Shown here: positions 1 to 64,000 of the stretch, piece after piece | Position numbering within the stretch: the first letter of the stretch is position 1 | Layout: each line of letters opens with the position of its first letter | Origin: an uncultured virus (IMG/VR IMGVR_UViG_3300012971_000927) | Taxonomy: Duplodnaviria; Heunggongvirae; Uroviricota; Caudoviricetes | IMG/VR virus record: IMGVR_UViG_3300012971_000927 | Length of the DNA: 64,000 nucleotides | Reading direction: 5' to 3' (one strand) | The notes under the pieces: generated by a model | The model's input: only the letters and a program-made list of their open reading frames with translations | What the model was told of the DNA's origin: nothing | Databases searched by the model: none | Translations under genes and position numbers: made by a program

Positions 1-29
1 CCGCGCCCGCCGGCTGCGGCTGTTTCCGC

Positions 30-251
30 GTGATGACCGAGAAAGAAGGCGACAAACGCTACTCCTGGGACCGCCACGACTTCGCCCAGATTCAGGAAGC
101 CAAGGCGTTCTTCGACAAGTGCGTGGCCGAGGGCCTGGTCCCTCACCGCGTCGGCGTGGATGGCCGTGCCAGCGCCGAGATCATGACCGAGTTTGACCCC
201 CTGGCGGAAGAAATCATTTTTGTGCCGGTCGCGCTCGTGACCGGCGGCTGA
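30..251 (+). CDS. Small protein ending in C-terminal Gly-Gly (possible ubiquitin-like/modifier protein); may begin upstream of the window
   Basis: ORF ends ...EFDPLAEEIIFVPVALVTGG-stop; followed by RBS AAGGAGG of the next gene. Confidence 0.5.
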   Translation: MMTEKEGDKRYSWDRHDFAQIQEAKAFFDKCVAEGLVPHRVGVDGRASAEIMTEFDPLAEEIIFVPVALVTGG

Positions 252-263
252 CAAGGAGGTTAT

Positions 264-1202
264 ATGATCTTCGCCAATACGGCGAGCGGCACCCAGGCTG
301 CTGTATATTTGCAGGCCGTCAACGGCTCCAACACCATCTCCATGCCTGGCACAGTCCGCGCCACCAACATCGAATACGCTCCTTCCGGGGATGCTACCGT
401 GCAAGTTGAATATGACCTGTGGCCACAAACCTGGGGCACTGCCGACGAGGCCACAGGCTGGGTGGTCCGGCACGCTCGCGGCACCGGCGATTCGTGGGTG
501 CAGGTCCGATGGGATCGCGTCACCAACGATACCAACTGCCTCCATTGCGCCGACACGCATGAGTGGGGCTGGGTAGGAACCAATACCACGAGCGCTACCG
601 CCCGTTACACGGCCAGAGTTCTTTATCGCGTAGGAGCGGGCCAGGGTTGGTACGAGGCGTGCCCCGGCGGCTTTGTCTACGCCACCAAAACCCCGGAGGA
701 ACGGCTCAAGGAAATCCTCCAGGCTCGCCAGGCCCCGGCAATCATCGGCTCACGCAAATCCATCCAGGTCACCGCCGACGAGCGGGAACGGCGGGCGCGG
801 GATACGCTCCGTCGCGTCCTGGGTGAAAGCAAGTTCCGCACCTTCATCAAGCAGGGATTCGTGTCGGTGAAGGCGAAAAGTGGCAAGGTCTACCAGATAT
901 TCCCCGGTAATGGCATCACCTGCGTCTACGACCAGGGGCAGATGGTGGAGCGGCTGTGCGTCGTCCTCACCGGGAATTTCCCTCCCACCGACTCGTTGAT
1001 TATGCGGTACATCCTCATTTTGAACAATGAGGAAATGTTCCGCTCCAAGGCCGTCAAGCACGGTGTCGGCCAGTATACCAACGACGCGGTGCAGGCCGTT
1101 GACGACCGCCCGCTCCCCGAAATCTTCGCGGAGTTGAAGGGACGGGGTGCCATCGCCATTGGCCGCACCGCCTCCAAACCGGCGGTCGAGAAGGTGGCGT
1201 AA
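264..1202 (+). CDS. Hypothetical protein; C-terminal domain with RLCV...FPPTD motif
   Basis: 312-aa ORF with strong RBS (AAGGAGG), directly after the GG-ending protein. Confidence 0.7.
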   Translation: MIFANTASGTQAAVYLQAVNGSNTISMPGTVRATNIEYAPSGDATVQVEYDLWPQTWGTADEATGWVVRHARGTGDSWVQVRWDRVTNDTNCLHCADTHEWGWVGTNTTSATARYTARVLYRVGAGQGWYEACPGGFVYATKTPEERLKEILQARQAPAIIGSRKSIQVTADERERRARDTLRRVLGESKFRTFIKQGFVSVKAKSGKVYQIFPGNGITCVYDQGQMVERLCVVLTGNFPPTDSLIMRYILILNNEEMFRSKAVKHGVGQYTNDAVQAVDDRPLPEIFAELKGRGAIAIGRTASKPAVEKVA

Positions 1203-1261
1203 CCATGTTTTCGGCGGGCCGGGGGTTAACGCCTCCGGCCCGTCCTGTTCTCAGGTGTGAA

Positions 1262-1831
1262 ATGCGAGTAATGGATGCCTTGCGTCTCCATCACAAGGAA
1301 GGAACCCACGGCCTGCTGGTGCTGGAGTTCCCGCCCTGTTGCCGGCATATAAAGACCGGCAACAATTGGTACTACCTGTCCTTGCCCTATCAATATTTCT
1401 TCCTCACCTACCGCCGCGCCGGGCCTGCGTTTCTGTTCTTTCCCCTTTGGCTCAGTTCCTTTCGCCTGGCCTGGCGGCGCAAGCCCTTGGAAGATATAAA
1501 CAGCCTGATGGCCCCTTGCGGCCTGCCGATGGGCCAGAACTTTTCGGAATTCTGCCACGGCGACTTCAAAAATATCCCGTGCCTGACCATTTCGCGTTGG
1601 GCAACCTCCATGCTGCACTGGTTCTGGTGTAGCAGTTTTTATTCTGGCGCAGCGCCCTGGGGCATGTGCATGGAGCAGTGGCACACCTGGAGCCGCGAAG
1701 ACCCGGCCTTCGTTCTGCGTATGGGCTGGACGGAAAGCACGCCCCTGCTCAAGTTGCTGACCGATTTGGGATTTAAGAAACTGTCCGAACGCACCAAACT
1801 TCAACCTTTCAGGGGACCGAAACATGATTAA
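1262..1831 (+). CDS. Possible prokaryotic E2 (Prok-E2_D-like) fold protein
   Basis: LEFPP..R, YYLSLPYQYF, LP.....FCHG, WFWCSSF pattern resembles prokaryotic E2 family D; recognised by eye only. Confidence 0.4.
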   Translation: MRVMDALRLHHKEGTHGLLVLEFPPCCRHIKTGNNWYYLSLPYQYFFLTYRRAGPAFLFFPLWLSSFRLAWRRKPLEDINSLMAPCGLPMGQNFSEFCHGDFKNIPCLTISRWATSMLHWFWCSSFYSGAAPWGMCMEQWHTWSREDPAFVLRMGWTESTPLLKLLTDLGFKKLSERTKLQPFRGPKHD

Positions 1832-2129
1832 ATTTGTCGGCACCAACCCCACCACCGGCGACAAGATCATCGGCATCGGTATCACCGCCGGCAACGTGGA
1901 GCGGCTGAAGGAGGGGAAGCCGATCCTGTTCAAACTGTCGGACCTGGGCCTGGACTGGCCCGGAGAGGTCACCATCTTCTACGGCGAGACTGAGGAAAAG
2001 ATCAGCGAGATGCTGGCCGAAGCCGGCCTGATCCCGCCGATCCGCGTGGGAGAGGGCAAGATTACCCTGGACATCCACAAGCAGTGGCCTGGCCGGAAGC
2101 CGCGTCCGGGCGGCAAGCCCCGCGAGTAA
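1824..2129 (+). CDS. Hypothetical protein
   Basis: 101-aa ORF overlapping upstream stop; GITAGNVERLKEGKPI motif. Confidence 0.65.
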   Translation: MIKFVGTNPTTGDKIIGIGITAGNVERLKEGKPILFKLSDLGLDWPGEVTIFYGETEEKISEMLAEAGLIPPIRVGEGKITLDIHKQWPGRKPRPGGKPRE

Positions 2130-2135
2130 GTTTGC

Positions 2136-2165
2136 TTTACAACCCCTTCTTTTCCCCGGTAGAAT
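2136..2165 (+). promoter_or_regulatory. Sigma70-type promoter driving the repeat array and tRNA
   Basis: TTTACA(AC)-18 nt-TAGAAT; member of a motif recurring ~14 times in the window. Confidence 0.7.
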
Positions 2166-2207
2166 ACCTACCGAGACATTCCGCTCTTTGACAACACGGC
2201 GGGTGGT

Positions 2208-2633
2208 ACTTATCCCGCGATGAGCGGGACGGCGTGGAAGCTGGATCAGATGCCGGTCCACCGTTGTGGTATATCCCGCGATGAGCGGGACAGCGTGGAA
2301 GCAAGGTCTACCTTCCCAACAAGGTCGGCCTGACGGTATCCCGCGTGAGCGGGACGGCGTGGAAGTCAGGTGCCGGGGGTATATCGGCAGTGCATATCCC
2401 GCGAAAGCGGGACGGCGTGGAAGCACGACGGGCGCGGCAGTCATCCAGACAGGCCGTGGAGCATATCCCGCGATGTGCGGGACGGCGTGGAAGAACCACG
2501 CGAAGATCATGGCCGGTTTTGTTTTCCGGCAGGCATATCCCGCGATGAGCGGGACGGCGTGGAAGTAAGCCCCGATGGGCCATCGGCTAGGCCAGAGTTC
2601 ATATATCCCGCATAAGCGGGACGGCGTGAAATA
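2208..2633 (+). CRISPR. CRISPR-like mini-array with no cas genes in the window: 7 repeats, 6 unique spacers
   Basis: Consensus (GCA)TATCCCGCGATGAGCGGGACGGCGTGGAAG; cores start at 2211, 2272, 2337, 2395, 2464, 2536, 2604; internal hairpin TCCCGC/GCGGGA; spacers ~26-39 nt; last repeat degenerate (GTGAAAT). Confidence 0.7.
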
Positions 2634-2636
2634 AAC

Positions 2637-2708
2637 GCCCCCATAGCATAATGGAAATGCGACGGCCTCTAAAGCCGATCTACGGGGGTTCGATTCCCCC
2701 TGGGGGCG
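2637..2708 (+). tRNA. Amber-suppressor tRNA (anticodon CUA)
   Basis: Acceptor GCCCCCA/TGGGGGC; D arm GCAT-AATGGAA-ATGC; anticodon arm CGGC-CT CTA AA-GCCG (anticodon 2669-2671); T arm GGGGG-TTCGATT-CCCCC; discriminator G; no encoded CCA. Confidence 0.88.
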
Positions 2709-2780
2709 CTATAAATCTGCTTTACAACCCGCAAGCAGGAACACTACAATAGGAAGGTGCAAAGAAGAGGAGGAACAGTC

Positions 2781-3299
2781 ATGAACGCGAAGCACAAGTT
2801 ACTGGTAGCATCCGCCCGAATGGCGGGTTCCGCTTTTGGTTGCACGGTGGTTTTCGTTCTGGACCACGACGATAACGGGGCCTACGGCGTTGCCGTCAAC
2901 CGCAAGGCCGAGGAAGTCCCCTGCACTTGCGGCCAATGCCCCAAGAATCCGTTCCCGATGTACCTGGGCGGTCCTTGCGACATCAACCACCGCATCATCA
3001 TGCTCCACGGCATCCCCCGTGTCGGGAAGAACAAGCTCCAAGTGATGCCCGGCCTGTGGCACGGTACGCCGAAGACCCTCAACAAGATCGTCAGCACCAT
3101 CCCGATGGACGACCACCGCTTCAAGGTGCTGACGGGTTACGCGGGTTGGGCACCCGGCCAGTTGGAGAACGAAGTTGCCCTGGGCTGCTGGCACGTCATG
3201 GACGCCACCCCCGATTTGATCCTCGACGGCGATCCCGCAGAACTCTGGGAGACGCTGTGCCCGAACACTACCGTTATACCCAAATTCAGCGCCAACTAG
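2781..3299 (+). CDS. YqgE/AlgH (DUF179) family protein
   Basis: TVVFVLDHDDNGAYGVAVNR, YLGGPC, GYAGWAPGQLENE..GCW motifs; RBS GGAGG; promoter at 2721-2750. Confidence 0.85.
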   Translation: MNAKHKLLVASARMAGSAFGCTVVFVLDHDDNGAYGVAVNRKAEEVPCTCGQCPKNPFPMYLGGPCDINHRIIMLHGIPRVGKNKLQVMPGLWHGTPKTLNKIVSTIPMDDHRFKVLTGYAGWAPGQLENEVALGCWHVMDATPDLILDGDPAELWETLCPNTTVIPKFSAN

Positions 3300-3340
3300 A
3301 GATATAAGACGCGACCACCCAGCCCCAAGGAGCCAACAAC

Positions 3341-4393
3341 ATGGTTGCGCATACCCGCATTGCCGAAAAGTTCGCCGCCAGAAAGATCAACCGCCGCACC
3401 GGCGACTGTAGCTGGTGTGGCAGCCGGATATTTTCCACCGGCAACACGCTGTATTCCTACGGCACCCACTTCCCGCTCGCCAAGTATTTGGGTGACCAGG
3501 CCGGGGAACACGTCTTTCTCAAGAATGGCGACCGTTACAGCAGCAGCACGAGCGGCCACCAGTCCATCACGCAGTCTGCTTGCCCTGGCCCTACCGTCTC
3601 CCGCAGCGCCCTGTCGGCTGCCGGCATCAACTTCGAGCAAGTCGTCCTAAATCCGGTGGACGGCGAGCCGCATGTCGTCAGCTATCGCAAGGACTTTCGG
3701 GAATATATCTACCGGGACGAGGACGGGCACTACTGGAAGGAGATGGACTACACCACGGCCAAGGCCCGGCGTCCTACCTTCTCCGAGCCATTCAAGCCGC
3801 CCCGCCAGGGCATGTTCGTGCCCCATTCGTGCAAGGACGAGGACCAGCACTACAAATCAGGGGTCTGGCACATCCTCGGTGCGGCGCTGATCCGTCGCGG
3901 CAACGAAGACTTCCTCTGTTCTCTGGACGAGGGCCAGTATTTCGTGGCCCAGCTACCTGTGCGGGTCAACACCATCGACCAGGCGCTCAAGGCGCTCAAG
4001 CCGGCGGAAGCGCGGCGAGCGGAGCGGGCTGGGAAGCAGGTGTTGCGCCAGGGGGAATGGTTTTTCCTCCCGACAGGGCTGGATCACAAGGGCTTTGCCG
4101 AGCGAGTGGGCCTGCGCAAGACGCAGTTGTTGGAGTTGGCCAAGATCGCGCCCCTCCCGCAACGACCGCGCCCTGACCAACGTGCAGACCCACGCAGCCG
4201 CAACATGCACTGCTGCCGCCAGTATTTCGTGGCTGGCGAGGGCATTTACGCGACCGGCCATGTCTATCACCGCAATGGCTGGAACAACCGCGTTACCAAC
4301 GAGCATCGGACCTTGAAGCTGGGCGACCAGTGGTATAAGGTAGTTCTCAACACCGAAGTGGCCTCTTGGACGGTCGGGGGCCGCTTCGATTAA
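3341..4393 (+). CDS. Hypothetical phage protein
   Basis: 350-aa ORF with RBS AAGGAG; YSYGTHFPLA and RQGEWFF motifs. Confidence 0.75.
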   Translation: MVAHTRIAEKFAARKINRRTGDCSWCGSRIFSTGNTLYSYGTHFPLAKYLGDQAGEHVFLKNGDRYSSSTSGHQSITQSACPGPTVSRSALSAAGINFEQVVLNPVDGEPHVVSYRKDFREYIYRDEDGHYWKEMDYTTAKARRPTFSEPFKPPRQGMFVPHSCKDEDQHYKSGVWHILGAALIRRGNEDFLCSLDEGQYFVAQLPVRVNTIDQALKALKPAEARRAERAGKQVLRQGEWFFLPTGLDHKGFAERVGLRKTQLLELAKIAPLPQRPRPDQRADPRSRNMHCCRQYFVAGEGIYATGHVYHRNGWNNRVTNEHRTLKLGDQWYKVVLNTEVASWTVGGRFD

Positions 4394-4408
4394 CCCCGGA
4401 GGAGCCTG

Positions 4409-4672
4409 ATGGCAAAGAAGACCAAGAACCCGAAAGTGACAGAGAAGGTCGTGCAAACCCTCGAATGCCTACAAGACCGGCACGACGGGTTGGACACGAG
4501 GGAAACCATCCAGTTCTACCGCGCCCTTCGCAAGCATCTGAAGGAATACATCCAGATGCTCAAGGGCAAGGGCCGGAAGGACAGGAAGGACAGGAAGGAC
4601 AAAAGGAAGTCCAAGAAAGGTGAAGCCCATGACAAGGGCGCACCGGAGTCGCCCCCTTCTGAACAGGGATAA
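4409..4672 (+). CDS. Small basic hypothetical protein
   Basis: RBS GGAGG; RKD triplet repeat; followed by a hairpin at ~4700-4745. Confidence 0.6.
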   Translation: MAKKTKNPKVTEKVVQTLECLQDRHDGLDTRETIQFYRALRKHLKEYIQMLKGKGRKDRKDRKDKRKSKKGEAHDKGAPESPPSEQG

Positions 4673-4760
4673 TGATGAGCGACGGACATTGCCAGTCACG
4701 TCCAGGTCCGAAGGGCTGCGGCTCTCCGGGCCTGGACGGTCTTTTATAGGACGGCATGAA

Positions 4761-5279
4761 ATGCACCACATCAAGGTGGAAGTGGTCAAGATTGGGGGGA
4801 AGGTGCCCGACCTTCAATGGCGTTGGCGTGGGGCAATTTACAAAATCCTCTGGGGTCTGTGGCTCGGAATTTGCATCGCCTGGTGTGGTCCGACACCGAC
4901 CGGCTTCCTTCTCGCCGGTTTCTTCGGTGTCATGCTGGGATGCTTTGCCTACGGGCAGGACTTGTGGAAGCGGCGAGCCAATTGGGCGGCGAAGAACCAC
5001 ATGGAACTGATCCATGTCTGCAACGAGCGTGCCAAGGCCGACCTGGACGCCCATGTACGGCAGATGATGGATCACTTCTTTGAGGGGTCGCCTATCCAAA
5101 ACTACACGATCCGGTTGGATGAGAACGGTCTTGTCATCAAAGTGGGGGACGATGACTGCATGGTGCCGGTGGACATGGCGATGCTGGGTGACGACCCGAT
5201 TGCCGCACTGGAGCGGGCACGCATCGAATGGATGTCGGCCAAGGCTAATCTCACCGACCTGGGCAACCGGGGAGATTGA
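4761..5279 (+). CDS. Hypothetical membrane protein
   Basis: Two hydrophobic segments (ILWGLWLGICIAW, FLLAGFFGVMLGCF). Confidence 0.6.
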   Translation: MHHIKVEVVKIGGKVPDLQWRWRGAIYKILWGLWLGICIAWCGPTPTGFLLAGFFGVMLGCFAYGQDLWKRRANWAAKNHMELIHVCNERAKADLDAHVRQMMDHFFEGSPIQNYTIRLDENGLVIKVGDDDCMVPVDMAMLGDDPIAALERARIEWMSAKANLTDLGNRGD

Positions 5280-5280
5280 A

Positions 5281-5673
5281 ATGGTCCTGGTGTTATCGAC
5301 GGCGGGCGAAGTCCAGTCCGTTGTCGAAGTCGCGGTCGCCCCGATGGCGGATCATGGCTTTTCGGAGCATGATATTTTTGGCATGAGACTCGCCCTAGAA
5401 GAAGCAATCGTCAATTCGCTCAAGCACGGAAATAAAAACGCCCCGGACAAGAAGGTTGTGGTCCGCACCGAATACAACTGTCAGGAGGTCATGGTCGAAG
5501 TGCGGGATGAGGGCGAAGGTTTCGACCCCGCCAGTGTCCCCGACCCCAGAGCCGAGGAGAACCTGGGGAAAGATTCAGGCCGTGGACTCCTGCTGATGCG
5601 GTTTTACACGACCTGGATGCAATACAACCGCGTCGGGAATGCAGTTACCCTGTGCAAACGGAAGTCACCATGA
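5281..5673 (+). CDS. RsbW/SpoIIAB-like anti-sigma factor Ser kinase (HATPase_c)
   Basis: RLALEEAIVNSLKHGN (N box), VRDEGEGFD (G1), SGRGLLLM (G2). Confidence 0.88.
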   Translation: MVLVLSTAGEVQSVVEVAVAPMADHGFSEHDIFGMRLALEEAIVNSLKHGNKNAPDKKVVVRTEYNCQEVMVEVRDEGEGFDPASVPDPRAEENLGKDSGRGLLLMRFYTTWMQYNRVGNAVTLCKRKSP

Positions 5674-6135
5674 GCGACCAAAACCTGTTGCGGGAAGCCG
5701 CCAACCTGCTGGTGAACGCGGACGAGGCCATCAACGCCTGCCCCGACTGTTTCCCGGACGCCTACTGCCTCAAACACGCGGAGGAGTGGGGCCAGGCCAT
5801 GCACAAACTCCGCGTAGCCCTGGGGAGGACGGGGCCAGATGAAGCCAAAGATTGTCAGTGAGCAAGTCGCCCGTCGTATGATCGTGTCCGGTGAAGCGGG
5901 CTACTGGTCGCCCTTCGCCAACCCGCCCATCGAACACGATGAAACGACCATCGTGCTGGTTCAAGGGAAGTTCTACTTGGTGCCCGCCGAGTATTTCCAT
6001 GTCCAGGCGCTAGGGCCGTGCGGCGTTGGACATGACGGCAGGATGAAGGGACTGCACAACATCACCATCAACGAAAGTCAATTACCCGACTTAGTGGCTT
6101 TGATCCAACAGGAGATCGCGCGTTATGGAAAATAA
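5670..6135 (+). other. Two small overlapping hypothetical ORFs (5670-5861, 5839-6135)
   Basis: Overlapping start/stop codons in operon arrangement. Confidence 0.5.
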
Positions 6136-6997
6136 GAACATCGACCTGGCCAACTGGATTGGCGTGGTGAAGCTCCAGAAGGTCAACTGGATGCAGGCCA
6201 ACCCCAAGCAGCCCGACATGAACCCGATGGTCATTGTGGAGCGGGAAGGCATCATCCGCGCCGTCCTTATCGCCCGCCGGCTCGACAAGTACGAGGGCCT
6301 GAACGTCGCCCTGGCTGCCCGCCGTGGCTTCGCCGCCGACGCCCTGACCCTGATCTGCGATGCCCACGTCGCCACGGCCAAATCCGGCGACGACAAGTTC
6401 ATGGAGAAATACAAGGAACCCGGTTCGATGCAACGGGCCTGTGACGAGCAGGGTGCCTGCAAAACCCGCGAGATCACCGACTGCATGATCTGCACCCGCG
6501 TCCGCGCCTCGGACGGCAAGACGCAGCATGTGACCTTGCCGTACTTCTACGACGAGAAATACGGGGGCGAGTTCCACTGGCTGGACGATGAAATCTGCAA
6601 CATGGATGAAAGCGATAGCGAAGTCCGGCTGACGGGCCTGATCCCCGAAAGCCTCAAGAAGATCATCCGCGAGCCGACGCTGCTGGACATCCCCGAACTG
6701 CAACGGGCTGCCAAAATCCTGGGCATTCCCCTGGATGATAAGGAGCGCCAGTTATATCATGGTGGTCGGGCCATCTGCCGCGTGCTGGCAGAACACGGTC
6801 ACCTGTGCATGATGCTGGAGGAACGCCCGGACATGGAGGACGTATGCCATACCGAGTCGGATTCAACGAAACAGACGGGGACCGCCACTTCAAGTGGGTC
6901 GAGGACGCACGCGGGCCGCAGTACGGGCAGCACTCCGTCCGGTTCTCGTGGCCGGTCCACGAAGAAGCAAAAGTCAAAACGGCGCAAGAAGCGGTAG
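6125..6997 (+). CDS. Hypothetical protein
   Basis: 290-aa ORF; low-complexity tail overlaps the next gene. Confidence 0.7.
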   Translation: MENKNIDLANWIGVVKLQKVNWMQANPKQPDMNPMVIVEREGIIRAVLIARRLDKYEGLNVALAARRGFAADALTLICDAHVATAKSGDDKFMEKYKEPGSMQRACDEQGACKTREITDCMICTRVRASDGKTQHVTLPYFYDEKYGGEFHWLDDEICNMDESDSEVRLTGLIPESLKKIIREPTLLDIPELQRAAKILGIPLDDKERQLYHGGRAICRVLAEHGHLCMMLEERPDMEDVCHTESDSTKQTGTATSSGSRTHAGRSTGSTPSGSRGRSTKKQKSKRRKKR

Positions 6998-7440
6998 ACT
7001 GGATATACGCCAAACTCATGGCCCAGACGGACGCGGTGTACGTCACCGACGCCCGTGGCCTCAAGGCCGAAGAAGCGGGCATCCCCTTGCCGAAAGGGGA
7101 TGCCCTCGCGTTGTTGAACAACGAGGCGTATGTGTTTCTCAATGTGGAAATTGGCGGCAAGGGCCACCTGCAATATAGCGCCCATGCTGAATACGAGCCG
7201 CCGGCCTGGCGGACCAGTATCGGCTGGGCGGCGCAAACCTGGCCTGTCTTTCTCGGTTTCATCCCGGCCCTGCTGCTGGCCGTTATCATTTCGCTGCTGG
7301 GTGGCAAGTTTGGTGACGGGTCGGGCAACGAGTCGGGCCTGGCTCATTTCTTTGGGCTTGCCTGGGTGATCGGCCTGGTCCTGATGGCCCTGATCGTGGC
7401 CTCCTGTGGGCTGGGGTTATTCTTTTTCTTGCGGGGCTGA
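6844..7440 (+). CDS. Hypothetical membrane protein
   Basis: RBS GGAGG before ATG 6844; two C-terminal hydrophobic helices. Confidence 0.6.
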   Translation: MPYRVGFNETDGDRHFKWVEDARGPQYGQHSVRFSWPVHEEAKVKTAQEAVDWIYAKLMAQTDAVYVTDARGLKAEEAGIPLPKGDALALLNNEAYVFLNVEIGGKGHLQYSAHAEYEPPAWRTSIGWAAQTWPVFLGFIPALLLAVIISLLGGKFGDGSGNESGLAHFFGLAWVIGLVLMALIVASCGLGLFFFLRG

Positions 7441-7441
7441 C

Positions 7442-8169
7442 GTGCTTATCTACTTCATTCAGGGCAAGCGCATCGAGTTCGATGACTCAAAACGCTACCT
7501 TGATTTTCAAGTTAAGACCGACACCCAGGAGAGATTCCTCACCCAAGTGGATTGGCCGCTCTTGCTGGGGAAGATGGAGAGACGCGAGTGGACCCTGGCA
7601 GACGATGAGTTCATTGACTTCCTCCGCTTCTTGGAACGCTGGGTATTCGACGCCCCTCGCAAACGGGCGCACCGACAGGCGATCCTCGAAGGCAGTATGG
7701 GTTTCCTCACCCGCGAATATTTCTTCGAGGACCACCTGGAGGGCGAACAGATCATCAACGAATTGGAAAACACCGGCCTGTTCGCCCGTTATTTGCTCGT
7801 CACCTTGGGCCTGGGTGCCGAGAATTATTGGGACACCCACAGGCCCCTGCCCTTTTAAGGGGAACGCCAATGGCTGAATTAACGCCTCAACTGCGCCAGG
7901 AAGTCGCGGACTTCGTGCGCGATACCATCGAGGTCTACAAGACCAAAGCGCGTACCCCACAGACCCTCCAGAAGATGGAACAAATCCACATCACGCAGGA
8001 GGGTCACCCGAATGTGGTGGTTGACGGCTACTTCGACATGGTGGAAGGGGAGGACTTGAAGACCGGGGTGTTCACATACGACGACACTATGATCCTGCTT
8101 TACCAGGAGTTGGAATCGCTGGGTGCCGGGCTGGAACTTATTGGTGGTCCTGGCAAATATCGGGTTTAG
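7442..8169 (+). other. Two hypothetical ORFs (7442-7858, 7870-8169)
   Basis: Tightly packed ORFs on the operon strand. Confidence 0.6.
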
Positions 8170-10280
8170 GTGGTTGGCGTTGCGAGAGTCTTGTGGAGCC
8201 TGCCCCGCAATACAGCCTTCTTTTCTTCCATTTCCCCGCCGGCACGTCCTTTCAATTCCTTCTCTGCCAGTCGCCAGCTTGCATATGCCTGCGAGACTGG
8301 CTCCTGGGCGGCGAGCAGTTCTTTTTCCAGGTCCGCCACTCGTTGATCGACCCTCGGCAGCTTTCGGTTGATCTGCCGTATTTCCTGATTAAGCTCACGG
8401 GCCTGGCGGCTGTCTTCTGGCAGCGATTTCACTTTTTCTTGGCGACCACTGAGCATTCTGTTAAGCCGGCCCTGGAGCGTCTTGGCATCGCTCAGCCGAC
8501 CCTTGGCCCGTTCGATGGACCTTCCTTGCCGCCTCACCTGGGCCTCGTATTCAAGCCTCAAGCGGTTGACCTCTCGCATTTGATCCACATACGGGTCGGC
8601 ATATCCGGTGCCTTCCTCGCCTTCCTCCCCCGGCCCGCTCATGAGCCGCGCTATCTTGTGCCCCGGCTGCTTGGGATCGAAAGGTTTGCTGGGGTCAAAT
8701 ATATCTTTATCGTAGCCCATCTCCTCGTCGCTGGAGATATAAGTGCCTGCCAACCGCGCTTGGCGGGTGGCTTGAGATCGCAGGGTGCGCACGATTTCGC
8801 TCATGTGGCGGGTATACAGAGATTTCAAAGTGCCCGTGTACATTTCCACCAGCGAGGTTGCCTCTCTGCTGGGGAGGCGATATTTCTTTGTAAGCACATA
8901 CCACAGTGCCTTTTTGGAGTTTTCCACAAGCTGTTCCATTATCTGCTTGTTGTGGGCCTTGGCGGCTTGCTGGGCTGGTCGGATCAGGGCACCGGACATG
9001 AGGATTAAATCCAGTTCGGTCGCGTCCCGGATGCGGTCGGACAAAGCCTGGAGGGCGGGCATACCGAGCGGATCGGCCCGCAAGGCGGCGTTGATAACGT
9101 GATATTTATTGCCTAGCTGGCTCTCCACGGCCTTGAGGATTTCATCCGGGGTCATGGCGGAAACAAGATGAACACGGCTCACCGCCCCGGATGTTTTATG
9201 CGGCTCCACCACATTGGCCGTGAGGCCGTGATACTGCACTTCGGGGTGGGCACCAAAAATGGGCCGCAACTGTTTGTCCTTCGGGGAGAAGGCCAATCCT
9301 TGGTACGCCGAATAACGGTTGGTCGGGTCGGGGTCGTTGGCGTACCTTTGGCCGACGAAATTGACCCATATGTTCCACATGACGCCAGGATCAATGCCCA
9401 ATTCATCCTTCATGTGAGCGAGGACTTCCAGGTAGGCGTCCGCCACTTTCTCGGTTGCACCTTCCCTGCTTTTGTCTTTTATTCCCCAATAGCCGCCCTT
9501 TTCGGCACCCTTAATCATGCGCCCAAGCTCGGCCCATTTATTGCGCAGTTGCGGATCAAGGTTTCGATTTTTGGCCATCATGTTGGCCATTGCGGAATAG
9601 ATGGTAATATTGTGGGTATCCATACAACCCAACTGGCCGAAGATCATCTGGACCACGAAACCGGCCTTGACTGTCCCGATGCCGGTAATGGGCACCAGTT
9701 CCTTTAGTATTTGGCCGAACTCGCCTCGGTCAGCCAGTTCCATGAACCGCTTGTATAACGTTTCCCGGTTATTCCAGACGTGCGAGATGAGTTCTGATTT
9801 ATTGCCTTCACCCAGGTCGATGACGCCCGCCAGCAAGCCCCCTTTGAAATCGGGGGCCATTTTGGACGCGATCCGTTGACCGCCCACCCCGGCCACGAAA
9901 TTGCCGACCTCATCGACGGAAACCCGGTTACGCTTGCGCAGGAAGTCCATGAGGACCGGGAACCATTCGTTAAAGCGACTGAACTTGGTGTTGGCGGTCA
10001 GGGGTGCGAACAGAAGCACCTGGGCGAAATTTTCGGCATTTCGTTGGGCGAATTCCTGAATATATGGCGAGTGTTGGGCGAAGCCCTGGTAACCCCGGAT
10101 GCAGACGTGCCCGCCCTTGCCTTCTTTTTCAAATACCGGGCGTGAGGAGATGGGCCGACCCTGGGCGTCCAGTATCGCCTCGGCCAAGATACGCTCGGCC
10201 ACCCTGGCATCGAACCACAACTGAAATTCGTACCGCCGCAACATCGCAGTATTTATGACCGAAAGGAAGTTTTTGCTCAA
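8166..10280 (-). CDS. Large protein with HhH-GPD (DNA glycosylase-like) motif and C-terminal coiled coil
   Basis: ELVPITGIGTVKAGFVVQMIFGQLGCMDTHN reads as a helix-hairpin-helix plus catalytic-type Asp; charged heptad-like C-terminus. Confidence 0.55.
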   Translation of the reverse strand: MSKNFLSVINTAMLRRYEFQLWFDARVAERILAEAILDAQGRPISSRPVFEKEGKGGHVCIRGYQGFAQHSPYIQEFAQRNAENFAQVLLFAPLTANTKFSRFNEWFPVLMDFLRKRNRVSVDEVGNFVAGVGGQRIASKMAPDFKGGLLAGVIDLGEGNKSELISHVWNNRETLYKRFMELADRGEFGQILKELVPITGIGTVKAGFVVQMIFGQLGCMDTHNITIYSAMANMMAKNRNLDPQLRNKWAELGRMIKGAEKGGYWGIKDKSREGATEKVADAYLEVLAHMKDELGIDPGVMWNIWVNFVGQRYANDPDPTNRYSAYQGLAFSPKDKQLRPIFGAHPEVQYHGLTANVVEPHKTSGAVSRVHLVSAMTPDEILKAVESQLGNKYHVINAALRADPLGMPALQALSDRIRDATELDLILMSGALIRPAQQAAKAHNKQIMEQLVENSKKALWYVLTKKYRLPSREATSLVEMYTGTLKSLYTRHMSEIVRTLRSQATRQARLAGTYISSDEEMGYDKDIFDPSKPFDPKQPGHKIARLMSGPGEEGEEGTGYADPYVDQMREVNRLRLEYEAQVRRQGRSIERAKGRLSDAKTLQGRLNRMLSGRQEKVKSLPEDSRQARELNQEIRQINRKLPRVDQRVADLEKELLAAQEPVSQAYASWRLAEKELKGRAGGEMEEKKAVLRGRLHKTLATPTT

Positions 10281-10325
10281 CTATATAGTCGGCGGGCGGG
10301 GTGAGAGAAATCCGAAAAAATCGAC

Positions 10326-10354
10326 TTGACAATCCTCCCCACCGCCCGTAAAGT
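10326..10354 (+). promoter_or_regulatory. Sigma70-type promoter of the pth-like gene
   Basis: TTGACA-17 nt-TAAAGT, followed by RBS AAGGAG at ~10380. Confidence 0.65.
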
Positions 10355-10391
10355 GTGAGAGTTGGCAAACCGCACCCGAAAGGAGAGAGCA

Positions 10392-10754
10392 ATGCACTAG
10401 GTTGACGAAGATCGGACCCCCTTCTGCTACCTGTTTGTCCGCACGGACTTGAGCATCCCGCAACAGGTAGTCCAGGCCAGCCATGCAGCTTACGAGGCTG
10501 GTCGTTTTCACGATTCCACTCTGGACCACCCCCATTTCGTTGTCTGCGGCGTCAAAAGCGAGGCCGATCTGCACAAGATCGTGTCCAGGCTCGACTGCGC
10601 CGCCATTCCCTACCGCATCTTCCGCGAGGCAGACCGCCAGGACGAGGCCACCGCGCTCATGACGGCCCCCGTCTTCGGGGATCAGCGTCGGCTGTTCCGC
10701 CGCTATCGCTGCCTGGGGAGCAACGGGTTCGCGCCTCTGGAGGTTGAAACCTGA
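10392..10754 (+). CDS. Pth2-like peptidyl-tRNA hydrolase with in-frame UAG at codon 3
   Basis: RBS-ATG CAC TAG GTT...; frame continues FCYLFVRTDLSIPQQVVQASHAA...TALMTAP, typical of the Pth2 fold; no ATG/GTG/TTG between the TAG and the first conserved strand. Confidence 0.75.
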
Positions 10755-10760
10755 TGTCCC

Positions 10761-10927
10761 GCCCCTGTGGTCTAACTGGAGATGACATCGCTTGGACTAA
10801 CTTCTGGCGGCTTTGCGTTGCCTGGCGGAAGTACAACGTGGGGCAACGGCTTGTCGTGAGAGGCCCTGGCAAGTAGGCCCATGAAGCGAAAGATGCGATA
10901 GTGGTGGTTCGAGTCCATCCGGGGGCA
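10761..10927 (+). ncRNA. tRNA-like RNA with ~100-nt structured insertion in place of the anticodon loop
   Basis: Acceptor GCCCCTG/CGGGGGC plus A; D arm GTC-TAACTGGAGAT-GAC; stem TCGC/GCGA; T arm GGTGG-TTCGAGT-CCATC; 167 nt in total. Confidence 0.7.
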
Positions 10928-10972
10928 CTGGTCTTTAACAAGCGTGCAAGTCACGCAGAAAAGGAGAAGAAC

Positions 10973-11458
10973 ATGAACGCGACTGAAACCCAGGTCCACC
11001 GCAGCAAGTGGGGTTACCATCCCTGCGGCAAGGAGATCGCCAAGAAGCTCCGCACCATCAACCGGGTCTATAACGCGGCCCTGCACCTGGAAGCGGCCCA
11101 CGAACGCTGGGCAGGCAAGCTCCCAGAGAACCGGGTGCAGTACCGTGCGGTACGCGATGCCGCCGGTCAGAAGGTGGGGCGTGAGAAGGTGCTGGACGGC
11201 AAGGGCCAGCCGGTGCCCTTGCCGGAGCCGGTGCGGTGCCCGATCTTCGAGTTCACCTACCACTGGCCCGGCGATGGCAAGCGGCCATATCGCATCAGCC
11301 GAGTGGGGGAAGCCATCCTCCAGGCCGCACGGCAGGCCCGGACTCCGGTGGCCAACGCGGAGGACGTGAAGCGGCTGGCCTTCGGCTACGGCGACGGGTC
11401 GGAGGAGGCGGTCTGCCGGCTGTACGGGCAGTGTGCGGCCTGGGAAGCTTCACGGTAA
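10973..11458 (+). CDS. Hypothetical phage protein
   Basis: RBS AAGGAG; HRSKWGYHPC motif. Confidence 0.7.
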   Translation: MNATETQVHRSKWGYHPCGKEIAKKLRTINRVYNAALHLEAAHERWAGKLPENRVQYRAVRDAAGQKVGREKVLDGKGQPVPLPEPVRCPIFEFTYHWPGDGKRPYRISRVGEAILQAARQARTPVANAEDVKRLAFGYGDGSEEAVCRLYGQCAAWEASR

Positions 11459-11534
11459 CATCTTGACACCAGGGACGGAGGCGGTAGAATCTTCCCTGGT
11501 GTCCAATCTCAATCTCTCCAGCAAGGAGTCGCAC

Positions 11535-11948
11535 ATGGCAGAACAGCAGACGCCCGGCACGTTCATTTGGAACGAGTTCACCACGCGGGACGCGGAAGCA
11601 GCCAAGCAGTTCTACGGGCGGTTGTTCGGTTGGAAGTTTCAGCCGGCCCCCGGCCAGGAGGCCACCGGCCCGGTCTACGACATCATTCTGGCCAACGACA
11701 AGCCCATTGGTGGCGTCATGAAGATGGGGCTGGAGCATCCCAAGGACGCCCCGCCGCATTGGAGGCCCTACGTCGCGGTCGAGAACGTGGACAAAACCTG
11801 TGCCCAGGCTGAGGAGAACGGCGGCAAAATCTGCGTTCCGCCGACTGACATCCCCGGCACCGGGCGGTTCGCCGTCATCAGCGACCCGACCGGCGGCGTG
11901 TTTTCGATCCTGGGGCCGAGTCCTGGCAAGGCCGAACCCGGCCAGTGA
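11535..11948 (+). CDS. VOC/glyoxalase-bleomycin resistance family protein
   Basis: FIWNEFTTRD.EAAKQFYGRLFGW, PHWRPYVAVENVD, GRFAVISDPTG; TTGACA/TAGAAT promoter upstream. Confidence 0.9.
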   Translation: MAEQQTPGTFIWNEFTTRDAEAAKQFYGRLFGWKFQPAPGQEATGPVYDIILANDKPIGGVMKMGLEHPKDAPPHWRPYVAVENVDKTCAQAEENGGKICVPPTDIPGTGRFAVISDPTGGVFSILGPSPGKAEPGQ

Positions 11949-11968
11949 CGCCAGGATATATTGACTCC

Positions 11969-12010
11969 AACCCCTTGCCTGACGATAATTAGGCAAGGGG
12001 TTTTTTATTT
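11969..12010 (+). terminator. Intrinsic terminator
   Basis: AACCCCTTGCCT/AGGCAAGGGGTT stem followed by a T tract. Confidence 0.75.
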
Positions 12011-12012
12011 TC

Positions 12013-12288
12013 ATGGACGAACTACTGCCAGTGGTGAAAGCGGAGGTAGGTTTTTCCGTTACCGAGGAGATCAACGTCGGGGAGACGGACGCCGATTATA
12101 TTTTTCCGGCGCTTCGGCGTTTGCAGGAAGTCAATCCATGCGTGGCCAACTTCATCGCCACCTTCGCCGCCGCCAGCGAGGACACCGAGGGGGTGTTGAT
12201 CTGCGGGCTGGTGGTGTATCGGCTGCTGGAGAGCCAGGCCGAGGCCGACCGCATGGCGCTGGAATTCAAATTCGATCCGAGCGAATAG
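12013..12288 (+). CDS. Hypothetical protein
   Basis: 91-aa ORF, acidic helical composition. Confidence 0.55.
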   Translation: MDELLPVVKAEVGFSVTEEINVGETDADYIFPALRRLQEVNPCVANFIATFAAASEDTEGVLICGLVVYRLLESQAEADRMALEFKFDPSE

Positions 12289-12338
12289 ATAAAGAGGAGG
12301 GCAGGTTTACAGACTTCGATTTTTTGAGTAAAATAGAC

Positions 12339-13376
12339 ATGCCGAGATATAGAGTGGTGGTTACCGCCTCCTGGGAGGTCGAAAGCGACCTGGACGGGGA
12401 GCAGATTCTCAAGCAAGCCGTGGAGCAGGTTTGTTTTCGTGGCGAGGAAAAACGAAACTTTCGCCTGCTAAAGCGGCTGGATCGCCTCAAGGATAAACCC
12501 AAAAAAATTCGTGTTGGCGAATTCCGCCCCGAAGAAGTCATCCCCTACATCACCAAGGAGGACGAAAAGCGGACATACATCATCGACGGCAAGTCCTACG
12601 CTGTTCGGATGAACTCGCACCGCTACTTTATCTTTCGGGAAAGTTTGACCTGCGCCGCCTGCGGCCTGGTCGGCAGCAAGATGCTCCTTGAGCAACACCC
12701 CGCCGACAAATCACCGCATTTCAACCTCTACGCCGAGGAGAACGGCAAGCTGGTTCTTATGACCAAGGACCACATCCAGGCCAAAGCCTACGGTGGCGAG
12801 GACCGGCACTCGAACTACCAAACGATGTGTGTGATCTGCAACAACCTCAAGGGGTCGGCGTCCATAACGCTGGACGGCATACGCGAGTTGCGGAGAATAT
12901 ACAACGGGCATGTGGGCCACGTCACCAAAAAGGAGCTTTATCTGCTGATTCAAGAGGCCAAGGCACGTCTGGCACATGCCCGTGGCCCCGGCAACAAGCG
13001 CATAAGCGCCAAACAGCGCCACATTCACGCCGCCGACCAGAAGGCCAAGGAAGCCGAGGTTGTTTCAAGCTGTGACATAAACGTGTGGCGAGTCGGCCCG
13101 GATTTGGTGGGGCGTTCGGTGTACGAGCGGGTCGAAGAAGGAAAACATATCGCCTGCATCAAGAAAGGTATGGTCCTGCAACCATCAGGAGCGCAGGGCC
13201 GCAAGGTTGTCATCAAACTGGACGAAGGCCAGGATTGCACGGTTGCCCAGGGCCTATTGGATTACAAGGAAAACCTCATCCCTGTGAGCAGTGACCATGC
13301 CGCGACGGAAAAGAAATCTGCTGGAAGCCGGGAACAAGCTGGCGTCAATCCGCCAGTTCCTTCAATCGCTGGTTGA
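12339..13376 (+). CDS. HNH endonuclease domain protein
   Basis: CAACG...MTKDHIQAKAYGG...NYQTMCVICNNLKG; TTTACA-17-TAAAAT promoter ends just before the ATG (probably leaderless). Confidence 0.8.
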   Translation: MPRYRVVVTASWEVESDLDGEQILKQAVEQVCFRGEEKRNFRLLKRLDRLKDKPKKIRVGEFRPEEVIPYITKEDEKRTYIIDGKSYAVRMNSHRYFIFRESLTCAACGLVGSKMLLEQHPADKSPHFNLYAEENGKLVLMTKDHIQAKAYGGEDRHSNYQTMCVICNNLKGSASITLDGIRELRRIYNGHVGHVTKKELYLLIQEAKARLAHARGPGNKRISAKQRHIHAADQKAKEAEVVSSCDINVWRVGPDLVGRSVYERVEEGKHIACIKKGMVLQPSGAQGRKVVIKLDEGQDCTVAQGLLDYKENLIPVSSDHAATEKKSAGSREQAGVNPPVPSIAG

Positions 13377-13848
13377 GTATGACGCCCGTTTTTGCGAGGG
13401 CAAGGGCGGTGGGATTATTGACTACTCGCGGCTCATACTTGAGAAGGGCACGCCTTTCCTGGGCAGCACGCCCTCCTCCAAGTTCCCCGATGCCAAGCGG
13501 TGGTGGACGATCAGCCGGCCCCAGATCAAGCAGTGCTTCTATAATTCGCAGTTGTTCGCCCTCTCCTGCGACCAGGGCACCTACTACGAGGGGTATGCTT
13601 TCACTTTCTTCTTTCCGTTCCATCACGCCTGGGTCGTGTTGGATGGCAAGGTGGTGGATTTCACCCTGGAGGCAGTCGATTTGGTCGAGCGGCGTGACAA
13701 AATCAAGCCGGCGGGGCCTGATGAAGTAACAGCGTATCTCGGCGTCGAGATACCCACGGACGCACTTCGGAAGTACGTCCTGAAATATAAATCTGCGGAA
13801 CCCTACGCCCAGATGTACCATTTGGGTTCCAAGGAGCGGTTTTTCTAG
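13297..13848 (+). CDS. Hypothetical protein (Cys-His-Asp pattern, transglutaminase/papain-like possible)
   Basis: KQCFYNS...YYEGYA...HHAWV...VVDFT. Confidence 0.55.
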   Translation: MPRRKRNLLEAGNKLASIRQFLQSLVEYDARFCEGKGGGIIDYSRLILEKGTPFLGSTPSSKFPDAKRWWTISRPQIKQCFYNSQLFALSCDQGTYYEGYAFTFFFPFHHAWVVLDGKVVDFTLEAVDLVERRDKIKPAGPDEVTAYLGVEIPTDALRKYVLKYKSAEPYAQMYHLGSKERFF

Positions 13849-13863
13849 TTAAGGAGAACTATC

Positions 13864-14598
13864 GTGGATTTAGTGGTCTACCCGGTGTTCCTGTGGCTCA
13901 GCCTGCCCTTCTGGATTCTCATTCTCTGCTGGTTCGCCTTCCTGTTCTGGTGCGTGTCCTACCGGCACGGCTTCATCGCCCTGAGTTCGTTGCTGGTGCT
14001 GGCCTGCTTGCTCCAGTTCTTTGGCGACATCCCGGTGCTGGTCTACCTCTGGCATAATCCACTCGTCGCCCTCGCTTGCCTGGGGGTGTGGTTGGCCATG
14101 TCGGTGCCGTGGGCCTTTACCAAGTGGTGGTTGTACGTCCGGGATAATAGCGGACGTTACGATGAAATCCTGGGGGAGTTCTTTGAAACCCCCGCCCACC
14201 GCGAATGGCCCAAGAACCCCAACCAATTCAACCTCAACCAGAAGGTTGAGTGGAAGCAATATTTCGACCAGCACGCCAACGTTGACGACTGGTATGAATA
14301 TAACCGGGTGGAGTTCGACCCCAGCCCCCGCACCCACAAGGCCGACATCATGACCTGGATGATGTTCTGGCCCTGGTCGCTGCTCTGGACCCTGCTCAAC
14401 GATCCGATCCGCAAGTTCTTCCGCCATTGCTACTATTACATGGTGGGGTGGCTGGAGCGCATCCGCGACTACTACTGGCAGGACAAACGCGGCCACATGC
14501 CCACCCAGGCGGAAATGGAAACTTACTACCAACAGCAACGGGATGCGGCCCAGGAACGCCGCAAGCAGCCGCCGGATGGCGTTACCCGGTTGGAGTAA
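13864..14598 (+). CDS. Hypothetical membrane protein
   Basis: Several Trp-rich hydrophobic helices; RBS AAGGAG. Confidence 0.7.
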   Translation: MDLVVYPVFLWLSLPFWILILCWFAFLFWCVSYRHGFIALSSLLVLACLLQFFGDIPVLVYLWHNPLVALACLGVWLAMSVPWAFTKWWLYVRDNSGRYDEILGEFFETPAHREWPKNPNQFNLNQKVEWKQYFDQHANVDDWYEYNRVEFDPSPRTHKADIMTWMMFWPWSLLWTLLNDPIRKFFRHCYYYMVGWLERIRDYYWQDKRGHMPTQAEMETYYQQQRDAAQERRKQPPDGVTRLE

Positions 14599-14625
14599 AC
14601 AAACCGACCCTGGCGCGGTACAATG

Positions 14626-14655
14626 AGGGGAGGCTCGGCCTCCCCTTTTTTGTTT
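14626..14655 (+). terminator. Intrinsic terminator
   Basis: AGGGGAGGC/GCCTCCCCT stem plus T tract. Confidence 0.7.
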
Positions 14656-14667
14656 GAGGAGTCACCA

Positions 14668-16095
14668 ATGGATATTCGTCCCCTTCCCGATAAGCAGGGC
14701 GTGGGTTTCTTTTCGCTGGTCCCGATTTCCGACGAGGAAAAGCAGGCAAACGCGCAGGCCACCGGCTGGCGTTACCGGGAGGAGGTCGCTGGCCGCTACC
14801 ACAATTTCTACGTCACGCCGGGTTGCTACTACTGGCCGAAGCATGACTGGTACGACAGCAAGATTCACGAGCCGTGGTCGGTGGTGGATGCCTTCTCCCC
14901 GAACCTCGATAAAGAACTTCATGTCGGCCACCTGCGTAACCTGGCCATCGCCCTGTCCCTGTCCCGAATGCTGAACCAGCAGGCACAATTCGTGGCCCTG
15001 TTGGGGAGCGGCAAGGGCCTCCTCAAGAAATCCAAGGACGCCCTCAAGCGGTGGCTGCGGTTTGTAAATTACAAACCCAAATTGTACTACGACTGCCTGA
15101 TGCCGATGGACGAAGATATTGTTGTCCGACAAAAAATGCTAATGGCCAAGAAGCAACTGGACGGCTCGACTAAGGACGAGGAATGCACCGTTTGGATCAA
15201 CCCAGATGGCGAACCCATTGTGGTGATCCGTGGCGATGGGCGTCCCCTCTACACCTTTCACGACATCGCCTTCGCCAAGACCGTGGGGCCGACCCATTAT
15301 ATTACCGGCCAGGAGCAGCGCGACCATTTTAAGCGGCTCGGCCTGGGGGACCGTCACTACCCGATGGGACTGGTGCTGGGGAAGGACGACACGGGCACCT
15401 GGAGCAAGATGAAAAGCCGGACGGGCGATGCCCTGTCGGCCCAGGAAGTTCTCGACATCATCGTGGAGAAGCTGAAGGCGGGGAAAAGCAAACTAAAGAA
15501 AAACAAGCAGACCGACAAGTACGCCAACCTGGACGAAAATGGCTTTGACGACATGCACCGCCTGGCATGGAACGTCCTGGCGTGGAATTTTCTGGCGTGC
15601 AGCCGGTCCCAGGATGTAAAATTCGACCCAGACCTGTGGACCGACCCCAACCGTGGCGGGCTGTACATAACTTACACCTACGCCCGGTGCGTGTCGGCTC
15701 TGCGTAAGGCCGGCAGTAATGCCGATTTTGCTTTCCAGGCCCCGTGGCAGGCCAAGCTGATCGCCCAGGGCAAACCTGATCCGAAGGACTGGTGGAATGC
15801 GGACGGCACCCACAAAGGCGATCCTGACCCGCACTACGATCTGACCCAGGAGGACGCCAACATCCTCGGCTACAGTGAGTATCTTCACCACTATCGCTGG
15901 CGGGCCATGCAATCCCTGGACCCCGCTCACCTGGCCAATTACGCCCACGATTTGGCCCGCAAGCTCGCCCATGCGTATCATGGCGAGAAGATTGCTGGAG
16001 GCCGGTACGGGTTCCAGCACGCGATCAACTACTCCATGCGAAACCTGTGGCACTGCCTGGTCAATCTGGGCATGTTCCCCCTGGAGGAAGTATGA
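14668..16095 (+). CDS. argS: Arginyl-tRNA synthetase-like protein (compact/divergent)
   Basis: VVDAFSPNLDKELHVGHLRN (HIGH), KMKSRTG (KMSKS-like), GLYITYTYAR, C-terminal LGMFPLEEV. Confidence 0.8.
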   Translation: MDIRPLPDKQGVGFFSLVPISDEEKQANAQATGWRYREEVAGRYHNFYVTPGCYYWPKHDWYDSKIHEPWSVVDAFSPNLDKELHVGHLRNLAIALSLSRMLNQQAQFVALLGSGKGLLKKSKDALKRWLRFVNYKPKLYYDCLMPMDEDIVVRQKMLMAKKQLDGSTKDEECTVWINPDGEPIVVIRGDGRPLYTFHDIAFAKTVGPTHYITGQEQRDHFKRLGLGDRHYPMGLVLGKDDTGTWSKMKSRTGDALSAQEVLDIIVEKLKAGKSKLKKNKQTDKYANLDENGFDDMHRLAWNVLAWNFLACSRSQDVKFDPDLWTDPNRGGLYITYTYARCVSALRKAGSNADFAFQAPWQAKLIAQGKPDPKDWWNADGTHKGDPDPHYDLTQEDANILGYSEYLHHYRWRAMQSLDPAHLANYAHDLARKLAHAYHGEKIAGGRYGFQHAINYSMRNLWHCLVNLGMFPLEEV

Positions 16096-16376
16096 AGATC
16101 GGGCCTTACAAGATCACCGGCGGTCCAAACTGGAGTTTCTTCTTGGCTACCGGGTTCTTCGCCTACCTGAGCTATGCCACATGGAGTGTCTGGCCCATTT
16201 TGGGATGGTTGGGCTTTTGTATCGCTCTCATTCCCATTTGCTTCTCGATGGCCAGGTGGGATCAGGCCCAGGAGGACCGCCGGAAACGCGAGCGCGAAGA
16301 AGAATTGGAGTCAATGAAGGAATTATTCAGGCGCAAACCGGGAGGGCATGATGAGCCTCGACAGGGGTTTCGTTGA
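16092..16376 (+). CDS. Small membrane protein
   Basis: Two hydrophobic helices; overlaps argS stop and tyrS start. Confidence 0.55.
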   Translation: MKIGPYKITGGPNWSFFLATGFFAYLSYATWSVWPILGWLGFCIALIPICFSMARWDQAQEDRRKREREEELESMKELFRRKPGGHDEPRQGFR

Positions 16377-17502
16377 TATAATCGACCGGCATGACTGGAA
16401 TAACCGCCTGGGGTCCGGCAGGCCGCTCCGAGTCAAGTTCGGCATTGACCCCACCAACGTGAGCGTCCATCTGGGCCACTGCGTTCCCTTGCGCAAGTTG
16501 CGCCAGTTTCAACAAGCCGGACATCAGGTCGTGCTTATTATCGGCACCCTGACTGCCACCATAGGCGACCCAAGCGGGCGAGAAAAAACCCGCGAGGGCC
16601 TGACCCTGGATAAAGCCCAGGACAACGCCGTGAATTACCTGGCGCAAGTGGCCAAGTTCCTTGACCTCGACCGCACCCAGGTGGTATACAATCACGATTT
16701 CTTGGACAAGTGGAGCCTGCTTGGGCTGCTGGGCCGGGCGACGGTGCAGCAGATATTACACCGCGAGGATTTCCAACGCCGAATGGTGGCCAGTGAGCCG
16801 ATTAGTATGAAGGAACTGGTGTACCCGCTCATCCAGGCGTGGGACAGCGTGATGGTCCTGGCGGACGTGGAGATCGGCGGCACCGAACAGCTTTTTAATC
16901 TTCAACTCGGCAGGGACATCCAGAAAATGATGGGCCACCCACCGCAGGTCGCCTGTACCATGCCCTTGCTGCGCGGCCTGGACGGCGTGCAGAAAATGGG
17001 CAAGAGCCTGAATAACTATATTGGCCTTGACGAGCCGCCCTTTGAAATGTTCAGCAAAGTGATGTCCATACCCGATAATATCCTGCCTGAATGGTACAGG
17101 CTGCTGACCGACCGCGACCCGGTGTTTCTCCCGGAGAGCATGTTTGCGCTCCAGAAGCAACTGGCGTTTGACATCGTGAGCGATTTGCACCGAATCGACC
17201 AGGCCATCGACGCCCAGGCACAATGGCAGAAGCGGTTCTCTGAACGAGAAGACCCTGACAACCCGCCCGAAGTGACTATCGACGGCCCCGAACACACGAT
17301 TGTCCCCCTACTGCGGGCAGCCGGCTTCGCCAAGTCCAACAACGAGGCCAGGCGTCTGGTGGAGGGCAACTGTGTTTCTCTGGGCGACCGTAACGCCAGG
17401 ATCACCGACCCGCAGTGCCATGTTTACATCACGGACGGAATGATGCTGCGAGCCGGGAGCCGCCGCGTCTGTCGTCTTCGCGTCAAGGAGGCCGGGGCCT
17501 GA
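16348..17502 (+). CDS. tyrS: Tyrosyl-tRNA synthetase
   Basis: VKFGIDPT..SVHLGH, IGDPSGR, YPLIQAWDS, GGTEQLFN, KMGKS, C-terminal S4-like domain. Confidence 0.93.
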   Translation: MMSLDRGFVDIIDRHDWNNRLGSGRPLRVKFGIDPTNVSVHLGHCVPLRKLRQFQQAGHQVVLIIGTLTATIGDPSGREKTREGLTLDKAQDNAVNYLAQVAKFLDLDRTQVVYNHDFLDKWSLLGLLGRATVQQILHREDFQRRMVASEPISMKELVYPLIQAWDSVMVLADVEIGGTEQLFNLQLGRDIQKMMGHPPQVACTMPLLRGLDGVQKMGKSLNNYIGLDEPPFEMFSKVMSIPDNILPEWYRLLTDRDPVFLPESMFALQKQLAFDIVSDLHRIDQAIDAQAQWQKRFSEREDPDNPPEVTIDGPEHTIVPLLRAAGFAKSNNEARRLVEGNCVSLGDRNARITDPQCHVYITDGMMLRAGSRRVCRLRVKEAGA

Positions 17503-18902
17503 TGCTTTACATTGCCGCTAACCGCCTTCCCATCACCGCCGTCAAGCAAGGCAAGGATTATGCCTTTGATGAAAGCCCTGGCGGTGTCGCCACGGGATTG
17601 CGAACGTGGGCCGAGCGGATGCCGGATCGGGAAATCGCCTGGGTCGGTTGGCCTGGTGTTATACCCCGTAGTCGCCGCGACGAACGCCTCCTCCGCGAGA
17701 AACTGCTCGCTCGCAAAGTCCATCCGGTCTTTATGAGCCGGAAGGAACTCGATGCGTTTTATGGTGGCTTCTGCAATAAAACCATCTGGCCCCTGTTTCA
17801 CTACTTTACTCTCCATGCCACCTACTCCCCGGTGGATTGGGAGTGCTACCGGAAAGTCAATAAAGACTATGCCAATGTGCTGCTTCCGTTGCTGAAGCCC
17901 GGCGACACCGTGATGGTCAACGACTACCATCTGCTGCTCCTGCCCAAGCTGTTGCGCGAGGGCGCGTCGGACGTATCCATTTATTTCTTCCTGCACATTC
18001 CTTTCCCCACGTTTGAGATATTCCGGCTGCTGCCCAACGCCTGGCGGTTGGATATTCTGCGAGGCATGGTGGGTGCCGACGTGGTTGGTTTCCACACTAA
18101 CGACTACACGAGTTACTTCCTTCAGTGCGTTCAGAAACTTCTCGGCCACGAAATCCGCACCGAAGGCAACATCTACCAGATCAACGCTAACCCTCATGAG
18201 GTCAGGGTCGGGACGTTTCCCCTGGGCATCGACTTCGAGCGATTCGACACGATGGCTCGCAAGCAAGAAGTGATTGCCCAGGCGTCGGAAATTGCCGCGA
18301 AGGCCAAGGCGGCGCAAATCATTATCTCGGTGGACCGCCTGGATTACACCAAGGGCATCTACCAAAGACTGAAGGGCTACGAACTATTCTTGGAACTCAA
18401 CCCTGAGTGGCGGCAGAGGGCGACCCTGGTGATGCTGGTGACGCCCTCCCGCGAGGCGGTCGAGCATTATCAGCAAATGAAGCGGCAGATTGACGAAACC
18501 GTTGGCTCGATCAATGGACGTTTCGCCACGCTGGACTGGACGCCCATCCTTTACCAGTATAAAACCCTGCCCCTGGACCTGCTGACGCCTTATTACTGTG
18601 CCAGCCATGTCGCGTTGGTGACGCCGATTCGGGACGGCATGAACTTGGTTGCCAAGGAATACATTGCCTCGCACCCGGACAATAAAGGGGTGCTGATTCT
18701 AAGTGAAATGGCCGGTGCCGCCAAGGAACTGCGCGAATCCCTGCTCATCAACCCCAACAGCATCGAGGAGATCGCCGCCGCTCTCAAGCAAGCGGTGGAG
18801 ATGCCCGAAGCCGAGCAAATCCGCCGCAACGTGGCCATGCGCAAACGCCTGCGGCGTTATAACGTGTTCAGGTGGGCCAAGGACTTCTTTGAGGCGCTGT
18901 GA
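17502..18902 (+). CDS. otsA: Trehalose-6-phosphate synthase (GT20)
   Basis: ANRLP, GGVATGL, WVGWPG, FFLHIPFP, VDRLDYTKG, RDGMNLVAKEY, LSEMAGAA. Confidence 0.93.
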   Translation: MLYIAANRLPITAVKQGKDYAFDESPGGVATGLRTWAERMPDREIAWVGWPGVIPRSRRDERLLREKLLARKVHPVFMSRKELDAFYGGFCNKTIWPLFHYFTLHATYSPVDWECYRKVNKDYANVLLPLLKPGDTVMVNDYHLLLLPKLLREGASDVSIYFFLHIPFPTFEIFRLLPNAWRLDILRGMVGADVVGFHTNDYTSYFLQCVQKLLGHEIRTEGNIYQINANPHEVRVGTFPLGIDFERFDTMARKQEVIAQASEIAAKAKAAQIIISVDRLDYTKGIYQRLKGYELFLELNPEWRQRATLVMLVTPSREAVEHYQQMKRQIDETVGSINGRFATLDWTPILYQYKTLPLDLLTPYYCASHVALVTPIRDGMNLVAKEYIASHPDNKGVLILSEMAGAAKELRESLLINPNSIEEIAAALKQAVEMPEAEQIRRNVAMRKRLRRYNVFRWAKDFFEAL

Positions 18903-19639
18903 ACGACTGGTCCGGTCACCCCGTCGAGCCACTGCTATATGCGATTCGGGATGGCTACGCCGACCCGGACGATGCGGTGTTCCAAGAAGCGTGCTACGCC
19001 GGGGTGCCGATTCTCCTCTACCATTATCAGTTCATTTTGTCGCTCCAAAATCGCTACTCCAGGCTGCTTTTCCATACCAGGGATTGCTGCTACCTGCACG
19101 CTTTGTTCAAGCAATTGCACCCTGGGGTGGACTGTGAGCTTCTGTACGCCTCGCGGTCTTGCTACCGACGCGGCAGCCCCGATTTTGTCGCCTACGCCCT
19201 GGGGAGGGTGCCCGATAATGCGATGATCGTGGACATGCACGGCTCCGGCGAGGCCCCGGTCAGTTTTTTCGCTTCGCATGGTCGCAAAGTCACGCCGGTA
19301 TTTTTTGAGCGTTACTTCAAGGCCGATGACCCCGGTTACCCGACGTGCGTTGGATCATACAAGCTGGGCGGCGTCCCGGCTTGTATCGGGGGCTATTCGG
19401 AATGTCTCAACTACGTTGATTTCGGCAGCGTAAAGGATGTCCATAACGGGCAGCCAATGTTTGCGGCAGTAGAATATGACCCGCTTGTGGTACGCCCGAT
19501 ACAATATTGCGTGGAGCAGCTACTCAATTATTTGCAACGGCACCCAGCACCGAACATGGGGCCACCACGGACTAACGTGCTGCGCCACTATTGCCAGTCC
19601 AGAGTGCTGCTGCCCTACCACAAAGTAACGCATGATTAA
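18899..19639 (+). CDS. Hypothetical protein of the glycosylation island
   Basis: LLFHTRDC..L, LYASR, IVDMHGSG motifs; GTGA overlap with otsA. Confidence 0.6.
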   Translation: MNDWSGHPVEPLLYAIRDGYADPDDAVFQEACYAGVPILLYHYQFILSLQNRYSRLLFHTRDCCYLHALFKQLHPGVDCELLYASRSCYRRGSPDFVAYALGRVPDNAMIVDMHGSGEAPVSFFASHGRKVTPVFFERYFKADDPGYPTCVGSYKLGGVPACIGGYSECLNYVDFGSVKDVHNGQPMFAAVEYDPLVVRPIQYCVEQLLNYLQRHPAPNMGPPRTNVLRHYCQSRVLLPYHKVTHD

Positions 19640-20540
19640 GATAAACAGAAGTACCTCCTGGCCGCATCACCGCAGTGGTTGGCGGGTTTGTGCCGAATCA
19701 CTAAAACCTTATCACACGCCAGATGGCATTTTATTTGTTGATTATCTTGAAGAATATCTTCTCTTCGGACAGGTGATCGGAGAGCCGTGGATTGGTGTCT
19801 TGCACAACGCGATCCGCCATCCGCGCCCCTTCGTCAGCCAATTATACGGCGAGCCGGCGGACATCGACCTCGAACGAATGCTACAACACGAGTTTTGGAA
19901 GGCGAATTACCCTTTGTGTCGCGGGGTTCTCTGTCTGTCCAATACCAGTGCCGAGTTCCTGCGGCCTCGCCTGGGGGTGCCGGTGTTTGCGGCCCTGCAC
20001 GCGACCGGGGAACCCGATTGTTACTTCGACTTCGACAAATTTGTAGCCAACCCTGTCAAAATGGTTTTCCTCATCGGCCACTGGATGAGGAACTTCCAGG
20101 CGTTTTACGACCTCCAGACCCCGTTGAAGAAGTGCATGTTCTGCGTGCCCACCACCTGCGATTATCGCTTGCTGGATAGCATTATAACGATCAACTCCAG
20201 CGTCGAGCGTTTTTACCGCCAAACCGACGAGCAGTACGACCTCCTTCTCGGCCAGAACCTTGTATTCCTTAATTTGTTCGACTGCGCCGCCTGCAACACC
20301 GTGCTGGAGTGCATTGTCAGAAACACGCCGGTCCTGGTCAATCGTCTGCCGGCCCTGGAAGAATACCTTGGCCACGGCTACCCCTTGTTTTATAAGACCT
20401 TGGACGAGGCGGGCAAGATGAGCGCCGACTTCTCGCGGATCAGGGCTGCTCACGAGTATTTGGTGGCTTTGCCCAAGGAACGCTTCAGCCCGGCCTATTT
20501 CGGTCGGACAGTGGCGGGCCTGATTCGGAACGCCTCGTAG
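19632..20540 (+). CDS. Putative GT-B glycosyltransferase
   Basis: HHRSGW, IGHWMRN, NTVLECIVRNTPVLVNRLPALEEYLG. Confidence 0.6.
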   Translation: MIKINRSTSWPHHRSGWRVCAESLKPYHTPDGILFVDYLEEYLLFGQVIGEPWIGVLHNAIRHPRPFVSQLYGEPADIDLERMLQHEFWKANYPLCRGVLCLSNTSAEFLRPRLGVPVFAALHATGEPDCYFDFDKFVANPVKMVFLIGHWMRNFQAFYDLQTPLKKCMFCVPTTCDYRLLDSIITINSSVERFYRQTDEQYDLLLGQNLVFLNLFDCAACNTVLECIVRNTPVLVNRLPALEEYLGHGYPLFYKTLDEAGKMSADFSRIRAAHEYLVALPKERFSPAYFGRTVAGLIRNAS

Positions 20541-21316
20541 GCCCACCCCTTGATGACCTGCATGAAACAATTCTTGCTGTCCACCTGGACCTGGGGGTAC
20601 AGTTTCTTATAAACCAAATGGCACACTAGCTGGTCATCCGTGTCCGCCTTGACACTCTGTAGCTCCAGGGCGTCGGTGCCGTAGCGGAGGCGAACCTGCT
20701 CCTCAAAAAACTCCTGCGTGGGGAACAACTGCCGCCAGTTCACCGCCGTGTATTCTGGCATAAAGCGCTCCCGCAGGAAGTCGGTGCGGGCAATGAACAC
20801 CCCGGAGTTTAGAAAGCACGCCTCGTCGGGCACCACTTGTTTCTCAAAACCATACGCAGAATGAAGCGGACCCAGGTGGGGCCAAAAGGTCTTTTCGCCA
20901 TTGAATATGATGCCGGCCTGGTCCTGCTGGCCAAACCACTTTACTAGGGGCCTCAAGTCATCCAGTACCAACACGTCGAAAGCATCCAGGCCGATCACGA
21001 ATCGCTGCTTGATATGGTCGAGAGCTTTGCCCAGCTTCGTGAACTTTTGGTAATTGGTCCACTGTTGCGGGTCGCCTTTGATCTCGTAGTACCTGATACC
21101 AAGCAGTTGCAGGCACTTTTGCAGCACACTCGTATTGTCGCTGGTGTTCCAGGTGACTATGGCCGTGTCAGGTGGGTTGCCGAGGGATCGCGGCTCCTCA
21201 GCGAAAAGAACCGAGCAAAGGTGGTGAAACAACTGCTCCAGGTCGGGGTGGAATCTCATTCCCGGTGCGTGGACGATGATCGGGGACGTATTGTAAATCA
21301 GGTTGTCGAATAACAT
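20495..21316 (-). CDS. PLOD/LH-type GT-A glycosyltransferase
   Basis: GLDAFDV, FNGEKTFWP, FLNSGVFI, DDQ motifs. Confidence 0.7.
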   Translation of the reverse strand: MLFDNLIYNTSPIIVHAPGMRFHPDLEQLFHHLCSVLFAEEPRSLGNPPDTAIVTWNTSDNTSVLQKCLQLLGIRYYEIKGDPQQWTNYQKFTKLGKALDHIKQRFVIGLDAFDVLVLDDLRPLVKWFGQQDQAGIIFNGEKTFWPHLGPLHSAYGFEKQVVPDEACFLNSGVFIARTDFLRERFMPEYTAVNWRQLFPTQEFFEEQVRLRYGTDALELQSVKADTDDQLVCHLVYKKLYPQVQVDSKNCFMQVIKGWAYEAFRIRPATVRPK

Positions 21317-22272
21317 TCCAGTTTCCTTAACCCTCTGGCCAGGCGTTCCGCAAACGTGTCCGCCGAATATTGTGCGTATGATTCTTGGGCAATTTGCCGA
21401 CTTCTGCCCTCATTATATGTGTTCCAGAATTCAACGATCATATCCGCACACAATTGGTCACTAAAGTACAGCGACAGCACTACGCCGTTCTGGAATTGCC
21501 TGGTGGTCAGGATGTTAAAGTTCTCGGCAAACGTGATTACCGGATGGCCCAATTGTAGGTTCTCGTACACGGAATAGCCGTGGGTTTCCTGGTGGTGGCA
21601 AAAGAACAGACTGGCGGACTTATAACCCTCGATAAGCTGGAAGTAAGGCATCCGGCTGGTGCTGAGGGTTTTGAAGGGCAAGTGCGGGTCGCCATGCGAA
21701 CAGAATGTGATGATCTTGAAGCCGCGCTGTTCCAGAATTTGACAAATGCGCACGGCTTTCATGTAACTGAAGACATGCTGAAGGGTATGGTCCTTCTCGC
21801 CCAGGGTGAAGCGGTGCGGCTCATCGAGGAAAATCATTGCTGTCTTGGCAAAGGGTGCAGGCTGGAGGTAGTCCTGCATCCCTCCCAGGGGCACCACCAC
21901 CATGCCCGGCGCATTTATTACATCCAGCACCGTATGGTAATACATTTTTTGGGGGTCGAACGGCTGTAAATGGTTGACGACGTATGCGTTGCCGGCCACC
22001 GTCGCCGCTCGTTCGATATACTTGGCCCAGGCCGAATAGAACAGGCAATTGGGCGGTAGGTCGGGAAAGTTCGGGTCGAAACAGAAATAATCGGACACCA
22101 GCACTGGCCCGTCCCGTGGACAGTCTTCGAGCGGGACCACCGGCACCCCGCCCTTCTTGGCCGCGTAATACCAGCGAGCCGCAAAGATGGCAAAGTCGGT
22201 GTGGTTTTTGGACAGGAAATCTTCCACCCCCATTGCATCGAGTTCATCCAGGTACGGAATTGCGAATCTCAT
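21298..22272 (-). CDS. Putative GT-B glycosyltransferase
   Basis: YKSASLFF...ETHGYSVYENLQLGHPVI (GT4-like ExFG..xxE motif). Confidence 0.55.
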   Translation of the reverse strand: MRFAIPYLDELDAMGVEDFLSKNHTDFAIFAARWYYAAKKGGVPVVPLEDCPRDGPVLVSDYFCFDPNFPDLPPNCLFYSAWAKYIERAATVAGNAYVVNHLQPFDPQKMYYHTVLDVINAPGMVVVPLGGMQDYLQPAPFAKTAMIFLDEPHRFTLGEKDHTLQHVFSYMKAVRICQILEQRGFKIITFCSHGDPHLPFKTLSTSRMPYFQLIEGYKSASLFFCHHQETHGYSVYENLQLGHPVITFAENFNILTTRQFQNGVVLSLYFSDQLCADMIVEFWNTYNEGRSRQIAQESYAQYSADTFAERLARGLRKLECYSTT

Positions 22273-22952
22273 ATAATCGGCCCGAAGATTTCCTTCGACA
22301 GTTCGTATACCTCGCGGTCACGCATCACCTTCTGAATGAATTCCTGGTCATCCGCGAATTCTTTCCAGCGATCCAGCACGGCCATCTCCTGTGCCCGCCC
22401 CTGATACTGCAACCCATCGAAACTGCTGCCTTCCCAATAGTGGGGGACAAAGTTCAGCATATCGTCGTTGGTCTTGGGCGCAAATTCTGTTGCCACCTTG
22501 CAGCGATACTCCCGGTCGCTGAACCAGGCATTGTAATTGACTTTCAGCACATCCGAAAGGATGGCGGGCCGCAAATATTCCCTGGCGAATAACTTCCACA
22601 GTAACACGTCTGAAAAGAAGATTAGCGCTCTCCCATCCAAGGCACGCTGTTTCTTGGTCCTGCTGGCGAACAGATTGTAGGGATCGCGGAGGCAGAGGAC
22701 GTGGCGGGCGGCGAGGGGTATCGGGGTCAGTTGTTCTTCAAAGGAGAATATGGCACAAGCTGGTCCTGGCTGCTGGCGGATTTGTGTTATTTCATTATTG
22801 TGGTATACTCCCGGCACCGGCGTGGCCATGTACCCTGGCAATGCGGAAAACTGGCAATTGTTATAATGCCAGACGTTGCCAAAGTGTGAGCCGATCCAGT
22901 AGAGGATGGGGTGGTGGCCGCTCCGACTCATACCGAACAATTGAAAATTCAT
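22269..22952 (-). CDS. Sulfotransferase-like protein
   Basis: GMSRSGHH (5'-PSB-like) and LRDPYNLFAS (3'-PB-like). Confidence 0.6.
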   Translation of the reverse strand: MNFQLFGMSRSGHHPILYWIGSHFGNVWHYNNCQFSALPGYMATPVPGVYHNNEITQIRQQPGPACAIFSFEEQLTPIPLAARHVLCLRDPYNLFASRTKKQRALDGRALIFFSDVLLWKLFAREYLRPAILSDVLKVNYNAWFSDREYRCKVATEFAPKTNDDMLNFVPHYWEGSSFDGLQYQGRAQEMAVLDRWKEFADDQEFIQKVMRDREVYELSKEIFGPII

Positions 22953-23746
22953 GACAGATAATTCCCCATATGGACCTTATTCTTTCCTTGGAAGTGCAGA
23001 GCGTGGAACTTTACAAGTCGTTGGAGTTTTGTGCTGAAGCAGTATGGCATTCCATCACGCATGACGATCTTTTTTCGCCCCTGGTCCATTTCAAAATACG
23101 CTCCCGGCAAGTTGATGCAGTGGTCATAGGTAGCGTCGTCAATAATGGTCATCATCTCCCCCACCTTGCCGGGTCCGCCGCCGACATGGGCATGGTAATG
23201 GAAGAAGTCGAAGTATGCCATGTCCGTTATGCCGCCGCCAAGGCCATGTTTGGTGCGGATGTGGTAATGCGAGGCTATCTTCTCGAAATCATAGCCATTT
23301 TGATTGCGGAAGGTGGCGACAAAAAAGGTCACGAACCGATCCAGGCCGGTTTTCGTGAAGAAGGAGCAGACCGGGGCGGCGCGGTGCGCGAGGGTGAGGT
23401 CGAACTGCTGGTATTTGGGCCATTCCTCATTAACGTTGACGTACAGCATCACGTCTGAGTCGATGTAAAAGACCAACGGCACGCCAGCTTGCTGCATGTA
23501 GTTCTGAAGTACCAGCCAACGTTGGAAGCAGAACAGACCGTAATCATACGAGTCGGTTGACAGGTGCGTGTAGGACTTCTGGAAGTCATCACAACCGCCC
23601 CAGCATGACTTTAGGTCGATATATTCGGTGTCGGCATTATAACGATGATCGCTGATGAGGACAACACGGTTGCGTTTGCGGGCCTCCTCCAGTGAATAGT
23701 TCAGGTAGGCGTCAAACCCCTGATGAATCAGCACGACGGGTATCAT
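22949..23746 (-). CDS. GT-A glycosyltransferase (DXD)
   Basis: CFQRW, FYIDSDVML, ITDM, LHFQGKNK. Confidence 0.65.
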   Translation of the reverse strand: MIPVVLIHQGFDAYLNYSLEEARKRNRVVLISDHRYNADTEYIDLKSCWGGCDDFQKSYTHLSTDSYDYGLFCFQRWLVLQNYMQQAGVPLVFYIDSDVMLYVNVNEEWPKYQQFDLTLAHRAAPVCSFFTKTGLDRFVTFFVATFRNQNGYDFEKIASHYHIRTKHGLGGGITDMAYFDFFHYHAHVGGGPGKVGEMMTIIDDATYDHCINLPGAYFEMDQGRKKIVMRDGMPYCFSTKLQRLVKFHALHFQGKNKVHMGNYLS

Positions 23747-25167
23747 AGAACATTTACGTTCGCCACTTGTTGGGCCACCTGGCGAGCCTGGTCCACCACG
23801 GTCTTGTCGAGACTGTAAATCGACATCCCCAGCCACAGGAAGGGCTTTTCCGGGTTGTGCAGCGTGATGCCGTGATAATCCCGGTGCGCATCGAAAACTT
23901 GTTTCAGGAAGTTGGACCCCCAGACGTGGCGCTGGTCCTGGTTATACATGACGGGGCCGGCGTGCTTCCCTGGTGGCATGGTATCATGGGCAATGATTGT
24001 TTTTACCTTGTGGTGCAGCAGCAACATGATCTCCCGGCTGACAGCAGGCAACGAATGGTCGCCGTCCACGAAGATCAAATCATACTTGCCGTCAATAATC
24101 TCCTCGGACCTGGCCTGGAGGAAGGTCACCGGATGCCGTTCGGCCATTTTGCGCACCTGGGGCTTGATGTCGATGTCACAAACGGTCAATGAGAAATTGG
24201 CACCGTGGTCCAGCGCGGCCAGGAAGGCGGCGGTTGAGTAGCCGTTATAACTGCCGATTTCCAGAACGTTGGAGTGTAGGCCGAGTTTGAGGATGTGGTA
24301 CAACACCATCCTCATTTCCGGGCCTACGGACCACCATGTATCCATCTCCGGGAAGGTAACGTCGGCCTGCAAGAAAGACGGACTCTCGTGCGGGGTGCTT
24401 TCGAGGCTGCTGTTCTGGCCGACGTGTTGTACCAACGAGTATTTCGGGGTAAAGATCGGGATGCCTTGGTCTTCAGCGAACTTATTCAAAACAATGTCTC
24501 CTTTGATTTCATCAGCGAAATCTTCCATCTGTAAAGCCTCCTTCCAGAATTGTTTCGTCCTTGCCAGGACGCGGTTAGGGTAATATATGCACTGCGTCCC
24601 CCAGAAACAGAGGTAGGGGAATAGGGAATAAGGTCGCGTGGTCCTGGTGGTTACTAGGGTGCCACTGTAGAGAGTCAGGAAATAGTCGTGATGGCGGTCA
24701 ACTTGCTCTATTTCGGTGATAATCCGCTCCATGTCGCCCTGCCAGGAGTCGCAGAAGATGGTGTCGTCCTCGACCACCAGGATATTATTGGACGACACGG
24801 ACAACGCTCTCAAGTAGTTGTGGCAGGAGAGCCAACTTACGGGTTGGTGCTTGATGGCCTCCCACTCATCGGCTCCGAGTGGGACGATGTGGATGCGGCT
24901 GTGGTGCCTATAAACCTCTAAATACCGAGCATCCGGCCTGCCCACGACGAGAAAAATGTCGCCATCCACGCCGTTCATCAGTAGGCTGGCCAGGGTGCGG
25001 TGTATGCCCTCCCTGGGGATTGTCACGATGGCGATGTCGGTGACGGGATAACGAGCGGGCGCTGGGGATTTGCCGACCGGGGGTGTGGTATCCTTGGGCA
25101 GTTTGCAGACCAGGCCGGTTCCCGGCACCGGGTTGATGTCCCTGGTTAGCAACCTGTGCTTCTTCAT
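23743..25167 (-). CDS. Glycosyltransferase fused to class I SAM methyltransferase
   Basis: N-terminal LVVEDD...VQHVG; C-terminal VLEIGSYNGYST, DLIFVDGDHS, IAHDT. Confidence 0.8.
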   Translation of the reverse strand: MKKHRLLTRDINPVPGTGLVCKLPKDTTPPVGKSPAPARYPVTDIAIVTIPREGIHRTLASLLMNGVDGDIFLVVGRPDARYLEVYRHHSRIHIVPLGADEWEAIKHQPVSWLSCHNYLRALSVSSNNILVVEDDTIFCDSWQGDMERIITEIEQVDRHHDYFLTLYSGTLVTTRTTRPYSLFPYLCFWGTQCIYYPNRVLARTKQFWKEALQMEDFADEIKGDIVLNKFAEDQGIPIFTPKYSLVQHVGQNSSLESTPHESPSFLQADVTFPEMDTWWSVGPEMRMVLYHILKLGLHSNVLEIGSYNGYSTAAFLAALDHGANFSLTVCDIDIKPQVRKMAERHPVTFLQARSEEIIDGKYDLIFVDGDHSLPAVSREIMLLLHHKVKTIIAHDTMPPGKHAGPVMYNQDQRHVWGSNFLKQVFDAHRDYHGITLHNPEKPFLWLGMSIYSLDKTVVDQARQVAQQVANVNVL

Positions 25168-25179
25168 GTGTTAAGTGAG

Positions 25180-25881
25180 CTAATACTGCTCGATTTTGAA
25201 ACCCTGGGGTTTGTTCCAGGCGTTATAGTGGATCAGGTCTTGCATGGCGGCGCTGAGGTATTCCGCAGTCAACTCGGCCATGCTGTAGTCGTTGCGCAGG
25301 TCGCGGACGATTTCGATTTGCATGGACTGAACACGGGGGTCCGCATAGTGCTTGCGGAATAACTGGTTCATGTTATTGCGGGTCCATCCTGACATCATGC
25401 CACCGGCCCGCCCCTCCCAGACCGTCAGGCCCGCCTGTTGCATAAGGAAAATAAAAAGGTCTTTTCGCCAAAGTTCGCAGCTATATGAAGCCGGCGTGCC
25501 AGCACCGTAGCCGATAATCATGTCAAGCTGGCCCTCGCCGGTTTTCTGGCGTATGTCGTTGGACATGCCGTGGATCATGAACATCAACATGCCGCCGTGT
25601 TTTTTCAAAATTCGGCTGCGAAAGCGCAGGATCGGGTCGAGAAACTCGTCCTTGACGACCTCCTCCATGTGGCTGAAGTTATTGCAGTCGGCTTTGTCGC
25701 TGAAGTAATCAACGTGTTCGCAACGTTCCCACCCTCGGTTGATGACGGCATAGCACTTCAGGACACCGGCGGCATGTTCGGCAACGTGATCGGTGTTCAC
25801 GTCGTCACATTTCGCCCCGTGCGGCGCGACCAGAAGGATCGGTGCTTTGCCTTCGATAATGCTGACACGTTCCGTCGCCAT
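25180..25881 (-). CDS. N-formylglutamate amidohydrolase/Zn-peptidase-like protein
   Basis: ILLVAPHG, MIHGM, SMQIEI; RBS AGGAGG before ATG 25881. Confidence 0.55.
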   Translation of the reverse strand: MATERVSIIEGKAPILLVAPHGAKCDDVNTDHVAEHAAGVLKCYAVINRGWERCEHVDYFSDKADCNNFSHMEEVVKDEFLDPILRFRSRILKKHGGMLMFMIHGMSNDIRQKTGEGQLDMIIGYGAGTPASYSCELWRKDLFIFLMQQAGLTVWEGRAGGMMSGWTRNNMNQLFRKHYADPRVQSMQIEIVRDLRNDYSMAELTAEYLSAAMQDLIHYNAWNKPQGFKIEQY

Positions 25882-25894
25882 ACCCCTCCTCATG

Positions 25895-27517
25895 CTATTT
25901 ATAGTTCAGCCGGCCAATCTTCCGATAGCAGAAAACCTCCCACTGGTATTTCTGGAGAAAGGACAGCGCATGGTCCTTTAATTGCTCGCCAAACTCGTGG
26001 ATGCACTCCTCCCAGCCGGTGGCCTCTAATATTGTATGCCACCACCTGCGCGGGCGGATGCAAACGTGGGTGGGGTCTTCTTTCTCGCCGTCGCGGTTCT
26101 GCCGGGCGAAAAGCTCCACTGTGTCATGGACCGAAAAAAGTACGGCACCTTGGACGCACACCCGGTTTAGTTCGCTCAACACAAAGGGCACATATTCGGG
26201 GCGAACATGCTCCAACGTTTGCATCAGGTGGACACCCCCAAAGCTCTGAGCGTCAAAAGGGTGTAAATTCGCGGCATCGCAGATGACGAGGGGTAGGTCA
26301 GGCCATTTGCTGCGGCCCAGATTGATGCAATACTCGTTCAGGTCGCAGCCCGTAGCAATGCAGCCGCCATCGCGGAACCCTTTGGTGAGGGCACCGCAGG
26401 CACAGCCCACATCCAGCACCTTCTTGCCCCGCCACCCCAGGCAGGCCGCGAGCCAATGCCCATAGTTTTGCTGCCAGTCGCCGTAGGAAGCATAATCAAC
26501 TCCCAGGGTCTTATGCTCCCAATAATATTGCTCACCGAAATGGGTACTCTGGAGGCGTTCCGCGTGCGCCATTGGGTTCAAATTCGGCACCCCGGCCCCT
26601 AGTTGTTCGCTGATTTCGAGCAGGACTCGCTGCCGAAGGTCGCTGTAGTATTTGAAACGATAATGCGTCTCGAAATACTTCTGCCCCTTGTCCCGCTCCT
26701 TGATTCTGATATTTCGACGTGCATCCTGGGGGATCAGGTGCATGACGTTTTTCGATAAATCGTAAAAGTTGACGGGGTGGTGCTTCGTCCAAATGCCAAT
26801 GGCTGGGGTCTGGGTCGCCCCAGCCACATGAAGCGGCCCCGAATCAATCCCCACGAAAAGGCAGCCGCGTGCGATGAGCGCAGCGATTAAAGCAGCGTCC
26901 CCCATGCCGCCCTTCCACATCGGCAATGCCGGGTCGGGGCAGAAGACCGTGCGTTGGTCAATTAGGGTGGACCGATGGTCGAAGTCGAGTATGATGGGGG
27001 TGTAGTGATTTTCCAGCAAATAATCGCAAATGCAGCGCACGTCGTCGTGGGAAAGATTCTTGTTGCGTGAGGACGAGTTTCCTTGGTAATGGATGAAGAC
27101 GTAGCCTTTTTTCTCCGGCAGCCCGGCAAGGTAGGCATCGGCGGTTCGGACGGAATGCGAGTCCAGAGTGATGGTGTAGGAAAACAGATCGGGGAGGGGT
27201 TTCAAATTAAAAACTTCGTACAAGCACCGGGTCACCTTGCCGCTCGGCAGGTCGTCATAACATACGTTGGCTTCGGGCCAGACAAGATGAAAAATCCGGT
27301 CGTAGTGCCCCTTCGCCGGGTTCTCGCGGGTGATCCAGACTTGGTGGCACAGGCCGTGGGCAACGCTGTGCTTTCCCCTGGCAAGCTCAACGTCAACCTG
27401 CCAGTCGGGGTAATAGTGGCGCAGGTGTTTGAGTATGACGGTAAGTTGTACCGCATCCCCCAGCCCGTGGAACTGACGGAGGAGAACCTTCAATATAGCA
27501 CCCCGCGAACCCCACAT
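25895..27517 (-). CDS. GT9 (heptosyltransferase-like) fused to SAM methyltransferase; exact start uncertain
   Basis: HGLGDAV, FVGIDSGPLHVAGA; C-terminal VLDVGCACG, LEHV. Confidence 0.85.
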   Translation of the reverse strand: MWGSRGAILKVLLRQFHGLGDAVQLTVILKHLRHYYPDWQVDVELARGKHSVAHGLCHQVWITRENPAKGHYDRIFHLVWPEANVCYDDLPSGKVTRCLYEVFNLKPLPDLFSYTITLDSHSVRTADAYLAGLPEKKGYVFIHYQGNSSSRNKNLSHDDVRCICDYLLENHYTPIILDFDHRSTLIDQRTVFCPDPALPMWKGGMGDAALIAALIARGCLFVGIDSGPLHVAGATQTPAIGIWTKHHPVNFYDLSKNVMHLIPQDARRNIRIKERDKGQKYFETHYRFKYYSDLRQRVLLEISEQLGAGVPNLNPMAHAERLQSTHFGEQYYWEHKTLGVDYASYGDWQQNYGHWLAACLGWRGKKVLDVGCACGALTKGFRDGGCIATGCDLNEYCINLGRSKWPDLPLVICDAANLHPFDAQSFGGVHLMQTLEHVRPEYVPFVLSELNRVCVQGAVLFSVHDTVELFARQNRDGEKEDPTHVCIRPRRWWHTILEATGWEECIHEFGEQLKDHALSFLQKYQWEVFCYRKIGRLNYK

Positions 27518-27846
27518 TCCTCGCAGGACCGTATTTCCAGGGGGTCATCGTCGTAATGAATTGCCGCCCCGTGCTTCACCAGTACAGGGCCTTTGGGCCG
27601 GTGGTTGGTGTACACGATCTGGGAAACCGGCAACTGATGTTCAGCAATAAAGGCCCGCACGCTCACGCGGCTGGGCCAATATTTCTTAATCCAGCTTCGC
27701 CGGTCATGGTGGCGATTCCGCGACGTGACAATGATAACGGTGTCCCCGGCCTGGTGGTGTTCGAGGAGCTTGCCCATCATGACAGGGTTGGCACCAGATG
27801 CAAACAGAAGGGTGTCGTCAAAATCGAACGATACGATCATATCCAA
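27490..27846 (-). CDS. Minimal HAD-family phosphatase
   Basis: SFDFDDTL, IVTSR, K, HYDDD motifs I-IV. Confidence 0.75.
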   Translation of the reverse strand: MDMIVSFDFDDTLLFASGANPVMMGKLLEHHQAGDTVIIVTSRNRHHDRRSWIKKYWPSRVSVRAFIAEHQLPVSQIVYTNHRPKGPVLVKHGAAIHYDDDPLEIRSCEECGVRGVLY

Positions 27847-28631
27847 CGGCTCCAGGGTTTGGGGTGGCCGGTAAAATGCAAAATCACGTCGGTGGGGTCA
27901 TAGTGGATTTTGTCAAAAAACTCGCCCTCGCTGGTGGCGTCACAGCCCTGTCTGGTAAACTTGTTCCAGGCCAAGGTGTCAACCACCGCCGATTCAAAAT
28001 GGCCCGCCGAGATCGCCCAATTCAAGCAACCTTCATCGAACCAGTATATCAGCGACCGGATGGCAGGGTTTTCCAAAGAAAGATTCACCATAAACATCCA
28101 CAAGGCCCGCAGGCGGTCATGCGCTGGGTCGCCCTTGATGAATCCCAGCACCCCGTTGTTGATAAGACCCCTTTTGTCTGCCTGCGGCAATTTGAAAAGG
28201 TCCATCAATTTCGGCTCGAACCACAACGCTTCGTTCCATTGGGGGTGCCGCACCAGCACTGGTCCCTCCCGCATCGCCGCGAACACCGGGTTCAAGTCCC
28301 CAACAACTATTGTATCCGGGTCGAGCCAGAGGCAATATTTGTAAGGGGCAACCGCAACGTAATATGGTTTATACCATGCGTGCCAATAATACAGGGATTT
28401 GTCGGGCCTCACAGGGTTCGGCAATACATTCACCGCTCGTTCCCCGCACCAGGCCCTTTGGTCGGCTGTCAGGCCCAGATCGACCACAGAAACGGGCACC
28501 CGGCCCCTTACCGAATCGCATAAAAGGCACAGACCTCCGAAATATGGCGCATCGCATCCGGTCACGATGCCGCTATCGGGGCACGTCACTGCCCACCACG
28601 GCATCCCGGCAAAAAACTCCTGCCGTCGCAT
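27837..28631 (-). CDS. GT8-like glycosyltransferase
   Basis: WLDPDTIV, INNGVL, DEGCLN, ILHFTGHPKPW. Confidence 0.8.
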   Translation of the reverse strand: MRRQEFFAGMPWWAVTCPDSGIVTGCDAPYFGGLCLLCDSVRGRVPVSVVDLGLTADQRAWCGERAVNVLPNPVRPDKSLYYWHAWYKPYYVAVAPYKYCLWLDPDTIVVGDLNPVFAAMREGPVLVRHPQWNEALWFEPKLMDLFKLPQADKRGLINNGVLGFIKGDPAHDRLRALWMFMVNLSLENPAIRSLIYWFDEGCLNWAISAGHFESAVVDTLAWNKFTRQGCDATSEGEFFDKIHYDPTDVILHFTGHPKPWSRWI

Positions 28632-28975
28632 ATTGACGTATTTATAATTCGCCGCCGCGTTCCTACATACGGGAAAGGAGGTTTATGAAAAAGGTAACCG
28701 TATGACCGCCACCAAGAAAACGATCCGCATTGATCTCACCAATAAAAGCCTTGCCGAAGCAGTGGCTATCCTCAACGCCGTCTTCTCGGCCCGCCACGTC
28801 CTCGAACAAAAGGGCTTGAAGGTTTACGTTCGCAAGAAAAAAACCGCCCCGAAGCCCTGATGTACAAAAATTCACATTAGAAAATTTGGTTTACAACCAG
28901 AACTTTCCTCGCTATCATCTGGAGTAGCCTCCGACGCCGGAGGTCCGACCGGGTTTCTTAATTTGCGAGGTCCGC

Positions 28976-29386
28976 ATGGAGAACAACACCCACGACCCCC
29001 AGGGCCGCGTCTTCGACAACGAGATCGCGTTCCTGGCTGCCGAGTCCCGCTACACGGGCGAGAACGGCAAAAGCAGTGGCTACGTCGTGACCCAGGGGGA
29101 GAAGGTCTTCTGGGTTTGGGCCGCAAACCGGGACCACGCCACCGGGCTGGTGTCGCGGCGGCTGGCGCTGCTGACGGTGATTCCCTACCAGCGCACCAGG
29201 GCGCTTGCCGCCCTGCCGGAGAGCGAAATCCTGGCCCTGTTCGGCTCGCTGTCGCAGGACTTGCAGGACAAGGTTCGCCGCCACCTGAACGGCCACTCCT
29301 GCCCCTATTGCCCCGATAAGCTGGGCAGCCGCCCCGACCTGACCGCCCACATAAAGCGGAAGCACCCGGCCCAAGCAAAATCGTGA
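28976..29386 (+). CDS. Hypothetical protein with C-terminal C2H2 zinc finger
   Basis: CPYCPDKLGSRPDLTAHIKRKH. Confidence 0.65.
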   Translation: MENNTHDPQGRVFDNEIAFLAAESRYTGENGKSSGYVVTQGEKVFWVWAANRDHATGLVSRRLALLTVIPYQRTRALAALPESEILALFGSLSQDLQDKVRRHLNGHSCPYCPDKLGSRPDLTAHIKRKHPAQAKS

Positions 29387-29431
29387 ACGGACCTGGATTT
29401 CAGGGGCGAGAGGGACGAGGAGGATTTGCAA

Positions 29432-30061
29432 ATGGCAAAACCGCGTTGGAAGTTCACGTTCAAGAACAAGACCGACCTGTACACCCGCCACCTGTCGGCG
29501 GTGGTGCGCCGTCTGGTCAAATCGCTGCCTCACAAGCTGACCGCTCGCCCGGTGGTCATCGAAGTCTTCAACACCAAAGCCGGCATGTCGGTGCGCTACT
29601 CGCTCACCAACCCTCCGGTCATTACCCTGCGCCTGCCCGGCGGCAGCTTCGACCGCAAGTTGGTCTGCTGCTATATTGCGTGGTGCTTGGCCCGCATCCA
29701 GGGCTTCAAGGGCCGCGAATTGTCCGGCTCCGGTTTCTACGACCAGCGTGTGATGGCCATGAAGAGCGACGGCAACGGCACCTGGGTCACCACCGGCCAG
29801 GCCAAGTACGAGCAGGTCTACGCCTGGGCCGATGCCATGCCCCTGGACCGCCGGGCGGCAAAGTCGCGGCCCACCGGGGCGGGCCTGGCGTTGCAGAAGG
29901 CCGAGAAGTGCCAGGAGAAGGTCAACGAGTGGGAGGCCAAGGTCAAGAAGGCCAACACGATCCTCAAGAAGTGGAAGCGCCTGTTGCGCTACCACGAGCA
30001 GCGTGCCGAGAAACTTCAGATCGAATGGGCCAAGAGCCTGCAAGGGGGCCAAGATGGGTGA
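29432..30061 (+). CDS. Basic hypothetical protein with coiled coil
   Basis: RBS GGAGG; preceded by a class-B promoter motif. Confidence 0.7.
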   Translation: MAKPRWKFTFKNKTDLYTRHLSAVVRRLVKSLPHKLTARPVVIEVFNTKAGMSVRYSLTNPPVITLRLPGGSFDRKLVCCYIAWCLARIQGFKGRELSGSGFYDQRVMAMKSDGNGTWVTTGQAKYEQVYAWADAMPLDRRAAKSRPTGAGLALQKAEKCQEKVNEWEAKVKKANTILKKWKRLLRYHEQRAEKLQIEWAKSLQGGQDG

Positions 30062-30815
30062 TGACCTTCGTGCAAAGATTCGCCCGCCAGATGATATTAT
30101 TCTGACGCTGGGCTACCGTTACTCACTGAGTTTTTGCAGCGCCATGTACGGGGTTCGCCTCCCCACCGCCGTGCGCTGGTTCTGCCAGGCCGGCGGTGTC
30201 GTGGACGGACGCAATGTCGTGGTACTGCCCCGGCGGTTCTGGCCGAAAGGTCCGCTATCGCTCAAGGAACTGGAGGAACTGGCCAAGGACGCCCACCAGG
30301 GCGTGCCCCGCACTCTGGCGCACCACCGGCCCAAGGAATGGCCCCGCGCCAAACCCCGCCCGCCCCGCGAGGAAATCCTCCGGGTGGGCGGCAAGCTGTC
30401 CTACCAGGAAGCGGGGGCCAAGTTCGGCGTGGCCGGGACCACCTTCTCCCGTTGGTATTTTCAAGCCGGCGGCAAGAAGGTTCCGGGCGGCAATGTGCCC
30501 ACCGCCGACGAGCTAAACGCCCTGCTGAATAAAGTGGGTTTGCAAGAACGCCGTGCTGCCCGCTCCCTGGGCGTCAATATCCACCGTTTCCGAAAATGGT
30601 GCGAGTTGCGCAAGGTGGTTTACTACGACCCCGCCCAATATATCCGGGCCAGCGAAGCCTCCCGCCGCCTGGGCCTGAGCCGGGCCGGCATCCGTGTCTG
30701 GCATCGCCTCGGATATATCACCTTCGTCAAGCTGGACCGCCGGCATATCGTTGTGCCGGTGGAGGAAGTCAACGTCCTGGGAGAGTGGAGAGAAGGTCAT
30801 GTCCGACCGCGTTAA
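30054..30815 (+). CDS. Multi-HTH DNA-binding protein
   Basis: LSYQEAGAKFGVAGTTFSRW, AARSLGVNIHRFRKW, SEASRRLGLSRAGIRVW. Confidence 0.65.
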   Translation: MGDDLRAKIRPPDDIILTLGYRYSLSFCSAMYGVRLPTAVRWFCQAGGVVDGRNVVVLPRRFWPKGPLSLKELEELAKDAHQGVPRTLAHHRPKEWPRAKPRPPREEILRVGGKLSYQEAGAKFGVAGTTFSRWYFQAGGKKVPGGNVPTADELNALLNKVGLQERRAARSLGVNIHRFRKWCELRKVVYYDPAQYIRASEASRRLGLSRAGIRVWHRLGYITFVKLDRRHIVVPVEEVNVLGEWREGHVRPR

Positions 30816-31272
30816 AGTGATCCTGGTGGGCAACTGTGGGGCGGGCTGGGACGCGGCAGCGTTGCCGCCTGACCGTCCCATCGACCCCAATTCCTGGGGG
30901 CAGCGCAAGCTGTTGGCAATTAAGAAACGCCGCCAGGAGACGGGCGAGGATTTGCAAACCGCGAAAGCCTGGGTGGAGGCCAACGTGCCAATGAAACGGG
31001 TGCTGCGCAATTCGCTTTCGGCCTTCTGGGACGGCCACGGCAACCTCGACGTGATCGGCTGGGTGAGCGAGGGCGACGACGCCCCGCACATCTGGTGCCC
31101 CAACGCCACCGCACGAGGAAACTTTCAGTCCTTGGGCCTGGTGAGCTACGACTGGCTCAGCACCGTGGCCCACCTGCCCATCGACCTGGACACACGGCTG
31201 GTCAACGACGAGCCGTTGGCGTCCCTGCTGCCGGAGAAGCTGGGGTTCGGCTACTACGACTACCGCGTTTGA
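30799..31272 (+). CDS. Hypothetical protein with ribosomal L7/L12 C-terminal-like motif
   Basis: KLLAIKKRRQETGEDLQTAKAWVE. Confidence 0.55.
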   Translation: MSDRVKVILVGNCGAGWDAAALPPDRPIDPNSWGQRKLLAIKKRRQETGEDLQTAKAWVEANVPMKRVLRNSLSAFWDGHGNLDVIGWVSEGDDAPHIWCPNATARGNFQSLGLVSYDWLSTVAHLPIDLDTRLVNDEPLASLLPEKLGFGYYDYRV

Positions 31273-31366
31273 AAACAAGAATCCCGAAAAAATCGTGAAC
31301 ACCTTCGCCGGTCAGGGGTGTTAGAGGTACAGGGCCACGCGGCCCACCACCATCAGGAGAACACAC

Positions 31367-32521
31367 ATGGCACAGCGCGTCGTCAACTTCCGTGGCGGGG
31401 AGCAGATCGTCGTCCCCTGGCCCCTGGAAAAGATCATCACGTCCCACAACCCCCGCCGGCCTGTCCGCCGGCTCCAGCGCCAGGGCTACATCCCCCTGGA
31501 GTTGGTTCACAATCTGGCGCTCAGCGCCGACCCGGCCAAGAACGCCGAGTACGTCACGCTGATGCACCAGGAACCGGCCATCGAAACTTTGGCCCGGTCC
31601 ATCAAGGCTATCGGCCAGTGCCAGCCGATCATCCTACGCACCTACCGCGCCAACGTCGGCAAGGAAGATGCCACGGAGCCGGGCGGCAAGGCCAAGATCA
31701 TCTACGAGCAGCGCGGTGGCATCGCCGCCGGAGAGCGGCGCATCCTCGCGGTGGCCCTGCTCGAAGCCGAGCGCAAGATCGCGGTCAGCAAGGGCGAAAC
31801 CCCGAACCACGACAAGCCCTGGACTGTCGATGCTATCGGCTGGGACATGACCGTGGAGCAGGCCAGCGACATCGGCTGGGACGAGAACGACCAGCGCGAG
31901 CCGATGACCGACCTGGACTACGGCGAGCGGTTCGACGCCATGCTCCGGCAATATAACCCCGCGACCCAGAAGGCATACACCATCGGCCAGGTGGCCGACA
32001 AGTTCGGCAAGAACTACCATTGGGTCCGGGGCCGGGCGGCGCTGCCCTACCTGCCGGTGGAGCATCAGCAGCAGGTCGAGGACCGCACCTGCAACATCGT
32101 TGAAGCGTGCAACCTGGCCCTCAAGTACAAGGAACAGGCGCTCGCCGCCGAGGGAGAGCAGGCCGATAAGGTCCGCGAGGGCAAGGGCGCTGCCTCCGTC
32201 GTCCCCGACCTGGGCGTGGGCGAGCAGCAGCAACAGCAGACCGGCGGTGAGGTTCCCAGCCAGCCCCAGCCCGCCCAGGGCACAGGCAGCACGGAGAAAC
32301 TGCCGGGCCGCAGGGAGCGCCGGGCCACGCTGGCGCTCTCGGAGGTCCACGCCCTGTTCGACGCCACGCCGGAAGCCAACGTTGAGCGCCGCAAGGCGTT
32401 CGCGGAGGTCATGGGGCTGTCGCTGGATCAGGCCGCGAAGGACTCCATCACCCGCAAGGAAGCCGTGGAAGCCAAGAAGGCTCGCCAGGCCGAGCGCAAG
32501 GCCCGGAAAGGGGCGGCGTGA
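31367..32521 (+). CDS. ParB/Srx-like protein with HTH
   Basis: LARSIKAIGQCQPIILR, IAAGERRILA, ENDQRE, TIGQVADKFGKNYHWV. Confidence 0.75.
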   Translation: MAQRVVNFRGGEQIVVPWPLEKIITSHNPRRPVRRLQRQGYIPLELVHNLALSADPAKNAEYVTLMHQEPAIETLARSIKAIGQCQPIILRTYRANVGKEDATEPGGKAKIIYEQRGGIAAGERRILAVALLEAERKIAVSKGETPNHDKPWTVDAIGWDMTVEQASDIGWDENDQREPMTDLDYGERFDAMLRQYNPATQKAYTIGQVADKFGKNYHWVRGRAALPYLPVEHQQQVEDRTCNIVEACNLALKYKEQALAAEGEQADKVREGKGAASVVPDLGVGEQQQQQTGGEVPSQPQPAQGTGSTEKLPGRRERRATLALSEVHALFDATPEANVERRKAFAEVMGLSLDQAAKDSITRKEAVEAKKARQAERKARKGAA

Positions 32522-32680
32522 AAAAACCTCAAAGCGTTAGCGTATAACACGCTGGAGACGTAGGGGGCGGCTTCCACGCCTGAAAGAAAAAGGCAAAATT
32601 TACTTTACAACTGGCCTCATCCTCGGTATAAAGAGGCTGAGGCCAGTTTCCCGGACCCTGACGTGAACGAGGGCTAGGCC

Positions 32681-33739
32681 ATGCTCGAAGGCATCGAAGC
32701 TGTTCGCCTGGAGAGACAGCAAGAAGTCAAGTGCCTGGCGGTGATGCGCACGGGCAACCCGCTCCGCGACGAGTGGAGCGTGTACCTCGGCCAGAAACAC
32801 GGACGAAAGTTTCGGGACGAGTTGTTCAACTATTACAACCCGAAGAAGAAAAGGGAGCAGCCTGAAGTCTACGGCCTGAAGCCGGGCCAGCTTCCCAACC
32901 CGTTCGGCTGCATCCCCGCCTTCCGCATGAACGAGTGGCGGCGCGATCTGCCCCTTATTCTGGCGGTGCGCGATGTAGAGTGGGACATGACCTGCTCTTA
33001 TATCAACTTGGCCAGGGACTTGGCCAACCGTTGGGCGCGGATGGCCCAGAGCAACGTCATGCTCACGCCGGATGTCTTCGGCCAGGAAGCCTGGATGGCG
33101 CTTCGCAACGCCATCTACGGCTACAGCAAGGAGAACATCGAGTTTTCCACCTACGCCACCCGCGTCATCCGCAACCATCTGCTGACGGTCTACACCAACG
33201 GCAGCCCGGCCCGCTATTTCTCCAGGGAGGAGCGGAAGCTGCTGAAGGAATTCAACCTGCGGCGCAGCCAGGCCGGCGACGACGTGCAGGTTGAGCAGAT
33301 CGCCCGCGCGATGGGCCTCAGCGACGACCAGATCACCAGCATTTGCAAGATGCTGGTCACCACGGTCAACTACTCCCAGATCGGGCGCGGCAAGCACCGC
33401 GACCTGCTGGACGAACACGACCATGACGTGACGGCGCTGCGGCACGGTGCCTGCCGTGACCGCACCGATACCCCGGAGATGTGCGCCCTCCAGCCGATGC
33501 TGGAGAAGCTGAAGCAGGCGCACCTGACCCCGTTCGAGGAAGACGTGTTCCTCACCAGCCTGCCGGGCTGCGACTACTACGGGTGGCAGTCGGACGTGGC
33601 CAGCCGCCACATCAACCCCCGGACCAACAAGCCCTACACGCGGGCCGGCGCTGCCATCGCCCTGGAAAGCGCCTACATTAAGTTGCGGCGGGTGGTGCGC
33701 CAAGACCCGTTCGACGGCTACAACGTGCGGAAGAAGTAG
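32681..33739 (+). CDS. Sigma-70-family RNA polymerase sigma factor-like protein
   Basis: Region 2-like QEAWMALRNAIYGY....EFSTYATRVIRNHL; region 3-like EQIARAMGLS; region 4-like C-terminus. Confidence 0.7.
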   Translation: MLEGIEAVRLERQQEVKCLAVMRTGNPLRDEWSVYLGQKHGRKFRDELFNYYNPKKKREQPEVYGLKPGQLPNPFGCIPAFRMNEWRRDLPLILAVRDVEWDMTCSYINLARDLANRWARMAQSNVMLTPDVFGQEAWMALRNAIYGYSKENIEFSTYATRVIRNHLLTVYTNGSPARYFSREERKLLKEFNLRRSQAGDDVQVEQIARAMGLSDDQITSICKMLVTTVNYSQIGRGKHRDLLDEHDHDVTALRHGACRDRTDTPEMCALQPMLEKLKQAHLTPFEEDVFLTSLPGCDYYGWQSDVASRHINPRTNKPYTRAGAAIALESAYIKLRRVVRQDPFDGYNVRKK

Positions 33740-33961
33740 ACGCTGTAATTTCATTGAGGACGCCGTGAAGAAAGAAAAACGACCGGCCTGGAAACCTTCG
33801 GCAGACGTGGCGGTAGTGCCGATGCCCGATGGCACTTACCGCCGCCTCTGCCATCGGCACTGGCACGCCCGCGTCGAGGGCGGCGAACCCCTGCCCCGTT
33901 CCTGCGCCGCCGCCAGCGCTGGGGACGGCTGCGAGGACTGTGCCCAGGAGAAGACCACCTA

Positions 33962-35645
33962 ATGCCTGTTCAACTGCAAATACCGACCATCGGTACGCTC
34001 CTCACCCTCGCGGAGCCTTGGGACTTTCGCCTTTATTTCGAGAACCGCAATTTCAAGTTGCTGACCGCGCTTACCGGCCATGAATTCGGCTGGGGTGACG
34101 GCGAGGGCGATTGGGACGACCGCCGGGGCCGGTGGAGGCCCGCAGTTATTGTCGGCGTGACCTTCAACGGCTACAAGGTCGGCTGGGACACATTCGGCAT
34201 CCCCCAGGACGAGAAGTCCAAGGACGAGATGGAACTGTCGCGCACCTGGCGCGAACACCAGCCCATGTCGTATATCGACGTTTGCCTGCCCATTAACACC
34301 ATGCTCACGGTGGACCGGATTTATATTCGCAAGGGCGTGGACGCTTATAACAGCCTCACCTTCTGGCTGAAGAAGCCGGCCAAACTTCCCAAGGCCAAGA
34401 AGGGCGAGCCGCCGGTGGTGCCCACGGCGGAATATGAGTTCCTGCAACGCATCGGTGGGAGCCGCTTCTGGGCAAAGTTGCCTGACGTGAACAACATCGT
34501 ATGCGAGATGGCATGAACGACTTTCAATTGGAGCAGTTCGTCCGGTCGATGCTGCGGGACAGCAACAAGACCATGACCACCGAGGTCATGGTCATGTACC
34601 TTTGGCACGACCACGGGTTACGCCTGACCGTCACGCGGGTGCGCGACATGCGCATCCGCATCCTCGCGGAGATGGACTACGATGAAAAACTTTCTGCACG
34701 CATCGCCTGAAGGTTTCAAATTCGACCCGCTTGAGGCCAACGCCATTCCCGGCATCCCCATCACCGTTGACGTGCTGAAGGCCCTGGGCTGCCAAGAGAA
34801 CAACGGCGGCTGGGAATTCAAATCGCACGGCTACCAGTTCCGCTTTGAGCAGGACGAGGCCGGTCACTGGCGCTATATCGGCCCCGGCACGCCTGCCGCC
34901 GGCAAACCGGGCGGCTGGCACTGCGCCACCCATCTCGATGAATGCTTCGGCTTCCTGGCCGACGATATGTACCACGCGGGGAAGGTGGACAAGCTGGGCG
35001 AGGTTCGGGACGCGCTGGGCATCGGTGGCGACGTGGACCAAGTTGCGAAAATAAAAACCCCAGAAGGTGATCCGTCGTGAACCGCAAGCGGGGTGGCAAC
35101 AAGTGCCCGCACACTGCCAAGACGCAGTACGCCACCGAGGAGGACGCGGAGGACGGGCTGTCTTTCATGCTCACAAAAATCCCCGGTTATACGGGCCAGC
35201 CGTACTTCTGTCTGTACTGTCACACCTGGCACCTGGGGCGAAAGAACCCGCCCCATAAAAGAAGGCGAAAGCGAACATGATCTTTGACGGCCTCCGGTGG
35301 ACCCGATCCCATACCGTGGTGCCGCTCCCTCATAGCATGTGGGAGGGCACAAGCAACAATTATGCCACCTTCGGACGGGCAGCCAAGCCCACCGCCAAGG
35401 GTGCGGTGCGCACCAAGTACACTTGGAACGGCCAGCCCCCGGCTCGCTACCGGGGCACGCCTGACGAGATCGTGAAAGGCGAGCCTGTGTGGTATGTCTG
35501 GGCGGTGCCGATCAAGAGCGACGGCCACAGCTTGACCAACCTCATGTACGGCGCGGACGGCAGCAGCTACTTGCTCCACCAGGGCAGGGTCTACGTTCGT
35601 GGGCCGAAGGCCAGTATGCGTATTTGTCGGGGCCGGCGGCGCTAA
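33962..35645 (+). other. Run of small hypothetical ORFs (33962-34516, 34513-34710, 34682-35080, 35077-35280, 35277-35645)
   Basis: Overlapping start/stop chain. Confidence 0.6.
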
Positions 35646-35726
35646 CCATTTGGTTTACATTCTCCGACCCAGGAGGTATAATCTCGGCTGGGAATTAGTC
35701 ACCACCCTATTTATGCGGAGGCTGCA

Positions 35727-36215
35727 ATGGCGGACCAACGGATTGTGAAACGCCCCAAATCGGTGCTGTGCATCATTGACGTGCAGAGCGGTAAGAACGC
35801 CTGGCCCGGTTTCGTGGACAACATCATCCGCGAGATCACCACCGCCAAGAAACGGCGTGCCCACATTGTCGTGGTGGAATATACGAACGGCAGCGCCGTG
35901 TCGCAGGGGATTACCACTACGAAGGAGATCATGGCCGCAATCGGTCGCACCCGCTACAGCCGTGTCGTCAAGACCCAGATCGACGGCGGGGACTTGGTGT
36001 TGCAAGCCCTCAAGGCCAAGAACATCGAGCCACGGGAAGTCCTCGTCGTGGGCCAAAGCAGCCGGTGCTGCGTCGTGGCCACCGTCAAGACATTACGCAA
36101 GGCCCTGGGGCCGGAGCGTGTCACGGTAGTCCCGGACTGCTCCTGGCCCGAAGCATGGAAAGAAGACTTTGTGGACGAACCAAGCCTGCGCCAACAACGC
36201 AAGGCAAGTGCGTGA
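35727..36215 (+). CDS. Isochorismatase-like cysteine hydrolase
   Basis: LCIIDVQ, VVK, VVGQSSRCCVVAT, VVPDC. Confidence 0.75.
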   Translation: MADQRIVKRPKSVLCIIDVQSGKNAWPGFVDNIIREITTAKKRRAHIVVVEYTNGSAVSQGITTTKEIMAAIGRTRYSRVVKTQIDGGDLVLQALKAKNIEPREVLVVGQSSRCCVVATVKTLRKALGPERVTVVPDCSWPEAWKEDFVDEPSLRQQRKASA

Positions 36216-36266
36216 GTGGGTGGGCGACCAGGGTGGCCTGGTCGCCCACTTCTCCTTGGAGGCAAC

Positions 36267-37767
36267 ATGAAAGAAAAGACCATGTACCACGTCGAGAAGT
36301 TTATCCCGACCGAGTGCCCGAAGTGCCGGCACCCCTTCCTGAAGGAAGGCGACGACTATGTTCGCCTGCTGGGCGACATCGTGAACGGCGAGAAGCGGGT
36401 GCGGCAGACGAAGGGATACATCATCAACATTTGCGCCAAGTGCCAAAACTACACCGCCTTCATACAACTCGAAACTTACCAAGTATCCAGCAAGAAGGAG
36501 GCCGAGCGCCTGGTTCAGAAGGAGGGATTTCGCAACCTGCTCAAAGTCAAGGCCACCGGCACCCACTGTCAGGACCACCACGCGGTCCACGCCCAAATGC
36601 CCGGCGTCCGCGTCTACGGGATCAAGTGCGATGATGAAGAAAATCAGTGACTATATCAACACCGATCCCGGCGAGGGCTGGCGGCGTCTTGCCTTTGTTG
36701 AGGAGGTCGCGCCCGATGCCATCAGTTTCGGGCGCGGCGGTTTACAGGTGCTTGCCAGCGTGCGCACGTCGGCCAACAAGGTTCCCTTCGTCCACTTCTC
36801 CATCGGCTTGTGCCCCTCGATGGAGCCGCAGTTGGACAAACAGGAAATGCTGGCGCTGGTGGTTCGTGAGGCACCCAACATCATCCGGCTGTTCTTCGGA
36901 GAAGTAATGTATATTCCCCTGCCGCCAGACCCACGGCTGCCGGAAATGTCCCATTGGGCAATTAAGGTGGAAGAGCCTCAATGAAACGAATCCTTCACGC
37001 CCGGCTCGTCTACCAGGACCACCTGCGCCGACCGTGCAAAACCGTGTGCGACGTGGTGCAGGACGAAATATTCGGGGACCGGCTATGCGTGATCTTCACC
37101 GAGTTGAACGACAACACCGGGCCGAGCATCACCAACTCGGTCGAGGACGCCATCATCGCCTTCTGCGAAGACCGCAATATGTTCCCGCAGCAGGGCGTGT
37201 TCTTTGAGCGTTACCAAAACCACCCCCAAGACCTGGACCAGATCATTTTTGAAATGTCGGGCGACAGGCCCACCAATATAAGCTGGAAGCGGCTCGACCC
37301 CAACCTGGCCCGGCAAATACTGGACTGCATCGACCATGAGTGAAAAAGAAACGATCATCCTCGGCGGTCAGGCCCACGAGATCGAGGTGCGCCCCATCAC
37401 GCTGATCTGCAAGGCAGCCAACGTGCCCTTCGACGTGCAGACACCGGGCCGCATCATGATCGACACGTTCATGACCGTCAAGCACACCCAGGAAGTGCAA
37501 CGCCTCCATCCACGCACCGAGAAGCTGTTCAAGATCGTCTTTCCCGACTACGGCCTGGCCGTGACGCCTGACAACATCCGCCGCGAAGGCACCGGGATGC
37601 AGCATGTCCTGGGTCTGGTCGATCTTTCCCTGCGATACCTGGACGAAGGTACAAAGTTCGGGTGGCGCTACCCGGAAGCGCACCTGCACCCGGCGGCACA
37701 AGCCCCACTGGCGGATGTACTTATCGCGTTGGTGGGCACGGAGCGCCTGCTCGACATCATTCTCTGA
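36267..37767 (+). other. Four hypothetical ORFs (36267-36650 with CxxC pairs, 36634-36984, 36981-37343, 37336-37767)
   Basis: Closely coupled ORFs. Confidence 0.6.
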
Positions 37768-37838
37768 GGAAAAATCGAGAACGGATTGGCGGTTGTGGGG
37801 CGGTAGCTGTAGAGAATCTACAGGGTTCGGAGCATACC

Positions 37839-39002
37839 ATGACCGCATCCGCTAATCTTGCGATCCTGGCTCAGCAGGAGTTCTTGTTCCACCGGGACGA
37901 GGCCAATCCGCAGACCTACCGTTTGCGGCCCGCCCCCACGGAGCAGGAGCGCATCGACCGCACCAGCCTGACTTGCCCGCGCAACCCGCTCACCAAGGTG
38001 ATCGGCAACCGCGAGGCTCGCAAGCGGCTGGGCCGTGCGGCCTGCTCTGCTCTGGCCCATGCCAACCACGTCTGCAACGACCTGGCGTTCCTGTTCACCG
38101 GGCCGAAGGGCGTAGGCAAGACCAACATCGCCCGCCGGTTCGCGGAGTTGCTTCAGCTTCCGCTTATCGAGATCAGCCCGGCCTGCCTGAAGACCGCGCA
38201 CGACCTGTTCTCGGAAATTAAGAACAGCCTGGAACACGCCGGCATCCCCCTGGTCGAGTGTAAGGGGGACAAGCGTTTCGTCCTACCGCCGTGCGTCATC
38301 TTCGTGGACGAATGCCACGATCTCAAAAGCAAGCCGAAGGTAGTGACGGCGCTGCTCAAGGCGGTGGCGCAGAACGACCTGACGCTGCGTACCGAACACG
38401 GCTACCACGTCAAGACCAACAACGTGACCTGGCTGATGGCGACCACCGACCGGGGTGATATATTCGACGCCCTGGACGACCGCTTCACCGAGATTCCGCT
38501 CAACCTCTATACGAAGGCCGAGGTCGCGGAAATTGTCTGGCTAAACTACGGCCAGGACCAGGCCAGCGACGGGAAACCAGAGTTGAACCGCGAGGCGTGC
38601 GCCCTGGTGGCCCACTATCGTGCCCGCCACCCCCGCAAGGCCCTCGAATTCGCCCGCGAGGTTCGTCTGGCGAAGCGTAGCACCAACACCTGGCGCGAAG
38701 CCTGCGAGGAGGTCGCCAGGGATTGCGGCATCGACCAGTGGGGCATGGACCGTCGCCTGGTGCAGATTCTCACCATCCTGGGCAAGAAGCCGGTGGCGAA
38801 GGATCGCCTGCCCACCCTGATCGGGGTGAAGGAGGCGGAACTCAAAAAGTTCCATCTACCGTTCCTGCTGTGTGAAACGGAAGACCAGCAGGCTTACGTC
38901 AACGTGACCGGCCAGGGCTATACCATTACGAGGGCTGGCCTGGCCGAATTGGACAAGCGGGCCGTGCAGCACAACGGCAGCAAGGCCCTTGGAGAACACT
39001 AA
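37839..39002 (+). CDS. RuvB-like AAA+ ATPase
   Basis: FTGPKGVGKT (Walker A), IFVDECH (Walker B), ATTDRG..LDDRF, C-terminal winged-helix-like TGQGYTIT. Confidence 0.8.
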   Translation: MTASANLAILAQQEFLFHRDEANPQTYRLRPAPTEQERIDRTSLTCPRNPLTKVIGNREARKRLGRAACSALAHANHVCNDLAFLFTGPKGVGKTNIARRFAELLQLPLIEISPACLKTAHDLFSEIKNSLEHAGIPLVECKGDKRFVLPPCVIFVDECHDLKSKPKVVTALLKAVAQNDLTLRTEHGYHVKTNNVTWLMATTDRGDIFDALDDRFTEIPLNLYTKAEVAEIVWLNYGQDQASDGKPELNREACALVAHYRARHPRKALEFAREVRLAKRSTNTWREACEEVARDCGIDQWGMDRRLVQILTILGKKPVAKDRLPTLIGVKEAELKKFHLPFLLCETEDQQAYVNVTGQGYTITRAGLAELDKRAVQHNGSKALGEH

Positions 39003-40785
39003 TGAAGACGCCGAACGTCGAGTCCGCCACTGTAACGGCCAGGGTCATTTCGCGTTTGATGCGGAAGGCCGGCTTCCAGATGGCGGACACCAGCGACCGT
39101 TTCCACTGGACCGAGGGCTACCACGTCAGCCGCGTCGGTTGCAGCAACGTGGTGAGCATCGACTTCCACGTTGACAGTCACTACCTGCCCCTCAAGCCGG
39201 AGCAGGTGGCCCGCAGGCAGGAGGCTCGCGCCAAGCTGGACGCCTGGCTCAAGGAACGCGGCTACGAGCGGGAGCAGGGCACCGGCTATATCAAGTGCAA
39301 AAGGCCCGACTGACATGGCGATCACCCACAACAAAATCAAAAAGATCGTGGCGCTGGGCGATTTGGCCAAGCAACTTGGCCTGCCCGGCGTCGTGGAACA
39401 CCGCCGCTACAGCACTGAGATCGTCCTGGTCATCCCGCTTGGCTGCAACTGCGCCCAGGCTGAGGCCAACATCCGGCGGCTGGCGAACAACCTGGAGAAC
39501 CAACATGGAGATGAAGGTACGGATGAACTTTGATCTGACCATCTCCGTCGATGGCGCGGAGATGCGTTTGATCCTCTCGGCTCTCGCCAACCGACTGAGG
39601 CCGGAGCAGATCGAGCCGGCGCTGGCCCTGCAAAAGCGTCTGGCCGAGGCGCGGCTGGGGCAAATGAAACACATCACCAACGAGTACCAGAAACTCGTGG
39701 ACAACATCAACGAGGCCGAACGCGAGGGGGACCAATAATGGGCATGGTGAAACGTTTTTTTGAGGACTACTGCGAGGCCAAGCATCCCGACGACCTCGAC
39801 GCCCAGGACGCGCTGTTCGAGGCGATCTGCGAGGGCCGCGTCCAAATCCCGCTCATGGAGATGCACCAGACCATTCAGGAATATAGAGCAAAGCGACCTG
39901 ATCGGGTCCAGACGCCTCCCCCGGAGGCGTAAATATGGCGAACACCAAACGCCGACCCGACAGGAGACTCATGAACCGTGTGTTGATTGACCCGACCGAG
40001 GAAGAAGTATTCTACCTGACCGCCGAGGCGACTGAAAGTGCAAATCAAGGAGCGAAAGTGCGGCTGGCCAAGCAGCCACCGATCACCGAGGTCACCAGGA
40101 CGGCTTCCGGGCGGGTTGAAACAAACGGCGGCGGGGTGCCGAGTACCCACGGCTTCCCCGCCCAAACGTCGCGCATCGGCCTGGCCTGGTGGACCGATGG
40201 CCAGGGCCGCAAGCATGTTCGCGTGGTCAGCGACCGCGTTAACGTCAGCAACCGCACCGTGGGGTCCGTCTTCGGTCCAAACGCCCAGGCCATGCCCGAC
40301 TTTTGGTGCGTCTACCCCGGCACCGCAGAAATTAAAAAGGTCAAGGGCCAGACCGCCCTGATCTTAACCTGCGGCTGCGGGCGCAAGGGGGACATCAGGG
40401 AACTGGCCTGGGACGGCGAACGCTGCGGCGTCTGCCGTGATACCGACCGTTACGAGAACGAAACCGGCTTTCGCCCTGGGGTGGGCCGATGAACTGGAAG
40501 TTAAAAAACACCAAGGTCAAGACCGGGAAATATATTGGCGAGCGTACCGTCCGTACCCGCCTACGCGAGAAGCTGGGTCCGCTCACCGAGGCATCCCTGC
40601 CCCTCACTCAAGGCCGGTGCGTTGTTTGCAATGAACCGTTCAAGCCGGGTGACTACTGGACAGTCGTTAACCGAGTGGAACTGCCGGAGTGGGACGACGG
40701 CAAAATAAAAGTCGCCAGCATCTTGGACGAATGCGCCCACTGGCGGTGCTGGCGGAAACCGTACCGAAGCCTGGATGCGGAGTAG
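39002..40785 (+). other. Run of small hypothetical ORFs (39002-39313, 39315-39533, 39505-39738, 39738-39932, 39935-40492, 40489-40785)
   Basis: Coupled ORFs on the plus strand. Confidence 0.55.
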
Positions 40786-40941
40786 GCCATGAAATGGACT
40801 GAAACCAAGACGTTGCTGCTGTGGATTGCCATGATCCTCTGGTGCTGCGGGGTGTGGTATTTGGCGGTCTACTTGCTGCCATAAATTCTACTTTACAACT
40901 GCCCAAACCGCGCAGTACCATAGGGTCATAGGAGGAACACC

Positions 40942-41898
40942 ATGACCGAGAAAGCGAAAAAACTGAGCCAAAACGAGCTTCGTGAAGAAATCACCGAGCG
41001 TATTGTGGAGGCAATGCAGCGTGGCCTGCCGCCGTGGCGCGAGCCTTACCGCCGCGACCCGAATTCCGGCTTCCCCACGAACGTGATCTCCAGCAAGCGG
41101 TACACCGGCATCAACACGCTGCTGCTCACCGCCACCGCGATGGAGCGGGAGTACAAAAGCAAGTGGTGGGGGACGTATAACCAGTGGCACGCAATGGGCG
41201 CTCAGGTCAAGAAACGCCCCTCCAGCATCCGCGAGGGCGAGTGGGGCACCAAGATCGTCTTTTATCGCAAGATCGAAGACGATGAGTTGGACGCGAAGGG
41301 CGACCCGAAGCGCTATTTCTTCGTGTTGCGGTCCTTCACCGTCTTCAACGTCGAGCAAGTCGAAGGCGACCACCTAAGCATGTTCCGTGCCGGGGAGGAA
41401 TGCGAACTGGAAGACCGCTTCCTGGCCACGCTGACCTACGATCATGTGGATGACATGGTGGAGGCCACCAAGGCGAAGTTCGACGTAGGACCGGAGCCAA
41501 AATATCTGTACCCGCCCGCCGACAAAATCCTGATGCCCAAGAAGTCGCTATTCGTGGACCTGCGCAATTACTACGCCACCAAGTTCCACGAGTTGATCCA
41601 CTGGACGGAGCCGCGCCTGGGCTGGCCCAGCAAGCACCAGAATCTCCAGGGTGCCGATCTGGAGGCGATGGGCGAGTTGATCGCGGAGATCGGGGCTTGC
41701 TACCTGGAAACCGAGTTGCAAATCCCGCACAGCGAGGACATGACGAACCACCACAAGTACATCCAGACCTGGCTTCATGTGCTGCGCGGCAACCACCGCC
41801 GCATCTTTGAAGCCTCCCACCAGGCAACGAAGGCCGTGGATTTTCTGCTCGCCTTCAGCCGCCCTGTCACTAAGAAGGAGGACACCGACGATGAGTAA
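40942..41898 (+). CDS. ardC: ArdC-like ssDNA-binding antirestriction protein (DUF1738 plus zincin)
   Basis: PPWREP, YTGIN, WGTYNQW..MGAQVKK, FTVFNVEQ, FHELIHWT, ELIAEIGA. Confidence 0.9.
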   Translation: MTEKAKKLSQNELREEITERIVEAMQRGLPPWREPYRRDPNSGFPTNVISSKRYTGINTLLLTATAMEREYKSKWWGTYNQWHAMGAQVKKRPSSIREGEWGTKIVFYRKIEDDELDAKGDPKRYFFVLRSFTVFNVEQVEGDHLSMFRAGEECELEDRFLATLTYDHVDDMVEATKAKFDVGPEPKYLYPPADKILMPKKSLFVDLRNYYATKFHELIHWTEPRLGWPSKHQNLQGADLEAMGELIAEIGACYLETELQIPHSEDMTNHHKYIQTWLHVLRGNHRRIFEASHQATKAVDFLLAFSRPVTKKEDTDDE

Positions 41899-42738
41899 GC
41901 CCAAGACCCGCAAAAGCAAGGTGATCGTGATGGACTGCACCACGAGCATCAGCCACCACGGAAGCAAGAAGTTCAGGGTTGTCAAGACCGTCAACCGCCT
42001 CGACCCGGCCATTGATGAGACGCTGACGGCGGTGGACCTGGAACACCTGATTGACACGGAGCCGGACTGCACCGTGGAGGTTGTTCCTTTCAAAAGGAAG
42101 CGCTAGTTTACAACTGGCCCAATGGGTCGTAGAATTTGGAAAGAGGGTCAAATGAGCCAGCGAGTGTTCACCCAGGGCAATCTGGAAGTTTTCACAGGCT
42201 GGGATCGGCCTTTGCAGCGCTTCTTCTTGCTCATCGAGCGCCAGGATGCGTCTGACGAGGACGAGGATCAGGGCTACGTCTTCAACAACTTGCGGCGGGC
42301 CAACCCCGGCATGAGCCTGGAGGAGATCGACGCGGAACTTCAAAAGGCCCGGATCGACCCGCCGCCGACGCTGTTTGCCGACCTGGAAGAAGACCGCCGG
42401 CTCGACCGTGGCAACTACCGCCAGGGTTACTACCTCGTGGATGGGGCCTGGCAAAAACAGTAAGGTGCAAAATGCGACTCGCAACGGTTTCTGTGCGGGC
42501 GGGCATTGACCAGGACGACGCACCGCGTATCTTAGCCCTGGCGGTGCCCTGCCCCGACGAACCGTGGGCCAAGGTCGTGACCTACCAGGGCCGGCAATAT
42601 GTCGTCGGCCAGGGCCGCAGCCGCGACCACTATGTAATCTTCGACTTCCCGTTCCCCGGCCACAGCGACCAGTGGAAGATCGTGCTTCCGATCAATAAGC
42701 CGGAGGATTTGCTGCGGCAACTGACCGAAGGTAGGTGA
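41891..42738 (+). other. Three small hypothetical ORFs (41891-42106, 42152-42463, 42472-42738)
   Basis: ORFs with RBS; 42152 has a GWDRPLQRFF motif. Confidence 0.55.
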
Positions 42739-42742
42739 GAGC

Positions 42743-43663
42743 ATGAAGCTCACCATTGAACTTGTCCCCCGCCCGTGCTGGCATAAAAGCCTTGCCAAAC
42801 TCCACGCCCTCGGCCTGTTCCCGGAATGGGATAAAGTTCGCGCCGAAGCCCTGCTCAAAAGCAATAATGCCTGCGCTTTCTGCGGGGCGTCCCATCAACG
42901 ACCGACTCGCTTCCCCAACGTCCACGTCCCCGCCGCCCAGCCCCTTCATTGCCACGAAGTCTGGCAGTACGACGATAAAAACTGCGTCCAAACGCTCATC
43001 GACGTGGTGCCGGTGTGCAATATGTGCCACCACGTCAAGCACCTGGGCCTGGCCGAACTGCTGGCCAGCCAGGGCAAGCTGGACTTTAAGAAGGTGATCG
43101 AACACTTCCTGGCCGTCAACAACGCCAAGCCGGCAGACTTCGAGCGCGAGGCCCGCGAAGCCTTCGCAACCTTCAACGAGCGCTCCCAGAAGGAATGGAC
43201 CACACACTTTGGCCCGTACAACGCCCTGGTCGATGCCAACTTTGTTAAGGACTGGAATCTTGACATTTGCGACGAGGCCATCGGGTTCGAGGAGGAGCAG
43301 GACCACAATAAACCTTCGAGCGTGTCCAGCAAAACGTGGGTGAATGCCTTCTCTCGGAAACACCACCGGGGGCAAGGGAGCGGAAGCTGGCTCATCAGGG
43401 GCACCATTCAAGAAATAGATGACCTTTGGCCCTTGGTCAAGGAGGCCACAGAGCAGGGATCGCTGGGGGTAAGCGCGTTCGCGTCCACCGCCGCCTTCAA
43501 GGGAGGAACAAGGATCATCGGCGTGACCACGGGCCACCACCAGGACATATATCAGGTGGCTCAACAAATCGCCGGGCTTGGTTACGCTGGCACCGTGGAG
43601 TGGAAGAACAGCAAGACGAAGAAGATCGAGCATACCGCCGACCTGGGAGGGTTCAGTGAGTGA
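42743..43663 (+). CDS. HNH-family nuclease with extra C-terminal domain
   Basis: LTIELVP, CAFCG, LHCHEVWQYD, VCNMCHHVKHLG. Confidence 0.75.
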   Translation: MKLTIELVPRPCWHKSLAKLHALGLFPEWDKVRAEALLKSNNACAFCGASHQRPTRFPNVHVPAAQPLHCHEVWQYDDKNCVQTLIDVVPVCNMCHHVKHLGLAELLASQGKLDFKKVIEHFLAVNNAKPADFEREAREAFATFNERSQKEWTTHFGPYNALVDANFVKDWNLDICDEAIGFEEEQDHNKPSSVSSKTWVNAFSRKHHRGQGSGSWLIRGTIQEIDDLWPLVKEATEQGSLGVSAFASTAAFKGGTRIIGVTTGHHQDIYQVAQQIAGLGYAGTVEWKNSKTKKIEHTADLGGFSE

Positions 43664-44136
43664 CGTGCCGCCCCTCAAATATGTCGATTGCTCGCAGAAG
43701 CGCCAGCTACTCGCTTGGCTGCGCGAGAACTATGAGGATGCCAAGCAAGCTGGCCAACAGTTATTCTGCTGGTGCTACGACACCAAGCGCGAGGAAGAAA
43801 TCTGTCTCGCGCCGTCCGGCCTGACTTTAGAGCAAGTGCGGGACGATATTGAAAAGAAGAAGATGCCTCTGGTCATCCGCCGCGTCTTCACCACCGCCCT
43901 CGCCTTCAACCTCCAGATTTCCGATCTGTAAACTTATGGCCCGCTCACGGAGGGGTAAGCGTTGACATTTGATCGTGAGACTGAACGGCTCATGGCCGAG
44001 TTTTTCAAGGACAAAAAGTGCTGCAAGTGTGGGAGGGAGGCGAACCGCTTATATCAGGGATCATATTTCTGTTACGAATGCTTCGACCGCAAACGGCGGA
44101 AGAAGTATACCATTCCAAACGTGAAGGATCACACGC

Positions 44137-44601
44137 ATGATCGAATTTAGAAAAGGCAACATTTGGGACGCGAAGGATTTACAAGCCCTGGTCAACACGG
44201 TGAACTGCATCGGCGTCATGGGCAAGGGTCTGGCGCTCCAGTTCAAGTGTCGCTACCCGGCGATGTACGACGAATATGTGCGGGTCTGCGTGGAGGAAGC
44301 CCTGGGGCCGGGCGAAATCCTGGCGTGGGAGAACCCCAAGCCGCCACCGCAATATATCTTCAACTTCGCCACCAAGGGTGAGTGGCGTCAGCCCTCCCGC
44401 TACACCTGGATCGAGGACGGCCTTATCGACCTGGCCGTGCGGATTCGGACTTTGAAAATTAAAAGCATCGGCATCCCAGCCCTGGGCTGCGCCAACGGCG
44501 GGCTGGAGTGGGCCAAGGTGAAGTTGCAGATTCAAAGCGCCCACGACACCTTCTGGCATGACTGCCGGGTGGTGGTCTACGAACCCCTGGACGGCTCCTG
44601 A
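44137..44601 (+). CDS. Macrodomain ADP-ribosylhydrolase (DarG/Poa1p-like)
   Basis: KGNIW, LVNTVNCIGVMGKGLALQFK, IFNFATK, SIGIPALGCANGGLEW. Confidence 0.9.
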   Translation: MIEFRKGNIWDAKDLQALVNTVNCIGVMGKGLALQFKCRYPAMYDEYVRVCVEEALGPGEILAWENPKPPPQYIFNFATKGEWRQPSRYTWIEDGLIDLAVRIRTLKIKSIGIPALGCANGGLEWAKVKLQIQSAHDTFWHDCRVVVYEPLDGS

Positions 44602-44972
44602 ATTGTGCTTTACAATACCGAGGGCGGTCGCTAAGCTAACCCTTACTCGCACCTTCCCTCGTTTCGCCGGGATGACGATGGACCCCATCTGTACGATTTA
44701 TGCACGCTGCGGCTTCACCCGCCTCGTGATTAAGCAGACACGGAGCGGCCTCTATTACTATGTGAAGCATGACCACGAGGCCCACTGGACCCGGATTCAG
44801 CCCAACGAGGTTCTGGAGTACGTCCCCAGCGTCGAAGACCTGGACACGAGCGTGTGGTTCTTCCACCGCCGCCGCAACGAGTGGCAATACCTGGAAGGCT
44901 TGCCAGTCACCTACGAACGCCCGAAAAAACAGAAAAACCCGTAGCCAAGGAGGGGTGCCACCTGGAGACATC

Positions 44973-45386
44973 ATGCACCACGTTCGACAGCAACGCCATT
45001 TGCAAAAACTCCTGCGCCGGGTACAGGAAGCCCCTGACGCCCTCGCCCTGGCAAGGCTGGGCGATCAGGAACTAGACGAGGTTCTTGCCTCCAACCTGCT
45101 TCGCGGCCCCGACCTCAGCAAAGCCAGCCACGCCAAGATCATTCGCAGCCTCTACGGCGCTGACGCCGCCTTCTCCCGCCTCTGGGCATCCATCGAAGAC
45201 AACCTGCGCAAACTCCCCGAAGACCTTCTTCCGCAGGTCGCGGCCAACCGCGTCAGTCCGGGGCGCTTTTTCAAAATTCTCGTGCAAACCGAGATTGACC
45301 GCCGCGCCAAGAGCAAGAAACTGAACACCCTTTCAGCGCCGAGCGACAACGGCACGACAACCCCGGACTGGTGGCGGGATAAATAA
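44973..45386 (+). CDS. Hypothetical protein
   Basis: 137-aa ORF with RBS-like GGAG. Confidence 0.55.
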   Translation: MHHVRQQRHLQKLLRRVQEAPDALALARLGDQELDEVLASNLLRGPDLSKASHAKIIRSLYGADAAFSRLWASIEDNLRKLPEDLLPQVAANRVSPGRFFKILVQTEIDRRAKSKKLNTLSAPSDNGTTTPDWWRDK

Positions 45387-45556
45387 CTTTACAACTGGCC
45401 TTTCCGGGCAGTATAATAGACCCAACGGCATCGGAGGCCGTGAGCCGCAAAGGACTTACGGCGAATCACGAAAATCGTGAACGCCTTTCGGAATCAGGGG
45501 CGGTAGAGTCGGAGGACTTTCACCCCGATACGACTGGCTTCTCGGAGGGTTCTGCG

Positions 45557-47842
45557 ATGGCCGTTTTCCCCAACAAGTACGAGAAAACCTGCAATGGTCG
45601 TGGCTGCGGCAAGCGCGTCCGCGTGGGCGAGGGCTTCATTCAGAAGATCAACGGCGGCTGGGTGACGTGGTGCCGGGACTGCTGCCCGGAACGCATCGCC
45701 CCGGCTGCCGCCCGTCCCGCTCCCCGCCGCGTGCTGACCGCTCAGGGCCACGTCCTCACGCCGTATGAGCCGGACAACCTGGCTCTGGTGCGCTCCTTCC
45801 CTGGGGCACGCTTCCACGGCAACAAGGACATTTGCCCCGTCTGCAACACCCGCCACGGCGAGTGTTTCTGGTCCGTGTCGCTGGCCCAGGCCGACCGCGA
45901 GCGCGTCCTTCAGATCGCGGACGAACTCAAGCTGGACGTTGCGCCCGAACTGCGCAACATCGTGGTGACCGAGCAGGCGCAGAACGCCACGATGGCGGGC
46001 CTGTACCCGTATCAGGTCACCGGCGTCAACTGGCTGTCCAAGCAGGACTACGCCCTGCTGGGCGACGAGATGGGTCTGGGCAAGACGATCCAGACGCTCG
46101 TGGCCCTGCCCAACAAGGCCCGCGTCCTGGTGGTCGCCCCGAACAGCCTGAAGTACAACTGGCGGGATGAAGCCGCCAAGTGGCGGACAGACTACACCTG
46201 CACCGTCATCAACGGCGGGGCCAACTTCCGCACGCCTCGCCAGGGCGAAATCCTCGTGGTCAACTACGAGTGCCTGCCCGACTTCCTGATGCCGCCCGCC
46301 CGCAAGAAGGGGAAGGGTAGCTGGCAGGAGAACGCCCGGCAGCTTCAGGCGCACTACGACATTCTGCGCAGCCAGCACCCGGACCTGTGTGAGTGCATCG
46401 TCGTGGTGGACGAGGCGCACAAGGTCAAGGGGATGGACACGCAGCGCGGCCAGAAGGTCTGCACGCTGACGCACATTTGCAAGAAGGGCTGGGGCCTGAC
46501 CGGAACGCCTCTGCTCAACAAGGCGCTCGACCTGTGGGGCGTCCTGGTCAACCTGAACCTGGAGCGGCGCGCCTTCGGGAACGCCCACGGCGAGTACGCC
46601 TACCCCAACTTCCAGCGTGCCTTCAACTGCACGAAGGAAGTCATCTGGGCGGGCCGGCGCAACGGCCACCGGGAAGTGTTGCAGTGGGGCGAGCCGACCC
46701 CGGAAGTCCCGGAGAAGATGCGGCGTGTCATGCTCCAGCGCAAGCGTACCGCCGTGCTGCCCGACCTGCCCACGAAGACGTACACCGAGATTCTTGTTTC
46801 GCTGGACGACGTTCCGGGCGCGTCCCACATCAAGAAGGAACTGGATAGTCTTTGGGGGGAGTGGGGCACCCTCATGGACGAAAAGGAAGACCTGCCGCCC
46901 TTCACGGCGTTCTCGCTGGTCCGCGAGAAGCTGGCCCGTCTGTGCGTGCCGGCGCTCATGGAGTACGTCGAGAACTGCGAGGAGCAGGAAGTCAACCTCG
47001 TGGTCGCCACCGCCCACCTGGCCCCTCTGGACGCCCTGCTGGGCCGCGAGGGCTGGGCCGTGATCTCCGGCGAGACGAAGCCGGAGGATCGGCAGACGAT
47101 CTGCAACAACCAGCGTGCGGGCCGGCTGCGGGGCGTCGGTTGCTCCATCACGGCGGCTGGCGTCGGCCTCAATCTGACCGGGGCGAGCCGCATGGTGTTC
47201 GTGGACCTGGATTGGGTTCCGGCGAACAACTGGCAGATGGAAGACCGCATCTGCCGTATCGGCCAGACGGCCAACAAGTGCGAGATCGTGCGGTTCGTGG
47301 TCGATCACCCGCTTTGCCGGCATATCCACAAGTTGTTGGCCAAGAAGATCGCCCTCATTGCCGCCGCCATCGACGGCAAGGCCCAGGCCACGGTGCCCAC
47401 GGCTCCGGTCGCTCCTGCCCGCCAGGGCGAGAGCGAAGAGGAATTCGCTGCCCGCATGAAGCGGGTGGCCGAGGCGGAAGCCGAGTACGACCGGCAGCAG
47501 GCCGAGAAGCTGGCTGCCGCCGCCAAGGCCGAGGGCCAGGCCAAGGCCAAGGTTGTCCTTGAGCGGGAGGCTCGCAACGCCAAGGGTACGACCCGTTGCA
47601 TCCTGCCTCTCACCCCGGAGCGGATCGACGCCGTGCGGCGGGCCTTCAAGTACATGCTGTCGGTCTGCGACGGCGCTCATGCCAGGGACGGGCAGGGCTT
47701 CAATAAGCCTGACGCGATTTTGGCTCACCTTGTCTTGAGTTCCGGTTTGGAGCAGCCGGACGAGTTGAACGCGGCCTACTGGATGCTGACCCGCTACCAC
47801 CGGCAGCTTTTCCAGCGCGAACCGTTGCTTTTTCGCAGCTAA
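45557..47842 (+). CDS. SNF2/SMARCAL1-like helicase with N-terminal Cys-rich domain
   Basis: LGDEMGLGKT, VVDEAH, LTGTP, GVGLNLT, QMEDRICRIGQ. Confidence 0.92.
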   Translation: MAVFPNKYEKTCNGRGCGKRVRVGEGFIQKINGGWVTWCRDCCPERIAPAAARPAPRRVLTAQGHVLTPYEPDNLALVRSFPGARFHGNKDICPVCNTRHGECFWSVSLAQADRERVLQIADELKLDVAPELRNIVVTEQAQNATMAGLYPYQVTGVNWLSKQDYALLGDEMGLGKTIQTLVALPNKARVLVVAPNSLKYNWRDEAAKWRTDYTCTVINGGANFRTPRQGEILVVNYECLPDFLMPPARKKGKGSWQENARQLQAHYDILRSQHPDLCECIVVVDEAHKVKGMDTQRGQKVCTLTHICKKGWGLTGTPLLNKALDLWGVLVNLNLERRAFGNAHGEYAYPNFQRAFNCTKEVIWAGRRNGHREVLQWGEPTPEVPEKMRRVMLQRKRTAVLPDLPTKTYTEILVSLDDVPGASHIKKELDSLWGEWGTLMDEKEDLPPFTAFSLVREKLARLCVPALMEYVENCEEQEVNLVVATAHLAPLDALLGREGWAVISGETKPEDRQTICNNQRAGRLRGVGCSITAAGVGLNLTGASRMVFVDLDWVPANNWQMEDRICRIGQTANKCEIVRFVVDHPLCRHIHKLLAKKIALIAAAIDGKAQATVPTAPVAPARQGESEEEFAARMKRVAEAEAEYDRQQAEKLAAAAKAEGQAKAKVVLEREARNAKGTTRCILPLTPERIDAVRRAFKYMLSVCDGAHARDGQGFNKPDAILAHLVLSSGLEQPDELNAAYWMLTRYHRQLFQREPLLFRS

Positions 47843-47869
47843 TCGGCTAGAGTGACCTGGGTGGGGCGG

Positions 47870-47906
47870 GCATATCCTGACCCCCCAGGTCGGGACGGCG
47901 TGGAAG
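47870..47906 (+). repeat. Solitary variant copy of the array repeat
   Basis: GCATATCCTGACCCCCCAGGTCGGGACGGCGTGGAAG: same flanks (GCATATCC ... CGGGACGGCGTGGAAG) with a different, longer hairpin. Confidence 0.8.
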
Positions 47907-48018
47907 AAGGATGAAATCGACCGGATGCGGTGGTTGCCCATCCTGAACACCCCGCCTCACCGCCCCCGCGCCAAAAGGCGGGGGCGGGTTTGTTTCCAGC
48001 CCCAATCTGGTTAGTACG

Positions 48019-48058
48019 ACGCCGCAGCCCCGGTTTTTCGCCGGGGCTGCGGCGTTTT
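48019..48058. terminator. Strong GC hairpin/terminator
   Basis: CGCCGCAGCCCCGG/CCGGGGCTGCGGCG plus TTTT; second hairpin at ~47960-47995. Confidence 0.7.
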
Positions 48059-48134
48059 CCTTTACAACACCCCCTATCCTGCTATAGAATTAGCTTGGAG
48101 AGCGTGAATTCCTTCCTCCTGACAAGGAGCCGAC

Positions 48135-48997
48135 ATGAATGACCTGGACCAGTACGACGTGCTTGTGAGGGAACGTGACGGGCGTGGCGTTCGCGCCCGC
48201 ATGGGGCCTTACACCAAGAAGCAGGCCGACAGCATCGCCAAGTTCACCAAGAACTACCCCACCGAGGTTGTCGAGCATGATTCCGACGCCTGCCGCAAGG
48301 CGAAGGAGGCGAAGGCCAATGGCGCTAACACTTGACCGCCTTCGCAGCCTTACGACACAGGCGCACGCCAGGGCCGAAGCAGCCCGCACCGTTTCCGAAC
48401 AAGCCGCACAACAGAAGGCCAGGCAACGGGCCAAACGCCACCGTTTGCTTGCCGATCAGATCGTTGAAAGAATCGAGCTTCGCGCCGAGAAAGCCGCGCT
48501 GCGCGAAGAGCGGGAATGCGTGGTCATGCGCCTTCGCAACCCCCGCGACTATACCTACGCTGCCCCGGTACGGCCAGAAACCCTGATGGGGGTCGCCCGG
48601 TTGGTCTGGGACGACTTGGCCCATTTGCCGCTTCATCTCCGCGAGTGGGATGACGGCGTGGGCATCAAGGGCGGCTGGGACATCGTGCTGCAATGGTAAT
48701 ACATAGCAGCAGCTTCAACAACAAGGAGAATCCATGAGCAACCCCGCTACGACGGCCAAACCGCATCACTACCAACTGCGGGACAAGGCCAAGAACACCT
48801 TCCTCACCTACGACGACCTGTTCCCCGACCGCGAGGACGAGACGCACGGCGATCAGGTGGCGATGTGTCTGGAGGAGGAGAAGGCCCACGACCTCCGCTT
48901 CAAATATGAGCAGGAGTTTCGCCAGGTGGGTGCCGATGAAATCGAGATCGAGGTCGTCGCCTTCTCTGCCGCCGGGCATGAGATCGGCGTGTCGTAA
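48135..48997 (+). other. Three small hypothetical ORFs (48135-48335, 48319-48699, 48734-48997)
   Basis: RBS AAGGAG/GGAGG; promoter at 48061-48090. Confidence 0.55.
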
Positions 48998-49081
48998 TAT
49001 AAGAACCAGGACCGCCAACCCCAGGGAAAGGAGCGATCAATGTGCATCTGCATTCCGCCCATAAAGAACAGGAGCGCCACC

Positions 49082-49639
49082 ATGAGACGCCATGTCAAAA
49101 CCCCGCCCAAGTTCGTGATCCTCGCGCTGGCCGATGAGTTGTCATTCGCGGACGCCGCCGACCTGATCGGGGTCCACGAACGCACCTTCTCCAAGTGGTA
49201 TCACCACGCCCTGCCCGACATCGAACACCGCTCCGGGCCGCGCCCCATCGAGCCGCCGCCCAAGCGCAAACTGCTCGCCATCCTGCGCACCCACAGCAAC
49301 CAGGAAACCGCCGACTATTTCAGTGTCGGCTATAAAACGCTCGCTCGCTGGTTACGCGAGTATGAGATCGAAGACCGCCTGTTCGACCAGGATGAAATGA
49401 TCTCGCTGGCCGAAGCCGCCCGCACGATGAACGTCAGCCGCATGGCGATGAGCAACTGGTTCCGTGCGGGCCTTATCCCCGGTGCGCGGAAACTCAATGG
49501 CACCAGGGTCATGGTGCCGGCCTCCAGCCTCCAGACTCTCCAACTGTGGCGCAATCAAAACGACGGCGAGCCGGTATATAACGCCGGCAGCACCTACCGT
49601 CGTTCCGCCGCCCTGGCGCTGCCGCAAGAAATCACCTGA
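49082..49639 (+). CDS. Multi-HTH DNA-binding protein (excisionase/MerR-like C-terminus)
   Basis: FADAADLIGVHERTFSKW, ETADYFSVGYKTLARW, LAEAARTMNVSRMAMSNW. Confidence 0.7.
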   Translation: MRRHVKTPPKFVILALADELSFADAADLIGVHERTFSKWYHHALPDIEHRSGPRPIEPPPKRKLLAILRTHSNQETADYFSVGYKTLARWLREYEIEDRLFDQDEMISLAEAARTMNVSRMAMSNWFRAGLIPGARKLNGTRVMVPASSLQTLQLWRNQNDGEPVYNAGSTYRRSAALALPQEIT

Positions 49640-49652
49640 GAATTGGAGGACC

Positions 49653-49976
49653 ATGATCGAATGCTACAAAGTTCAAGTACGGCTGAGGAAGGCCGATAGA
49701 AGCACAGGCTGCCTGGAACAGTTCTTTATTTCGGAGGCCGTTCCGAGTGAAGCTGTCCAGGCAGCCGTCGCCTGGGCGAAGAACAGGTTGGAATCTCTCA
49801 ACGACCTGTATAAAGAAATCGAGGCCGTCGATCTGTGGAGGTTCAGCATCGAGACGCCCCAGCCCAACGGAATGATCGGCTCCCGCAATTTATATTCCGT
49901 GTTCTCGTGGCAGAAGGGTGATGCCGACTCCCTCGATCAAAAGCTGGATAGCCTGTACGCCCAGGTCGTTTCATGA
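49653..49976 (+). CDS. Hypothetical protein
   Basis: RBS GGAGG. Confidence 0.55.
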   Translation: MIECYKVQVRLRKADRSTGCLEQFFISEAVPSEAVQAAVAWAKNRLESLNDLYKEIEAVDLWRFSIETPQPNGMIGSRNLYSVFSWQKGDADSLDQKLDSLYAQVVS

Positions 49977-50314
49977 AAAACTTGCGTCAGGGCGACTTGT
50001 CAGCAGTCTCGCCAACTGAGTTATCGGTCGAAGGTCGCTTAAACCAGTGAGTGGTCGTAGTCTGACAACATCGACCACTTTGCGAACCGTCTGAGGCCGC
50101 TAGATCGCCCCCTGCCCGCCGGGAAGTGGACACCCGGCGGTCGCCCACAGTCCTGGCCCGCCCAAGAAAGTATCAGGGGCCGAGCCGATACCCTCCACAA
50201 GTGGAAGCGAAGCCCTATGACCAGGGGGAAGAGAGAAACGGTGCCGAGGTTTATCTCACGAAGCCGGCCCGTTGCCCCCTGCGAATAACTGCCACTGACC
50301 TGGCGCAAGCTTTT
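49977..50314. ncRNA. Candidate ~335-nt structured non-coding RNA
   Basis: Ends pair (CTTGCGTCAGG 49981-49991 with CCTGGCGCAAG 50299-50309) and enclose several hairpins; fills the largest gap between credible genes. Confidence 0.5.
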
Positions 50315-50386
50315 ATTTCCTTTACAACGGCCCGCACCCGTCACTATAGTGCGTTGGTAGGAAACCCAAGGAGATCAGGAGTGACC

Positions 50387-53300
50387 GTGAAACACCCGTT
50401 TCTCGCCGTGGACCGCGCCAAGCTGAAGACCCATCGCTTTGACAGTGCCGAACAACTGGCGACCTTCCTCTGGGGCAAGCGCATCGAGCGCTATATCATC
50501 CTCAAGGATGAGCGCAAAGTGGTCCACCTGACCCAAGCCGATGTCAAGGTGATGACCCGGCAGCTTGAAGCCGCCTAAAAACGCCAGGACGCCCACAACG
50601 CCCAGGGCAGCCTGGGTTTTTTAATTTCAGGAGGAAATTGAGAACGATCCGACCTTTCGGGGGCGTAACAGGGTGGACCGAGACTCTACCTTCACCGGAG
50701 GCAAATATCATGCCGAAGCACCGCTCCCGCGTCATCGTCGTCAGCGACGTTGACTTGCGCATCATCAGCACCGACACGCCCGCCCAAAACTACGGCAACG
50801 GTCGCGTCCGCAAGGACGTGTACCTGGAGGGCAGCGTCTATATCAACGGCAAGGAATTGCCCTTGCGCTGCCATCTGATGAACAGCGACGGCAGCATCCC
50901 CCGTAACGAGGGGAAGTGGTACGTCAAGGTGGACGTGAACGAGAAGGAAAAGCCCAAGGATTGGTGTTTCGTCGGTGCCGACAACACCCTGCGCTATTTC
51001 CAGAAGGAATGCCCCCTCTGCGACGGCGGGCAGGGCTACGAGGACCACGGCCAGGTCGCCCAGGCGGTCGCCGCCAAGGTCTACGCCTTCGTGGAAGCGC
51101 TCGGCTACCAGCCCGCCGACTACGACGGCCTGCTATCCCACGTCGATGTTCACGCCGATAACGTCGAGAACCTGCCCGCCGGCCCCACCAGGCGGCGCGG
51201 TTATATCTTCCAGCACGAATACCGCCATCGTATAAAGTGCCCCGTCCACGGCACTATCGAAGTCAGCGAATTCGAGGCTGACGGAGACTGATTCCCCTAA
51301 CCCTGGAGACACCGACCATGACCGACCGACTCAAGGAAACCAACGTCGCCGCCAGGGCATACCTGCTGGCCAAGGCCCATTTCGACAACACCTACCTGGG
51401 CTGGTGGGTCAACGACGTGCAGCCTTGCGACGACGACACCGGCTACAAGCTGCTGGAAGAATTCAAGCAGTACGTTGAAACTTTCTACTTCGGATACAAG
51501 CGCCATGACGTGGGCGTGAAACACGCGGCCAACGAGTTGTTCCGCCGCCACCGCACCGGCGAGTCTGCCTGGACCTACGAGCAATTGGCCGGCTTCGTCA
51601 AGTGGTACGACCGCATTCACCACAAGGTCGGCAGGGGCATCGGCCACCTGTTCGACTACCACGGCGACGGGTTCAGCGACCTTTGCGATTCGCTGCCGCT
51701 CGCCGGCAAGGCCATCATCGAGCGCTGCCTGGCCTCTCACCCCAAAAGTAATAAGCCGAGGCGGGAGGGCTTCTTGGAGGAAAACGAGATCGGTGAGGCC
51801 ATCAAGGAAGCCTGCGGCGAGAAGTGGCAGCAGTTCATCGTCCACGGCGAGAACTACGTCGAGATGGCGCTGAGCGACCAGGCCAAGAAGTGGTTCGTCC
51901 ACAACCTGTTGGGCGACCATATCCCCGGCGTCGAACCGTACACCGAGGAAGAGCAGGAGTTGCTGTCCCACCTGGACCACCACGACGACTAACCGGAGCC
52001 AACCGTGCGACGACCGATACCGCGTTACTTTACCCACGCCCACAACATCGAGGGCTGCCTTCGCAACGGCAGCTTCGTGCGCCAGACCGGCCAAAAACTG
52101 GTCCAGTACATCAACGGGGACTTCATGGGCGAGATTTTGGCCGTGCCGGAGTCCATGACCGAGGTTGACGCCGCCCTGGCCCTGCGCCTGCTGCCCAAAG
52201 TGTGCGGCGGAAAATCGTGAACGCTTTCCCGTTCCAGGGGCGGGAAGGATGGATTCTTAACCCACAAACGGAGAACAGCCATGAGCAAGATCGACCGTTT
52301 CGACCGCGACAACCTGCGCACCCTTCGGGCCGACCTGGACGCCGCCCTCAACACGGTGGCCCAGAAGTACGGCATCAACCTCGCCCTGGGGACGGGGCGG
52401 TTCGACCCGGAGTCCGTGACCTGGAAGCTGACCGGCAACGTGGTCCGCAGCGCCAACGTCAAGACCAAGGAAGCGCTCGACTTCGAGCGCTACGCCGCGT
52501 CCTGGGGCCTGGAGAAGTCGGACCTGGGTGCGGAATTCACCCAGGGTCGCAAGCGCTTCCAGATCACCGGGGCCAAGCCGTCCAGCCACAAGTACCCGAT
52601 TCTCGCCAAGGAACAGCGCTCCGGCAAGACCTACAAGTTCTCGCCGGTGCTGGTGAAGATGTATCTGGGCAAGAAGCCCTCCGGCCCTGCCGTGGACGAG
52701 CAGTACGTCGTGGTTGAGGATGAGGGGCGCTATTTCGTGCTGGACACGACTTCCAACCGCCGGCTGCGTGGGCCGGAGCGTGACGGGGCTTTCAAGGACG
52801 AGGAAGACGCCCAGGACCACGCCGATATGCTGAGCATGGGCACCCACCCCGCCAGCGTCCCGCCGGGGTTCAACAACCGCCACGAGGATTGACATGATCT
52901 TCCGCACGAGCGACGGCTACACCCTGTTTCCCGTCAATGGCGAGTGGGTAGACAGCCCGGACCCGGAGAAGGTCGATCTGACCTTCCGGGCCGGGCCGGA
53001 CGGCCTGCCCGTTGACGACCTGGGCACCCCGTTGGAGGGAAAGATGGCGACGACCACGCTGGACCGTAAACAACTGACCGCCCTGGCCAACGAGTTGCGC
53101 GACCTGTGCCTGGGCCGGTGGGGGCCGACCAGGGAGCAACTGCTCGACGTGATCCAAAAGGCCCTCGAAGCGGGCAGCGTCGAACCACTGCGCCAGATCG
53201 ACCCGGAGGCACGCTGGGGCGTGGTCAGCGCCCAACTGGAAGAACTGCCCATCCATACCGATGACATGCCGGACGAGAGGCGGTGGTATTATTTCGTCCT

Positions 53301-55128
53301 GTCGGGCGGTGAGTGGTGGCCCTGCACCGGGGGAGAGGAAGTCAAGCACCCCGTCTACGGCCCGGTGCTGAACTACCGGATCGACTACGACAACGGCGAA
53401 TGCGAGAGCGGCCCGGCCATGCCCGGCCATTGGGCACATTGCAGCGCCGACCACAACCCGTGCATCCCTTACAAGTACGACCTGGAATGAGCGCACGCCG
53501 CAACACCGCCGTCGCCCAATGCTTCTGCTGCGAAGCGCCGGTCGCAGCCGGCAAGGGCTGGATTTACAAATACACGGTCGAGCATGACGGATTTAACCGC
53601 AGTACCGACGTGGTGAAGTGCGAGCTATGCAAGTCGCTGGGCATTACGCTCAAGCCGGCCCGCGAGCTACGCGATTCAATCAGTGAAATCTTCAAACCAA
53701 CTCAGGAGAACTGACGTGGACACCATGAAGTATCTTGTTGAGTGCAAGGCGGACAACCAGAAGTTCAACGTTCGCTTCGCCACCTACGACGAGGCGATGA
53801 CCTTCTTCCACGCCTTCCACGCTTCCGCCGATTTTCAAAACGCCGTGGTCAAGGAATGGGTGCCCCATCGGGGCTATTTTATCGCCCAACTTTGCCGCGA
53901 GCGCAACGTCCCGGTGACCGATCTACAGCCCAGCGAGCCGTTGGCCCCCAGCGACCTGTTGGGCGTGCCGAGAGAGGAGGGGGTCTGATGCGCCACCTGA
54001 TTGAATTCCGCGCCAACGCCAGCCTCCCCATCGAACGCAAGGGCATTACCGTTGCCTTTCACGTCGAGCGAGGCGCTTCGTGCGAGGCGGACGTGCGCTG
54101 CTATGTCATCAAAACCGATACCAACTATGTCGAGGTCGCGGACATTGAGATGCTGGGGGGCACGATCAAGGCCGTCCCCTGCCAGTCCTTTAAGTTCATC
54201 GACAAGGAACCTCAGCCATGAAAAGCTACATCGTGCAGGCTTTTTCTTTTACAAACAAAAGTGGCGGCACTGGCATGTGGCGCAAAGGCCAGAAAAACCA
54301 GTTCGACCCGCCGTTTAAGGGCACGGCCATCGTCACCGTGGACCGCGACTTCCACGACTATGAGACGGGCCGGCGCTGCATCGGCACCGCCAAGTCGCCG
54401 GAGTTGCTGGAGTACATGCGCAAGAACGCCCACCCCGGCGACCAGCGCGTGTTCTTCAGTGGCTTCGATATTGTCAAGGAAGAAGTCACCAAGGACGAAT
54501 TGGCCGACGCCCTGGAGCAGCTTTACCTCGCCAACGTGCGGGGCGTCCAATTCGGCACCGACCTGCGGCTCAAGGTCGCCAGAAACCTTCTGGTGGCCCT
54601 GGGCCGCACTGTGGAGTAAAATCATGCGCATGAGCAAGGACCGCTATGCCGCGCTGACAACCGGCGTGCCCTATAAACCAGGCCGCACGCCGAGCAAGCA
54701 GCAGGCCCGGTGGTTGCGGCGGCTCCCCAACGTGCGGGAACTGCGCAGGATGAACGGCAACCACGCTCGCACCGTTAAGTCCGTTATTGAGGCGGGCTGG
54801 GCCGAGTGGAAGGGCAGTGGGGATTGGGCCGACCTTGTATTAACCGAGGCCGGCAAGGCAGCCCTGGAGCGTTACCAGGCCAAACCAAAGGAGAAACGAC
54901 ATGCTCACTGATCGCCGCGTGGCTGAGATCAACGCCACGCTAAAGGGCAGCAAGGTGGACAAGGCCCAGGCTTACGACAAGGACGTGGCCGAGCTACTGG
55001 CCGAGGTCCAGCGCCTCAAGAACGACAACCGCCTGCTCAACACCGACAAGGACCGGCTGCGCGAACTGGAGCGGCTGGAAGTGGCATTGGCGTCGGTCGG
55101 CTACAGCCGTGGCCCGACTGCCGGCTGA
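50387..55128 (+). other. Run of hypothetical ORFs (incl. 50710-51291, 51318-51992, 52281-52892, 52894-53490, 54218-54619)
   Basis: Consecutive plus-strand ORFs with RBS; no recognisable domains. Confidence 0.6.
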
Positions 55129-55204
55129 ATTTGCTTTACGACTGGCCCTGCCGGGACGTAGGATAGACGCCGGGGGCATCACACAAACACCAAGGGAGAG
55201 AATC

Positions 55205-56302
55205 ATGGGGAAGGGTGCCATTCTCGACATCATCCGCGAGGCGCTGGAACACCTGCGCAAGCGGAACGACCCGTTCCACGAGATCGCCGCCGAGTGCGAC
55301 ACGATCCAGCGTGCCGTCACCGAACTGCGCAAGATGGACTCCAGCAAGGGCCAGTACATCGAACAACTCAAGGCGGACCTGGAGAAAGAACGCCAGGCCC
55401 ACGCGAAGTTAAGAAGCGAAGCCGCCAGCGTCGATGCCAGGATCAGAGACGCCAACCAGAAGGAACAGCAGGTCGCGGCCCACGCCCGATCCGCCTGCGC
55501 CCTGGCCCAGAAGATCATGGTGTTCCATGAAAACTTCCGCATGGAAGGGCTGGAGAAGAAGCTGGGGGAGGAGTACAGCAGCCTCAAGCGTTTCTGCCAC
55601 GCCATCGCCAAGGAAATCCAGACCAACTTCCGCAGGCGGCGGGATGTCAAGCCCGATGACATCATGGAACTGTTCGTCAAGCAGATGGACGCCGTGCAAC
55701 GCTGCGCCACCGACCGGGAGGATTTGATCTACGAGTCCTGTCGGCAAACCATTATCAACTTCTCGATCTATCTCGCCGCCGCCATCACCAAGTTTGGACC
55801 CATCGTGGTGGACGAGAACACCGAACTGGAGCCGATGGAGTTTGTCGTGGAAGGTGAGCCGCCCATTCGGTTCACCGTCCGCGCCAAGACCGAGGAGGAA
55901 ACCGCCCAGGACCAGGCCATCGAGTACCGGGCCAAGGTCAACAGCATGATGGACAGCGTGCGCAATTTCACCAACCTCAACCAGCCCAAGGACGAGGACG
56001 AGGAACCGGACCCCAATAAAGCCACCATCGTGGTGGACGACGACGGCCTGCGGCTCGTGGCTCGCCACCTTGTCCGTGGGCAGTGCGACAAGATCAAGCC
56101 GCCCCTGGACCCGGACACCAATATCCCCATCAACTACGTTGTGGAAAACGACCAGACCGGCGAAATGACGGTCCAGTGCGGGCTGTGCAAGAAGTCGCTG
56201 GGCACCTGCAAACTCAAGCAGGTCATCGACCACAACGGTCGCACCTTCAAGGCCAGCGAAATCAACCAGATGAAGCCGGAGAATGGCGAAAATAAGAAAT
56301 AA
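55205..56302 (+). CDS. Coiled-coil hypothetical protein with C-terminal CxxC
   Basis: Heptad-rich N-terminal half; promoter at 55135-55164. Confidence 0.7.
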   Translation: MGKGAILDIIREALEHLRKRNDPFHEIAAECDTIQRAVTELRKMDSSKGQYIEQLKADLEKERQAHAKLRSEAASVDARIRDANQKEQQVAAHARSACALAQKIMVFHENFRMEGLEKKLGEEYSSLKRFCHAIAKEIQTNFRRRRDVKPDDIMELFVKQMDAVQRCATDREDLIYESCRQTIINFSIYLAAAITKFGPIVVDENTELEPMEFVVEGEPPIRFTVRAKTEEETAQDQAIEYRAKVNSMMDSVRNFTNLNQPKDEDEEPDPNKATIVVDDDGLRLVARHLVRGQCDKIKPPLDPDTNIPINYVVENDQTGEMTVQCGLCKKSLGTCKLKQVIDHNGRTFKASEINQMKPENGENKK

Positions 56303-56311
56303 GGACGACAT

Positions 56312-57566
56312 ATGGCAAAGGCACGGATGCGCTATGTCTGGAAACCCAAGTGGGCCGACTTGCCCAAGGAACTGCCCAAGAATATAACGCGGAAGGAACT
56401 GTTGTCCGCCGAAGACGTGGTGGACATATTCCTCCGCAACCATTACTACTGGTTCACCGACCCCGACAACACCATGTACGACCAGAAGCCGGCGTACCGC
56501 ACCCTGCTGCTGGAATATCTCAAGAACGGCGAGCAAATCCCCGGCCTGGACTATTCCGCCGTGTACGCCATCGGCAAATTCAACAACGAGTGGCTTTTGC
56601 ACTTTGAAACGAGGCTCGTATGAACGAAGACGTGACCCACCTGGAAACCCTGATCCGCGACGGCAAGACCGAGGAGGCGCTTGCCCTGGTCGCCCGCATG
56701 AAGGAAGCCTTCAACACCAAAATCCCGGAGGGGCAGGCTCTCAACCCGGTCACCATCCGGGGCGTGCTGACTCGCGGCAGCGCCGACCCGGTAAACATCA
56801 CCCTGGGCCGGCTGTGGCTGTCCGAGAAGGACATGCGCCCGCCGGACAGCAAACCCACCACCCTGTCCAAACTGTGGCAAAAAGGCAATGACAAGGCCCA
56901 GCAAGGCCAGGCCGAGGGCATCGAGAAGTGCTTTAGCGTGGTAGTCTGGTGCGGCCCTGACAAGTACCCGCAGCCGCTCGCCACCGGCATCTTTGACGAG
57001 GACAAGATCATCGAGGCCCTGCGCCTCCTGTTTCCCAAGGGCGAGTTGATGGACAAATGGATTCTGGTCCAAAACGCCCTCAAGAACTTGCTTATGGGAT
57101 TGTAGTTTACAACCCCAAGTCCCAGGGGTAAAGTAACGTGTCCTTCGGAGCGATCACCATGAGCAAGCAGTCCTTCAACGCCGCCACCGTGCCCTGGTAT
57201 GCCCACCCCGACACCAAGCCGGTGCGCCCCAGATCGCCCCGGCCCCTGCCCGAAGACGTGCTGCGCGACAAAATCCGCAAGGGCCGCTACATCCAGGCGC
57301 TCTACAATTGGGTGCGGGCCAACTGGCAGGAAGGCGACTACTTCTTCATGCTCCCTTCCGCGCCCAGCCACTCCCAATATAACATCGCCAGCCGCTACGG
57401 CATCTTCCGCTCCATGAAACCCCAAGGGGCGATGTCGCGCATTTTCGTGGAGTGGCTGACCGAAGGACACAACATCAACCCGGAAGTCACCACGTTTTAT
57501 AAACACGCGGTCAAACTCGACGCCGAGGGCGAGCCAGTGGAGTTGCCGCCGGTGGAAGTCAAATGA
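56312..57566 (+). other. Three hypothetical ORFs (56312-56623, 56620-57105, 57159-57566)
   Basis: Coupled ORFs. Confidence 0.6.
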
Positions 57567-57799
57567 AGGACGTGCGGCTGATCTGTGAACCGAATGAATG
57601 GCGCTGGCCGGACGGCGGCACCGTGGCCAGCTTCCGCTCGTTCTTTGCTCACCTGCCCGCAAACGCCGCCGCCTTCGTCAACGGCAACCCGGCGGACGAA
57701 GAAGATTATGTCGAGCCGGGCGATACATTGGAATTCCTGCGGCTGTTCACCCGGAAAAGGACAACGTACCGCAGCATCGACGCCCATTGGGAGGTCTAA
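57563..57799 (+). CDS. Beta-grasp (ThiS/MoaD/ubiquitin-like) protein lacking a terminal Gly
   Basis: GGTV..., AFVNG....EDYVEPGDTLEF. Confidence 0.55.
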   Translation: MKDVRLICEPNEWRWPDGGTVASFRSFFAHLPANAAAFVNGNPADEEDYVEPGDTLEFLRLFTRKRTTYRSIDAHWEV

Positions 57800-57800
57800 A

Positions 57801-58088
57801 ATGTTCGCACTGGCGTTGTTGGTGATGATGCCCGCCGCCGAAGCGCCGGCCCTGGCCCAGAAAGCCTACTTCCGGGTGCTGATTGACGAGGGCAGCGTCG
57901 TCTATATCGACGGCGACAAGGCCAACATGCGGGGCCGCACCGAGCGCACTTTCCAAACGCCCTTTCTGCTCCAGGCCAGATATTACTACACCTTCAAGAT
58001 TGTCTACGCCTCTGGCCGCGAGATCAGCCGCCGCGTCTACTTCCAGCCCGGTGACAGTATCAAACTCGACTACAGGAGCGAGAAGTGA
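57801..58088 (+). CDS. TIGR03000-like (Planctomycetes) domain protein with signal peptide
   Basis: Signal-like MFALALLV; VYIDG...RTFQTP.L....YYYTFK...R.V.FQPG. Confidence 0.65.
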   Translation: MFALALLVMMPAAEAPALAQKAYFRVLIDEGSVVYIDGDKANMRGRTERTFQTPFLLQARYYYTFKIVYASGREISRRVYFQPGDSIKLDYRSEK

Positions 58089-60067
58089 GTACCCTGTACC
58101 AACAGTCCGCGCCCACGTTCGGCCACGGCGAGGCCAACTTCCCCGCCGACTACGAAGCCGTGGCCGAAATCGACTCGGACGACCCCGACGTGGTTTTTCA
58201 AATTACAAACGTCTGGCCGGACGACGAACCCCGGCTGCGTTTGTTCAAGCGCTGCCGCTCCACGTCCGTGGGCGACATCGTGCTGACGACCGACCATCAT
58301 CTGCACCTGTGCCTGCCCCTGGGCTGGAAAGACCTGGGCCAATATAATGGCCAGGCCATTCCCGTCCCCGGCAATCTCTACGAGGGCCTGTCCAATGAGT
58401 AGCAAGCGTAAACAGTGGGTGGCCAAGTTGCTCGATACCGTGATGGAACACTGGCACTGGCATGGCCACTGTCACCATCTCTGCTCCCACATCTGCAAGC
58501 CCGAAGACCCCGGCGAACCGTGGCACGTCGCCATCGCCCCCGCCCTCCAAGAAATCTCCGAACCCGGCCCCCGTGACGGCGAGTTGGTCTGGACGCCCTT
58601 TACCTTCGAGTTGGGCGACTTCATTTCCGCCAGGGGCGTCCAGCAATGCAACATGACCGGGTTCAGCCAGGGGCCGATGACCCCCACCCCCGAAATCGTC
58701 CTCGACCTGCTGTTTTATAACCGCCCTGTCATTCTCCACATCCTGCTCGAACCCCCCGAAGACGCCCAGCCGGTTGAAGTCCTCGAACCCAGGACCGGCA
58801 AGGTGCGCCACAAGTGCCCCAACCACAAGGAGGCCGACGAATAACATGGACCTTCAACGCCAGGCTCTTTTGAACCACGCCAAGGAATCGCTGAAGACCC
58901 ACCGGGGGGCGACCTTCTACTTCAAGTACACCTGCAAGCACTGCAAGCGCCGCGTCTGCTTCTCCCGGCCCAACATTCTCTACGCCCACGGCGACTGCTA
59001 CGTTTGTGGCGGGCGCACCAAGGTCGAAGGCGGCGGCTATATGCTCGTCTTCCCCACGGGCGAGCCGGACATCCCCAAGCCCAAGTCCGTCATCGAGGAC
59101 CACGCCGGTGCCGGGCCGACCTGCTTCCGCCCCACCGAGGCCGTGGACATCCTCGCCGCCATCCAGCAAGTGCTGGGGCCGATGGGCAGCAACATCACCA
59201 ACGTCGAGGAAAGTGGCAAGGAGGACCATGAAGCCAATTAACCATGAAGCCAATTAACATCGACCGACCGGAAGACATCGCCCTGTTACAAAACGCCGAG
59301 GGGCTGACCGTGGGCGGCAGGCTGACCCTCCCCTCCGGCCTCCAGGTGCCCAACCCGCCCAAGGGCCATCGCTGGGTAGTCCACACGTCGCCTCTCCTCC
59401 AGATATATTGCGAAAGGATTTCCGATGAGTTGGAGCAAGTTTGAAGACGACTGCCCCGGATGCAAGCCCGCTCTGGCCAGCGTCAAGACCGACGAGAACG
59501 GCCAGCCCATCATCAAAGGCGGGATGGCGATGGTGGGCGATCCGCTCCCCGACGACGACCCGCAAATGGTCGCCATCCTGCGTGTCTGGAACGAAACCAC
59601 CACCCGCCAGGAGCGCGAGGCATATCATGCCGTCTGCTGCCTGGGTTCCCAAAGGCCCGACCACCAACGCCTGGCCGAAGGAATCTTCAAACGGATGCAA
59701 AAGGCCCTGAAGGAAGTCAAAGATGGGTAACTGGCGTGATAAACTCCTTCTGATCGGCCTGTACTCGGCCTTCATTGTCCTGGGCTGCGCGGGCCTGGCC
59801 TGCCTCCAGGTCTTTTTTCAGTTTACGGACCCGCTCTGGGCGCGTACTATAAACGACACCGCCCACGTCCTCTGGGGCGTGCTGTTGACGTGGGCCTGGA
59901 TTTGGCTCATGCGGAGGAACATCTTCCGGGTGCGGACCCGCGAAGCGGACGCCTGCCTGCAACGCTCCGGTGAGTTGCTGGAACAGGCCCAACAAACGCT
60001 GGAGCGCATCACCGCCATTAACTCGTCGGGGGCTGTACCCAAGACCGAGATCGACATGGAGATTTGA
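58085..60067 (+). other. Run of small hypothetical ORFs (58085-58402, 58395-58844, 58846-59241, 59244-59444, 59425-59730, 59723-60067)
   Basis: Overlapping start/stop chain. Confidence 0.55.
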
Positions 60068-60068
60068 C

Positions 60069-61475
60069 ATGGACCGCCAGGACAATTTCAAATACAGCCA
60101 CGACCTGGGCAAACTGGTGGAGGATGGCTACAAGAAAGGCGAGATCAAATTCGACTGGCAGGGCCACTGCCGGGGCGGGCAGGTGCGGGCCGAAGCTATC
60201 GAGCGCGACCTGCACTTCCTGTTTCTCACCACCGAGGCGAGCAAGAAGAAGTGGCAGGAAGTCATCAAGGCCACAAAGACCAAGGAACCCCTTGCCGAAC
60301 CATTCCCGATCAGCCACGGGATGCTGTCCTGCTACGATTGTGGCGATTGGATGCGCTGGCAGTTCGACGGCGTGACCTTCCGCGCCCGCAACGAGTGCAA
60401 ATTCAAAAACGGCCTGCGGCCCACCGTCTTTGACTTGAATATTCCCTCCGGGCGGCTGATCGTCGCCAACGACCTGCGCGATCTGTTCCCCGTCGCCGGG
60501 GATTATAACATCAACACCACCCTGGGCTTGGTCCTGACGACCGAGAAATACGCCGAAGCCGGCCTGGCCCACGGTTTCGTCGGCAACACCTGCCCCCGCG
60601 TTTATAAACTCACCGGCAAGGACACGCATTTTGTCCTCGGCCCCGGCCCATACCCTGGCTGCCGCCGCGTTGCCGGCGTCTGCACCGACCTGTGGTGGTA
60701 CTCGATCTGCGACGGGGACGAACTGGATCGCCGCCTCAAGGAGCGCAAATATAAGAATCTCAAAAAGGTCTACAAGGAACACAACCTCGACGTGGTGAAG
60801 TGCAAGCCCGGCCTGTACCGCTTCTCCCAGGAGTACCATACCCTCGATGACCGCGACCGCAAGCAGGCCGTGTACGCACGCTGGGAGTGGGTCGCCGCCC
60901 CGGCACCCGTCAAGGACTATCAGGCCCACTATAAAAGCCTCAACTTCACCGCCGGCCAACTGATACGCGACAGCATGAAACGCTACCCCGGCCTCTACGG
61001 CGAAATGGATATGGCGGGCGTCCAGCGTGCCGTCGATCATATTTTCCTCACCAACGGCAACGGCCTGGAAATTCACCCCAACGGGTGGATTGGCGATGCC
61101 CCCGATCTGCAACCCGATGCCCCCGACATGGAAATCCCACTTCTTGAAGGGAAATTCCGTTGGTATCCCGGCGGCGACTGGTGCTACCTGGCCCACTGTG
61201 CCGGCTTTGCCGATCCCCTGTATGCCAGCCACAAAGAAGGCAACCCGGACCTGAATGAAAGTTTCACCGCACTGGCGTTCAACATCTGCCACAACATCAT
61301 CACCTACGGGGCTGAGGCCATCGGTAATAACAGCAACAAGAAACGGGCGCAACAGGAGGCCAACGCCCTGGACCGCCTCGCCCGCCGTGCCTTGAAAGCC
61401 TTCGCCCAACGCTACCCGTCCAGGGTGCCCGACTACTGCCGGCCCATCCTCAAGAAGATGCGAGTGAAACTATGA
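60069..61475 (+). CDS. Hypothetical phage protein
   Basis: 468-aa ORF; PSGRLIVANDLR, GFVGNTCP, VCTDLWWYS motifs. Confidence 0.75.
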   Translation: MDRQDNFKYSHDLGKLVEDGYKKGEIKFDWQGHCRGGQVRAEAIERDLHFLFLTTEASKKKWQEVIKATKTKEPLAEPFPISHGMLSCYDCGDWMRWQFDGVTFRARNECKFKNGLRPTVFDLNIPSGRLIVANDLRDLFPVAGDYNINTTLGLVLTTEKYAEAGLAHGFVGNTCPRVYKLTGKDTHFVLGPGPYPGCRRVAGVCTDLWWYSICDGDELDRRLKERKYKNLKKVYKEHNLDVVKCKPGLYRFSQEYHTLDDRDRKQAVYARWEWVAAPAPVKDYQAHYKSLNFTAGQLIRDSMKRYPGLYGEMDMAGVQRAVDHIFLTNGNGLEIHPNGWIGDAPDLQPDAPDMEIPLLEGKFRWYPGGDWCYLAHCAGFADPLYASHKEGNPDLNESFTALAFNICHNIITYGAEAIGNNSNKKRAQQEANALDRLARRALKAFAQRYPSRVPDYCRPILKKMRVKL

Positions 61476-63327
61476 CGATCTCCAACGCCCGCGCCCAACT
61501 CCTGGCCCATTACGGTTTCGCCCGTGACGTTGGGGAAGTCCTGACCGACTTTACCGACAGGGAACTCGAAAGGCTCTGCAAGGACGCCCGCCGCGACCTG
61601 GACCGCCTGCTTGCCCTGACCAACGACATCAGGCTGCTGCGCGGCAAACGGCATTTGCTCCGCGAAGTTCTGGGCAAGCTGGACCAGAAATACGACAAGT
61701 CTTATGACCTGTTCGGCCCTGACGACCTGGAGCGACTTATCCGCCGGAAGGAGGCGGAACTCGAACGGGATCGCGCCTTCAAGGCGCAACTGAAAAGCAA
61801 GGAACAGCCGACATGAACATTAACCCCGACAGCCTGGAGGCGATGGGCGAGTATTACGAAACCTGCGCTCAGGAACTCAAAAGCCGCATCTTGGCGCTCA
61901 TCCCCAAGCACCCGGAAATTCTGCGGATGACCGACCCCTTCGACCTTTTCAGGATTGCCGGCTTCAAGTGCCAAGACCTGGACCCGACTTACGCAATGGC
62001 CTGCGCCGCCCTGTCCTGCGCCAAACGGGACTACCAGCCGCGCACCATTGACAGCGAGTGGCAAAGCTGACGACAGCAGGATATATAAGGAGGCATGGAC
62101 GCACTCCTTTTACTCCTGTTCCTGGTCGCCGCCTGTGCGGTTATTATCGCTCTGGCCCTCACCGCCTGGGGTTTCTTGGTCGCCCTGATGTGGTGCCTGC
62201 GGTGGCTGTTAAACAAGGTCAACGGGAAGAACAACTATGACCCTCCACGCGAAGACGGTGACCGTGACGGGCCAGTTCACTGAACAGGACTGGCAGGATG
62301 TGGTCGAGGCCATCCGTAAGATCGAGCGCCGCCACCCGGACGTGGAATATGTGGTCCTGGTGGCCGACGCCAACTTGAACACCGACCAGGCCCTTGCTAT
62401 GATGAAACGAACGTTCCCCAGGCTCCCAGGAGATGAACCGCTTTTTGGGGTTATCAAGGATGACGCAATGCCCGGAATGCGGCCAGACGCGGATAATAAC
62501 CCACCCGCTAACCCATAAACCCGCGTTCGCCTGCGGCTACAGTCGCGGCTATACGCTCGATACACGCTGCGAACTGCACTGCGTCTGCGACCTCAAAACT
62601 GTCTTGATGGTCACGGGTTGCCAGTGCGGTGCCTTCCAGAAGGAGCGGCAAATAAAACATGCCAAGGGCCTACTTGGAACTGGCTGATCGGCTCGGTTAC
62701 AAACTCCTCAAGGACCACGGACCTCTCCACCCGGAAAGCTGGCCCGGCCTCGCCACCCGCTACGCTGAACCGTTCGTCCGCCATGCCTTTGAGAGTGGCC
62801 GGTATGACTTCATTTATCAATGCCTGGAATGTACCGGCTCGCCCGCCGGCGCAACGCTAGGCCGACACCACGACCTCACTCCCGAAAACTTCCTCCGCGT
62901 CCTCGAATGCCTCTGCCACGACGTTCTCGATGCCGCCAACTTCCACCTGCGGCTCCTCCTTGATGTCGAGGAATTCCGCCTTCTCGATCTCGACAATTCC
63001 GACTTCCATAAAGGCACCTGGACTGGCCACAGCTACCTGGGCCACGCCTGCTTCCTCAACCGCAGCGACATCGACTGCGAGTGGAACGACCACGACAACG
63101 CCTACAAGGAGGAAAGCCTTGCCTTTTATTCCGCAAGCGAGGCGTTCCTGACGGTCCACAACTACCTCGGCCCCTACCAGGCGATCAACCTGCCCCGCAA
63201 CGTTATCGTCGTCGCCACCACCAAGGACCAGGAAATCATCTATTATAACCAGGACAGTATCGAGAAATGGCTGGCCAACAAGCCCGACTGGACCTGGCAC
63301 AAACCAAAAAAAAAGGGCCAGGAATGA
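61472..63327 (+). other. Hypothetical ORFs (61472-61816, 61813-62070, 62095-62283, 62237-62518, 62659-63327)
   Basis: Coupled plus-strand ORFs. Confidence 0.55.
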
Positions 63328-63345
63328 CCTGGCCCTCACCCCCGC

Positions 63346-63981
63346 TTAGTAGCGGTAGTAGTAATAGGGGTAGCTGTACTGATACGGATAGCTGTACTGA
63401 TACGGATAGCTGTACTGATACGGATAGCTGTAGCTATATGGGTAGCTGTAGCTATATGGGTAGCTGTAGCTATATGGGTAGCCGTAGCTATATGGGTAAC
63501 TGAAGCCCCCGAAGCCCCCGAAGCTGCTGCGGAATCTAAAGGCATCACCGAAGAAACCGCGTTCAAACCGCTCGAACTCACGGAACAGGGCGGGATTGGT
63601 CTGTCGTAAGTGGGCTTCAAAACGGTCTTCAAAGCGGTCGAATCCCAAACCACGCAAGCGAAAATCACGTTCAAACCGCTCGAACTCCCGGAACAAGGCG
63701 GGATTTTGAAGTCGCAATCGGGCCTCAAAACGGTCCTCAAAGCGGAAGCTGTTAAACCGAGGGTCGAACCGGAAGCCGCCAAACCGAGGGTCGAACCTGT
63801 TAAAGCGAGGGTCGAACCCGAACCTGTTAAAGCGAGGGTCAAAACGCTGTGGCGGCACGAAACGCTGGCCTGGGAAGGGCCGCGAGAACTGTACACGACC
63901 GCGACCCGGCTGGGCCTGGACCTCCGAAGCCGGCAAAAACATCGCTACGCCGAGCAATAACGGTGCTAAAACTTTGAGCAT
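63346..63981 (-). CDS. Secreted low-complexity protein (RFDP/RFE repeats, YSYP tail)
   Basis: RBS AAGGAGG; signal peptide MLKVLAPLLLGVAMFLPASEVQA; repetitive Arg/Phe then Tyr/Ser/Pro. Confidence 0.75.
   Translation of the reverse strand: MLKVLAPLLLGVAMFLPASEVQAQPGRGRVQFSRPFPGQRFVPPQRFDPRFNRFGFDPRFNRFDPRFGGFRFDPRFNSFRFEDRFEARLRLQNPALFREFERFERDFRLRGLGFDRFEDRFEAHLRQTNPALFREFERFERGFFGDAFRFRSSFGGFGGFSYPYSYGYPYSYSYPYSYSYPYSYSYPYQYSYPYQYSYPYQYSYPYYYYRY
63371..63496. repeat. 7 x 18-bp tandem repeat (coding)
   Basis: TAGCTGTACTGATACGGA x3 then TAGC(T/C)GTAGCTATATGGG x4. Confidence 0.9.
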
Positions 63982-64000
63982 GGGAACCTCCTTGTAAAGA

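What the first reader, a model, noticed from the sequence alone, without database searches (positions are those of the whole stretch)
2136..2708. Cas-less CRISPR-like array with structure-conserved repeats and hairpin spacers, apparently co-transcribed with an amber-suppressor tRNA
Seen: a promoter, a ~40-nt leader, 7 repeats, then the tRNA ~4 nt after the last repeat. Repeat variation falls mostly in the hairpin loop (GATGA, GTGA, GAAA, GATGT, ATAA) and the 5' flank. The TCCCGC/GCGGGA stem is invariant, and the CGGCGTGGAAG tail differs only in R2 and R7. Spacers vary widely (26-39 nt) and most fold on themselves (TGGATC/GGTCCA, ACCTT/AAGGT, TGCCG/CGGCA, GCCGG/CCGGC, CCGATG/CATCGG). Knowledge: active arrays copy one repeat and have a narrow spacer-length range; the layout (short 5' flank, stem, tail ending GAAG) resembles type I-G repeats. 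Inference: this is not an actively acquiring array but a fixed polycistronic RNA, such as crRNA mimics/decoys for the host Cascade, guides for an effector encoded elsewhere, or a protein sponge (two GGA per unit, CsrA-like). Cleavage at the last repeat could also release the tRNA.
Basis: partly seen in the sequence, partly recalled or inferred. Interest (0 to 1): 0.9.

Follow-up and report, generated by a model that had tools for sequence, protein, structure and literature searches.

The report
Phage-borne cas-less type I-G mini-CRISPR array
A soil phage-like element carries a short, promoter-driven array of CRISPR repeats of the type I-G kind but no cas genes nearby, so it probably makes guide-like RNAs that use or jam the CRISPR proteins made by another genome.

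Summary
The array is real. Seven hairpin repeats (2206-2632) sit behind a sigma-70-like promoter (2136-2165), and a tRNA(CUA) starts 4 nt after the last repeat. A covariance model finds exactly these seven units plus one solitary unit at 47867-47906.

The repeat belongs to a CRISPR family. On another soil-metagenome contig (L008), 55 units with the same invariant base (UCC/GGA) and tail (CGGCGUGGAAG) lie directly behind a type I-G operon (Cas3g, Cas8g, Cas7g, Csb2). A third contig (L011, a phage with terminase genes) carries a cas-less two-spacer cassette of the same family.

The 64-kb window has no Cas hit in Pfam, NCBIfam or PADLOC. The hairpin is supported: 332 of 332 stem cells pair, with UA/CG covariation. 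The layout (stem, 3-4 nt, 8-nt handle) fits published Csb2 processing.

Window spacers are irregular: 26-39 nt, against 38 nt in 32 of 54 L008 intervals. No protospacer was found. Only 2 of 6 spacers fold better than shuffles.

The kind is known: virus-borne mini-arrays, Racr and Cracr arrays. This is a type I-G case. Whether it acts as decoy, regulator or guide set is unresolved.

The parts
2136..2165 (+). Sigma-70-like promoter, TTTACA-18-TAGAAT, belonging to a promoter class (CTTTACAAC) that recurs in the element
   Evidence: 10 of 12 matches; the motif occurs 10 times in the window, 9 on the + strand, against 2.4 expected; 0 of 100 shuffles reach 10.
2166..2205 (+). Short leader between the -10 hexamer and the first repeat
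   Evidence: R1 model hit starts at 2205.
2206..2240 (+). Repeat R1 (core TATCCCGC-GATGA-GCGGGACGGCGTGGAAG from 2211)
   Evidence: 40.9 bits.
2241..2271 (+). Spacer S1. Its 3' boundary is uncertain by about 5 nt.
   Evidence: Folding z -0.45.
2272..2301 (+). Repeat R2 (tail variant ACAGCG)
   Evidence: 38.6 bits.
2302..2336 (+). Spacer S2, the only strongly self-folding spacer
   Evidence: z -2.76, 0 of 200 shuffles as good.
2337..2365 (+). Repeat R3 (GTGA loop)
   Evidence: 46.3 bits.
2366..2394 (+). Spacer S3 (short)
   Evidence: Folding z -2.22.
2395..2423 (+). Repeat R4 (GAAA loop)
   Evidence: 49.1 bits.
2424..2463 (+). Spacer S4
2464..2493 (+). Repeat R5 (GATGT loop)
   Evidence: 40.4 bits.
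2494..2535 (+). Spacer S5
2536..2565 (+). Repeat R6 (core identical to R1)
2566..2603 (+). Spacer S6
2604..2632 (+). Terminal repeat R7. The hairpin is intact (ATAA loop) but the handle is degenerate (GTGAAAT). No spacer follows.
   Evidence: 43.5 bits.
2637..2709 (+). tRNA with anticodon CUA (amber-reading). Its amino-acid identity was not determined. No promoter or terminator separates it from the array.
   Evidence: The cloverleaf appears in the whole-transcript fold.
2721..2750 (+). Second promoter of the same class, driving the AlgH-like gene (2757-3299)
47867..47906 (+). Solitary repeat unit of the same family, with an 8-bp stem (TATCCTGACC-CCCCA-GGTCGGGACGGCGTGGAAG). It lies just after the SNF2 helicase gene.
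   Evidence: (30.2 bits, E about 1e-7).
47907..47945 (+). Spacer-like 32-33 nt followed by a degenerate repeat remnant (CATCCTG)
   Evidence: read from the sequence.
47950..48058 (+). Two G+C-rich hairpins, each followed by a T run (terminator-like by eye), closing the solitary cassette
   Evidence: read from the sequence. This region was not scanned with the terminator tool.

Best explanation
The region is a cas-less mini-CRISPR array of a divergent type I-G repeat family, carried by a soil phage-like mobile element.

Proposed mechanism:
1. The array is transcribed from one of the element's own recurring sigma-70-type promoters, as a single precursor with the downstream tRNA(CUA).
2. Each repeat folds into a short hairpin. 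Only the hairpin base (UCC/GGA), the UA before it and the 3' tail CGGCGUGGAAG are fixed.
3. A type I-G Csb2 (a Cas5-Cas6 fusion) made elsewhere would bind the hairpin. That source could be the host, a co-resident element like L008, or a part of this genome outside the window.
4. Csb2 would cut 3-4 nt 3' of the stem and leave an 8-nt handle, CGUGGAAG.
5. This would yield six crRNA-like RNAs that load onto Cas7g/Cas8g.

Three of the six spacers are shorter than any regular L008 interval, and none has a detectable target. The most likely use is therefore to occupy or re-programme a type I-G effector (competition or regulation, as with Racr and Cracr RNAs), rather than classical adaptive immunity.

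Shown here: the array, the hairpin covariation, the family link to a type I-G operon, the absence of cas genes in the window, and the promoter and tRNA arrangement.
Inferred: transcription, processing by Csb2, loading, and the biological effect.
For: 1. Model R1 finds 7 contiguous units plus 1 solitary unit in the window, and nothing else below E 0.1.
2. In 64 units from three contigs, 332 of 332 stem cells pair. One pair covaries UA 39 / CG 17 / UG 4 and another GC 50 / CG 2. 0 of 500 shuffles reach the covariation score. The alignment was fitted to the model, which favours pairing.
3. L008 holds 55 units of the same family on the same strand, directly downstream of Cas3g (546 bits), Cas8g (35.9 bits), Cas7g (60-65 bits) and Csb2 (193 bits).
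4. The stem, 3-4 nt and 8-nt layout matches the published type I-G repeat. There, a 36-nt repeat is cut by Csb2 4 nt 3' of a 7-bp hairpin, leaving an 8-nt handle (PMC9638904, passages seen).
5. The handle is intact wherever a spacer follows. It is degenerate only in the terminal repeats of the window array and of L008.
6. L011, a phage contig with TerS and TerL (246.9 bits), has a cas-less cassette of the same family: promoter, repeat, spacer, repeat, spacer, half-repeat, terminator.
7. The window has no Cas hit. It does carry counter-defence genes: ArdC and a DarG-like macro domain at 199.8 bits.
8. Window intervals are 26-39 nt. In L008, 32 of 54 intervals are 38 nt and the regular ones span 38-45 nt.
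9. L007 matches window 1-3942 at 99.975% identity and carries the same seven repeats. Contig pieces from two other studies show no differences over 2375-2600 and 2079-2229.
10. All seven hairpins and the tRNA cloverleaf appear in the minimum-energy fold of 2172-2712, z -3.4.
Against: - No RNA data exist, so transcription and processing are unshown.
- The host is unknown. No chromosomal array of this repeat family was found. Among 151 sampled Planctomycetota genomes, 8 gave single weak model hits; 7 of these look like chance matches in ordinary sequence, and L037 (flanked by A+T-rich non-coding sequence) may be a solitary unit.
- The only cognate cas operon (L008) shares no protein with the window. 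It is not known to occur in the same cell.
- No spacer matches the L008 cas promoter or leader. No exact match over 13 nt was found anywhere, and the 10-13-nt matches are at chance level. The regulatory (Cracr) reading has no positive support.
- Three spacers have ordinary length and could be ordinary guides.
- The window is only 64 kb of a possibly larger genome, so cas genes may lie outside it.
Confidence: 0.6

Rival explanations
1. It is an ordinary phage-encoded CRISPR locus. The array works with a type I-G cas operon of the same genome that lies outside the 64-kb window, and its spacers are guides against competing phages or host defences.
For: L008 shows that this repeat family can sit next to a complete type I-G interference module without adaptation genes in the 20.6 kb held. 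Three window spacers (35-39 nt intervals) are near the L008 norm. The handle is conserved exactly where a spacer follows.
Against: No Cas hit in 64 kb. The further 2.1 kb held in L007 shows only small ORFs; these were listed but not scanned against any family library. The solitary unit lies 45 kb from the array, so the units are scattered as stand-alone cassettes. Three spacers are 6-12 nt shorter than the commonest L008 interval. No protospacer was found in the loci held, INPHARED phages, PLSDB plasmids or 401 Planctomycetota genomes.
Confidence: 0.2
2. It is a decaying remnant of a once-functional array, picked up by recombination and now without function.
For: Irregular spacer lengths, a degenerate last repeat and no detectable targets.
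Against: All seven hairpins and six of seven handles are intact, while the loops vary freely. The array has its own promoter of the element's recurring class. Contig pieces from other studies show no differences over the parts they cover. A second phage (L011) and a second site in the window keep compact promoter/terminator cassettes of the same family.
Confidence: 0.1
3. It is a structured RNA or DNA element with no link to CRISPR. Candidates are a protein sponge (CsrA-like), an array of binding sites on DNA (iterons, partition sites), or a leader that serves only tRNA expression.
For: Each unit has two GGA motifs. The hairpins have GNRA-type loops in 2 of 7 units, by inspection. The array touches a tRNA.
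Against: The same motif forms a 55-unit array behind type I-G cas genes. Loop length changes (4 or 5 nt in the window, 3-8 nt in L008) and compensatory stem changes fit a folded strand, not a fixed double-stranded binding site. Unit spacing is irregular at 58-72 nt. The GGA motifs are in the paired base and the tail, not in loops.
Confidence: 0.05

Closest known systems
Virus-borne mini-CRISPR arrays (Medvedeva et al. 2019, PMC6858448; only the search listing and start of the abstract were seen)
   Same: A short array in a viral genome, without cas genes, whose repeats belong to a CRISPR-Cas system encoded elsewhere.
   Different: Those arrays carry spacers against related viruses. No target was found here. 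This case has seven repeats, irregular spacer lengths, repeats that differ in their loops, a type I-G family in soil bacteria, and a tRNA fused downstream.
RNA anti-CRISPRs (Racr; Camara-Wilpert et al. 2023, PMC10651486; abstract and passages seen)
   Same: Repeat mimics in phage genomes, behind their own promoter and away from cas genes. Non-targeting crRNAs also compete for Cas proteins. The window's solitary unit at 47867-47906 has the look of a solitary repeat unit.
   Different: Racrs are mostly solitary repeats, whereas the main feature here has seven units. 'I-G' does not occur in that paper's main text; its supplements were not read. Inhibition is untested here.
Viral crRNA-like regulatory RNA arrays ('Cracr arrays'; Liu et al., bioRxiv 10.1101/2024.10.29.618823; abstract and sections 7 and 8 read)
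   Same: Multiplexed, array-like transcription units in phages. Their shortened pseudo-spacers (21-24 nt in the type I-E case) are processed by host Cas6 and compete with crRNAs. Three window spacers are similarly short.
   Different: Cracrs are defined by a pseudo-spacer that matches a cas or toxin promoter. No such match was found against the one cognate locus held. The reported arrays have 2-3 spacers and belong to types I-C, I-E and I-F. Type I-G is not listed in section 7.
Type I-G CRISPR-Cas of Thioalkalivibrio sulfidiphilus (Shangguan et al. 2022, PMC9638904; passages seen; the organism name is recalled, not from a call)
   Same: The repeat has a 5' flank, a 6-7 bp hairpin, 3-4 nt and an 8-nt handle. 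Csb2 is the processing enzyme. The unit period is about 72 nt.
   Different: The handle here is CGUGGAAG. A Planctomycetota type I-G array in the data (L014) ends in ATTGAAGC on its probable transcribed strand. The L008 Csb2 is at most 35% identical to those of 401 sampled Planctomycetota genomes. The window itself has no cas genes.

Membership tests
CRISPR array (generic) | Three or more direct repeats of 23-50 nt separated by unique spacers | tested here: met
   Seven repeats of 29-35 nt and six unique spacers.
CRISPR array (generic) | Repeats nearly identical within the array | tested here: inconclusive
   Six distinct cores among seven. The differences lie in the loop, at one tail position, and in the last handle. 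L008 has 47 distinct cores among 55 units, yet sits beside cas genes.
CRISPR array (generic) | Narrow spacer-length range | tested here: not met
   Intervals are 26-39 nt in the window. In L008, 32 of 54 intervals are 38 nt.
CRISPR array (generic) | Adjacent cas genes | tested here: not met
   No Cas family among 95 ORFs (Pfam), 41 ORFs (NCBIfam) or 74 ORFs (PADLOC). The genome beyond the window was not seen.
Type I-G repeat family | The same repeat family found next to a type I-G cas operon | tested here: met
   L008 has Cas3g, Cas8g, Cas7g and Csb2, followed by 55 units on the same strand.
Type I-G repeat family | Hairpin followed by about 4 nt and an 8-nt 5' handle | tested here: met
   A 6-bp stem followed by an 11-nt tail (3 + 8), by sequence. 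The published layout comes from PMC9638904.
Type I-G repeat family | Cleavage and binding by Csb2 | not testable with these tools
   Needs an in vitro or in vivo assay.
RNA anti-CRISPR (Racr) | Repeat mimic in a viral genome, behind a promoter and away from cas genes | tested here: met
   That the element is phage-like rests on its gene content. No virion genes were seen in the window.
RNA anti-CRISPR (Racr) | Likeness to the CRISPR repeats of the host's own system | tested here: inconclusive
   The host is unknown. The repeats match L008's array. No array was found in 151 sampled Planctomycetota genomes.
RNA anti-CRISPR (Racr) | Inhibits CRISPR interference | not testable with these tools
   Needs a phage or plasmid challenge assay.
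Cracr / crRNA-like regulatory RNA array | Pseudo-spacer partly complementary to a cas or toxin promoter (at least 9 PAM-proximal bp; criterion) | tested here: inconclusive
   In L008 the exact matches of 10 nt or more that were listed (the five longest per spacer) all lie inside coding sequence, and none is in the cas3g upstream region or the leader. Only one cognate locus was available.
Cracr / crRNA-like regulatory RNA array | Shortened spacers | tested here: met
   Three of six intervals (26, 28 and 32 nt) are below every regular L008 interval (38-45 nt).
Virus-borne mini-array for interviral conflict | Spacers that match related viruses | tested here: not met
   No match in the loci held or INPHARED phages. 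PLSDB gave only E 0.4 hits. 401 Planctomycetota genomes gave only chance-level hits. IMG/VR and the metagenome collection were not searched with spacers.
CsrA-type sponge RNA | GGA presented in hairpin loops or single-stranded sites, repeated many times | tested here: not met
   The loops are GAUGA, GUGA, GAAA, GAUGU and AUAA. One GGA is paired in the stem base and the other is in the handle tied to the cas operon.

The most novel reading that the evidence does not exclude
Several unrelated soil phages carry hard-wired cassettes of crRNA-like RNAs for a divergent type I-G system that lacks adaptation genes. The arrays of this system are non-repetitive by selection. In L008, 47 of 55 repeat cores differ, yet every stem still pairs. 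The arrays would then evolve by point mutation under a structural constraint that protects them from recombination, not by Cas1-Cas2 copying. On this reading the window's array, with three truncated and three full-length spacers, is a multiplexed type I-G anti-defence or regulatory unit. It is expressed together with an amber-reading tRNA, which would tie CRISPR subversion to the phage's translational programme.
Probability: 0.2. Interest if true: 0.75.

Novelty: new member of a known kind. Interest (0 to 1): 0.5.

Why it matters
It would extend phage-borne repeat mimics and mini-arrays to type I-G, the least studied type I subtype.

The 64 natural repeat variants (window, L008, L011) work like a mutational scan. 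They show which positions the type I-G processing and loading machinery needs: UA, UCC/GGA and the tail CGGCGUGGAAG. The upper stem and loop are free. This can be tested directly with Csb2, and it helps in designing non-repetitive type I-G guide arrays.

It also gives a concrete three-contig system for asking how phages exploit or jam CRISPR effectors encoded by other genomes: a cas-bearing locus and two cas-less phage cassettes.

Tried and rejected
Searches for the element or its relatives:
- Whole-genome access: none is held for this window.
- INPHARED megablast of window 1-12000: no match.
- IMG/VR scans. The repeat with a CCCGC stem gave 5 single chance hits. Two tails 45-75 nt apart gave 0 hits. 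A generic unit gave 1 hit inside a coding region.
- The genome-contig scan for two tails gave 20 loci. Only one contig is a CRISPR (L014/L028, a Planctomycetota MAG, type I-G). It belongs to a different repeat whose probable transcribed strand is the opposite one, so its likeness to the tail is superficial. The other loci hold tandem repeats of other kinds, several of them in protein-coding sequence by inspection.
- Model R1 in 151 Planctomycetota genomes gave 8 single weak hits. Seven look like chance matches in ordinary sequence; L037, flanked by A+T-rich non-coding sequence, may be a solitary unit.
- Relatives of the L008 Csb2: none in IMG/VR; at most 35% identity in 23 of 401 Planctomycetota genomes.
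- Relatives of the neighbouring 350-aa protein in IMG/VR: 4 distant loci (28-35% identity), none with R1 units.

Protospacer searches, all negative or at chance level:
- S2 shares 20 exact nt plus 7 more with an SdhC-like gene, and 20 of 21 nt with an RNase R gene. These lie in two different genomes. By my estimate that is what chance gives in about 4 billion bases.

Other checks:
- Rfam in E-value mode found no CRISPR-DR family on the window array or the L008 array.
- Sequencing runs: no RNA holder was listed.
- Joints 1921/1952 to 2679 and 2239 to 2717 in diverged contigs are of low depth and have short sides, and what lies between is unknown. They were not used.
- The protein atlas gave no score of 0.9 or more for the two upstream ORFs.
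- TAG recoding: no convincing in-frame TAG read-through in the window.
- Host phylum: the OtsA-like protein is only 47-50% identical to Planctomycetota homologues. A TIGR03000 hit falls below its cutoff. The phylum is therefore not settled.
- The tRNA(CUA) of IMG/VR contig L055 is not a close relative of the window's tRNA.
Full report
WHAT IS THERE

Window 2136-2709 holds four things in a row:
- a sigma-70-like promoter, TTTACA-18-TAGAAT;
- a leader of about 40 nt;
- seven direct repeats with six unique spacers;
- a tRNA with anticodon CUA, 4 nt after the last repeat (ARAGORN; Rfam tRNA 64.6 bits).

The promoter belongs to a class (CTTTACAAC) that occurs 10 times in the window, 9 on the + strand and mostly in front of genes. 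Chance expectation is 2.4, and 0 of 100 shuffles reach 10. No terminator-like or promoter-like site lies between the array and the tRNA. One precursor carrying both is therefore the simplest reading. No RNA data exist: no RNA holder was listed.

THE REPEAT

Each unit reads TA-UCCCGC-loop-GCGGGA-CGGCGUGGAAG. In the window the loops differ (GAUGA three times, GUGA, GAAA, GAUGU, AUAA). R2 has one change in the tail. R7 keeps the hairpin but has a degenerate handle, and no spacer follows it.

I built covariance model R1 from 20 units with 4-nt loops. In the window it finds exactly these seven units (38-49 bits) and one more at 47867-47906 (30.2 bits, E about 1e-7). Nothing else scores below E 0.1.

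The minimum-energy fold of the whole transcript (2172-2712) shows all seven hairpins and the tRNA cloverleaf, with z -3.4.

RELATIVES

One scan of the metagenome collection with the repeat pattern returned three relevant contigs.

L007 is a 6-kb contig, 99.975% identical to window 1-3942, with the same seven repeats and tRNA.

L008 is a 38-kb contig of which 20.6 kb are held. On its minus strand it carries 55 units of the same family at a period of 64-76 nt.
- Directly upstream, on the same strand, lie Cas3g (TIGR02621, 546 bits), a Cas8g-like protein (PADLOC 35.9 bits; NCBIfam 'Cas3-extension', 60 bits), Cas7g/Csb1 (60-65 bits) and Csb2 (TIGR02165, 193 bits).
- This is a complete type I-G interference module.
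- No Cas1, Cas2 or Cas4 was hit among the 14 larger ORFs of the part held.

L011 is a 2.5-kb phage contig with TerS and TerL (phrog_38, 246.9 bits).
- Directly after the terminase gene it has a promoter-like site, a truncated repeat, a 35-nt spacer, a full repeat with a UUCG loop, a 40-nt spacer, half a repeat and a terminator hairpin.
- It has no cas gene.

The window shares no detectable protein with L008 or L011. The three elements therefore share only the repeat family.

STRUCTURE AND FAMILY

I aligned 64 units to the model (window 8, L008 55, L011 1).
- All 332 stem cells form standard pairs.
- The fourth pair is UA in 39, CG in 17 and UG in 4 distinct rows. The fifth is GC in 50 and CG in 2.
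- 0 of 500 shuffles reach the covariation score, and slid controls pair in only 37-59% of cells.
- The alignment was fitted to the model, which favours pairing. The raw sequences show the same pattern.

The columns UA, UCC, GGAC and GCGUGGAAG are invariant or nearly so. The upper stem and the loop (3-8 nt) are free.

The layout of stem, 3-4 nt and an 8-nt end matches the characterised type I-G repeat. That repeat is 36 nt long. Csb2 cuts it 4 nt 3' of a 7-bp hairpin, leaves an 8-nt 5' handle and stays on the hairpin (PMC9638904, passages seen).

Three observations agree that the + strand is the transcribed one:
- the 3' part is conserved and the 5' part is variable;
- the last repeat is degenerate at the tRNA end, and likewise at the cas-distal end of L008;
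- the promoter lies upstream.

On the opposite strand only 7 nt would follow the stem, too few for 4 + 8.

Rfam has no matching CRISPR-DR family.

WHAT IS ODD

1. Spacer lengths. Intervals were measured the same way in both arrays, from the end of the tail to 3 nt before UAUCC. L008 intervals are 38 nt in 32 of 54 cases; the rest are 39-45 nt, plus two junctions with no spacer. The window has 28, 32, 26, 37, 39 and 35 nt. Three window spacers are thus 6-12 nt shorter than the commonest L008 interval.

2. Repeat heterogeneity. There are 6 distinct cores among 7 in the window and 47 among 55 in L008. In L008 only the seven repeats nearest the cas genes are identical.

3. Scattered units. The window's solitary unit is followed by a 32-33-nt spacer-like stretch, a degenerate remnant (CATCCTG) and two hairpins that look like terminators by eye.

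4. Stability.
   - A 226-nt contig from a different study, dated 2025, shows no differences over 2375-2600.
   - A 151-nt contig from another study shows none over 2079-2229, which spans the promoter, the leader and R1.
   - A piece over the upstream gene has 4 differences in 202 nt.
   - These are small samples. They show no turnover at the leader end.

SPACERS

Self-folding is weak. Only S2 and S3 beat dinucleotide shuffles, and the set is only marginally more structured than the L008 spacers (p = 0.06).

No target was found:
- Short-word BLAST of the six window spacers and 52 L008 spacers against the window and the loci held at that point gave nothing beyond chance. The two L011 spacers and the solitary spacer against the window and all 67 loci then held likewise gave nothing. 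The one exception is a 21-nt perfect match of an L008 spacer to L008's own cas7g gene.
- INPHARED phages gave no match.
- PLSDB plasmids gave only E 0.4 hits.
- 401 Planctomycetota genomes gave only chance-level hits.
- No exact match longer than 13 nt was found in L008, L014 or the window itself.

IMG/VR and the metagenome collection were not searched with spacers.

CONTEXT

The window looks like part of a large phage or other mobile element. It holds:
- counter-defence genes: ArdC and a DarG-like macro domain;
- replication, partition and regulation genes: an SNF2 helicase, ParB-like and sigma-like proteins, an excisionase-type HTH and HNH nucleases;
- metabolic genes: an ArgRS-like protein, a GT20 trehalose-phosphate synthase and a glycosyltransferase cluster.

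No virion genes and no Cas genes were seen in the window.

The host is unknown:
- Type I-G Csb2 homologues occur in 23 of 401 sampled Planctomycetota genomes, but the best is 35% identical to L008's.
- No array of this family was found in 151 sampled genomes.

INTERPRETATION

That this is a type I-G-family array is well supported (about 0.9).

That it works with Cas proteins not encoded nearby follows from the absence of cas genes. L011 and the solitary cassette show the same stand-alone design.

Among possible uses, I favour competition for, or re-programming of, a type I-G effector. The reasons are:
- the irregular and truncated spacers;
- the lack of targets;
- the counter-defence neighbourhood;
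- published precedent. Non-targeting crRNAs and Racrs compete for Cas proteins (PMC10651486, passages seen). Viral crRNA-like arrays with 21-24-nt pseudo-spacers are processed by host Cas6 and silence cas operons (bioRxiv 10.1101/2024.10.29.618823, sections 7 and 8 read).

The defining Cracr feature, a pseudo-spacer matching a cas or toxin promoter, was not found against the single cognate locus available. An ordinary guide function cannot be excluded, whether with an operon outside the window or against rival phages.

NOVELTY

Virus-borne mini-arrays, solitary repeat units and Cracr arrays are in print (listings).

My searches found no description of a type I-G viral mini-array. They also found no CRISPR-type array fused to a suppressor tRNA.
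- The Racr paper's main text has no occurrence of 'I-G'.
- Section 7 of the Cracr preprint lists types V-A, I-F, I-E, I-C and I-B.
- Supplementary tables of these papers were not read and could list type I-G cases.

I therefore file this as a new member of a known kind. The unusual traits are loop-diversified repeats, mixed spacer lengths and the tRNA fusion. The strongly non-repetitive 55-unit array of L008 is the most surprising thing met on the way.

Noticed in passing
L008:8643-12301 (minus strand): A 55-unit type I-G array with 47 distinct repeat cores. Every stem still pairs through compensatory changes. Only the seven units nearest the cas genes are identical. Two junctions have no spacer (units 10/11 and 20/21). 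No Cas1, Cas2 or Cas4 was hit in the 20.6 kb held.
   Followed up: partly
L008:12006-12046 (spacer 4) and L008:14020-14040: One spacer of the L008 array has a 21-nt perfect match (E 2e-6 in the small database) to L008's own cas7g gene. This could be a partial self-match with a regulatory role, or chance.
   Followed up: no
window 47867-48058: A solitary repeat unit with an 8-bp stem, a 32-33-nt spacer-like stretch, a degenerate repeat remnant and two hairpins followed by T runs. It lies in the 3' region of the SNF2 helicase gene (45440-47842).
   Followed up: partly
L011:1830-2060: A phage contig (TerS, TerL) with a compact cas-less two-spacer cassette of the same repeat family directly after the terminase gene. 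One repeat has a UUCG loop, and the last repeat is cut to its 5' half before a terminator.
   Followed up: partly
window 2135, 2720, 28889, 32603, 40891, 45387, 48060, 50320, 57105 (+ strand): A recurring promoter-like motif, CTTTACAAC, mostly in front of genes. There are 10 matches against 2.4 expected.
   Followed up: partly
window 40942-41898 and 44137-44601: Counter-defence candidates: ArdC with a zincin peptidase (110 and 95 bits) and a DarG-like macro domain protein (PADLOC 199.8 bits).
   Followed up: no
window 14623-16095 and 17415-18902: An arginyl-tRNA-synthetase-like protein (short, well below NCBIfam cutoffs) and a full GT20 trehalose-6-phosphate synthase (465 bits). A minus-strand cluster of glycosyl- and methyltransferases follows at 20.5-28.6 kb.
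   Followed up: no
window 13846 and 42104: Two TAG codons are each followed in frame by a coding-like ORF (13291-13848 with 13864-14598; 41777-42106 with 42122-42463). These are possible read-through sites for the tRNA(CUA). There is no sign of general TAG recoding.
   Followed up: partly
window 63364-63506 and 63743-63840: Tandem repeats of 18 nt (7.9 copies, 92% matches) and of 27 or 48 nt at the end of the window.
   Followed up: no
L014:2645-15012 (Planctomycetota MAG contig): A 169-unit type I-G array beside Cas3g (684 bits) and a Csb2 that is split over two ORFs. It has 70 distinct 37-mers among the repeats. Its middle section has repeats with a duplicated GGCGTGGAAGAC segment.
   Followed up: partly
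L055:2334-3831 (IMG/VR contig of 132.8 kb): A distant relative of the window's 350-aa protein lies near tRNA-Leu, tRNA-Pro and another tRNA(CUA). The two CUA tRNAs are not close relatives.
   Followed up: partly

Follow-up and report, generated by a model that had tools for sequence, protein, structure and literature searches.

An early in-frame amber codon in a phage Pth2-like gene family and its pairing with a phage-encoded suppressor tRNA

The Pth2-like protein of a large uncultured phage is probably made in full only when a tRNA(CUA) of the phage overrides a UAG codon at the third position of its gene, the tRNA and the gated gene forming what appears to be a conserved module. The DNA concerned, referred to here as the window, is a stretch of 64,000 nucleotides from an uncultured member of the Caudoviricetes (IMG/VR record IMGVR_UViG_3300012971_000927). 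Two observations carry this reading, namely the conservation of the early stop, or gate, among relatives of the protein and the covariation between the type of stop and the anticodon of a linked suppressor tRNA, both of which are established by sequence comparison.

The gated gene in the window

The window has the appearance of a piece of a large phage of ~60% G+C, with genes for two aminoacyl-tRNA-synthetase-like proteins, HNH nucleases, a helicase, a sigma factor and a ParB-like protein. The features that bear on the gate are as follows.

10326-10354, + strand: promoter-like site, TTGACA-17 nt-TAAAGT, with 10 of 12 matches to a sigma-70-like consensus (a consensus match only)
10380-10385, + strand: Shine-Dalgarno sequence AAGGAG, 6 nt 5' of the ATG
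10392-10400, + strand: gate leader ATG CAC TAG, next base G (TAG-GTT), by sequence reading
10392-10754, + strand: full gated gene for the divergent Pth2-fold protein, 120 codons including the TAG, with its stop TGA at 10752-10754
10449-10451, + strand: TTG at codon 20, the first canonical start past the TAG, rejected as the true start
10973-11458, + strand: conserved downstream neighbour, 161 aa, with the motif SKWGYHPC...ERW.RK.P.NRV...AR.P
2637-2709, + strand: suppressor tRNA with anticodon CUA, which reads UAG (ARAGORN; Rfam RF00005, 64.6 bits)

The leader at 10392-10400 reads Met-His-amber, follows the Shine-Dalgarno sequence and is in frame with the Pth2-fold domain; beyond the TAG the frame continues for 117 open codons up to the TGA at 10752-10754 (translation MH*VDEDRTPFCYLFVRTDLSIPQQVVQASHAA...). 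Direct reading of the sequence confirmed the promoter, the strong ribosome-binding site, the ATG CAC TAG and the continuing frame of the preliminary description, and the CUA tRNA that it had placed in the window was recovered at 2637-2709 by ARAGORN and as an Rfam tRNA. Sigma-70-like sites number 2, against 0.3 expected in shuffled sequence. A search for RNA datasets containing the DNA of the window listed none. A strict scan of the window for gates (a Shine-Dalgarno site and ATG, followed by 1-8 codons, a stop and no fewer than 80 open codons, the first 8 of them without a start) returned a single TAG case, the Pth2-like gene itself, together with one TAA and one TGA look-alike.

Independent support for the TAG

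A stop at codon 3 would normally be taken for the mark of a pseudogene, an assembly error or a private nonsense mutation, and the preliminary description had named the last two as grounds on which its reading would fall. Logan contigs from four soil runs, belonging to four studies, were compared with the window over 10100-11500. The gate at 10392-10400 is without letter differences in contigs of runs X1, X2 and X5, from three studies (X1 and X2 are possibly the source samples of the window), and this supplies the support from other assemblies that had been suggested as a check. Run X6, from the fourth study, holds a variant strain in which ATG CAC TAG is intact despite ten other differences in 125 bases. 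The upstream letters of this strain are those of the metagenome loci L013 and L014, both of which encode a protein 93% identical to that of the window and both of which read ATG CAC TAG. Furthermore, the gate is found in 69 of 76 distinct relatives, with protein identities of 30-93% and invariant residues across the domain. A pseudogene, an assembly error and a private mutation are refuted by the independent contigs and by conservation in the family, and we attach practically no probability to any of them.

Conservation of the gate across the family

A protein search returned 11 relatives besides the window's own gene call, several of them called from a start at or after the position of the TTG. 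Alignment-based scans then provided 12 IMG/VR loci and the best 80 of 82 confirmed metagenome loci. With the window, these 92 loci make up 93 sources, in each of which the frame was read upstream of a conserved 'VR.DL' motif. Three were unreadable, L054 and L088 because the sequence ends too early and L079 for want of the motif, and the other 90 reduce to 76 distinct sequences.

The gated design is present in 69 of these 76 distinct relatives, the best 80 of 82 metagenome loci being included, so that the conserved early in-frame stop for which homologues were to be examined is indeed found. Its layout is a start with 1-8 further sense codons, closed by an in-frame stop that precedes the conserved Arg of 'VR.DL' by 9-24 codons; the seven ungated sequences are L006, L012, L085, L086, L089, L090 and L092. 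One gate (L081) was judged by eye, and among the 68 scored by script the start is ATG in 65 and GTG in 3, TAG serves as the stop in 66 and TAA in 2, and a Shine-Dalgarno-like site lies no more than 20 nt from the start of the mini-ORF in 64. The leader is most often 2, 3 or 4 sense codons long (18, 12 and 30 of 68), with a range of 1-9 including the start, and common forms are MGFT*, MKFT*, MEHT*, MTH*, MH* and MT*. Its composition is skewed toward the stop: the last residue is T in 30, H in 13 and R in 7, the one before it is F in 27, and the last sense codon is ACG in 18 and CAC in 12. Immediately 3' of the stop, G is found in 47 genes, A in 17, and C and T in 2 each. Between the gate and strand beta-1 of the domain, the residues are conserved as protein (TP[FY]xY, within the wider motif TP[FY]xYxFVR.DL). 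These alignments demonstrate that the TAG lies inside the predicted coding sequence.

In seven loci (L001, L007, L008, L009, L010, L033 and L083) another in-frame TAG interrupts the middle of the domain, always in one homologous loop between helix 1 and strand 2 ('PP*xEHPH'), where the residues aligned with it in other members vary (D, E, T, P, S, Q). The N-terminal leader of L081 contains two TAGs. Neither re-initiation nor a downstream start can account for the loci with a mid-domain TAG.

This bears on the reading of the mini-ORF as a leader peptide at which ribosomes would stop, the domain being made by re-initiation or from a non-canonical start. The leader is short, it has a strong Shine-Dalgarno site and its peptide is conserved (MxFT, MxH), as would be expected of such an upstream ORF. 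However, the mini-ORF shares the frame of the domain in all 69 gated genes, and 67 of the 69 lack a canonical start (ATG, GTG or TTG) ahead of beta-1, the stretch considered running from the stop to a point six codons short of the conserved Arg. The mid-domain TAG of the seven loci would be impassable by re-initiation, the type of stop covaries with the anticodon of the neighbouring tRNA, and the RNA around the gate is without outstanding structure, the segment 10370-10480 of the window folding no better than shuffled sequence (z +0.94). We therefore regard a leader peptide of this kind as very unlikely.

Ten further loci, additional to the 93 sources, come from MAG bins; all 9 that are readable are gated, and a tRNA(CUA) accompanies 8 of the 10. 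The bins are labelled Gemmataceae, Pirellulaceae, Gemmatales and Alcaligenaceae, which hints at Planctomycetota as hosts of the closer relatives of the window phage.

The suppressor tRNA and its link to the gate

The tRNA(CUA) of the window, 7.7 kb from the gated gene, is of the elongator type, with a paired G1-C72 and a short variable loop. ARAGORN was run over all 93 sources. A cognate suppressor tRNA is present in 29 of the 32 gated distinct loci of at least 7 kb (27 TAG/CUA and 2 TAA/UUA), compared with a suppressor in 2 of 6 ungated long loci (Fisher p 0.006), and the pairs of stop and anticodon amount to 43 TAG/CUA and 2 TAA/UUA with 0 mismatches (Fisher p 0.001), although these counts and p-values overstate independence because the loci are mutually related. 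The shorter gated loci have a CUA tRNA in 16 of 37 cases. Co-occurrence with suppressor tRNAs, another of the checks suggested at the outset, is thus borne out. In the loci compared, TAG goes with CUA and TAA with UUA without exception, and the comparison supports the proposal of a conserved gate linked to a suppressor tRNA.

The two lineages with TAA (L062/L063 and L064) are far apart in sequence. In one of them the exchange can be followed to a sister locus, the UUA tRNA of L062 being the orthologue of the CUA tRNA of L084, with identical acceptor stem and T arm and changes only in the anticodon arm, and the respective genes reading TAA and TAG. The distance to the nearest suppressor has a median of 912 nt and is within 250 nt in 16 of 45 cases; the tRNA lies upstream in 37 of 45 and always on the strand of the gene, as do all 79 other tRNAs of these loci. 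In a nearest-neighbour test of isotype, the scores of 51 suppressor tRNAs against 101 other phage tRNAs were low and scattered.

The association has exceptions on both sides. In the gated long loci L046, L050 and L070, no suppressor tRNA was found within the DNA examined, and it may sit farther away, as it does in the window. The ungated L006 and L089 have a suppressor tRNA nearby all the same, which implies that the tRNA has other uses or other clients.

The preliminary description had also drawn a repeat array into a circuit with the suppressor and the hydrolase. This part of the proposal is not supported by the comparison: a 14-mer scan of the distinct loci of at least 3 kb, together with the genomes of Cronobacter phage GAP32 and G001 (see below), found an array adjoining the suppressor tRNA nowhere other than in the window. 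In L027 an unrelated repeat lies 6 kb away.

A probable dedicated gate in a standard code

A phage-encoded tRNA(CUA), such as the one at 2637-2709, is a hallmark of code-15 phages, according to the preprint of Borges et al. (10.1101/2021.08.26.457843), and the window samples its phage over 64 kb only, with the late genes outside the view. One might accordingly suppose that TAG is a sense codon throughout the phage or in its late genes, and that the Pth2-like gene is one of many affected. In a crude GC3-based gene set for the window (98 ORFs covering 89% of it), 52 genes end in TGA, 29 in TAA and 17 in TAG. TAG as a normal stop, asserted previously, therefore stands, whereas the count of 'about ten' genes ending in it was too low.

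Two complete relatives extend the view to whole genomes, namely Cronobacter phage GAP32 (358,663 bp) and G001 (498,568 bp), the IMG/VR record behind L001, which has terminal repeats and is 100% complete by CheckV. ORFs of at least 300 aa that end in TAG number 2 of 87 in GAP32 and 24 of 179 in G001, and the gain in ORF length when TAG is read through is no more than for TAA in G001 or for TGA in GAP32. Same-frame junctions in GAP32 are not enriched in TAG (9, compared with 61 for TAA and 20 for TGA). Gate-like patterns with TAG number 3 in GAP32, with no enrichment beyond the Pth2-like gene that is one of them, and in G001 they number 7, compared with 10 for TAA and 23 for TGA. Two look-alikes in GAP32, at 101127 and 311451, were rejected as gated genes, as they have plausible internal ATG starts.

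These figures argue strongly against general recoding, to which we assign a very low probability. The mark of a recoded phage, TAG being frequent within genes and rare or absent as a terminator, is not seen in the 64-kb window, in GAP32 or in G001; neither complete genome has a TAG-specific gain on read-through; and in the window, where 17 of 98 gene calls end in TAG, the Pth2-like gene alone has the TAG gate pattern. The gate codon is TAG or TAA in 69 of 69 cases, with no drift to a sense codon such as plain sense reading would permit. Of the complete gated genes, 9 of 57 themselves terminate in TAG, so that suppression would be only partial or those proteins would be extended. Because TAG remains a working stop, read-through must be partial. 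The phage genomes with the gate are evidently not recoded, and the use of the standard code by GAP32 and G001 points to a dedicated gate.

The Pth2-like protein

The assignment of the protein to the peptidyl-tRNA hydrolase family was approached by profile and by structure. Pfam PF01981 (PTH2) matches residues 13-92 with 24.3 bits when the N terminus is included (E 3.9e-5), a marginal score against a cut-off of 23. Of the 57 complete gated genes, 42 remained once near-duplicates and abnormally long or fused copies had been removed, and their alignment, in which TAG or TAA was read as Gln solely to hold the frame, served to build an AlphaFold (AF2) model. The model has a pLDDT of 88.5, with residues 1-3 disordered and beta-1 at residues 11-17. 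The top ten Foldseek matches are archaeal Pth2-type chains and human Bit1, with E values of 2.7e-5 to 6e-4, TM scores of 0.63-0.71 and a probability of 1.00; those named are MJ0051, PH1539, AF2095, the Sulfolobus solfataricus enzyme and human Bit1 (PTRH2). As modelled, the protein is a divergent member of the Pth2 fold.

In S. solfataricus Pth2, the Lys of the 'GK' motif, the Asp of 'DAG' and the Thr that follows are catalytic. In a profile alignment to solved Pth2 chains, the protein retains the 'VQ..HA' helix and, as the invariant D81, the Asp of 'DAG', and the position of the canonical 'GK' Lys is taken by an invariant Gln (Q24). The loop after 'DAG' is 4 residues shorter than in the solved chains. 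The change of Lys to Gln and the missing 4-residue loop mean that hydrolase activity is not assured; we infer that the protein may still hydrolyse an ester on tRNA.

The model also bears on where the protein begins. Public calls for the window protein (a 101-aa cluster) and for several relatives begin at or near TTG 10449, the calls for the relatives P0003 and P0004 being likewise truncated, and if the functional protein of 101 aa started there, as the gene callers have it, ATG CAC TAG would be irrelevant. Such a start would delete beta-1, which is confidently modelled, as had been foreseen when the loss of the first strand was first pointed out, and it lowers the Pfam score to 18.9 bits, below the cut-off of 23. 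The residues from the TAG to the TTG are conserved as protein, and L013 as well as variant contigs of runs X2 and X6 have CTC at the place of the TTG, with ATG CAC TAG kept. The downstream start is therefore not conserved in the sister strain, whereas the gate is. Initiation downstream of the TAG, anticipated as a possible refutation, is thus extremely unlikely.

Neighbouring genes and a second gated family

Directly 3' of the Pth2-like gene, 23 of 38 long loci encode a protein of 130-180 aa. The AF2 model of this neighbour, from an alignment of 22 of the 23 sequences, has a pLDDT of 90.4. No match was found for it in Pfam or PHROG, nor a usable one in the protein atlas, and comparison of the model gave no fold match, the best Foldseek hit in the PDB having an E value of 0.39 and the best in a wide VIA-align comparison a Z of 4.5. 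It is absent from GAP32 and from Serratia phage BF. An HNH nuclease gene recurs near the gated gene in 11 loci.

In L051, L068 and L080, a leader of the form MGFT* or MTGFT* gates a second family, phrog_14850, just downstream, and in L080 a single TAG both terminates the Pth2-like gene and gates the next one. The pattern ATG-NNN-(TTY/CAY)-ACN-TAG occurs 12 times over 1.54 Mb, and 8 of these occurrences have a Shine-Dalgarno site and a long frame behind them (6 Pth2-like genes and 2 of phrog_14850). Heading phrog_14850 as well, the leader behaves as a portable cassette.

Cultured phages and their annotation

The family is present in 35 GenBank phage records by tblastn; 11 were examined and 8 are clearly gated. 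The leader is MAQ* in Cronobacter phage GAP32 and Pectobacterium phage CBB, MTH* in Serratia phage BF and the uncultured LR756511, MSH* in Yersinia phage fHe-Yen9-04, ML* in Ralstonia phage RsoM2USA and Salmonella phage Arash, and MT* in Acinetobacter phage ME3. The copy in Klebsiella phage RaK2 is ungated. In Xanthomonas phage XacN1 and Stenotrophomonas phage RAS14 the domain is fused behind an N-terminal domain with an HD-like motif, recognized by eye, and ORF364 of XacN1 has an in-frame Shine-Dalgarno site and ATG AAG TAG upstream, yet an ATG four codons later. The putative gate is a feature of the family as a whole, cultured jumbo phages included.

The gene is truncated in GAP32, CBB and Arash and unannotated in BF, fHe-Yen9-04 and RsoM2USA; in RsoM2USA, ATG TTG TAG precedes the copy. 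In these six cultured phages the present reading corrects the annotation. GAP32 has an annotated Sup-tRNA 3 kb downstream of its gated gene. In the XacN1 report (PMC5852040), the authors state that they were unable to identify the targets of its two CUA suppressor tRNAs, and the RsoM2USA paper (PMC8504454) names no suppressor tRNA target. In 2021 Iyer et al. recorded PTH2 in jumbo phages (PMC7824862); a term search of their paper gave 0 occurrences of 'suppressor'. Term searches gave no mention of a hydrolase or of Pth in the preprint of Borges et al. (10.1101/2021.08.26.457843) and neither 'peptidyl' nor 'in-frame' in a jumbo-phage survey of 2026. The full-text literature searched, which comprised sources outside subscription journals, yielded no account of a Pth2-like gene gated by a stop.

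Proposed mechanism and meaning

Ribosomes would load at the Shine-Dalgarno site and ATG of the gated gene and at codon 3 encounter a UAG for which RF1 and the phage tRNA(CUA) compete. Termination would release a Met-His dipeptide and read-through would give the full 120-residue protein, so that the output of hydrolase would track the level of active suppressor tRNA, as in a translational AND-gate or a dosage sensor. In genes with two TAGs, output would vary roughly as the square of that level. A purine 3' of the stop favours amber suppression, and the purine found at this position, together with the skewed last codons, may tune the competition between RF1 and the tRNA. All of this presumes charging of the tRNA and its decoding of the gate in vivo.

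The most likely purpose would be to make an activity in tRNA recycling or ribosome rescue follow UAG suppression in time and level. A Pth2-like protein might be tied to suppression because stalled or dropped peptidyl-tRNAs arise from it and call for recycling, or because the enzyme limits the suppressor. The second idea can be extended to a homeostat, in which the enzyme strips the aminoacyl or peptidyl ester of the suppressor tRNA, or frees chains stalled after unwanted read-through, and the leader serves as a portable sensor. Although we hold this to be unlikely, its consequences deserve to be spelled out. More UAG read-through would yield more enzyme and hence less read-through, a tRNA-based counterpart of the autoregulation of RF2 (prfB) and IF3 (infC); the 'MxFT-UAG' leader would be a portable sensor cassette that also heads other genes (phrog_14850); and the maintenance of 'orphan' suppressor tRNAs by standard-code jumbo phages, at a safe, partial level, would be accounted for.

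A different use of the leader, as a minigene of the bar type, would make the dropped-off peptidyl-tRNA the substrate of the hydrolase, with the gene sensing or relieving its own minigene load. The anatomy fits, with a strong Shine-Dalgarno site, 1 to 9 sense codons (2-4 in 60 of 68) and a stop; the last sense codon is biased, as given above, and the product has the Pth2 fold. However, the leader also gates the unrelated phrog_14850 and is hence not specific to the hydrolase, and a minigene circuit would be an addition to the gate and not an alternative to it. We consider it distinctly improbable.

If the gate operates as proposed, the suppressor tRNAs of jumbo phages with the standard code have a natural target in it, and a stop codon can serve as a dedicated switch for one gene, apart from any genome-wide change of code. 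The presence of the module in cultured phages makes the switch directly testable, and the leader with its cognate tRNA would be a ready natural amber gate for synthetic biology.

Comparison with known systems

The gated protein shares with the Pth2 enzymes (PF01981) their fold, the 'VQ..HA' helix and the Asp of 'DAG', and differs from them in the Gln at the place of the 'GK' Lys, in having four loop residues fewer and in its marginal Pfam score. The leader invites comparison with minigenes of the lambda bar type, which consist of a strong Shine-Dalgarno site, AUG, one to a few codons and a stop, and for which peptidyl-tRNA drop-off and its link to Pth are established. Shine-Dalgarno site, start, few codons and stop are common to both; here, however, a conserved protein follows in the frame of the leader, and a linked suppressor tRNA is cognate to the stop.

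Autoregulation by an early signal is known from prfB (RF2), which has an in-frame stop near its start, and from infC (IF3), which has a poor start codon. Like these, the Pth2-like gene is translation-related and bears near its start a signal on whose decoding it may depend, an arrangement by which output reports the state of the translation machinery. The early in-frame stop is conserved in 69 of 76 distinct relatives. In contrast to prfB, with its +1 frameshift bypass, no frameshift is needed here, the domain being in the frame of the start codon in all gated genes, and the agent would be a tRNA and not a shortage of release factor.

With the code-15 phages (crAss-like, Lak and others), the system shares a phage-encoded tRNA(CUA) for in-frame TAG. 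In those phages, in-frame stops have been proposed to delay certain genes until the tRNA is made, according to the Borges preprint (10.1101/2021.08.26.457843). Here TAG stays a working stop, and one small family, with a second in some phages, carries it; the position of the stop, after a conserved leader, is fixed (codons 2-10, mostly 3-5); and the gated gene is physically linked to the tRNA. Closest in setting are XacN1 and RsoM2USA, standard-code jumbo phages with CUA tRNAs that both hold a member of the family. Whereas their tRNAs have stood as orphans, the gated Pth2-like gene provides a candidate target.

Further stops in the Pth2-like genes and in their neighbors

The leader that gates the Pth2-like gene, in which a start codon and a few sense codons precede an in-frame stop, is also found in front of a second family. 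At three related loci (L051, L068 and L080), a phrog_14850 gene, of unknown function, lies just 3' of the Pth2-like gene and carries the same type of leader, and at L080 a single TAG both terminates the Pth2-like gene and gates the gene that follows.

Genes of phrog_14850 with an MGFT-TAG-type leader gate, and the internal stop at L001
L051, 4563-5588: gated phrog_14850 gene
L068, 11018-11623: gated phrog_14850 gene
L080, 10304-10969: gated phrog_14850 gene
Record G001 (the complete record behind L001), 386410: internal TAG of the Pth2-like domain

A second conserved in-frame TAG, located in the loop preceding the invariant HPH motif of the Pth2-like domain, interrupts the genes at L001, L007, L008, L009, L010, L033 and L083, and the leader at L081 contains two TAGs (MR*TEKQEYG*). 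The ungated gene at L089, which has a tRNA(UUA) (8588-8664) 1.2 kb upstream, encodes a protein that begins M-H-K where the window counterpart reads M-H-stop; L089 looks like a gate that has opened.

Contigs assigned to bins of Gemmataceae, Pirellulaceae, Gemmatales and Alcaligenaceae also carry gated copies, together with tRNA(CUA) (L147-L156). These are probably phage contigs inside the bins of metagenome-assembled genomes, and the bin labels hint at their hosts.

Genomic neighborhood in the window

2207-2631: hairpin repeat of ~30 nt (ATCCCGCGATGAGCGGGACGGCGTGGAAG), seven copies, spacing 58-72 nt
2757-3299: AlgH-like (DUF179) gene, immediately 3' of the suppressor tRNA
10973-11458: conserved 161-aa protein, SKWGYHPC...ERW.RK.P.NRV...AR.P
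13291-13848 and 13864-14598: pair of coding-like ORFs that share a frame, with TAG 13846 and five codons between them
14623-16095: phage-borne ArgRS-like tRNA synthetase gene
16348-17502: phage-borne class-I Trp/Tyr-type tRNA synthetase gene

The gene for the 161-aa protein adjoins the gated gene on its 3' side in 23 of 38 long loci. Its structure was predicted with confidence (pLDDT 90.4), and family and fold comparisons of the protein gave no match. The ORF pair could be a second case of read-through or simply chance neighbors. The repeats, which end 5 nt upstream of the suppressor tRNA, resemble a CRISPR array; among the genes near them, none was recognized as cas, and no comparable array lies beside the suppressor tRNA at the other loci scanned.

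Cultured phages

In six GenBank phage records (L094, L095, L114, L117, L118 and L119), the gate has left the Pth2-like gene annotated too short (GAP32, GAP32_397; CBB, gp573; Arash, gp84c) or not at all (Serratia BF, Yersinia fHe-Yen9-04 and Ralstonia RsoM2USA). Xanthomonas phage XacN1 (L093) and Stenotrophomonas phage RAS14 (L121) encode a fusion, with the Pth2-like domain C-terminal to a domain of ~180 aa in which an HD-like motif was judged by eye.

Record of XacN1, 243756-244595: ORF364

Upstream of ORF364, and in frame with it, lies SD-ATG AAG TAG. The authors who described XacN1 were unable to identify targets for its suppressor tRNAs (PMC5852040); this arrangement makes ORF364 a candidate target.

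What the first reader, a model, noticed from the sequence alone, without database searches (positions are those of the whole stretch)
10761..10927. tRNA-like RNA whose anticodon loop is replaced by a ~100-nt structured domain
Seen: intact acceptor, D and T arms starting 6 nt after the pth stop. TCGCTT (10788-10793) can pair with AAGCGA (10884-10889), or TCGC with GCGA (10895-10898). The insert holds crossing or competing helices (ACTTCTG/CGGAAGT, CGTTGCC/GGCAACG, GGCC/GGCC). Knowledge: it is too short for a typical group I/II intron and lacks the GGGG start and G3-U70 alanine identity of tmRNA. Inference: a new tRNA mimic, a tRNA with a minimal intron or embedded ribozyme, or a decoy against anticodon nucleases.
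Basis: partly seen in the sequence, partly recalled or inferred. Interest (0 to 1): 0.8.

Follow-up and report, generated by a model that had tools for sequence, protein, structure and literature searches.

The report
Phage tRNA gene with large insert
A soil phage carries a gene shaped like a transfer RNA whose anticodon loop is interrupted by about 100 bases of no known kind; it is real, but it is a one-off, so it may be a tRNA mimic, a new small intron or a broken gene.

Summary
Window 10761-10927 (+) matches the Rfam tRNA model above its curated cut-off (35.8 vs 29 bits). Acceptor, D and T arms are intact and 103 nt lie between the two strands of the anticodon stem. No other Rfam family matches, and ARAGORN finds no tmRNA.

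The gene lies 6 nt after a PTH2-type peptidyl-tRNA hydrolase gene in a large soil phage that also carries an amber-suppressor tRNA.

No conservation was found. The closest relatives (PTH2 92% identical) lack the whole cassette. No copy of the insert turned up in any collection searched. Its folding is only marginally better than shuffled sequence. No known splicing route fits, and trial excisions do not settle on one anticodon.

Best reading (0.4): the RNA is cut out of the PTH2 transcript, keeps its insert, cannot decode, and acts, if at all, as a tRNA mimic. Rivals are a new small intron (0.2) and a recently disrupted, dying tRNA gene (0.3). No RNA data exist, so expression and splicing are untested.

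The parts
10326..10354 (+). sigma-70-like promoter match (TTGACA, 17-nt spacer, TAAAGT) upstream of PTH2
   Evidence: 10 of 12 hexamer matches; 1 site found against a mean of 0.2 in shuffles. No terminator-like site lies between PTH2 and the next gene. This is a consensus match only.
10392..10754 (+). PTH2-family peptidyl-tRNA hydrolase gene. It starts ATG CAC TAG GTT, so an in-frame amber codon lies at 10398-10400. Stop TGA at 10752-10754.
   Evidence: Pfam PF01981, 24 bits against a cut-off of 23, E 4.8e-5. An RBS precedes the ATG. The TAG sits at the same place in homologues L001, L003 and L017.
10761..10791 (+). 5' part of the tRNA body: acceptor 5' strand 10761-67, positions 8-9 at 10768-69, D arm 10770-86, anticodon-stem 5' strand (A)TCGC 10787-91
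   Evidence: Rfam alignment, ARAGORN drawing, coordinates.
10792..10894 (+). 103 nt between the two anticodon-stem strands. ARAGORN's arbitrary 'intron' is 10796-10891 (96 nt). The stretch holds helices 10800-06/10826-32 and 10816-23/10841-48, which cross; a competing nested hairpin 10801-10862; and a small hairpin 10862-79.
   Evidence: No Rfam family matches it. No homologue was found.
10895..10927 (+). 3' part of the tRNA body: anticodon-stem 3' strand GCGA(T) 10895-99, short variable region, T arm 10903-19, acceptor 3' strand 10920-26, discriminator A 10927. No CCA is encoded.
   Evidence: The 3' 22 nt are identical to a phage tRNA-Lys(CTT) in L014.
10944..10972 (+). Conserved leader of the next gene: small hairpin GCGTG/CACGC followed by an AAAAGGAG ribosome-binding site. 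It is present in relatives with and without the cassette.
   Evidence: Alignments.
10973..11458 (+). 161-aa protein of unknown function. In L003/L004 it is read in one frame with PTH2.
   Evidence: Searches found no family. The model had mean pLDDT 67 and no fold match. The fusion is shown.
14623..16095 (+). Divergent arginyl-tRNA synthetase-like gene. It is context only, a possible partner of a tRNA body whose 5' half resembles tRNA-Arg.
   Evidence: Pfam tRNA-synt_1d and DALR_1. TIGR00456 scores 77 bits against a cut-off of 262. PDB ArgRS chains match at E 3e-9. HVGH and SKMKSR motifs are present.
2637..2709 (+). Canonical amber-suppressor tRNA (anticodon CTA). It is context only.
   Evidence: (64.6 bits).

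Best explanation
This is a genuine tRNA-derived gene carried as a strain-specific accessory cassette. It sits in the translation module (suppressor tRNA, PTH2, ArgRS-like gene) of a large soil phage that uses amber suppression for some genes.

Inferred steps: it is transcribed with PTH2 from the promoter-like site at 10326-10354. The intact acceptor, D and T body lets RNase P, 3' processing and CCA addition release a tRNA-shaped RNA of about 167 nt.

The 96-103 nt in the anticodon loop fit no known splicing route, so I think the insert stays in. The RNA then has no normal anticodon loop and cannot decode. If it is useful, it works as a tRNA mimic: it offers the acceptor/T/D 'elbow' to tRNA-binding proteins while the insert replaces the decoding end. 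Candidate partners are the phage's own ArgRS-like enzyme, PTH2, EF-Tu, the ribosome, or host tRNA-directed defences.

Shown: the tRNA shape, the position of the insert, the operon context, and the cassette's presence or absence among relatives. Inferred: transcription, processing, lack of splicing, and any function.
For: The tRNA body is complete. Rfam scores 35.8 bits despite the insert. U8, A14, G18G19, the T-loop TTCGAGT with its G53-C61 pair, and a 7-bp acceptor stem are all in place (which positions count as universal is recalled).

The insert lies exactly at the distal tip of the anticodon arm, the one place where extra RNA does not disturb the L-shape.

No self-splicing or self-cleaving family matches at E <= 10. 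No bulge-helix-bulge motif sits at the insert borders. Of 315 trial excisions, 191 still score as tRNA and six tie at the top with four different anticodons (AAG, GAG, GGG, GGA), so the sequence marks no splice sites.

A promoter-like site precedes PTH2 and no terminator follows it.

Related phages carry tRNAs with abnormal anticodon loops at the same module. L001/L009 have one with loop ACAACGT, which can close into a 7-bp stem with a triloop, and one with an 8-nt loop. L012 has one with a 9-nt loop. The suppressor tRNAs beside them are canonical.

The first 19 nt plus the acceptor 3' strand are identical to a tRNA-Arg(TCG) in L016. An ArgRS-like gene that keeps HVGH and SKMKSR motifs lies 3.7 kb downstream.

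The element is identical in contigs from three soil runs, X1, X4 and X6. X6 belongs to a later (2025) study, but its contig covers only 10620-10835.
Against: The element is a single sequence, so there is no covariation and no conservation of the insert. The closest relatives (L003/L004, PTH2 92% identical) and co-occurring strain variants lack the whole cassette, so it is dispensable.

The insert's folding is not clearly better than shuffles (z -1.65 to -1.79; 19 of 300 and 13 of 200 shuffles).

There are no RNA data. A recent insertion into a working tRNA gene would look the same.

The tRNA-Arg link rests on one genome hit. The 3' half instead resembles phage tRNA-Lys (one search is weak, E 0.2). 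The ArgRS-like gene was not found in the one related phage record that could be searched.
Confidence: 0.4

Rival explanations
1. It is a decoding tRNA interrupted by a new kind of small intron, about half the size of the smallest group I introns. The intron is removed either by its own catalysis or by unknown phage or host enzymes, giving a 72-75 nt tRNA.
For: The position in the anticodon loop is where known tRNA introns lie (passages of PMC4033280). Excision restores a tRNA that ARAGORN accepts up to 115% of its default thresholds. The insert contains a possible pseudoknot of two 7-8 bp helices, and such crossing pairs occur in 2.8% of shuffles. Alternative pairings of TCGC with two GCGA sites could bring the junctions together.
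Against: No match to group I or II introns or to any self-cleaving ribozyme in Rfam at E <= 10. At 96-103 nt the insert is only about the size that PMC4033280 gives for the group I catalytic core alone. There is no BHB motif at the borders and the host signals are bacterial. No unique splice product emerges, and none of the six best excisions gives an Arg or Lys anticodon to match the body. The insert was found in no other gene or genome, so there is no sign of mobility.
Confidence: 0.2
2. It is a tRNA gene recently disrupted by an illegitimate insertion or duplication and now has no function. It is on its way to deletion, as has already happened in the sister strains.
For: The cassette is absent from the closest relatives and from co-occurring variants. 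The insert has no homologue and no clearly non-random structure. It holds short internal repeats resembling parts of the tRNA itself: TGGACTAACT against the D arm, a 16-mer against the 3' end, and GCCCATG against the acceptor. The syntenic stretch in L005/L006 aligns weakly with the element but has lost the T arm.
Against: Those internal repeats are not significant against shuffles (p 0.09 and 0.49). Every conserved tRNA position outside the loop is intact. By my estimate a random insertion has roughly a 1 in 10 chance of landing in the 7-nt loop of a 72-nt gene. If the weak L005/L006 similarity (p 0.008-0.034) is real homology, the insert predates that split. The tRNA body has then been kept only in this lineage, which argues for selection.
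Confidence: 0.3
3. The stretch is protein-coding. Read with TAG as sense, an ATG at 10754 overlaps the PTH2 stop (TGATG) and opens a frame that runs through the element into the next gene.
For: With TAG read through, ORF 10754-11458 is open with one TAG. In L003/L004 PTH2 and the next gene form one frame. L005/L006 have an 81-aa ORF at this place.
Against: GC3 of this frame is 0.60 against 0.76-0.84 in neighbouring genes. The next gene keeps its own conserved RBS and ATG in all relatives. BLASTP against the L005 ORF matches only the last 16 residues, which are the conserved leader (E 0.014). By my estimate an open 73-codon frame is expected in about 1 frame in 5 at this G+C content. A coding reading does not explain a 35.8-bit tRNA match.
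Confidence: 0.03
4. It is a miniature tmRNA-like rescue RNA: a tRNA-like domain plus a pseudoknot plus a short internal reading frame, working with the neighbouring PTH2.
For: The order tRNA end, helix, pseudoknot, short frames ending in TGA or TAG, T arm recalls tmRNA. It lies next to a peptidyl-tRNA hydrolase gene.
Against: ARAGORN finds no tmRNA at default settings. At 80% thresholds it gives only a different, implausible call marked 'Tag not identified'. There is no Rfam tmRNA match at E <= 10. The element has a full D arm and an anticodon stem, and C3-G70 instead of G3-U70. None of the possible tags ends in a hydrophobic degradation signal.
Confidence: 0.02

Closest known systems
Bacterial and plastid tRNA genes with group I introns (tRNA-Leu(UAA), tRNA-fMet, tRNA-Arg(CCU), tRNA-Ile(CAU))
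   Same: A bacterial-type tRNA gene interrupted in the anticodon loop. Exon pairing in the anticodon stem is retained.
   Different: The insert is 96-103 nt and has no match to Rfam Intron_gpI at E <= 10. The smallest natural group I intron I recall is about 200 nt (Azoarcus; recalled, not from a call). No splice sites are marked.
Archaeal and eukaryal pre-tRNAs with protein-spliced introns (bulge-helix-bulge)
   Same: The intron size range (under about 100 nt according to PMC4033280) and the location in the anticodon loop.
   Different: There is no BHB motif at the borders. The context is a phage with bacterial-type signals: a sigma-70-like promoter, a GGAG ribosome-binding site, and sigma factor, AlgH and ParB homologues. 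No splicing endonuclease or RNA ligase was seen among the 56 window ORFs scanned with Pfam.
tmRNA
   Same: tRNA-like ends enclosing a structured insert that may include a pseudoknot. It has a translation-rescue neighbour (PTH2).
   Different: It has a full D arm and anticodon stem, no G3-U70, and about half the length. ARAGORN and Rfam give no tmRNA call.
Theta (minimal HDV-like) ribozymes next to phage tRNAs
   Same: A small structured RNA physically joined to a tRNA in phages that use suppressor tRNAs (abstract and discussion passages of bioRxiv 10.1101/2023.06.13.544163).
   Different: Theta ribozymes lie beside the tRNA and are proposed to process 3' trailers. Here the extra RNA is inside the anticodon loop, and no HDV-like family matches.
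Engineered 'tRNA scaffold' RNAs and bacterial YrlA/Y RNAs (tRNA-like modules fused to another domain)
   Same: They work like the best reading here: a tRNA body gives processing and stability while another domain replaces or accompanies the anticodon arm (recalled knowledge).
   Different: The tRNA scaffold is a laboratory design. In YrlA the tRNA-like part is internal and the RNA ends form the Ro-binding stem (recalled). No Rfam Y RNA or YrlA match was found.
Phage tRNAs with altered anticodon loops
   Same: Related phages (L001/L009, L012) carry tRNAs with 7-nt non-U33, 8-nt and 9-nt loops in the same PTH2 module.
   Different: Those are tRNAs of normal length. Here about 100 nt replace the loop.

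Membership tests
tRNA (Rfam RF00005) | Cloverleaf scoring at or above the curated gathering score | tested here: met
   35.8 bits against 29, model positions 1-71. ARAGORN with introns calls it.
tRNA (Rfam RF00005) | 7-nt anticodon loop with U33 and a readable anticodon | tested here: not met
   103 nt lie between the anticodon-stem strands. Trial excisions give four different anticodons at equal score.
tRNA (Rfam RF00005) | Aminoacylation and use in decoding | not testable with these tools
   Needs charging assays or tRNA sequencing.
Group I intron in tRNA | Conserved P3-P9 core recognised by Rfam Intron_gpI; typical size of about 200 nt or more | tested here: not met
   No match at E <= 10 in 10650-11050. 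The insert is 96-103 nt.
Group I intron in tRNA | Self-splicing with guanosine | not testable with these tools
   Needs an in-vitro transcript assay.
Archaeal-type BHB tRNA intron | Two 3-nt bulges separated by a 4-bp helix at the exon-intron borders | tested here: not met
   My script found 10 relaxed candidates. None puts the two bulges at the borders of the insert next to the anticodon stem.
tmRNA | tRNA-Ala-like ends (G3-U70), no anticodon arm, resume codon and tag frame, pseudoknots | tested here: not met
   ARAGORN -m finds nothing at default settings. There is no Rfam match. The pair is C3-G70 and a full D arm is present.
Known small self-cleaving ribozymes (hammerhead, HDV-like, twister, pistol, hatchet, hairpin) | Match to the family covariance model | tested here: not met
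   No such family at E <= 10 in a 401-nt search with lax filters.
Y RNA / YrlA | Match to the family model; Ro-binding stem formed by the RNA ends | tested here: not met
   No match at E <= 10. The RNA ends here form a tRNA acceptor stem.

The most novel reading that the evidence does not exclude
The element is a functional RNA of a kind not yet described in phages. One possibility is a natural 'tRNA-scaffolded' RNA: a chargeable tRNA body without an anticodon, perhaps served by the phage's own truncated ArgRS-like enzyme and working with PTH2 on ribosomes during amber-suppression-dependent gene expression. The other is a tRNA carrying a new class of self-processing intron of about 100 nt. The abnormal anticodon arms of tRNAs in the same module of related phages would then belong to one theme, non-decoding tRNA-like RNAs in phage translation-takeover modules.
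Probability: 0.2. Interest if true: 0.8.

Novelty: new variant of a known kind. Interest (0 to 1): 0.45.

Why it matters
[quoted passage not shown] A phage tRNA body with a non-group-I insert of about 100 nt in the anticodon loop would, if expressed, be either a new small intron or ribozyme or a natural tRNA-scaffolded RNA. Either would bear on how large phages that use amber suppression manipulate translation.

There is also a practical point. Default tRNA and Rfam scans missed the element, so similar genes may be overlooked routinely in phage genomes. With a single sequence and no expression data, the case is still open.

Tried and rejected
**Homologues of the insert or the whole element.** Nothing was found in any of these searches:
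- blastn of 10400-11300 against 50,697 phage records
- an exact 26-mer of the insert in IMG/VR
- a gapped D-arm...T-loop pattern and an 18-mer of the 5' end in IMG/VR
- plasmids
- the window itself, where the element is single-copy
- local alignment against eight related loci. The best result was a 12 of 14 match to an L001 spacer, p 0.035, not significant after multiple tests.

**Relatives found through PTH2.** There was 1 IMG/VR contig, 11 metagenome loci and a 595-kb uncultured phage. None carries an insert-bearing tRNA, by ARAGORN with introns or by my own tRNA covariance model run with filters off.

**Other searches that gave nothing.**
- The protein downstream of the element found no relatives in IMG/VR.
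- No whole genome is held for the window.
- No RNA holder was listed among 6 runs from 4 studies. Contigs cannot show splicing.
- In one search, X5 and X6 gave no contig over parts of the stretch, which says nothing.

**Origin of the insert from the tRNA itself.** Internal repeats were seen but were not significant.

**Parent tRNA.** The 5' 19-mer in 185,579 genomes gave one tRNA-Arg(TCG) and one non-tRNA chance hit. The 5' half against phages gave only chance hits. The 3' half gave weak tRNA-Lys hits.

**Neighbouring 161-aa protein.** No family was found and the Atlas gave no usable hit. The model had mean pLDDT 67 and no fold match at E <= 0.001.

**Literature.** Six full-text searches found no description of a non-group-I insert of about 100 nt in a phage or bacterial tRNA anticodon loop. 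For most of those papers I saw only listings and the starts of abstracts. I read passages of PMC3984707, PMC4033280 and the Theta ribozyme preprint. I opened no supplements.

Full report
**What is there**

Window 10761-10927 (+) begins 6 nt after the TGA stop (10752-10754) of a PTH2-type peptidyl-tRNA hydrolase gene. Searched alone, the region matches the Rfam tRNA model over its full length. The score is 35.8 bits against a gathering score of 29, E 4.9e-6, and 103 nt are skipped between the two strands of the anticodon stem.

ARAGORN with introns allowed draws a 72-nt cloverleaf:
- a 7-bp acceptor stem (6 Watson-Crick pairs and 1 G-U)
- a D arm with GG in its loop
- a 5-bp anticodon stem, ATCGC/GCGAT
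- a T arm with loop TTCGAGT
- discriminator A
- a 96-nt "intron" at 10796-10891

No CCA is encoded. The same holds for the other tRNAs of this phage group.

Standard scans miss the gene. ARAGORN at default settings and both whole-window Rfam scans report only the amber-suppressor tRNA at 2637-2709.

**What it is not**

In the 401-nt search with lax filters, no Rfam family other than tRNA reached E <= 10, apart from a meaningless HOTAIR_2 match (E 0.55, 14.2 bits against a gathering score of 60). That excludes group I and II introns, tmRNA, Y RNA/YrlA and the known small self-cleaving ribozymes.

ARAGORN finds no tmRNA at default thresholds. At 80% thresholds it gives only a different, implausible call marked "Tag not identified". 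The acceptor stem has C3-G70, not G3-U70.

A script search for bulge-helix-bulge motifs found none at the insert borders.

The stretch is unlikely to be coding. With TAG read through, a frame is open from an ATG at 10754 into the next gene. However, its GC3 is 0.60 against 0.76-0.84 in neighbouring genes. The next gene keeps its own conserved ribosome-binding site and ATG.

**Is the insert a structured domain?**

The evidence is only marginal.
- The insert folds at -38.8 kcal/mol, z -1.79, and 13 of 200 shuffles fold as well. My own test gave z -1.65, 19 of 300.
- Two helices of 7-8 bp (10800-06/10826-32 and 10816-23/10841-48) cross as an H-type pseudoknot. Such a crossing pair arises in 2.8% of 2000 dinucleotide shuffles.
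- The minimum-energy fold instead uses a long nested hairpin that shares the second helix.
- TCGC at 10788-91 can pair with either of two GCGA sites.

With one sequence, none of these alternatives can be tested by covariation.

**Context**

The window has 59% G+C, and most of its genes lie on the + strand. Gene families found:
- ParB-like protein and a sigma factor
- ArdC and an SNF2 helicase
- glycosyl- and methyltransferases, and a macro domain
- an HNH endonuclease
- a divergent ArgRS-like gene

PTH2 homologues lie in viral contigs of 176 to 214 kb, in a 595-kb uncultured phage, and in cultured jumbo phages.

The PTH2 gene starts ATG CAC TAG GTT. An in-frame TAG at this same place is seen in three other lineages: L001, L003 and L017. 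With the canonical CTA-anticodon tRNA at 2637, this indicates amber suppression of selected genes.

The window as a whole is not TAG-recoded. Of 64 predicted genes, 13 end in TAG. Reading TAG as sense raises coding density only from 0.690 to 0.701.

A sigma-70-like promoter match precedes PTH2, and no terminator-like site follows it. The tRNA-like gene is therefore probably co-transcribed with PTH2. This is an inference.

**Conservation**

I found none for the insert.
- The two closest relatives (L003 and L004, PTH2 92% identical, from two different metagenome contigs) go straight from PTH2 into the conserved leader of the next gene. In them the PTH2 frame has no stop and runs into the 161-aa downstream protein.
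- Laying contigs from four soil runs showed two forms. The element-bearing form has 0 differences in X1 and X4. A 216-nt contig from a later (2025) study, X6, is identical over 10620-10835. One variant contig each in X1 and X4 skips 10728 to 10973 with 54 other letters in between.
- L005/L006 (76% identical) have 214 nt with an 81-aa ORF at this place.
- That L005/L006 stretch aligns weakly with the element: p 0.008 against shuffles and 0.009-0.034 against real window segments. It lacks the T arm and does not keep the insert helices. Protein-level similarity is limited to the shared leader. I treat this possible homology as unresolved.
- All other searches for the insert or for an insert-free twin of the tRNA were empty.

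**Identity of the tRNA body**

The first 19 nt occur in one tRNA among the 185,579 species genomes held, a tRNA-Arg(TCG) of a Saccharibacteria assembly. That tRNA also has the same acceptor 3' strand and discriminator. The other hit in that search was not a tRNA.

The D loop has A at position 20, an arginine identity element (recalled). The last 22 nt are identical to a phage tRNA-Lys(CTT). The 3' half weakly resembles mycobacteriophage tRNA-Lys (83.8% identity, E 0.2).

Of 315 trial excisions, ARAGORN called 191 a tRNA. Six 96-nt excisions tie at the top with anticodons AAG, GAG, GGG and GGA (three times). A tRNA-Arg(TCG) form appears only one threshold step lower. ARAGORN's "tRNA-Pro(GGG)" label is therefore arbitrary, and the sequence does not mark splice sites.

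An ArgRS-like gene lies 3.7 kb downstream. It keeps HVGH and SKMKSR motifs but lacks the N-terminal domain. This is a lead, not evidence of a partnership. It was not found in the 176-kb related record.

**Odd tRNAs in relatives**

L001/L009 carry two canonical suppressor tRNAs upstream of PTH2. Downstream of it they carry two paralogous tRNAs with abnormal loops: ACAACGT, which lacks U33 and can close into a 7-bp stem with a triloop, and the 8-nt TGTACTAA. These four are the only tRNAs found in the 176-kb record.

L012 has a tRNA-like gene just upstream of PTH2. It scores 32.7 bits with my model and has a 9-nt loop containing CTA. ARAGORN and the Rfam scan both missed it.

The insert shares the 9-mer GTACAACGT with the first L001 loop. 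It shares TTGGA...CTAA with the second. I cannot tell whether this is meaningful.

**Verdict**

I think the RNA most likely keeps its insert and cannot decode. It would be a strain-specific accessory tRNA mimic in a translation module (0.4). A recently disrupted tRNA gene (0.3) and a new small intron (0.2) are live rivals. Coding and tmRNA-like readings are unlikely.

The literature I could search describes no such insert in bacterial or phage tRNAs. PMC4033280 states that bacterial tRNA introns are group I or II (passages). Theta ribozymes lie beside phage tRNAs and are proposed to process their 3' trailers, so they are not inside the tRNA (passages).

The element is unusual, but the case rests on a single sequence with no expression data. 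I therefore give it moderate interest.

Noticed in passing
window 10392-10400; L001 2965-2976; L003 2464-2472; L017 about 5979-5990: The PTH2 gene has an in-frame TAG as its 3rd or 4th codon (M-(x)-H-TAG-V) in four lineages whose G+C ranges from 42% to 59%. This looks like a conserved amber 'gate' that makes PTH2 synthesis depend on the phage suppressor tRNA.
   Followed up: partly
L001 3780-3853 and 3914-3987 (also in L002 and L009): Two paralogous tRNAs lie downstream of PTH2 with an identical acceptor stem and abnormal anticodon loops. One loop is ACAACGT (C33; it can form a 7-bp stem with a triloop). The other is the 8-nt TGTACTAA. The two suppressor tRNAs upstream are canonical.
   Followed up: partly
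L012 2844-2914: A tRNA-like gene lies just upstream of PTH2 (32.7 bits with my model). Its 9-nt loop CTTCTAAAC contains CTA, so it may be an expanded-loop amber or quadruplet reader. ARAGORN and the Rfam scan of the loci both missed it.
   Followed up: partly
L003 2449-3339; L004 41-929: In the closest relatives the PTH2 frame has no stop and runs into the 161-aa downstream protein, giving one fused frame. The internal RBS and ATG are retained. In the window the tRNA-like cassette supplies the stop.
   Followed up: partly
window 14623-16095: This is a divergent arginyl-tRNA synthetase-like gene of 490 aa. HVGH and SKMKSR motifs and a DALR domain are present, and the N-terminal domain is missing. 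It scores 77 bits against the 262-bit cut-off of the argS model.
   Followed up: partly
window 10831-10839 compared with L001 3799-3807: The 9-mer GTACAACGT in the insert equals the anticodon loop plus flanking bases of the first odd tRNA of L001. The insert start TTGGACTAAC resembles the anticodon arm of the second. This is a post-hoc observation of unknown meaning.
   Followed up: no
window 28886-29386, 31295-32521, 32663-33748, 13291-14598: Reading TAG as sense extends further + strand genes upstream through an early TAG (codons 14, 10 and 5), or joins two ORFs. Even so, the window as a whole is not TAG-recoded: 13 of 64 genes end in TAG.
   Followed up: no
L005 441-683; L006 same place: An 81-aa ORF with a strong RBS occupies the site of the cassette. 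Its DNA aligns weakly with the element (p about 0.01-0.03) but has no T arm.
   Followed up: partly
window 10877-10928: GCCCATG inside the insert can replace the true 5' acceptor strand. That gives an alternative 52-nt acceptor/T-arm minihelix, scoring 24.1 bits with my tRNA model.
   Followed up: no
window 12300-13376: A free-standing HNH endonuclease gene lies 1.4 kb downstream of the element. I did not test whether it is linked to the variability of this locus.
   Followed up: no

Follow-up and report, generated by a model that had tools for sequence, protein, structure and literature searches.

The locus analysed here raises the question of what a single hairpin-forming repeat does directly behind the gene of an SNF2-family helicase, when the seven other copies of the same repeat stand together in an array 45 kb away in the 64-kb stretch of DNA that we studied (hereafter the window). 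The sequencing runs with this DNA are soil metagenomes, and we take the element itself for a large mobile element, probably a huge phage. Solitary CRISPR repeats on phages have been catalogued in thousands, and some of them are proven RNA anti-CRISPRs. An earlier note on this DNA had proposed either such a solitary unit or an undescribed RNA motif.

A solitary repeat in the 3′ untranslated region of a helicase gene

The lone unit, at 47870-47906 on the + strand, is the eighth copy of the repeat whose seven-unit array occupies 2208-2632 (Table 1). Its sequence and coordinates in the earlier note proved exact to the base, including the helices AGGATG (47908-47913)/CATCCT (47939-47944) and ACCG/CGGT behind it. 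The hairpin of the unit has an 8-bp stem (-14.7 kcal/mol). When the window was searched for ATATCC-N(8-20)-GGGACGGCGTGGAAG, a pattern suggested by the same note, four matches were obtained (three array units and the lone unit), with none in 100 shuffles. A covariance model was then seeded with 22 other units, the lone unit being excluded, and run over the window with filters off. It returned exactly eight strong matches, namely the seven array units (38-48 bits) and 47870-47906 (30.5 bits, E 1.2e-7), while the next-best match in the window reached 13.9 bits (E 0.066). The 30.5 bits are meaningful for a 64-kb search only, since scores near 30 bits were also seen at collection loci preselected by the exact tail pattern from hundreds of billions of bases. 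Beyond the score, the identical GCATA flank adds further support for membership in the family.

Table 1 Positions of the lone unit, the orphan array and neighbouring features in the window
Feature	Coordinates	Strand	Remarks
Sigma-70-like promoter of repeat array	2136..2165	+	
Orphan 7-unit array	2208..2632	+	same repeat as lone unit
tRNA, anticodon CTA (reads UAG)	2637..2709	+	Rfam tRNA 64.6 bits (2637-2708); ARAGORN
ArdC-like anti-restriction protein, zincin peptidase domain	40942..41898	+	Pfam ArdcN 1.1e-31, MPTase-PolyVal 5.9e-27
DarG-like macrodomain protein	44137..44601	+	PADLOC DarG 1.9e-59; Pfam Macro 1.1e-13
Sigma-70-like promoter TTTACA-18-TATAAT, before SNF2 gene	45388..45417	+	11/12 consensus matches
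SNF2-family helicase ORF, longest reading	45440..47842	+	true start perhaps a later ATG
Lone unit, 5′ flank GCATA	47870-47874	+	
Lone unit, 5′ arm TCCTGACC	47875-47882	+	
Lone unit, loop CCCCA	47883-47887	+	
Lone unit, 3′ arm GGTCGGGA	47888-47895	+	
Lone unit, tail CGGCGTGGAAG	47896-47906	+	
Spacer-like self-folding 42-nt segment	47907..47948	+	outer helix AGGATG/CATCCT, inner ACCG/CGGT
Intrinsic terminator 1	47960..47996	+	10 G-C pairs, then GTTTGTTT; terminator scan
Intrinsic terminator 2	48018..48062	+	17-bp stem, then TTTTCC; terminator scan
Promoter of next operon	48061..48090	+	before 66-aa ORF 48135-48335, more small ORFs and HTH protein 49040-49639

The lone unit combines constant flanks with a changed centre: all 23 of 23 flank positions agree with the array consensus, and in an alignment with the nearest window repeat (A1) 26 of 37 columns are identical (70%). 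Measured against the array stem TCCCGC/GCGGGA, pair 6 is changed on both sides (C-G to A-U) and is the sole such pair, pair 4 has become a U-G wobble and two C-G pairs have been added. The description of this hairpin as compensatorily rewired thus stands in so far as a different, longer stem still pairs; given one two-sided change, one wobble and two additions, it is better termed re-paired and lengthened than wholly rewired.

The unit starts 27 nt past the stop codon of the helicase ORF, which ends at 47842. The ORF product carries the Pfam domains SNF2-rel_dom (1.1e-23) and Helicase_C (5e-10), matches the DNA helicase family phrog_62 (1e-65) and is ZorD/DpdE-like in PADLOC. No promoter-like site was found between 47843 and 47869, the nearest one upstream of the lone unit being that at 45388-45417. 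With a stop codon before it, no intervening promoter and terminators behind it, the lone unit is most simply part of the 3′ end of the helicase transcript; it sits in the 3′ untranslated region of the SNF2 gene, before two terminators, and we infer that it is co-transcribed with the helicase mRNA. The predicted RNA fold of 47860-48062 comprises the 8-bp hairpin of the repeat, the one behind it and the stems of both terminators, with a minimum free energy of -117.4 kcal/mol (z = -5.78) that none of 200 shuffles equalled. By the terminator scan, these two terminators span 47960-47987 and 48018-48056. In one soil run (X6), two identical 151-nt pieces lie over 47779-48083. The operon beyond the terminators encodes a multi-HTH protein (49040-49639), and its 66-aa ORF (48135-48335) had no usable match in the protein atlas.

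Upstream of the lone unit stand the genes of the ArdC-like protein, an HNH protein, the DarG-like macrodomain protein and the SNF2 helicase, and the lone unit ends this cluster. No known acr gene adjoins it.

The segment that follows the repeat (47907-47948) contains a 38-nt hairpin and folds with -15.2 kcal/mol (z -2.71, p 0.007 against 300 shuffles). The proposal that the functional unit is the repeat together with a downstream hairpin draws some support from this segment (z -2.7) and from array spacer 2 (z -3.7). It is weak nonetheless: 5 of the 7 segments do not fold in this manner, only 2 of 7 downstream segments in the window beating their own shuffles, and the 52 spacers of the related array described below average z -0.32. 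The stronger idea that every spacer is a hairpin was rejected on the same two-in-seven count.

The seven-unit array of the window is an orphan. All its stems are TCCCGC/GCGGGA, the loops being GATGA (three times), GTGA, GAAA, GATGT and ATAA, and its spacers are irregular (28, 32, 26, 37, 39 and 35 nt; periods 58-72). The last repeat, 2601-2632, has the degenerate tail GTGAAAT; 4 nt past it the tRNA begins, with no terminator between, and the array promoter is common to both. ARAGORN labels this CTA tRNA as Pyl. Of 81 gene calls, 12 stop at TAG, and the standard code gives a coding density of 85%; no sign of TAG recoding is thus visible in the window. PADLOC gave no Cas model match in the 86 ORFs of the window, the Csb2 of the related contig serving as a positive control that worked. 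Likewise, no Cas or NCBIfam match was obtained for 5 ORFs near the array, and no cas gene was found in 3 small ORFs further upstream, which are covered by a second contig (L271). The genome of the element beyond these 64 kb may encode Cas proteins of its own.

The repeat family and type I-G CRISPR-Cas

Relatives of the repeat were sought by pattern scans of genome_contigs and metagenome_contigs, which gave at least 120 loci each, and 240 listed loci were examined. Among these, the real relatives were two metagenome contigs: L271, which is the same element (99.975% identical over window positions 1-3942), and L275, of which 6.3 kb of a 38-kb contig were examined. The scan pattern required GGGAC and the L275 consensus is of the AGGAC type, so arrays like that of L275 were caught by luck only, and further relatives may exist beyond the loci listed.

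One of the ORFs of L275 encodes a full-length Csb2, the Cas5-Cas6 fusion by which type I-G is defined (TIGR02165 1.2e-56, 192.9 bits against a cutoff of 45; PADLOC Cas56g 7.4e-83), with 31-33% identity to the best sampled bacterial Csb2. This gene, the one cas gene within the DNA examined, is separated by about 220 nt from a downstream array of 55 units of the repeat family. Among the nine csb2-proximal units, seven share one sequence (TCATATCCTGTGCCCAGCAGGACGGCGTGGAAG); later units retain ATATCC and GGACGGCGTGGAAG, with nearly every stem or loop different yet paired. The leader-proximal periods, between the first six identical units, are 73, 73, 73, 72 and 70 nt, the distal ones being mostly 67-70, and by the boundary rule the spacers measure 36 nt in 32 of 52 cases (range 36-43 nt). 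The L275 array lies at 1048-4703 on the minus strand, with no cas1, cas2 or cas4 between csb2 and array. At two places in it (4028-4059/3993-4026 and 3369-3406/3344-3370) the gap between successive repeats shrinks to 0-1 nt.

For comparison, three bacterial csb2 loci were taken: the array of each has a repeat of 36 nt recurring every 71-75 nt, and 12 nt ending in ATTGAAGC follow its hairpin. The family tail of the lone unit, CGGC plus GTGGAAG plus one variable base, has the same layout of 4 + 8 nt after the hairpin. This layout agrees with the type I-G system of Thioalkalivibrio sulfidiphilus, where, according to the accessible text of PMC9638904, Csb2 cuts 4 nt 3′ of the hairpin to leave an 8-nt handle, remains on the cleaved hairpin (KD 43 nM) without binding the handle, co-elutes with Cas7 on pre-crRNA and holds the 3′ hairpin of the crRNA. 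Because a 55-unit array adjoins csb2 and because its 72-73-nt period and 4 + 8 tail match those of bacterial I-G arrays, the repeat is, on sequence grounds, a type I-G CRISPR repeat. As in type I-G CRISPR-Cas, the family has csb2 as its neighbour on L275, its repeat measures about 36 nt, and the handle ends in GAAG(C), comparable to ATTGAAGC of the three bacterial arrays. Unlike such systems, the window has repeats without cas genes, the hairpin sequence is hypervariable inside one array, and the array of the window is itself irregular (periods 58-72).

A new structured RNA motif unrelated to CRISPR, the other suggestion of the earlier note, is thereby contradicted: the same repeat forms a 55-unit array with regular spacers directly behind csb2. 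An Rfam search returned no known family for the repeat at the gathering threshold, the sole match in the window being the tRNA at 2637-2708, which would suit a new motif; given L275, we hold such a motif to be extremely improbable.

The handle of the lone unit is intact, and those of the two array-terminal repeats are degenerate, reading GTGAAAT in the window (2601-2632) and GTTGATA in L275 (1048-1079). In units 2392-2423, 2461-2493, 2533-2565 and 47870-47906 the opening GC dinucleotide is complementary to the GC within the tail's CGGC, a possible extension of the hairpin across an internal loop that reaches exactly to the predicted Csb2 cut site; the units of L275 are mostly without this pairing.

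Other searches gave no relatives. Blastn in distant mode against the phage collection, with 1800-3300 and 47300-48700 as queries, produced no match, and protein relatives of SNF2 or Csb2 were absent from viral_contigs. The 15-mer GGGACGGCGTGGAAG occurs there at 75 loci, with one match each and none with a hairpin, and these were dismissed as chance. ATATCC-N-GGACGGCGTGGAAG matched a single locus of viral_contigs (L316), with a 3-bp stem and 28 bits; it was rejected as a family member, since its score is no better than that of loci preselected by pattern, and so were the tail-preselected loci L231 (30.1 bits), L286 (25.6), L110 (24.8) and L084 (23.2).

Variation of the hairpin

The family comprises 63 units, 8 of them from the window and 55 from L275, and 49 distinct hairpins occur among them, all of which pair, with stems of 6 bp in 44 cases and a range of 4-8 bp. 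That 49 distinct hairpins should all pair supports selection on RNA structure. In the model-fitted alignment, which leans towards structure, all 319 of 319 cells are standard pairs (100%). Pair 4 is U-A in 37, C-G in 16 and U-G in 3 units, and pair 5 is G-C in 47 and C-G in 2. The observed covariation score was 0.188 against 0.105 in shuffled data, and 0 of 500 shuffles reached the observed value. In a control without the fitted alignment, pairing of 6 or more positions between a hairpin's own two arms was seen for 37 of 48 distinct hairpins, compared with 1196 of 2256 combinations of arms from different units. The covariation is real and rests mainly on one pair, and the variety lies mostly in the loop. 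The claim of the earlier note that covariation points to selection on RNA structure is therefore upheld by the complete pairing, the switches at pair 4 and the shuffles. Fixed across the family are the stem base TCC/GGA, the 5′ ATA and the 11-nt tail, everything between them being free if pairing is kept.

Possible roles of the lone unit

The lone unit is a solitary CRISPR repeat, a Racr candidate of type I-G, and such I-G repeats have already been catalogued. The reading as a solitary repeat unit acting as an RNA anti-CRISPR, put forward in the earlier note, holds as a lead, since the repeat is of the type I-G kind and no cas gene was found in the window. We put it at a little short of an even chance that the lone unit is such a Racr-like element, co-transcribed with the helicase gene, bound or cut by Csb2, and competing with real crRNAs. 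In the mechanism that we propose, the unit would be transcribed as part of the helicase mRNA, and its hairpin would be bound by the Cas6 domain of a type I-G Csb2 belonging to the host or to another element in the same cell. The cut by Csb2 would fall behind 47899, 4 nt 3′ of the stem (that is, after CGGC), at a site placed only by analogy with the system in the accessible text of PMC9638904, and Csb2 would stay on the hairpin afterwards. The 3′ product would comprise the intact 8-nt handle, the self-folded 38-nt body and the terminator, and both products would occupy Csb2 and Cas7 in useless complexes that compete with real crRNAs. The orphan array would act in the same manner at a higher dose, with seven hairpins per transcript. 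The nearby ArdC and DarG-like macrodomain genes count in favour of this decoy reading.

The comparison with known RNA anti-CRISPRs is close in several respects. According to the accessible text of PMC10651486 (Camara-Wilpert et al. 2023), RacrIC1 shares a transcript with acrIC5, which it follows after 11 nt, and RacrIF1 sequesters Cas6f and Cas7f, a non-targeting crRNA having the same effect. Like the solitary repeat units of that text, ours is a lone intergenic repeat on a mobile element with no adjacent cas gene and near anti-defence genes, and, as with RacrIC1, it stands directly behind a gene on the same transcript. Unlike them, it coexists with a seven-unit orphan array of its own repeat. 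SRUFinder, as described in the same accessible text, accepts candidates that reach 90% in both identity and coverage against a known CRISPR repeat, whereas the lone unit is 70% identical to the nearest window repeat (the comparison here being with window repeats), because its stem is replaced and its flanks are kept. As regards the location that SRUFinder asks for, the unit is intergenic (stop codon at 47842 to promoter at 48061), with no repeat within 100 bp and no cas gene found. Candidates for testing had to have their own promoter within 250 bp in the procedure given there; the lone unit has none within that distance, the nearest upstream being 45388-45417. About 25 type I-G solitary repeats are catalogued in the accessible supplement of PMC10651486 (file 3 has 50 occurrences of ‘I-G’ in two columns), and its supplement text, so far as accessible, holds no match to the repeat tail GGCGTGGAAG. 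The candidates tested were of types I-F, I-E, I-C and V-A, with no I-G test found in the accessible parts.

Viral Cracr arrays are similar in being repeat-like phage units with short or odd spacers, sometimes stacked, that act via host Cas proteins; in the accessible part of the preprint (bioRxiv 10.1101/2024.10.29.618823), the defining feature of Cracr, CreA and CreR elements is a minimum of 9 PAM-proximal matches to the CreA or CreR spacer, and the types reported are V-A, I-F, I-E, I-C and I-B, not I-G.

Arrays on large phage-like elements, as treated by Al-Shayeb et al. in 2020, are reportedly often without adaptation genes. With such huge-phage systems L275 shares a csb2 followed directly by the array, which does not make L275 or the window a phage, and the lone unit differs from them in being no array.

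An alternative of lower standing, unlikely yet deserving serious weight, is that the locus encodes a one-repeat guide or regulator: after the Csb2 cut, the handle plus about 36 nt would load into type I-G Cascade, either as a crRNA against competing elements or as a Cracr- or CreR-like repressor of a cas or toxin promoter by partial pairing. The intact handle of the lone unit, set beside the degenerate handles of the array-terminal repeats, speaks for it. According to the accessible text of PMC9638904 the handle is dispensable for Csb2, so its preservation hints that the RNA behind the lone unit loads like a crRNA; a crRNA-like RNA in loaded form, be it guide or regulator, would explain the handle no less well than a pure sponge. 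A terminator could set the 3′ end of this RNA, and the three short spacers of the array (26, 28 and 32 nt) recall the Cracr pseudo-spacers of the accessible preprint text (bioRxiv 10.1101/2024.10.29.618823). Against it, no target was found: spacer matches to the window and to the 6.3 kb of L275 were all of 11-19 nt, which is chance level, the two 18-mers of the segment gave 3 and 1 viral matches with none beyond 18-21 nt, and the phage collection was without a match at E 1e-5. Moreover, the downstream segment is strongly self-paired (z -2.7) and thus poor as a guide, which makes guide use look unlikely, and there is no second repeat behind it that could supply the 3′ hairpin bound by Csb2 in a type I-G crRNA (PMC9638904, accessible text).

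That the unit is a relic of array recombination or decay with no present function we consider improbable. It is present in single copy, and in one soil run (X3) diverged SNF2 relatives lose similarity at 47824, before the unit, as a relic would allow; positions 47846-48381 are without cover there, however, which leaves that run uninformative either way. Decay is hard to square with 0 changes in 23 flank positions beside a wholly different, perfectly paired 8-bp stem, with a handle that is intact, unlike those of the terminal repeats, or with a position neatly between stop codon and terminators. Slightly less probable still is a plain mRNA processing site without any anti-CRISPR role, at which the element's own or the host's Csb2 would cut the helicase transcript and leave a protein-capped 3′ hairpin. 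Such a site would be placed as the unit is, in the 3′ untranslated region 27 nt past the stop codon and without its own promoter, and Csb2 does stay bound to the cleaved hairpin in the accessible text of PMC9638904. Yet two strong terminators already define and protect this 3′ end, and the 64 kb contain a single gene with a site of this kind.

Returning to the decoy reading, we also looked for a partner system in Acidobacteriota. Among 401 sampled genomes none showed a repeat array bearing this tail; scattered single tail matches occur in 99 of the 401, with a maximum of 3 per genome, on different contigs or far apart. Csb2 was present in 17 of 301 sampled genomes (27-39% identity) and in 0 of 5 genomes with chance pattern matches. 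The Csb2 and tail tallies include an unpublished genome (G054), on which none of our claims depends. A variant of the decoy reading, to which we give only a small chance, would direct the decoys against a type I-G system carried by rival mobile elements such as L275, in a warfare between elements and not against the host, and hairpin diversification would then be adaptive. If so, the 49 hairpins among 63 units might keep long arrays from recombination collapse or escape decoys, and Csb2 would read only the TCC/GGA stem base and the tail.

The interest of the lone unit lies in its hairpin-diversified repeat family. One element with a seven-unit orphan array and a lone unit, in which the stem is replaced and every flank base kept, makes an unusually clean test object, and the 55 variants of L275 beside csb2 amount to a natural mutational scan of Csb2 requirements. 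Both could be of use in planning binding studies, in designing type I-G arrays free of repetition, and in improving finders so that they detect diverged solitary repeats, which a 90% identity cut-off would pass over.

Some further features of the window were observed. A weak repeat-like match at 57173-57202 (-), GCATA-CCAGGGCACGGTGG-CGGCGTTGAAG (13.9 bits, E 0.066), is antisense within a + strand ORF, with just 3 bp of stem paired, and may be a chance match or a decayed unit. Genes for an ArgRS-like protein, a TrpRS/TyrRS-family protein and a GT20 trehalose-6-phosphate synthase stand side by side (14623-17502, 17415-18902), followed by a glycosyl-/methyltransferase block on the minus strand (20495-28631), and the window also encodes a ParB-like protein and a sigma-like protein (32681-33739). 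The promoter module CTTTACAAC...TA-AAT (TTTACA-18-TAnAAT) precedes many + strand genes (32592, 40880, 42095, 45376, 55123 and others), as well as the array, at 2136, and, at 48061, the operon that follows the lone repeat. Another module, AAAATCG(T/A)GAAC followed 12-13 nt later by (C/T)(A/G)GGGG(C/T)G, occurs in five + strand copies (29377, 31289, 37771, 45471 and 52211), each with a variable, partly self-pairing middle and about 45-80 nt upstream of an ATG; it could be a promoter for the sigma-like protein of the element or a leader RNA element, and one copy falls in the 5′ end of the longest SNF2 reading.
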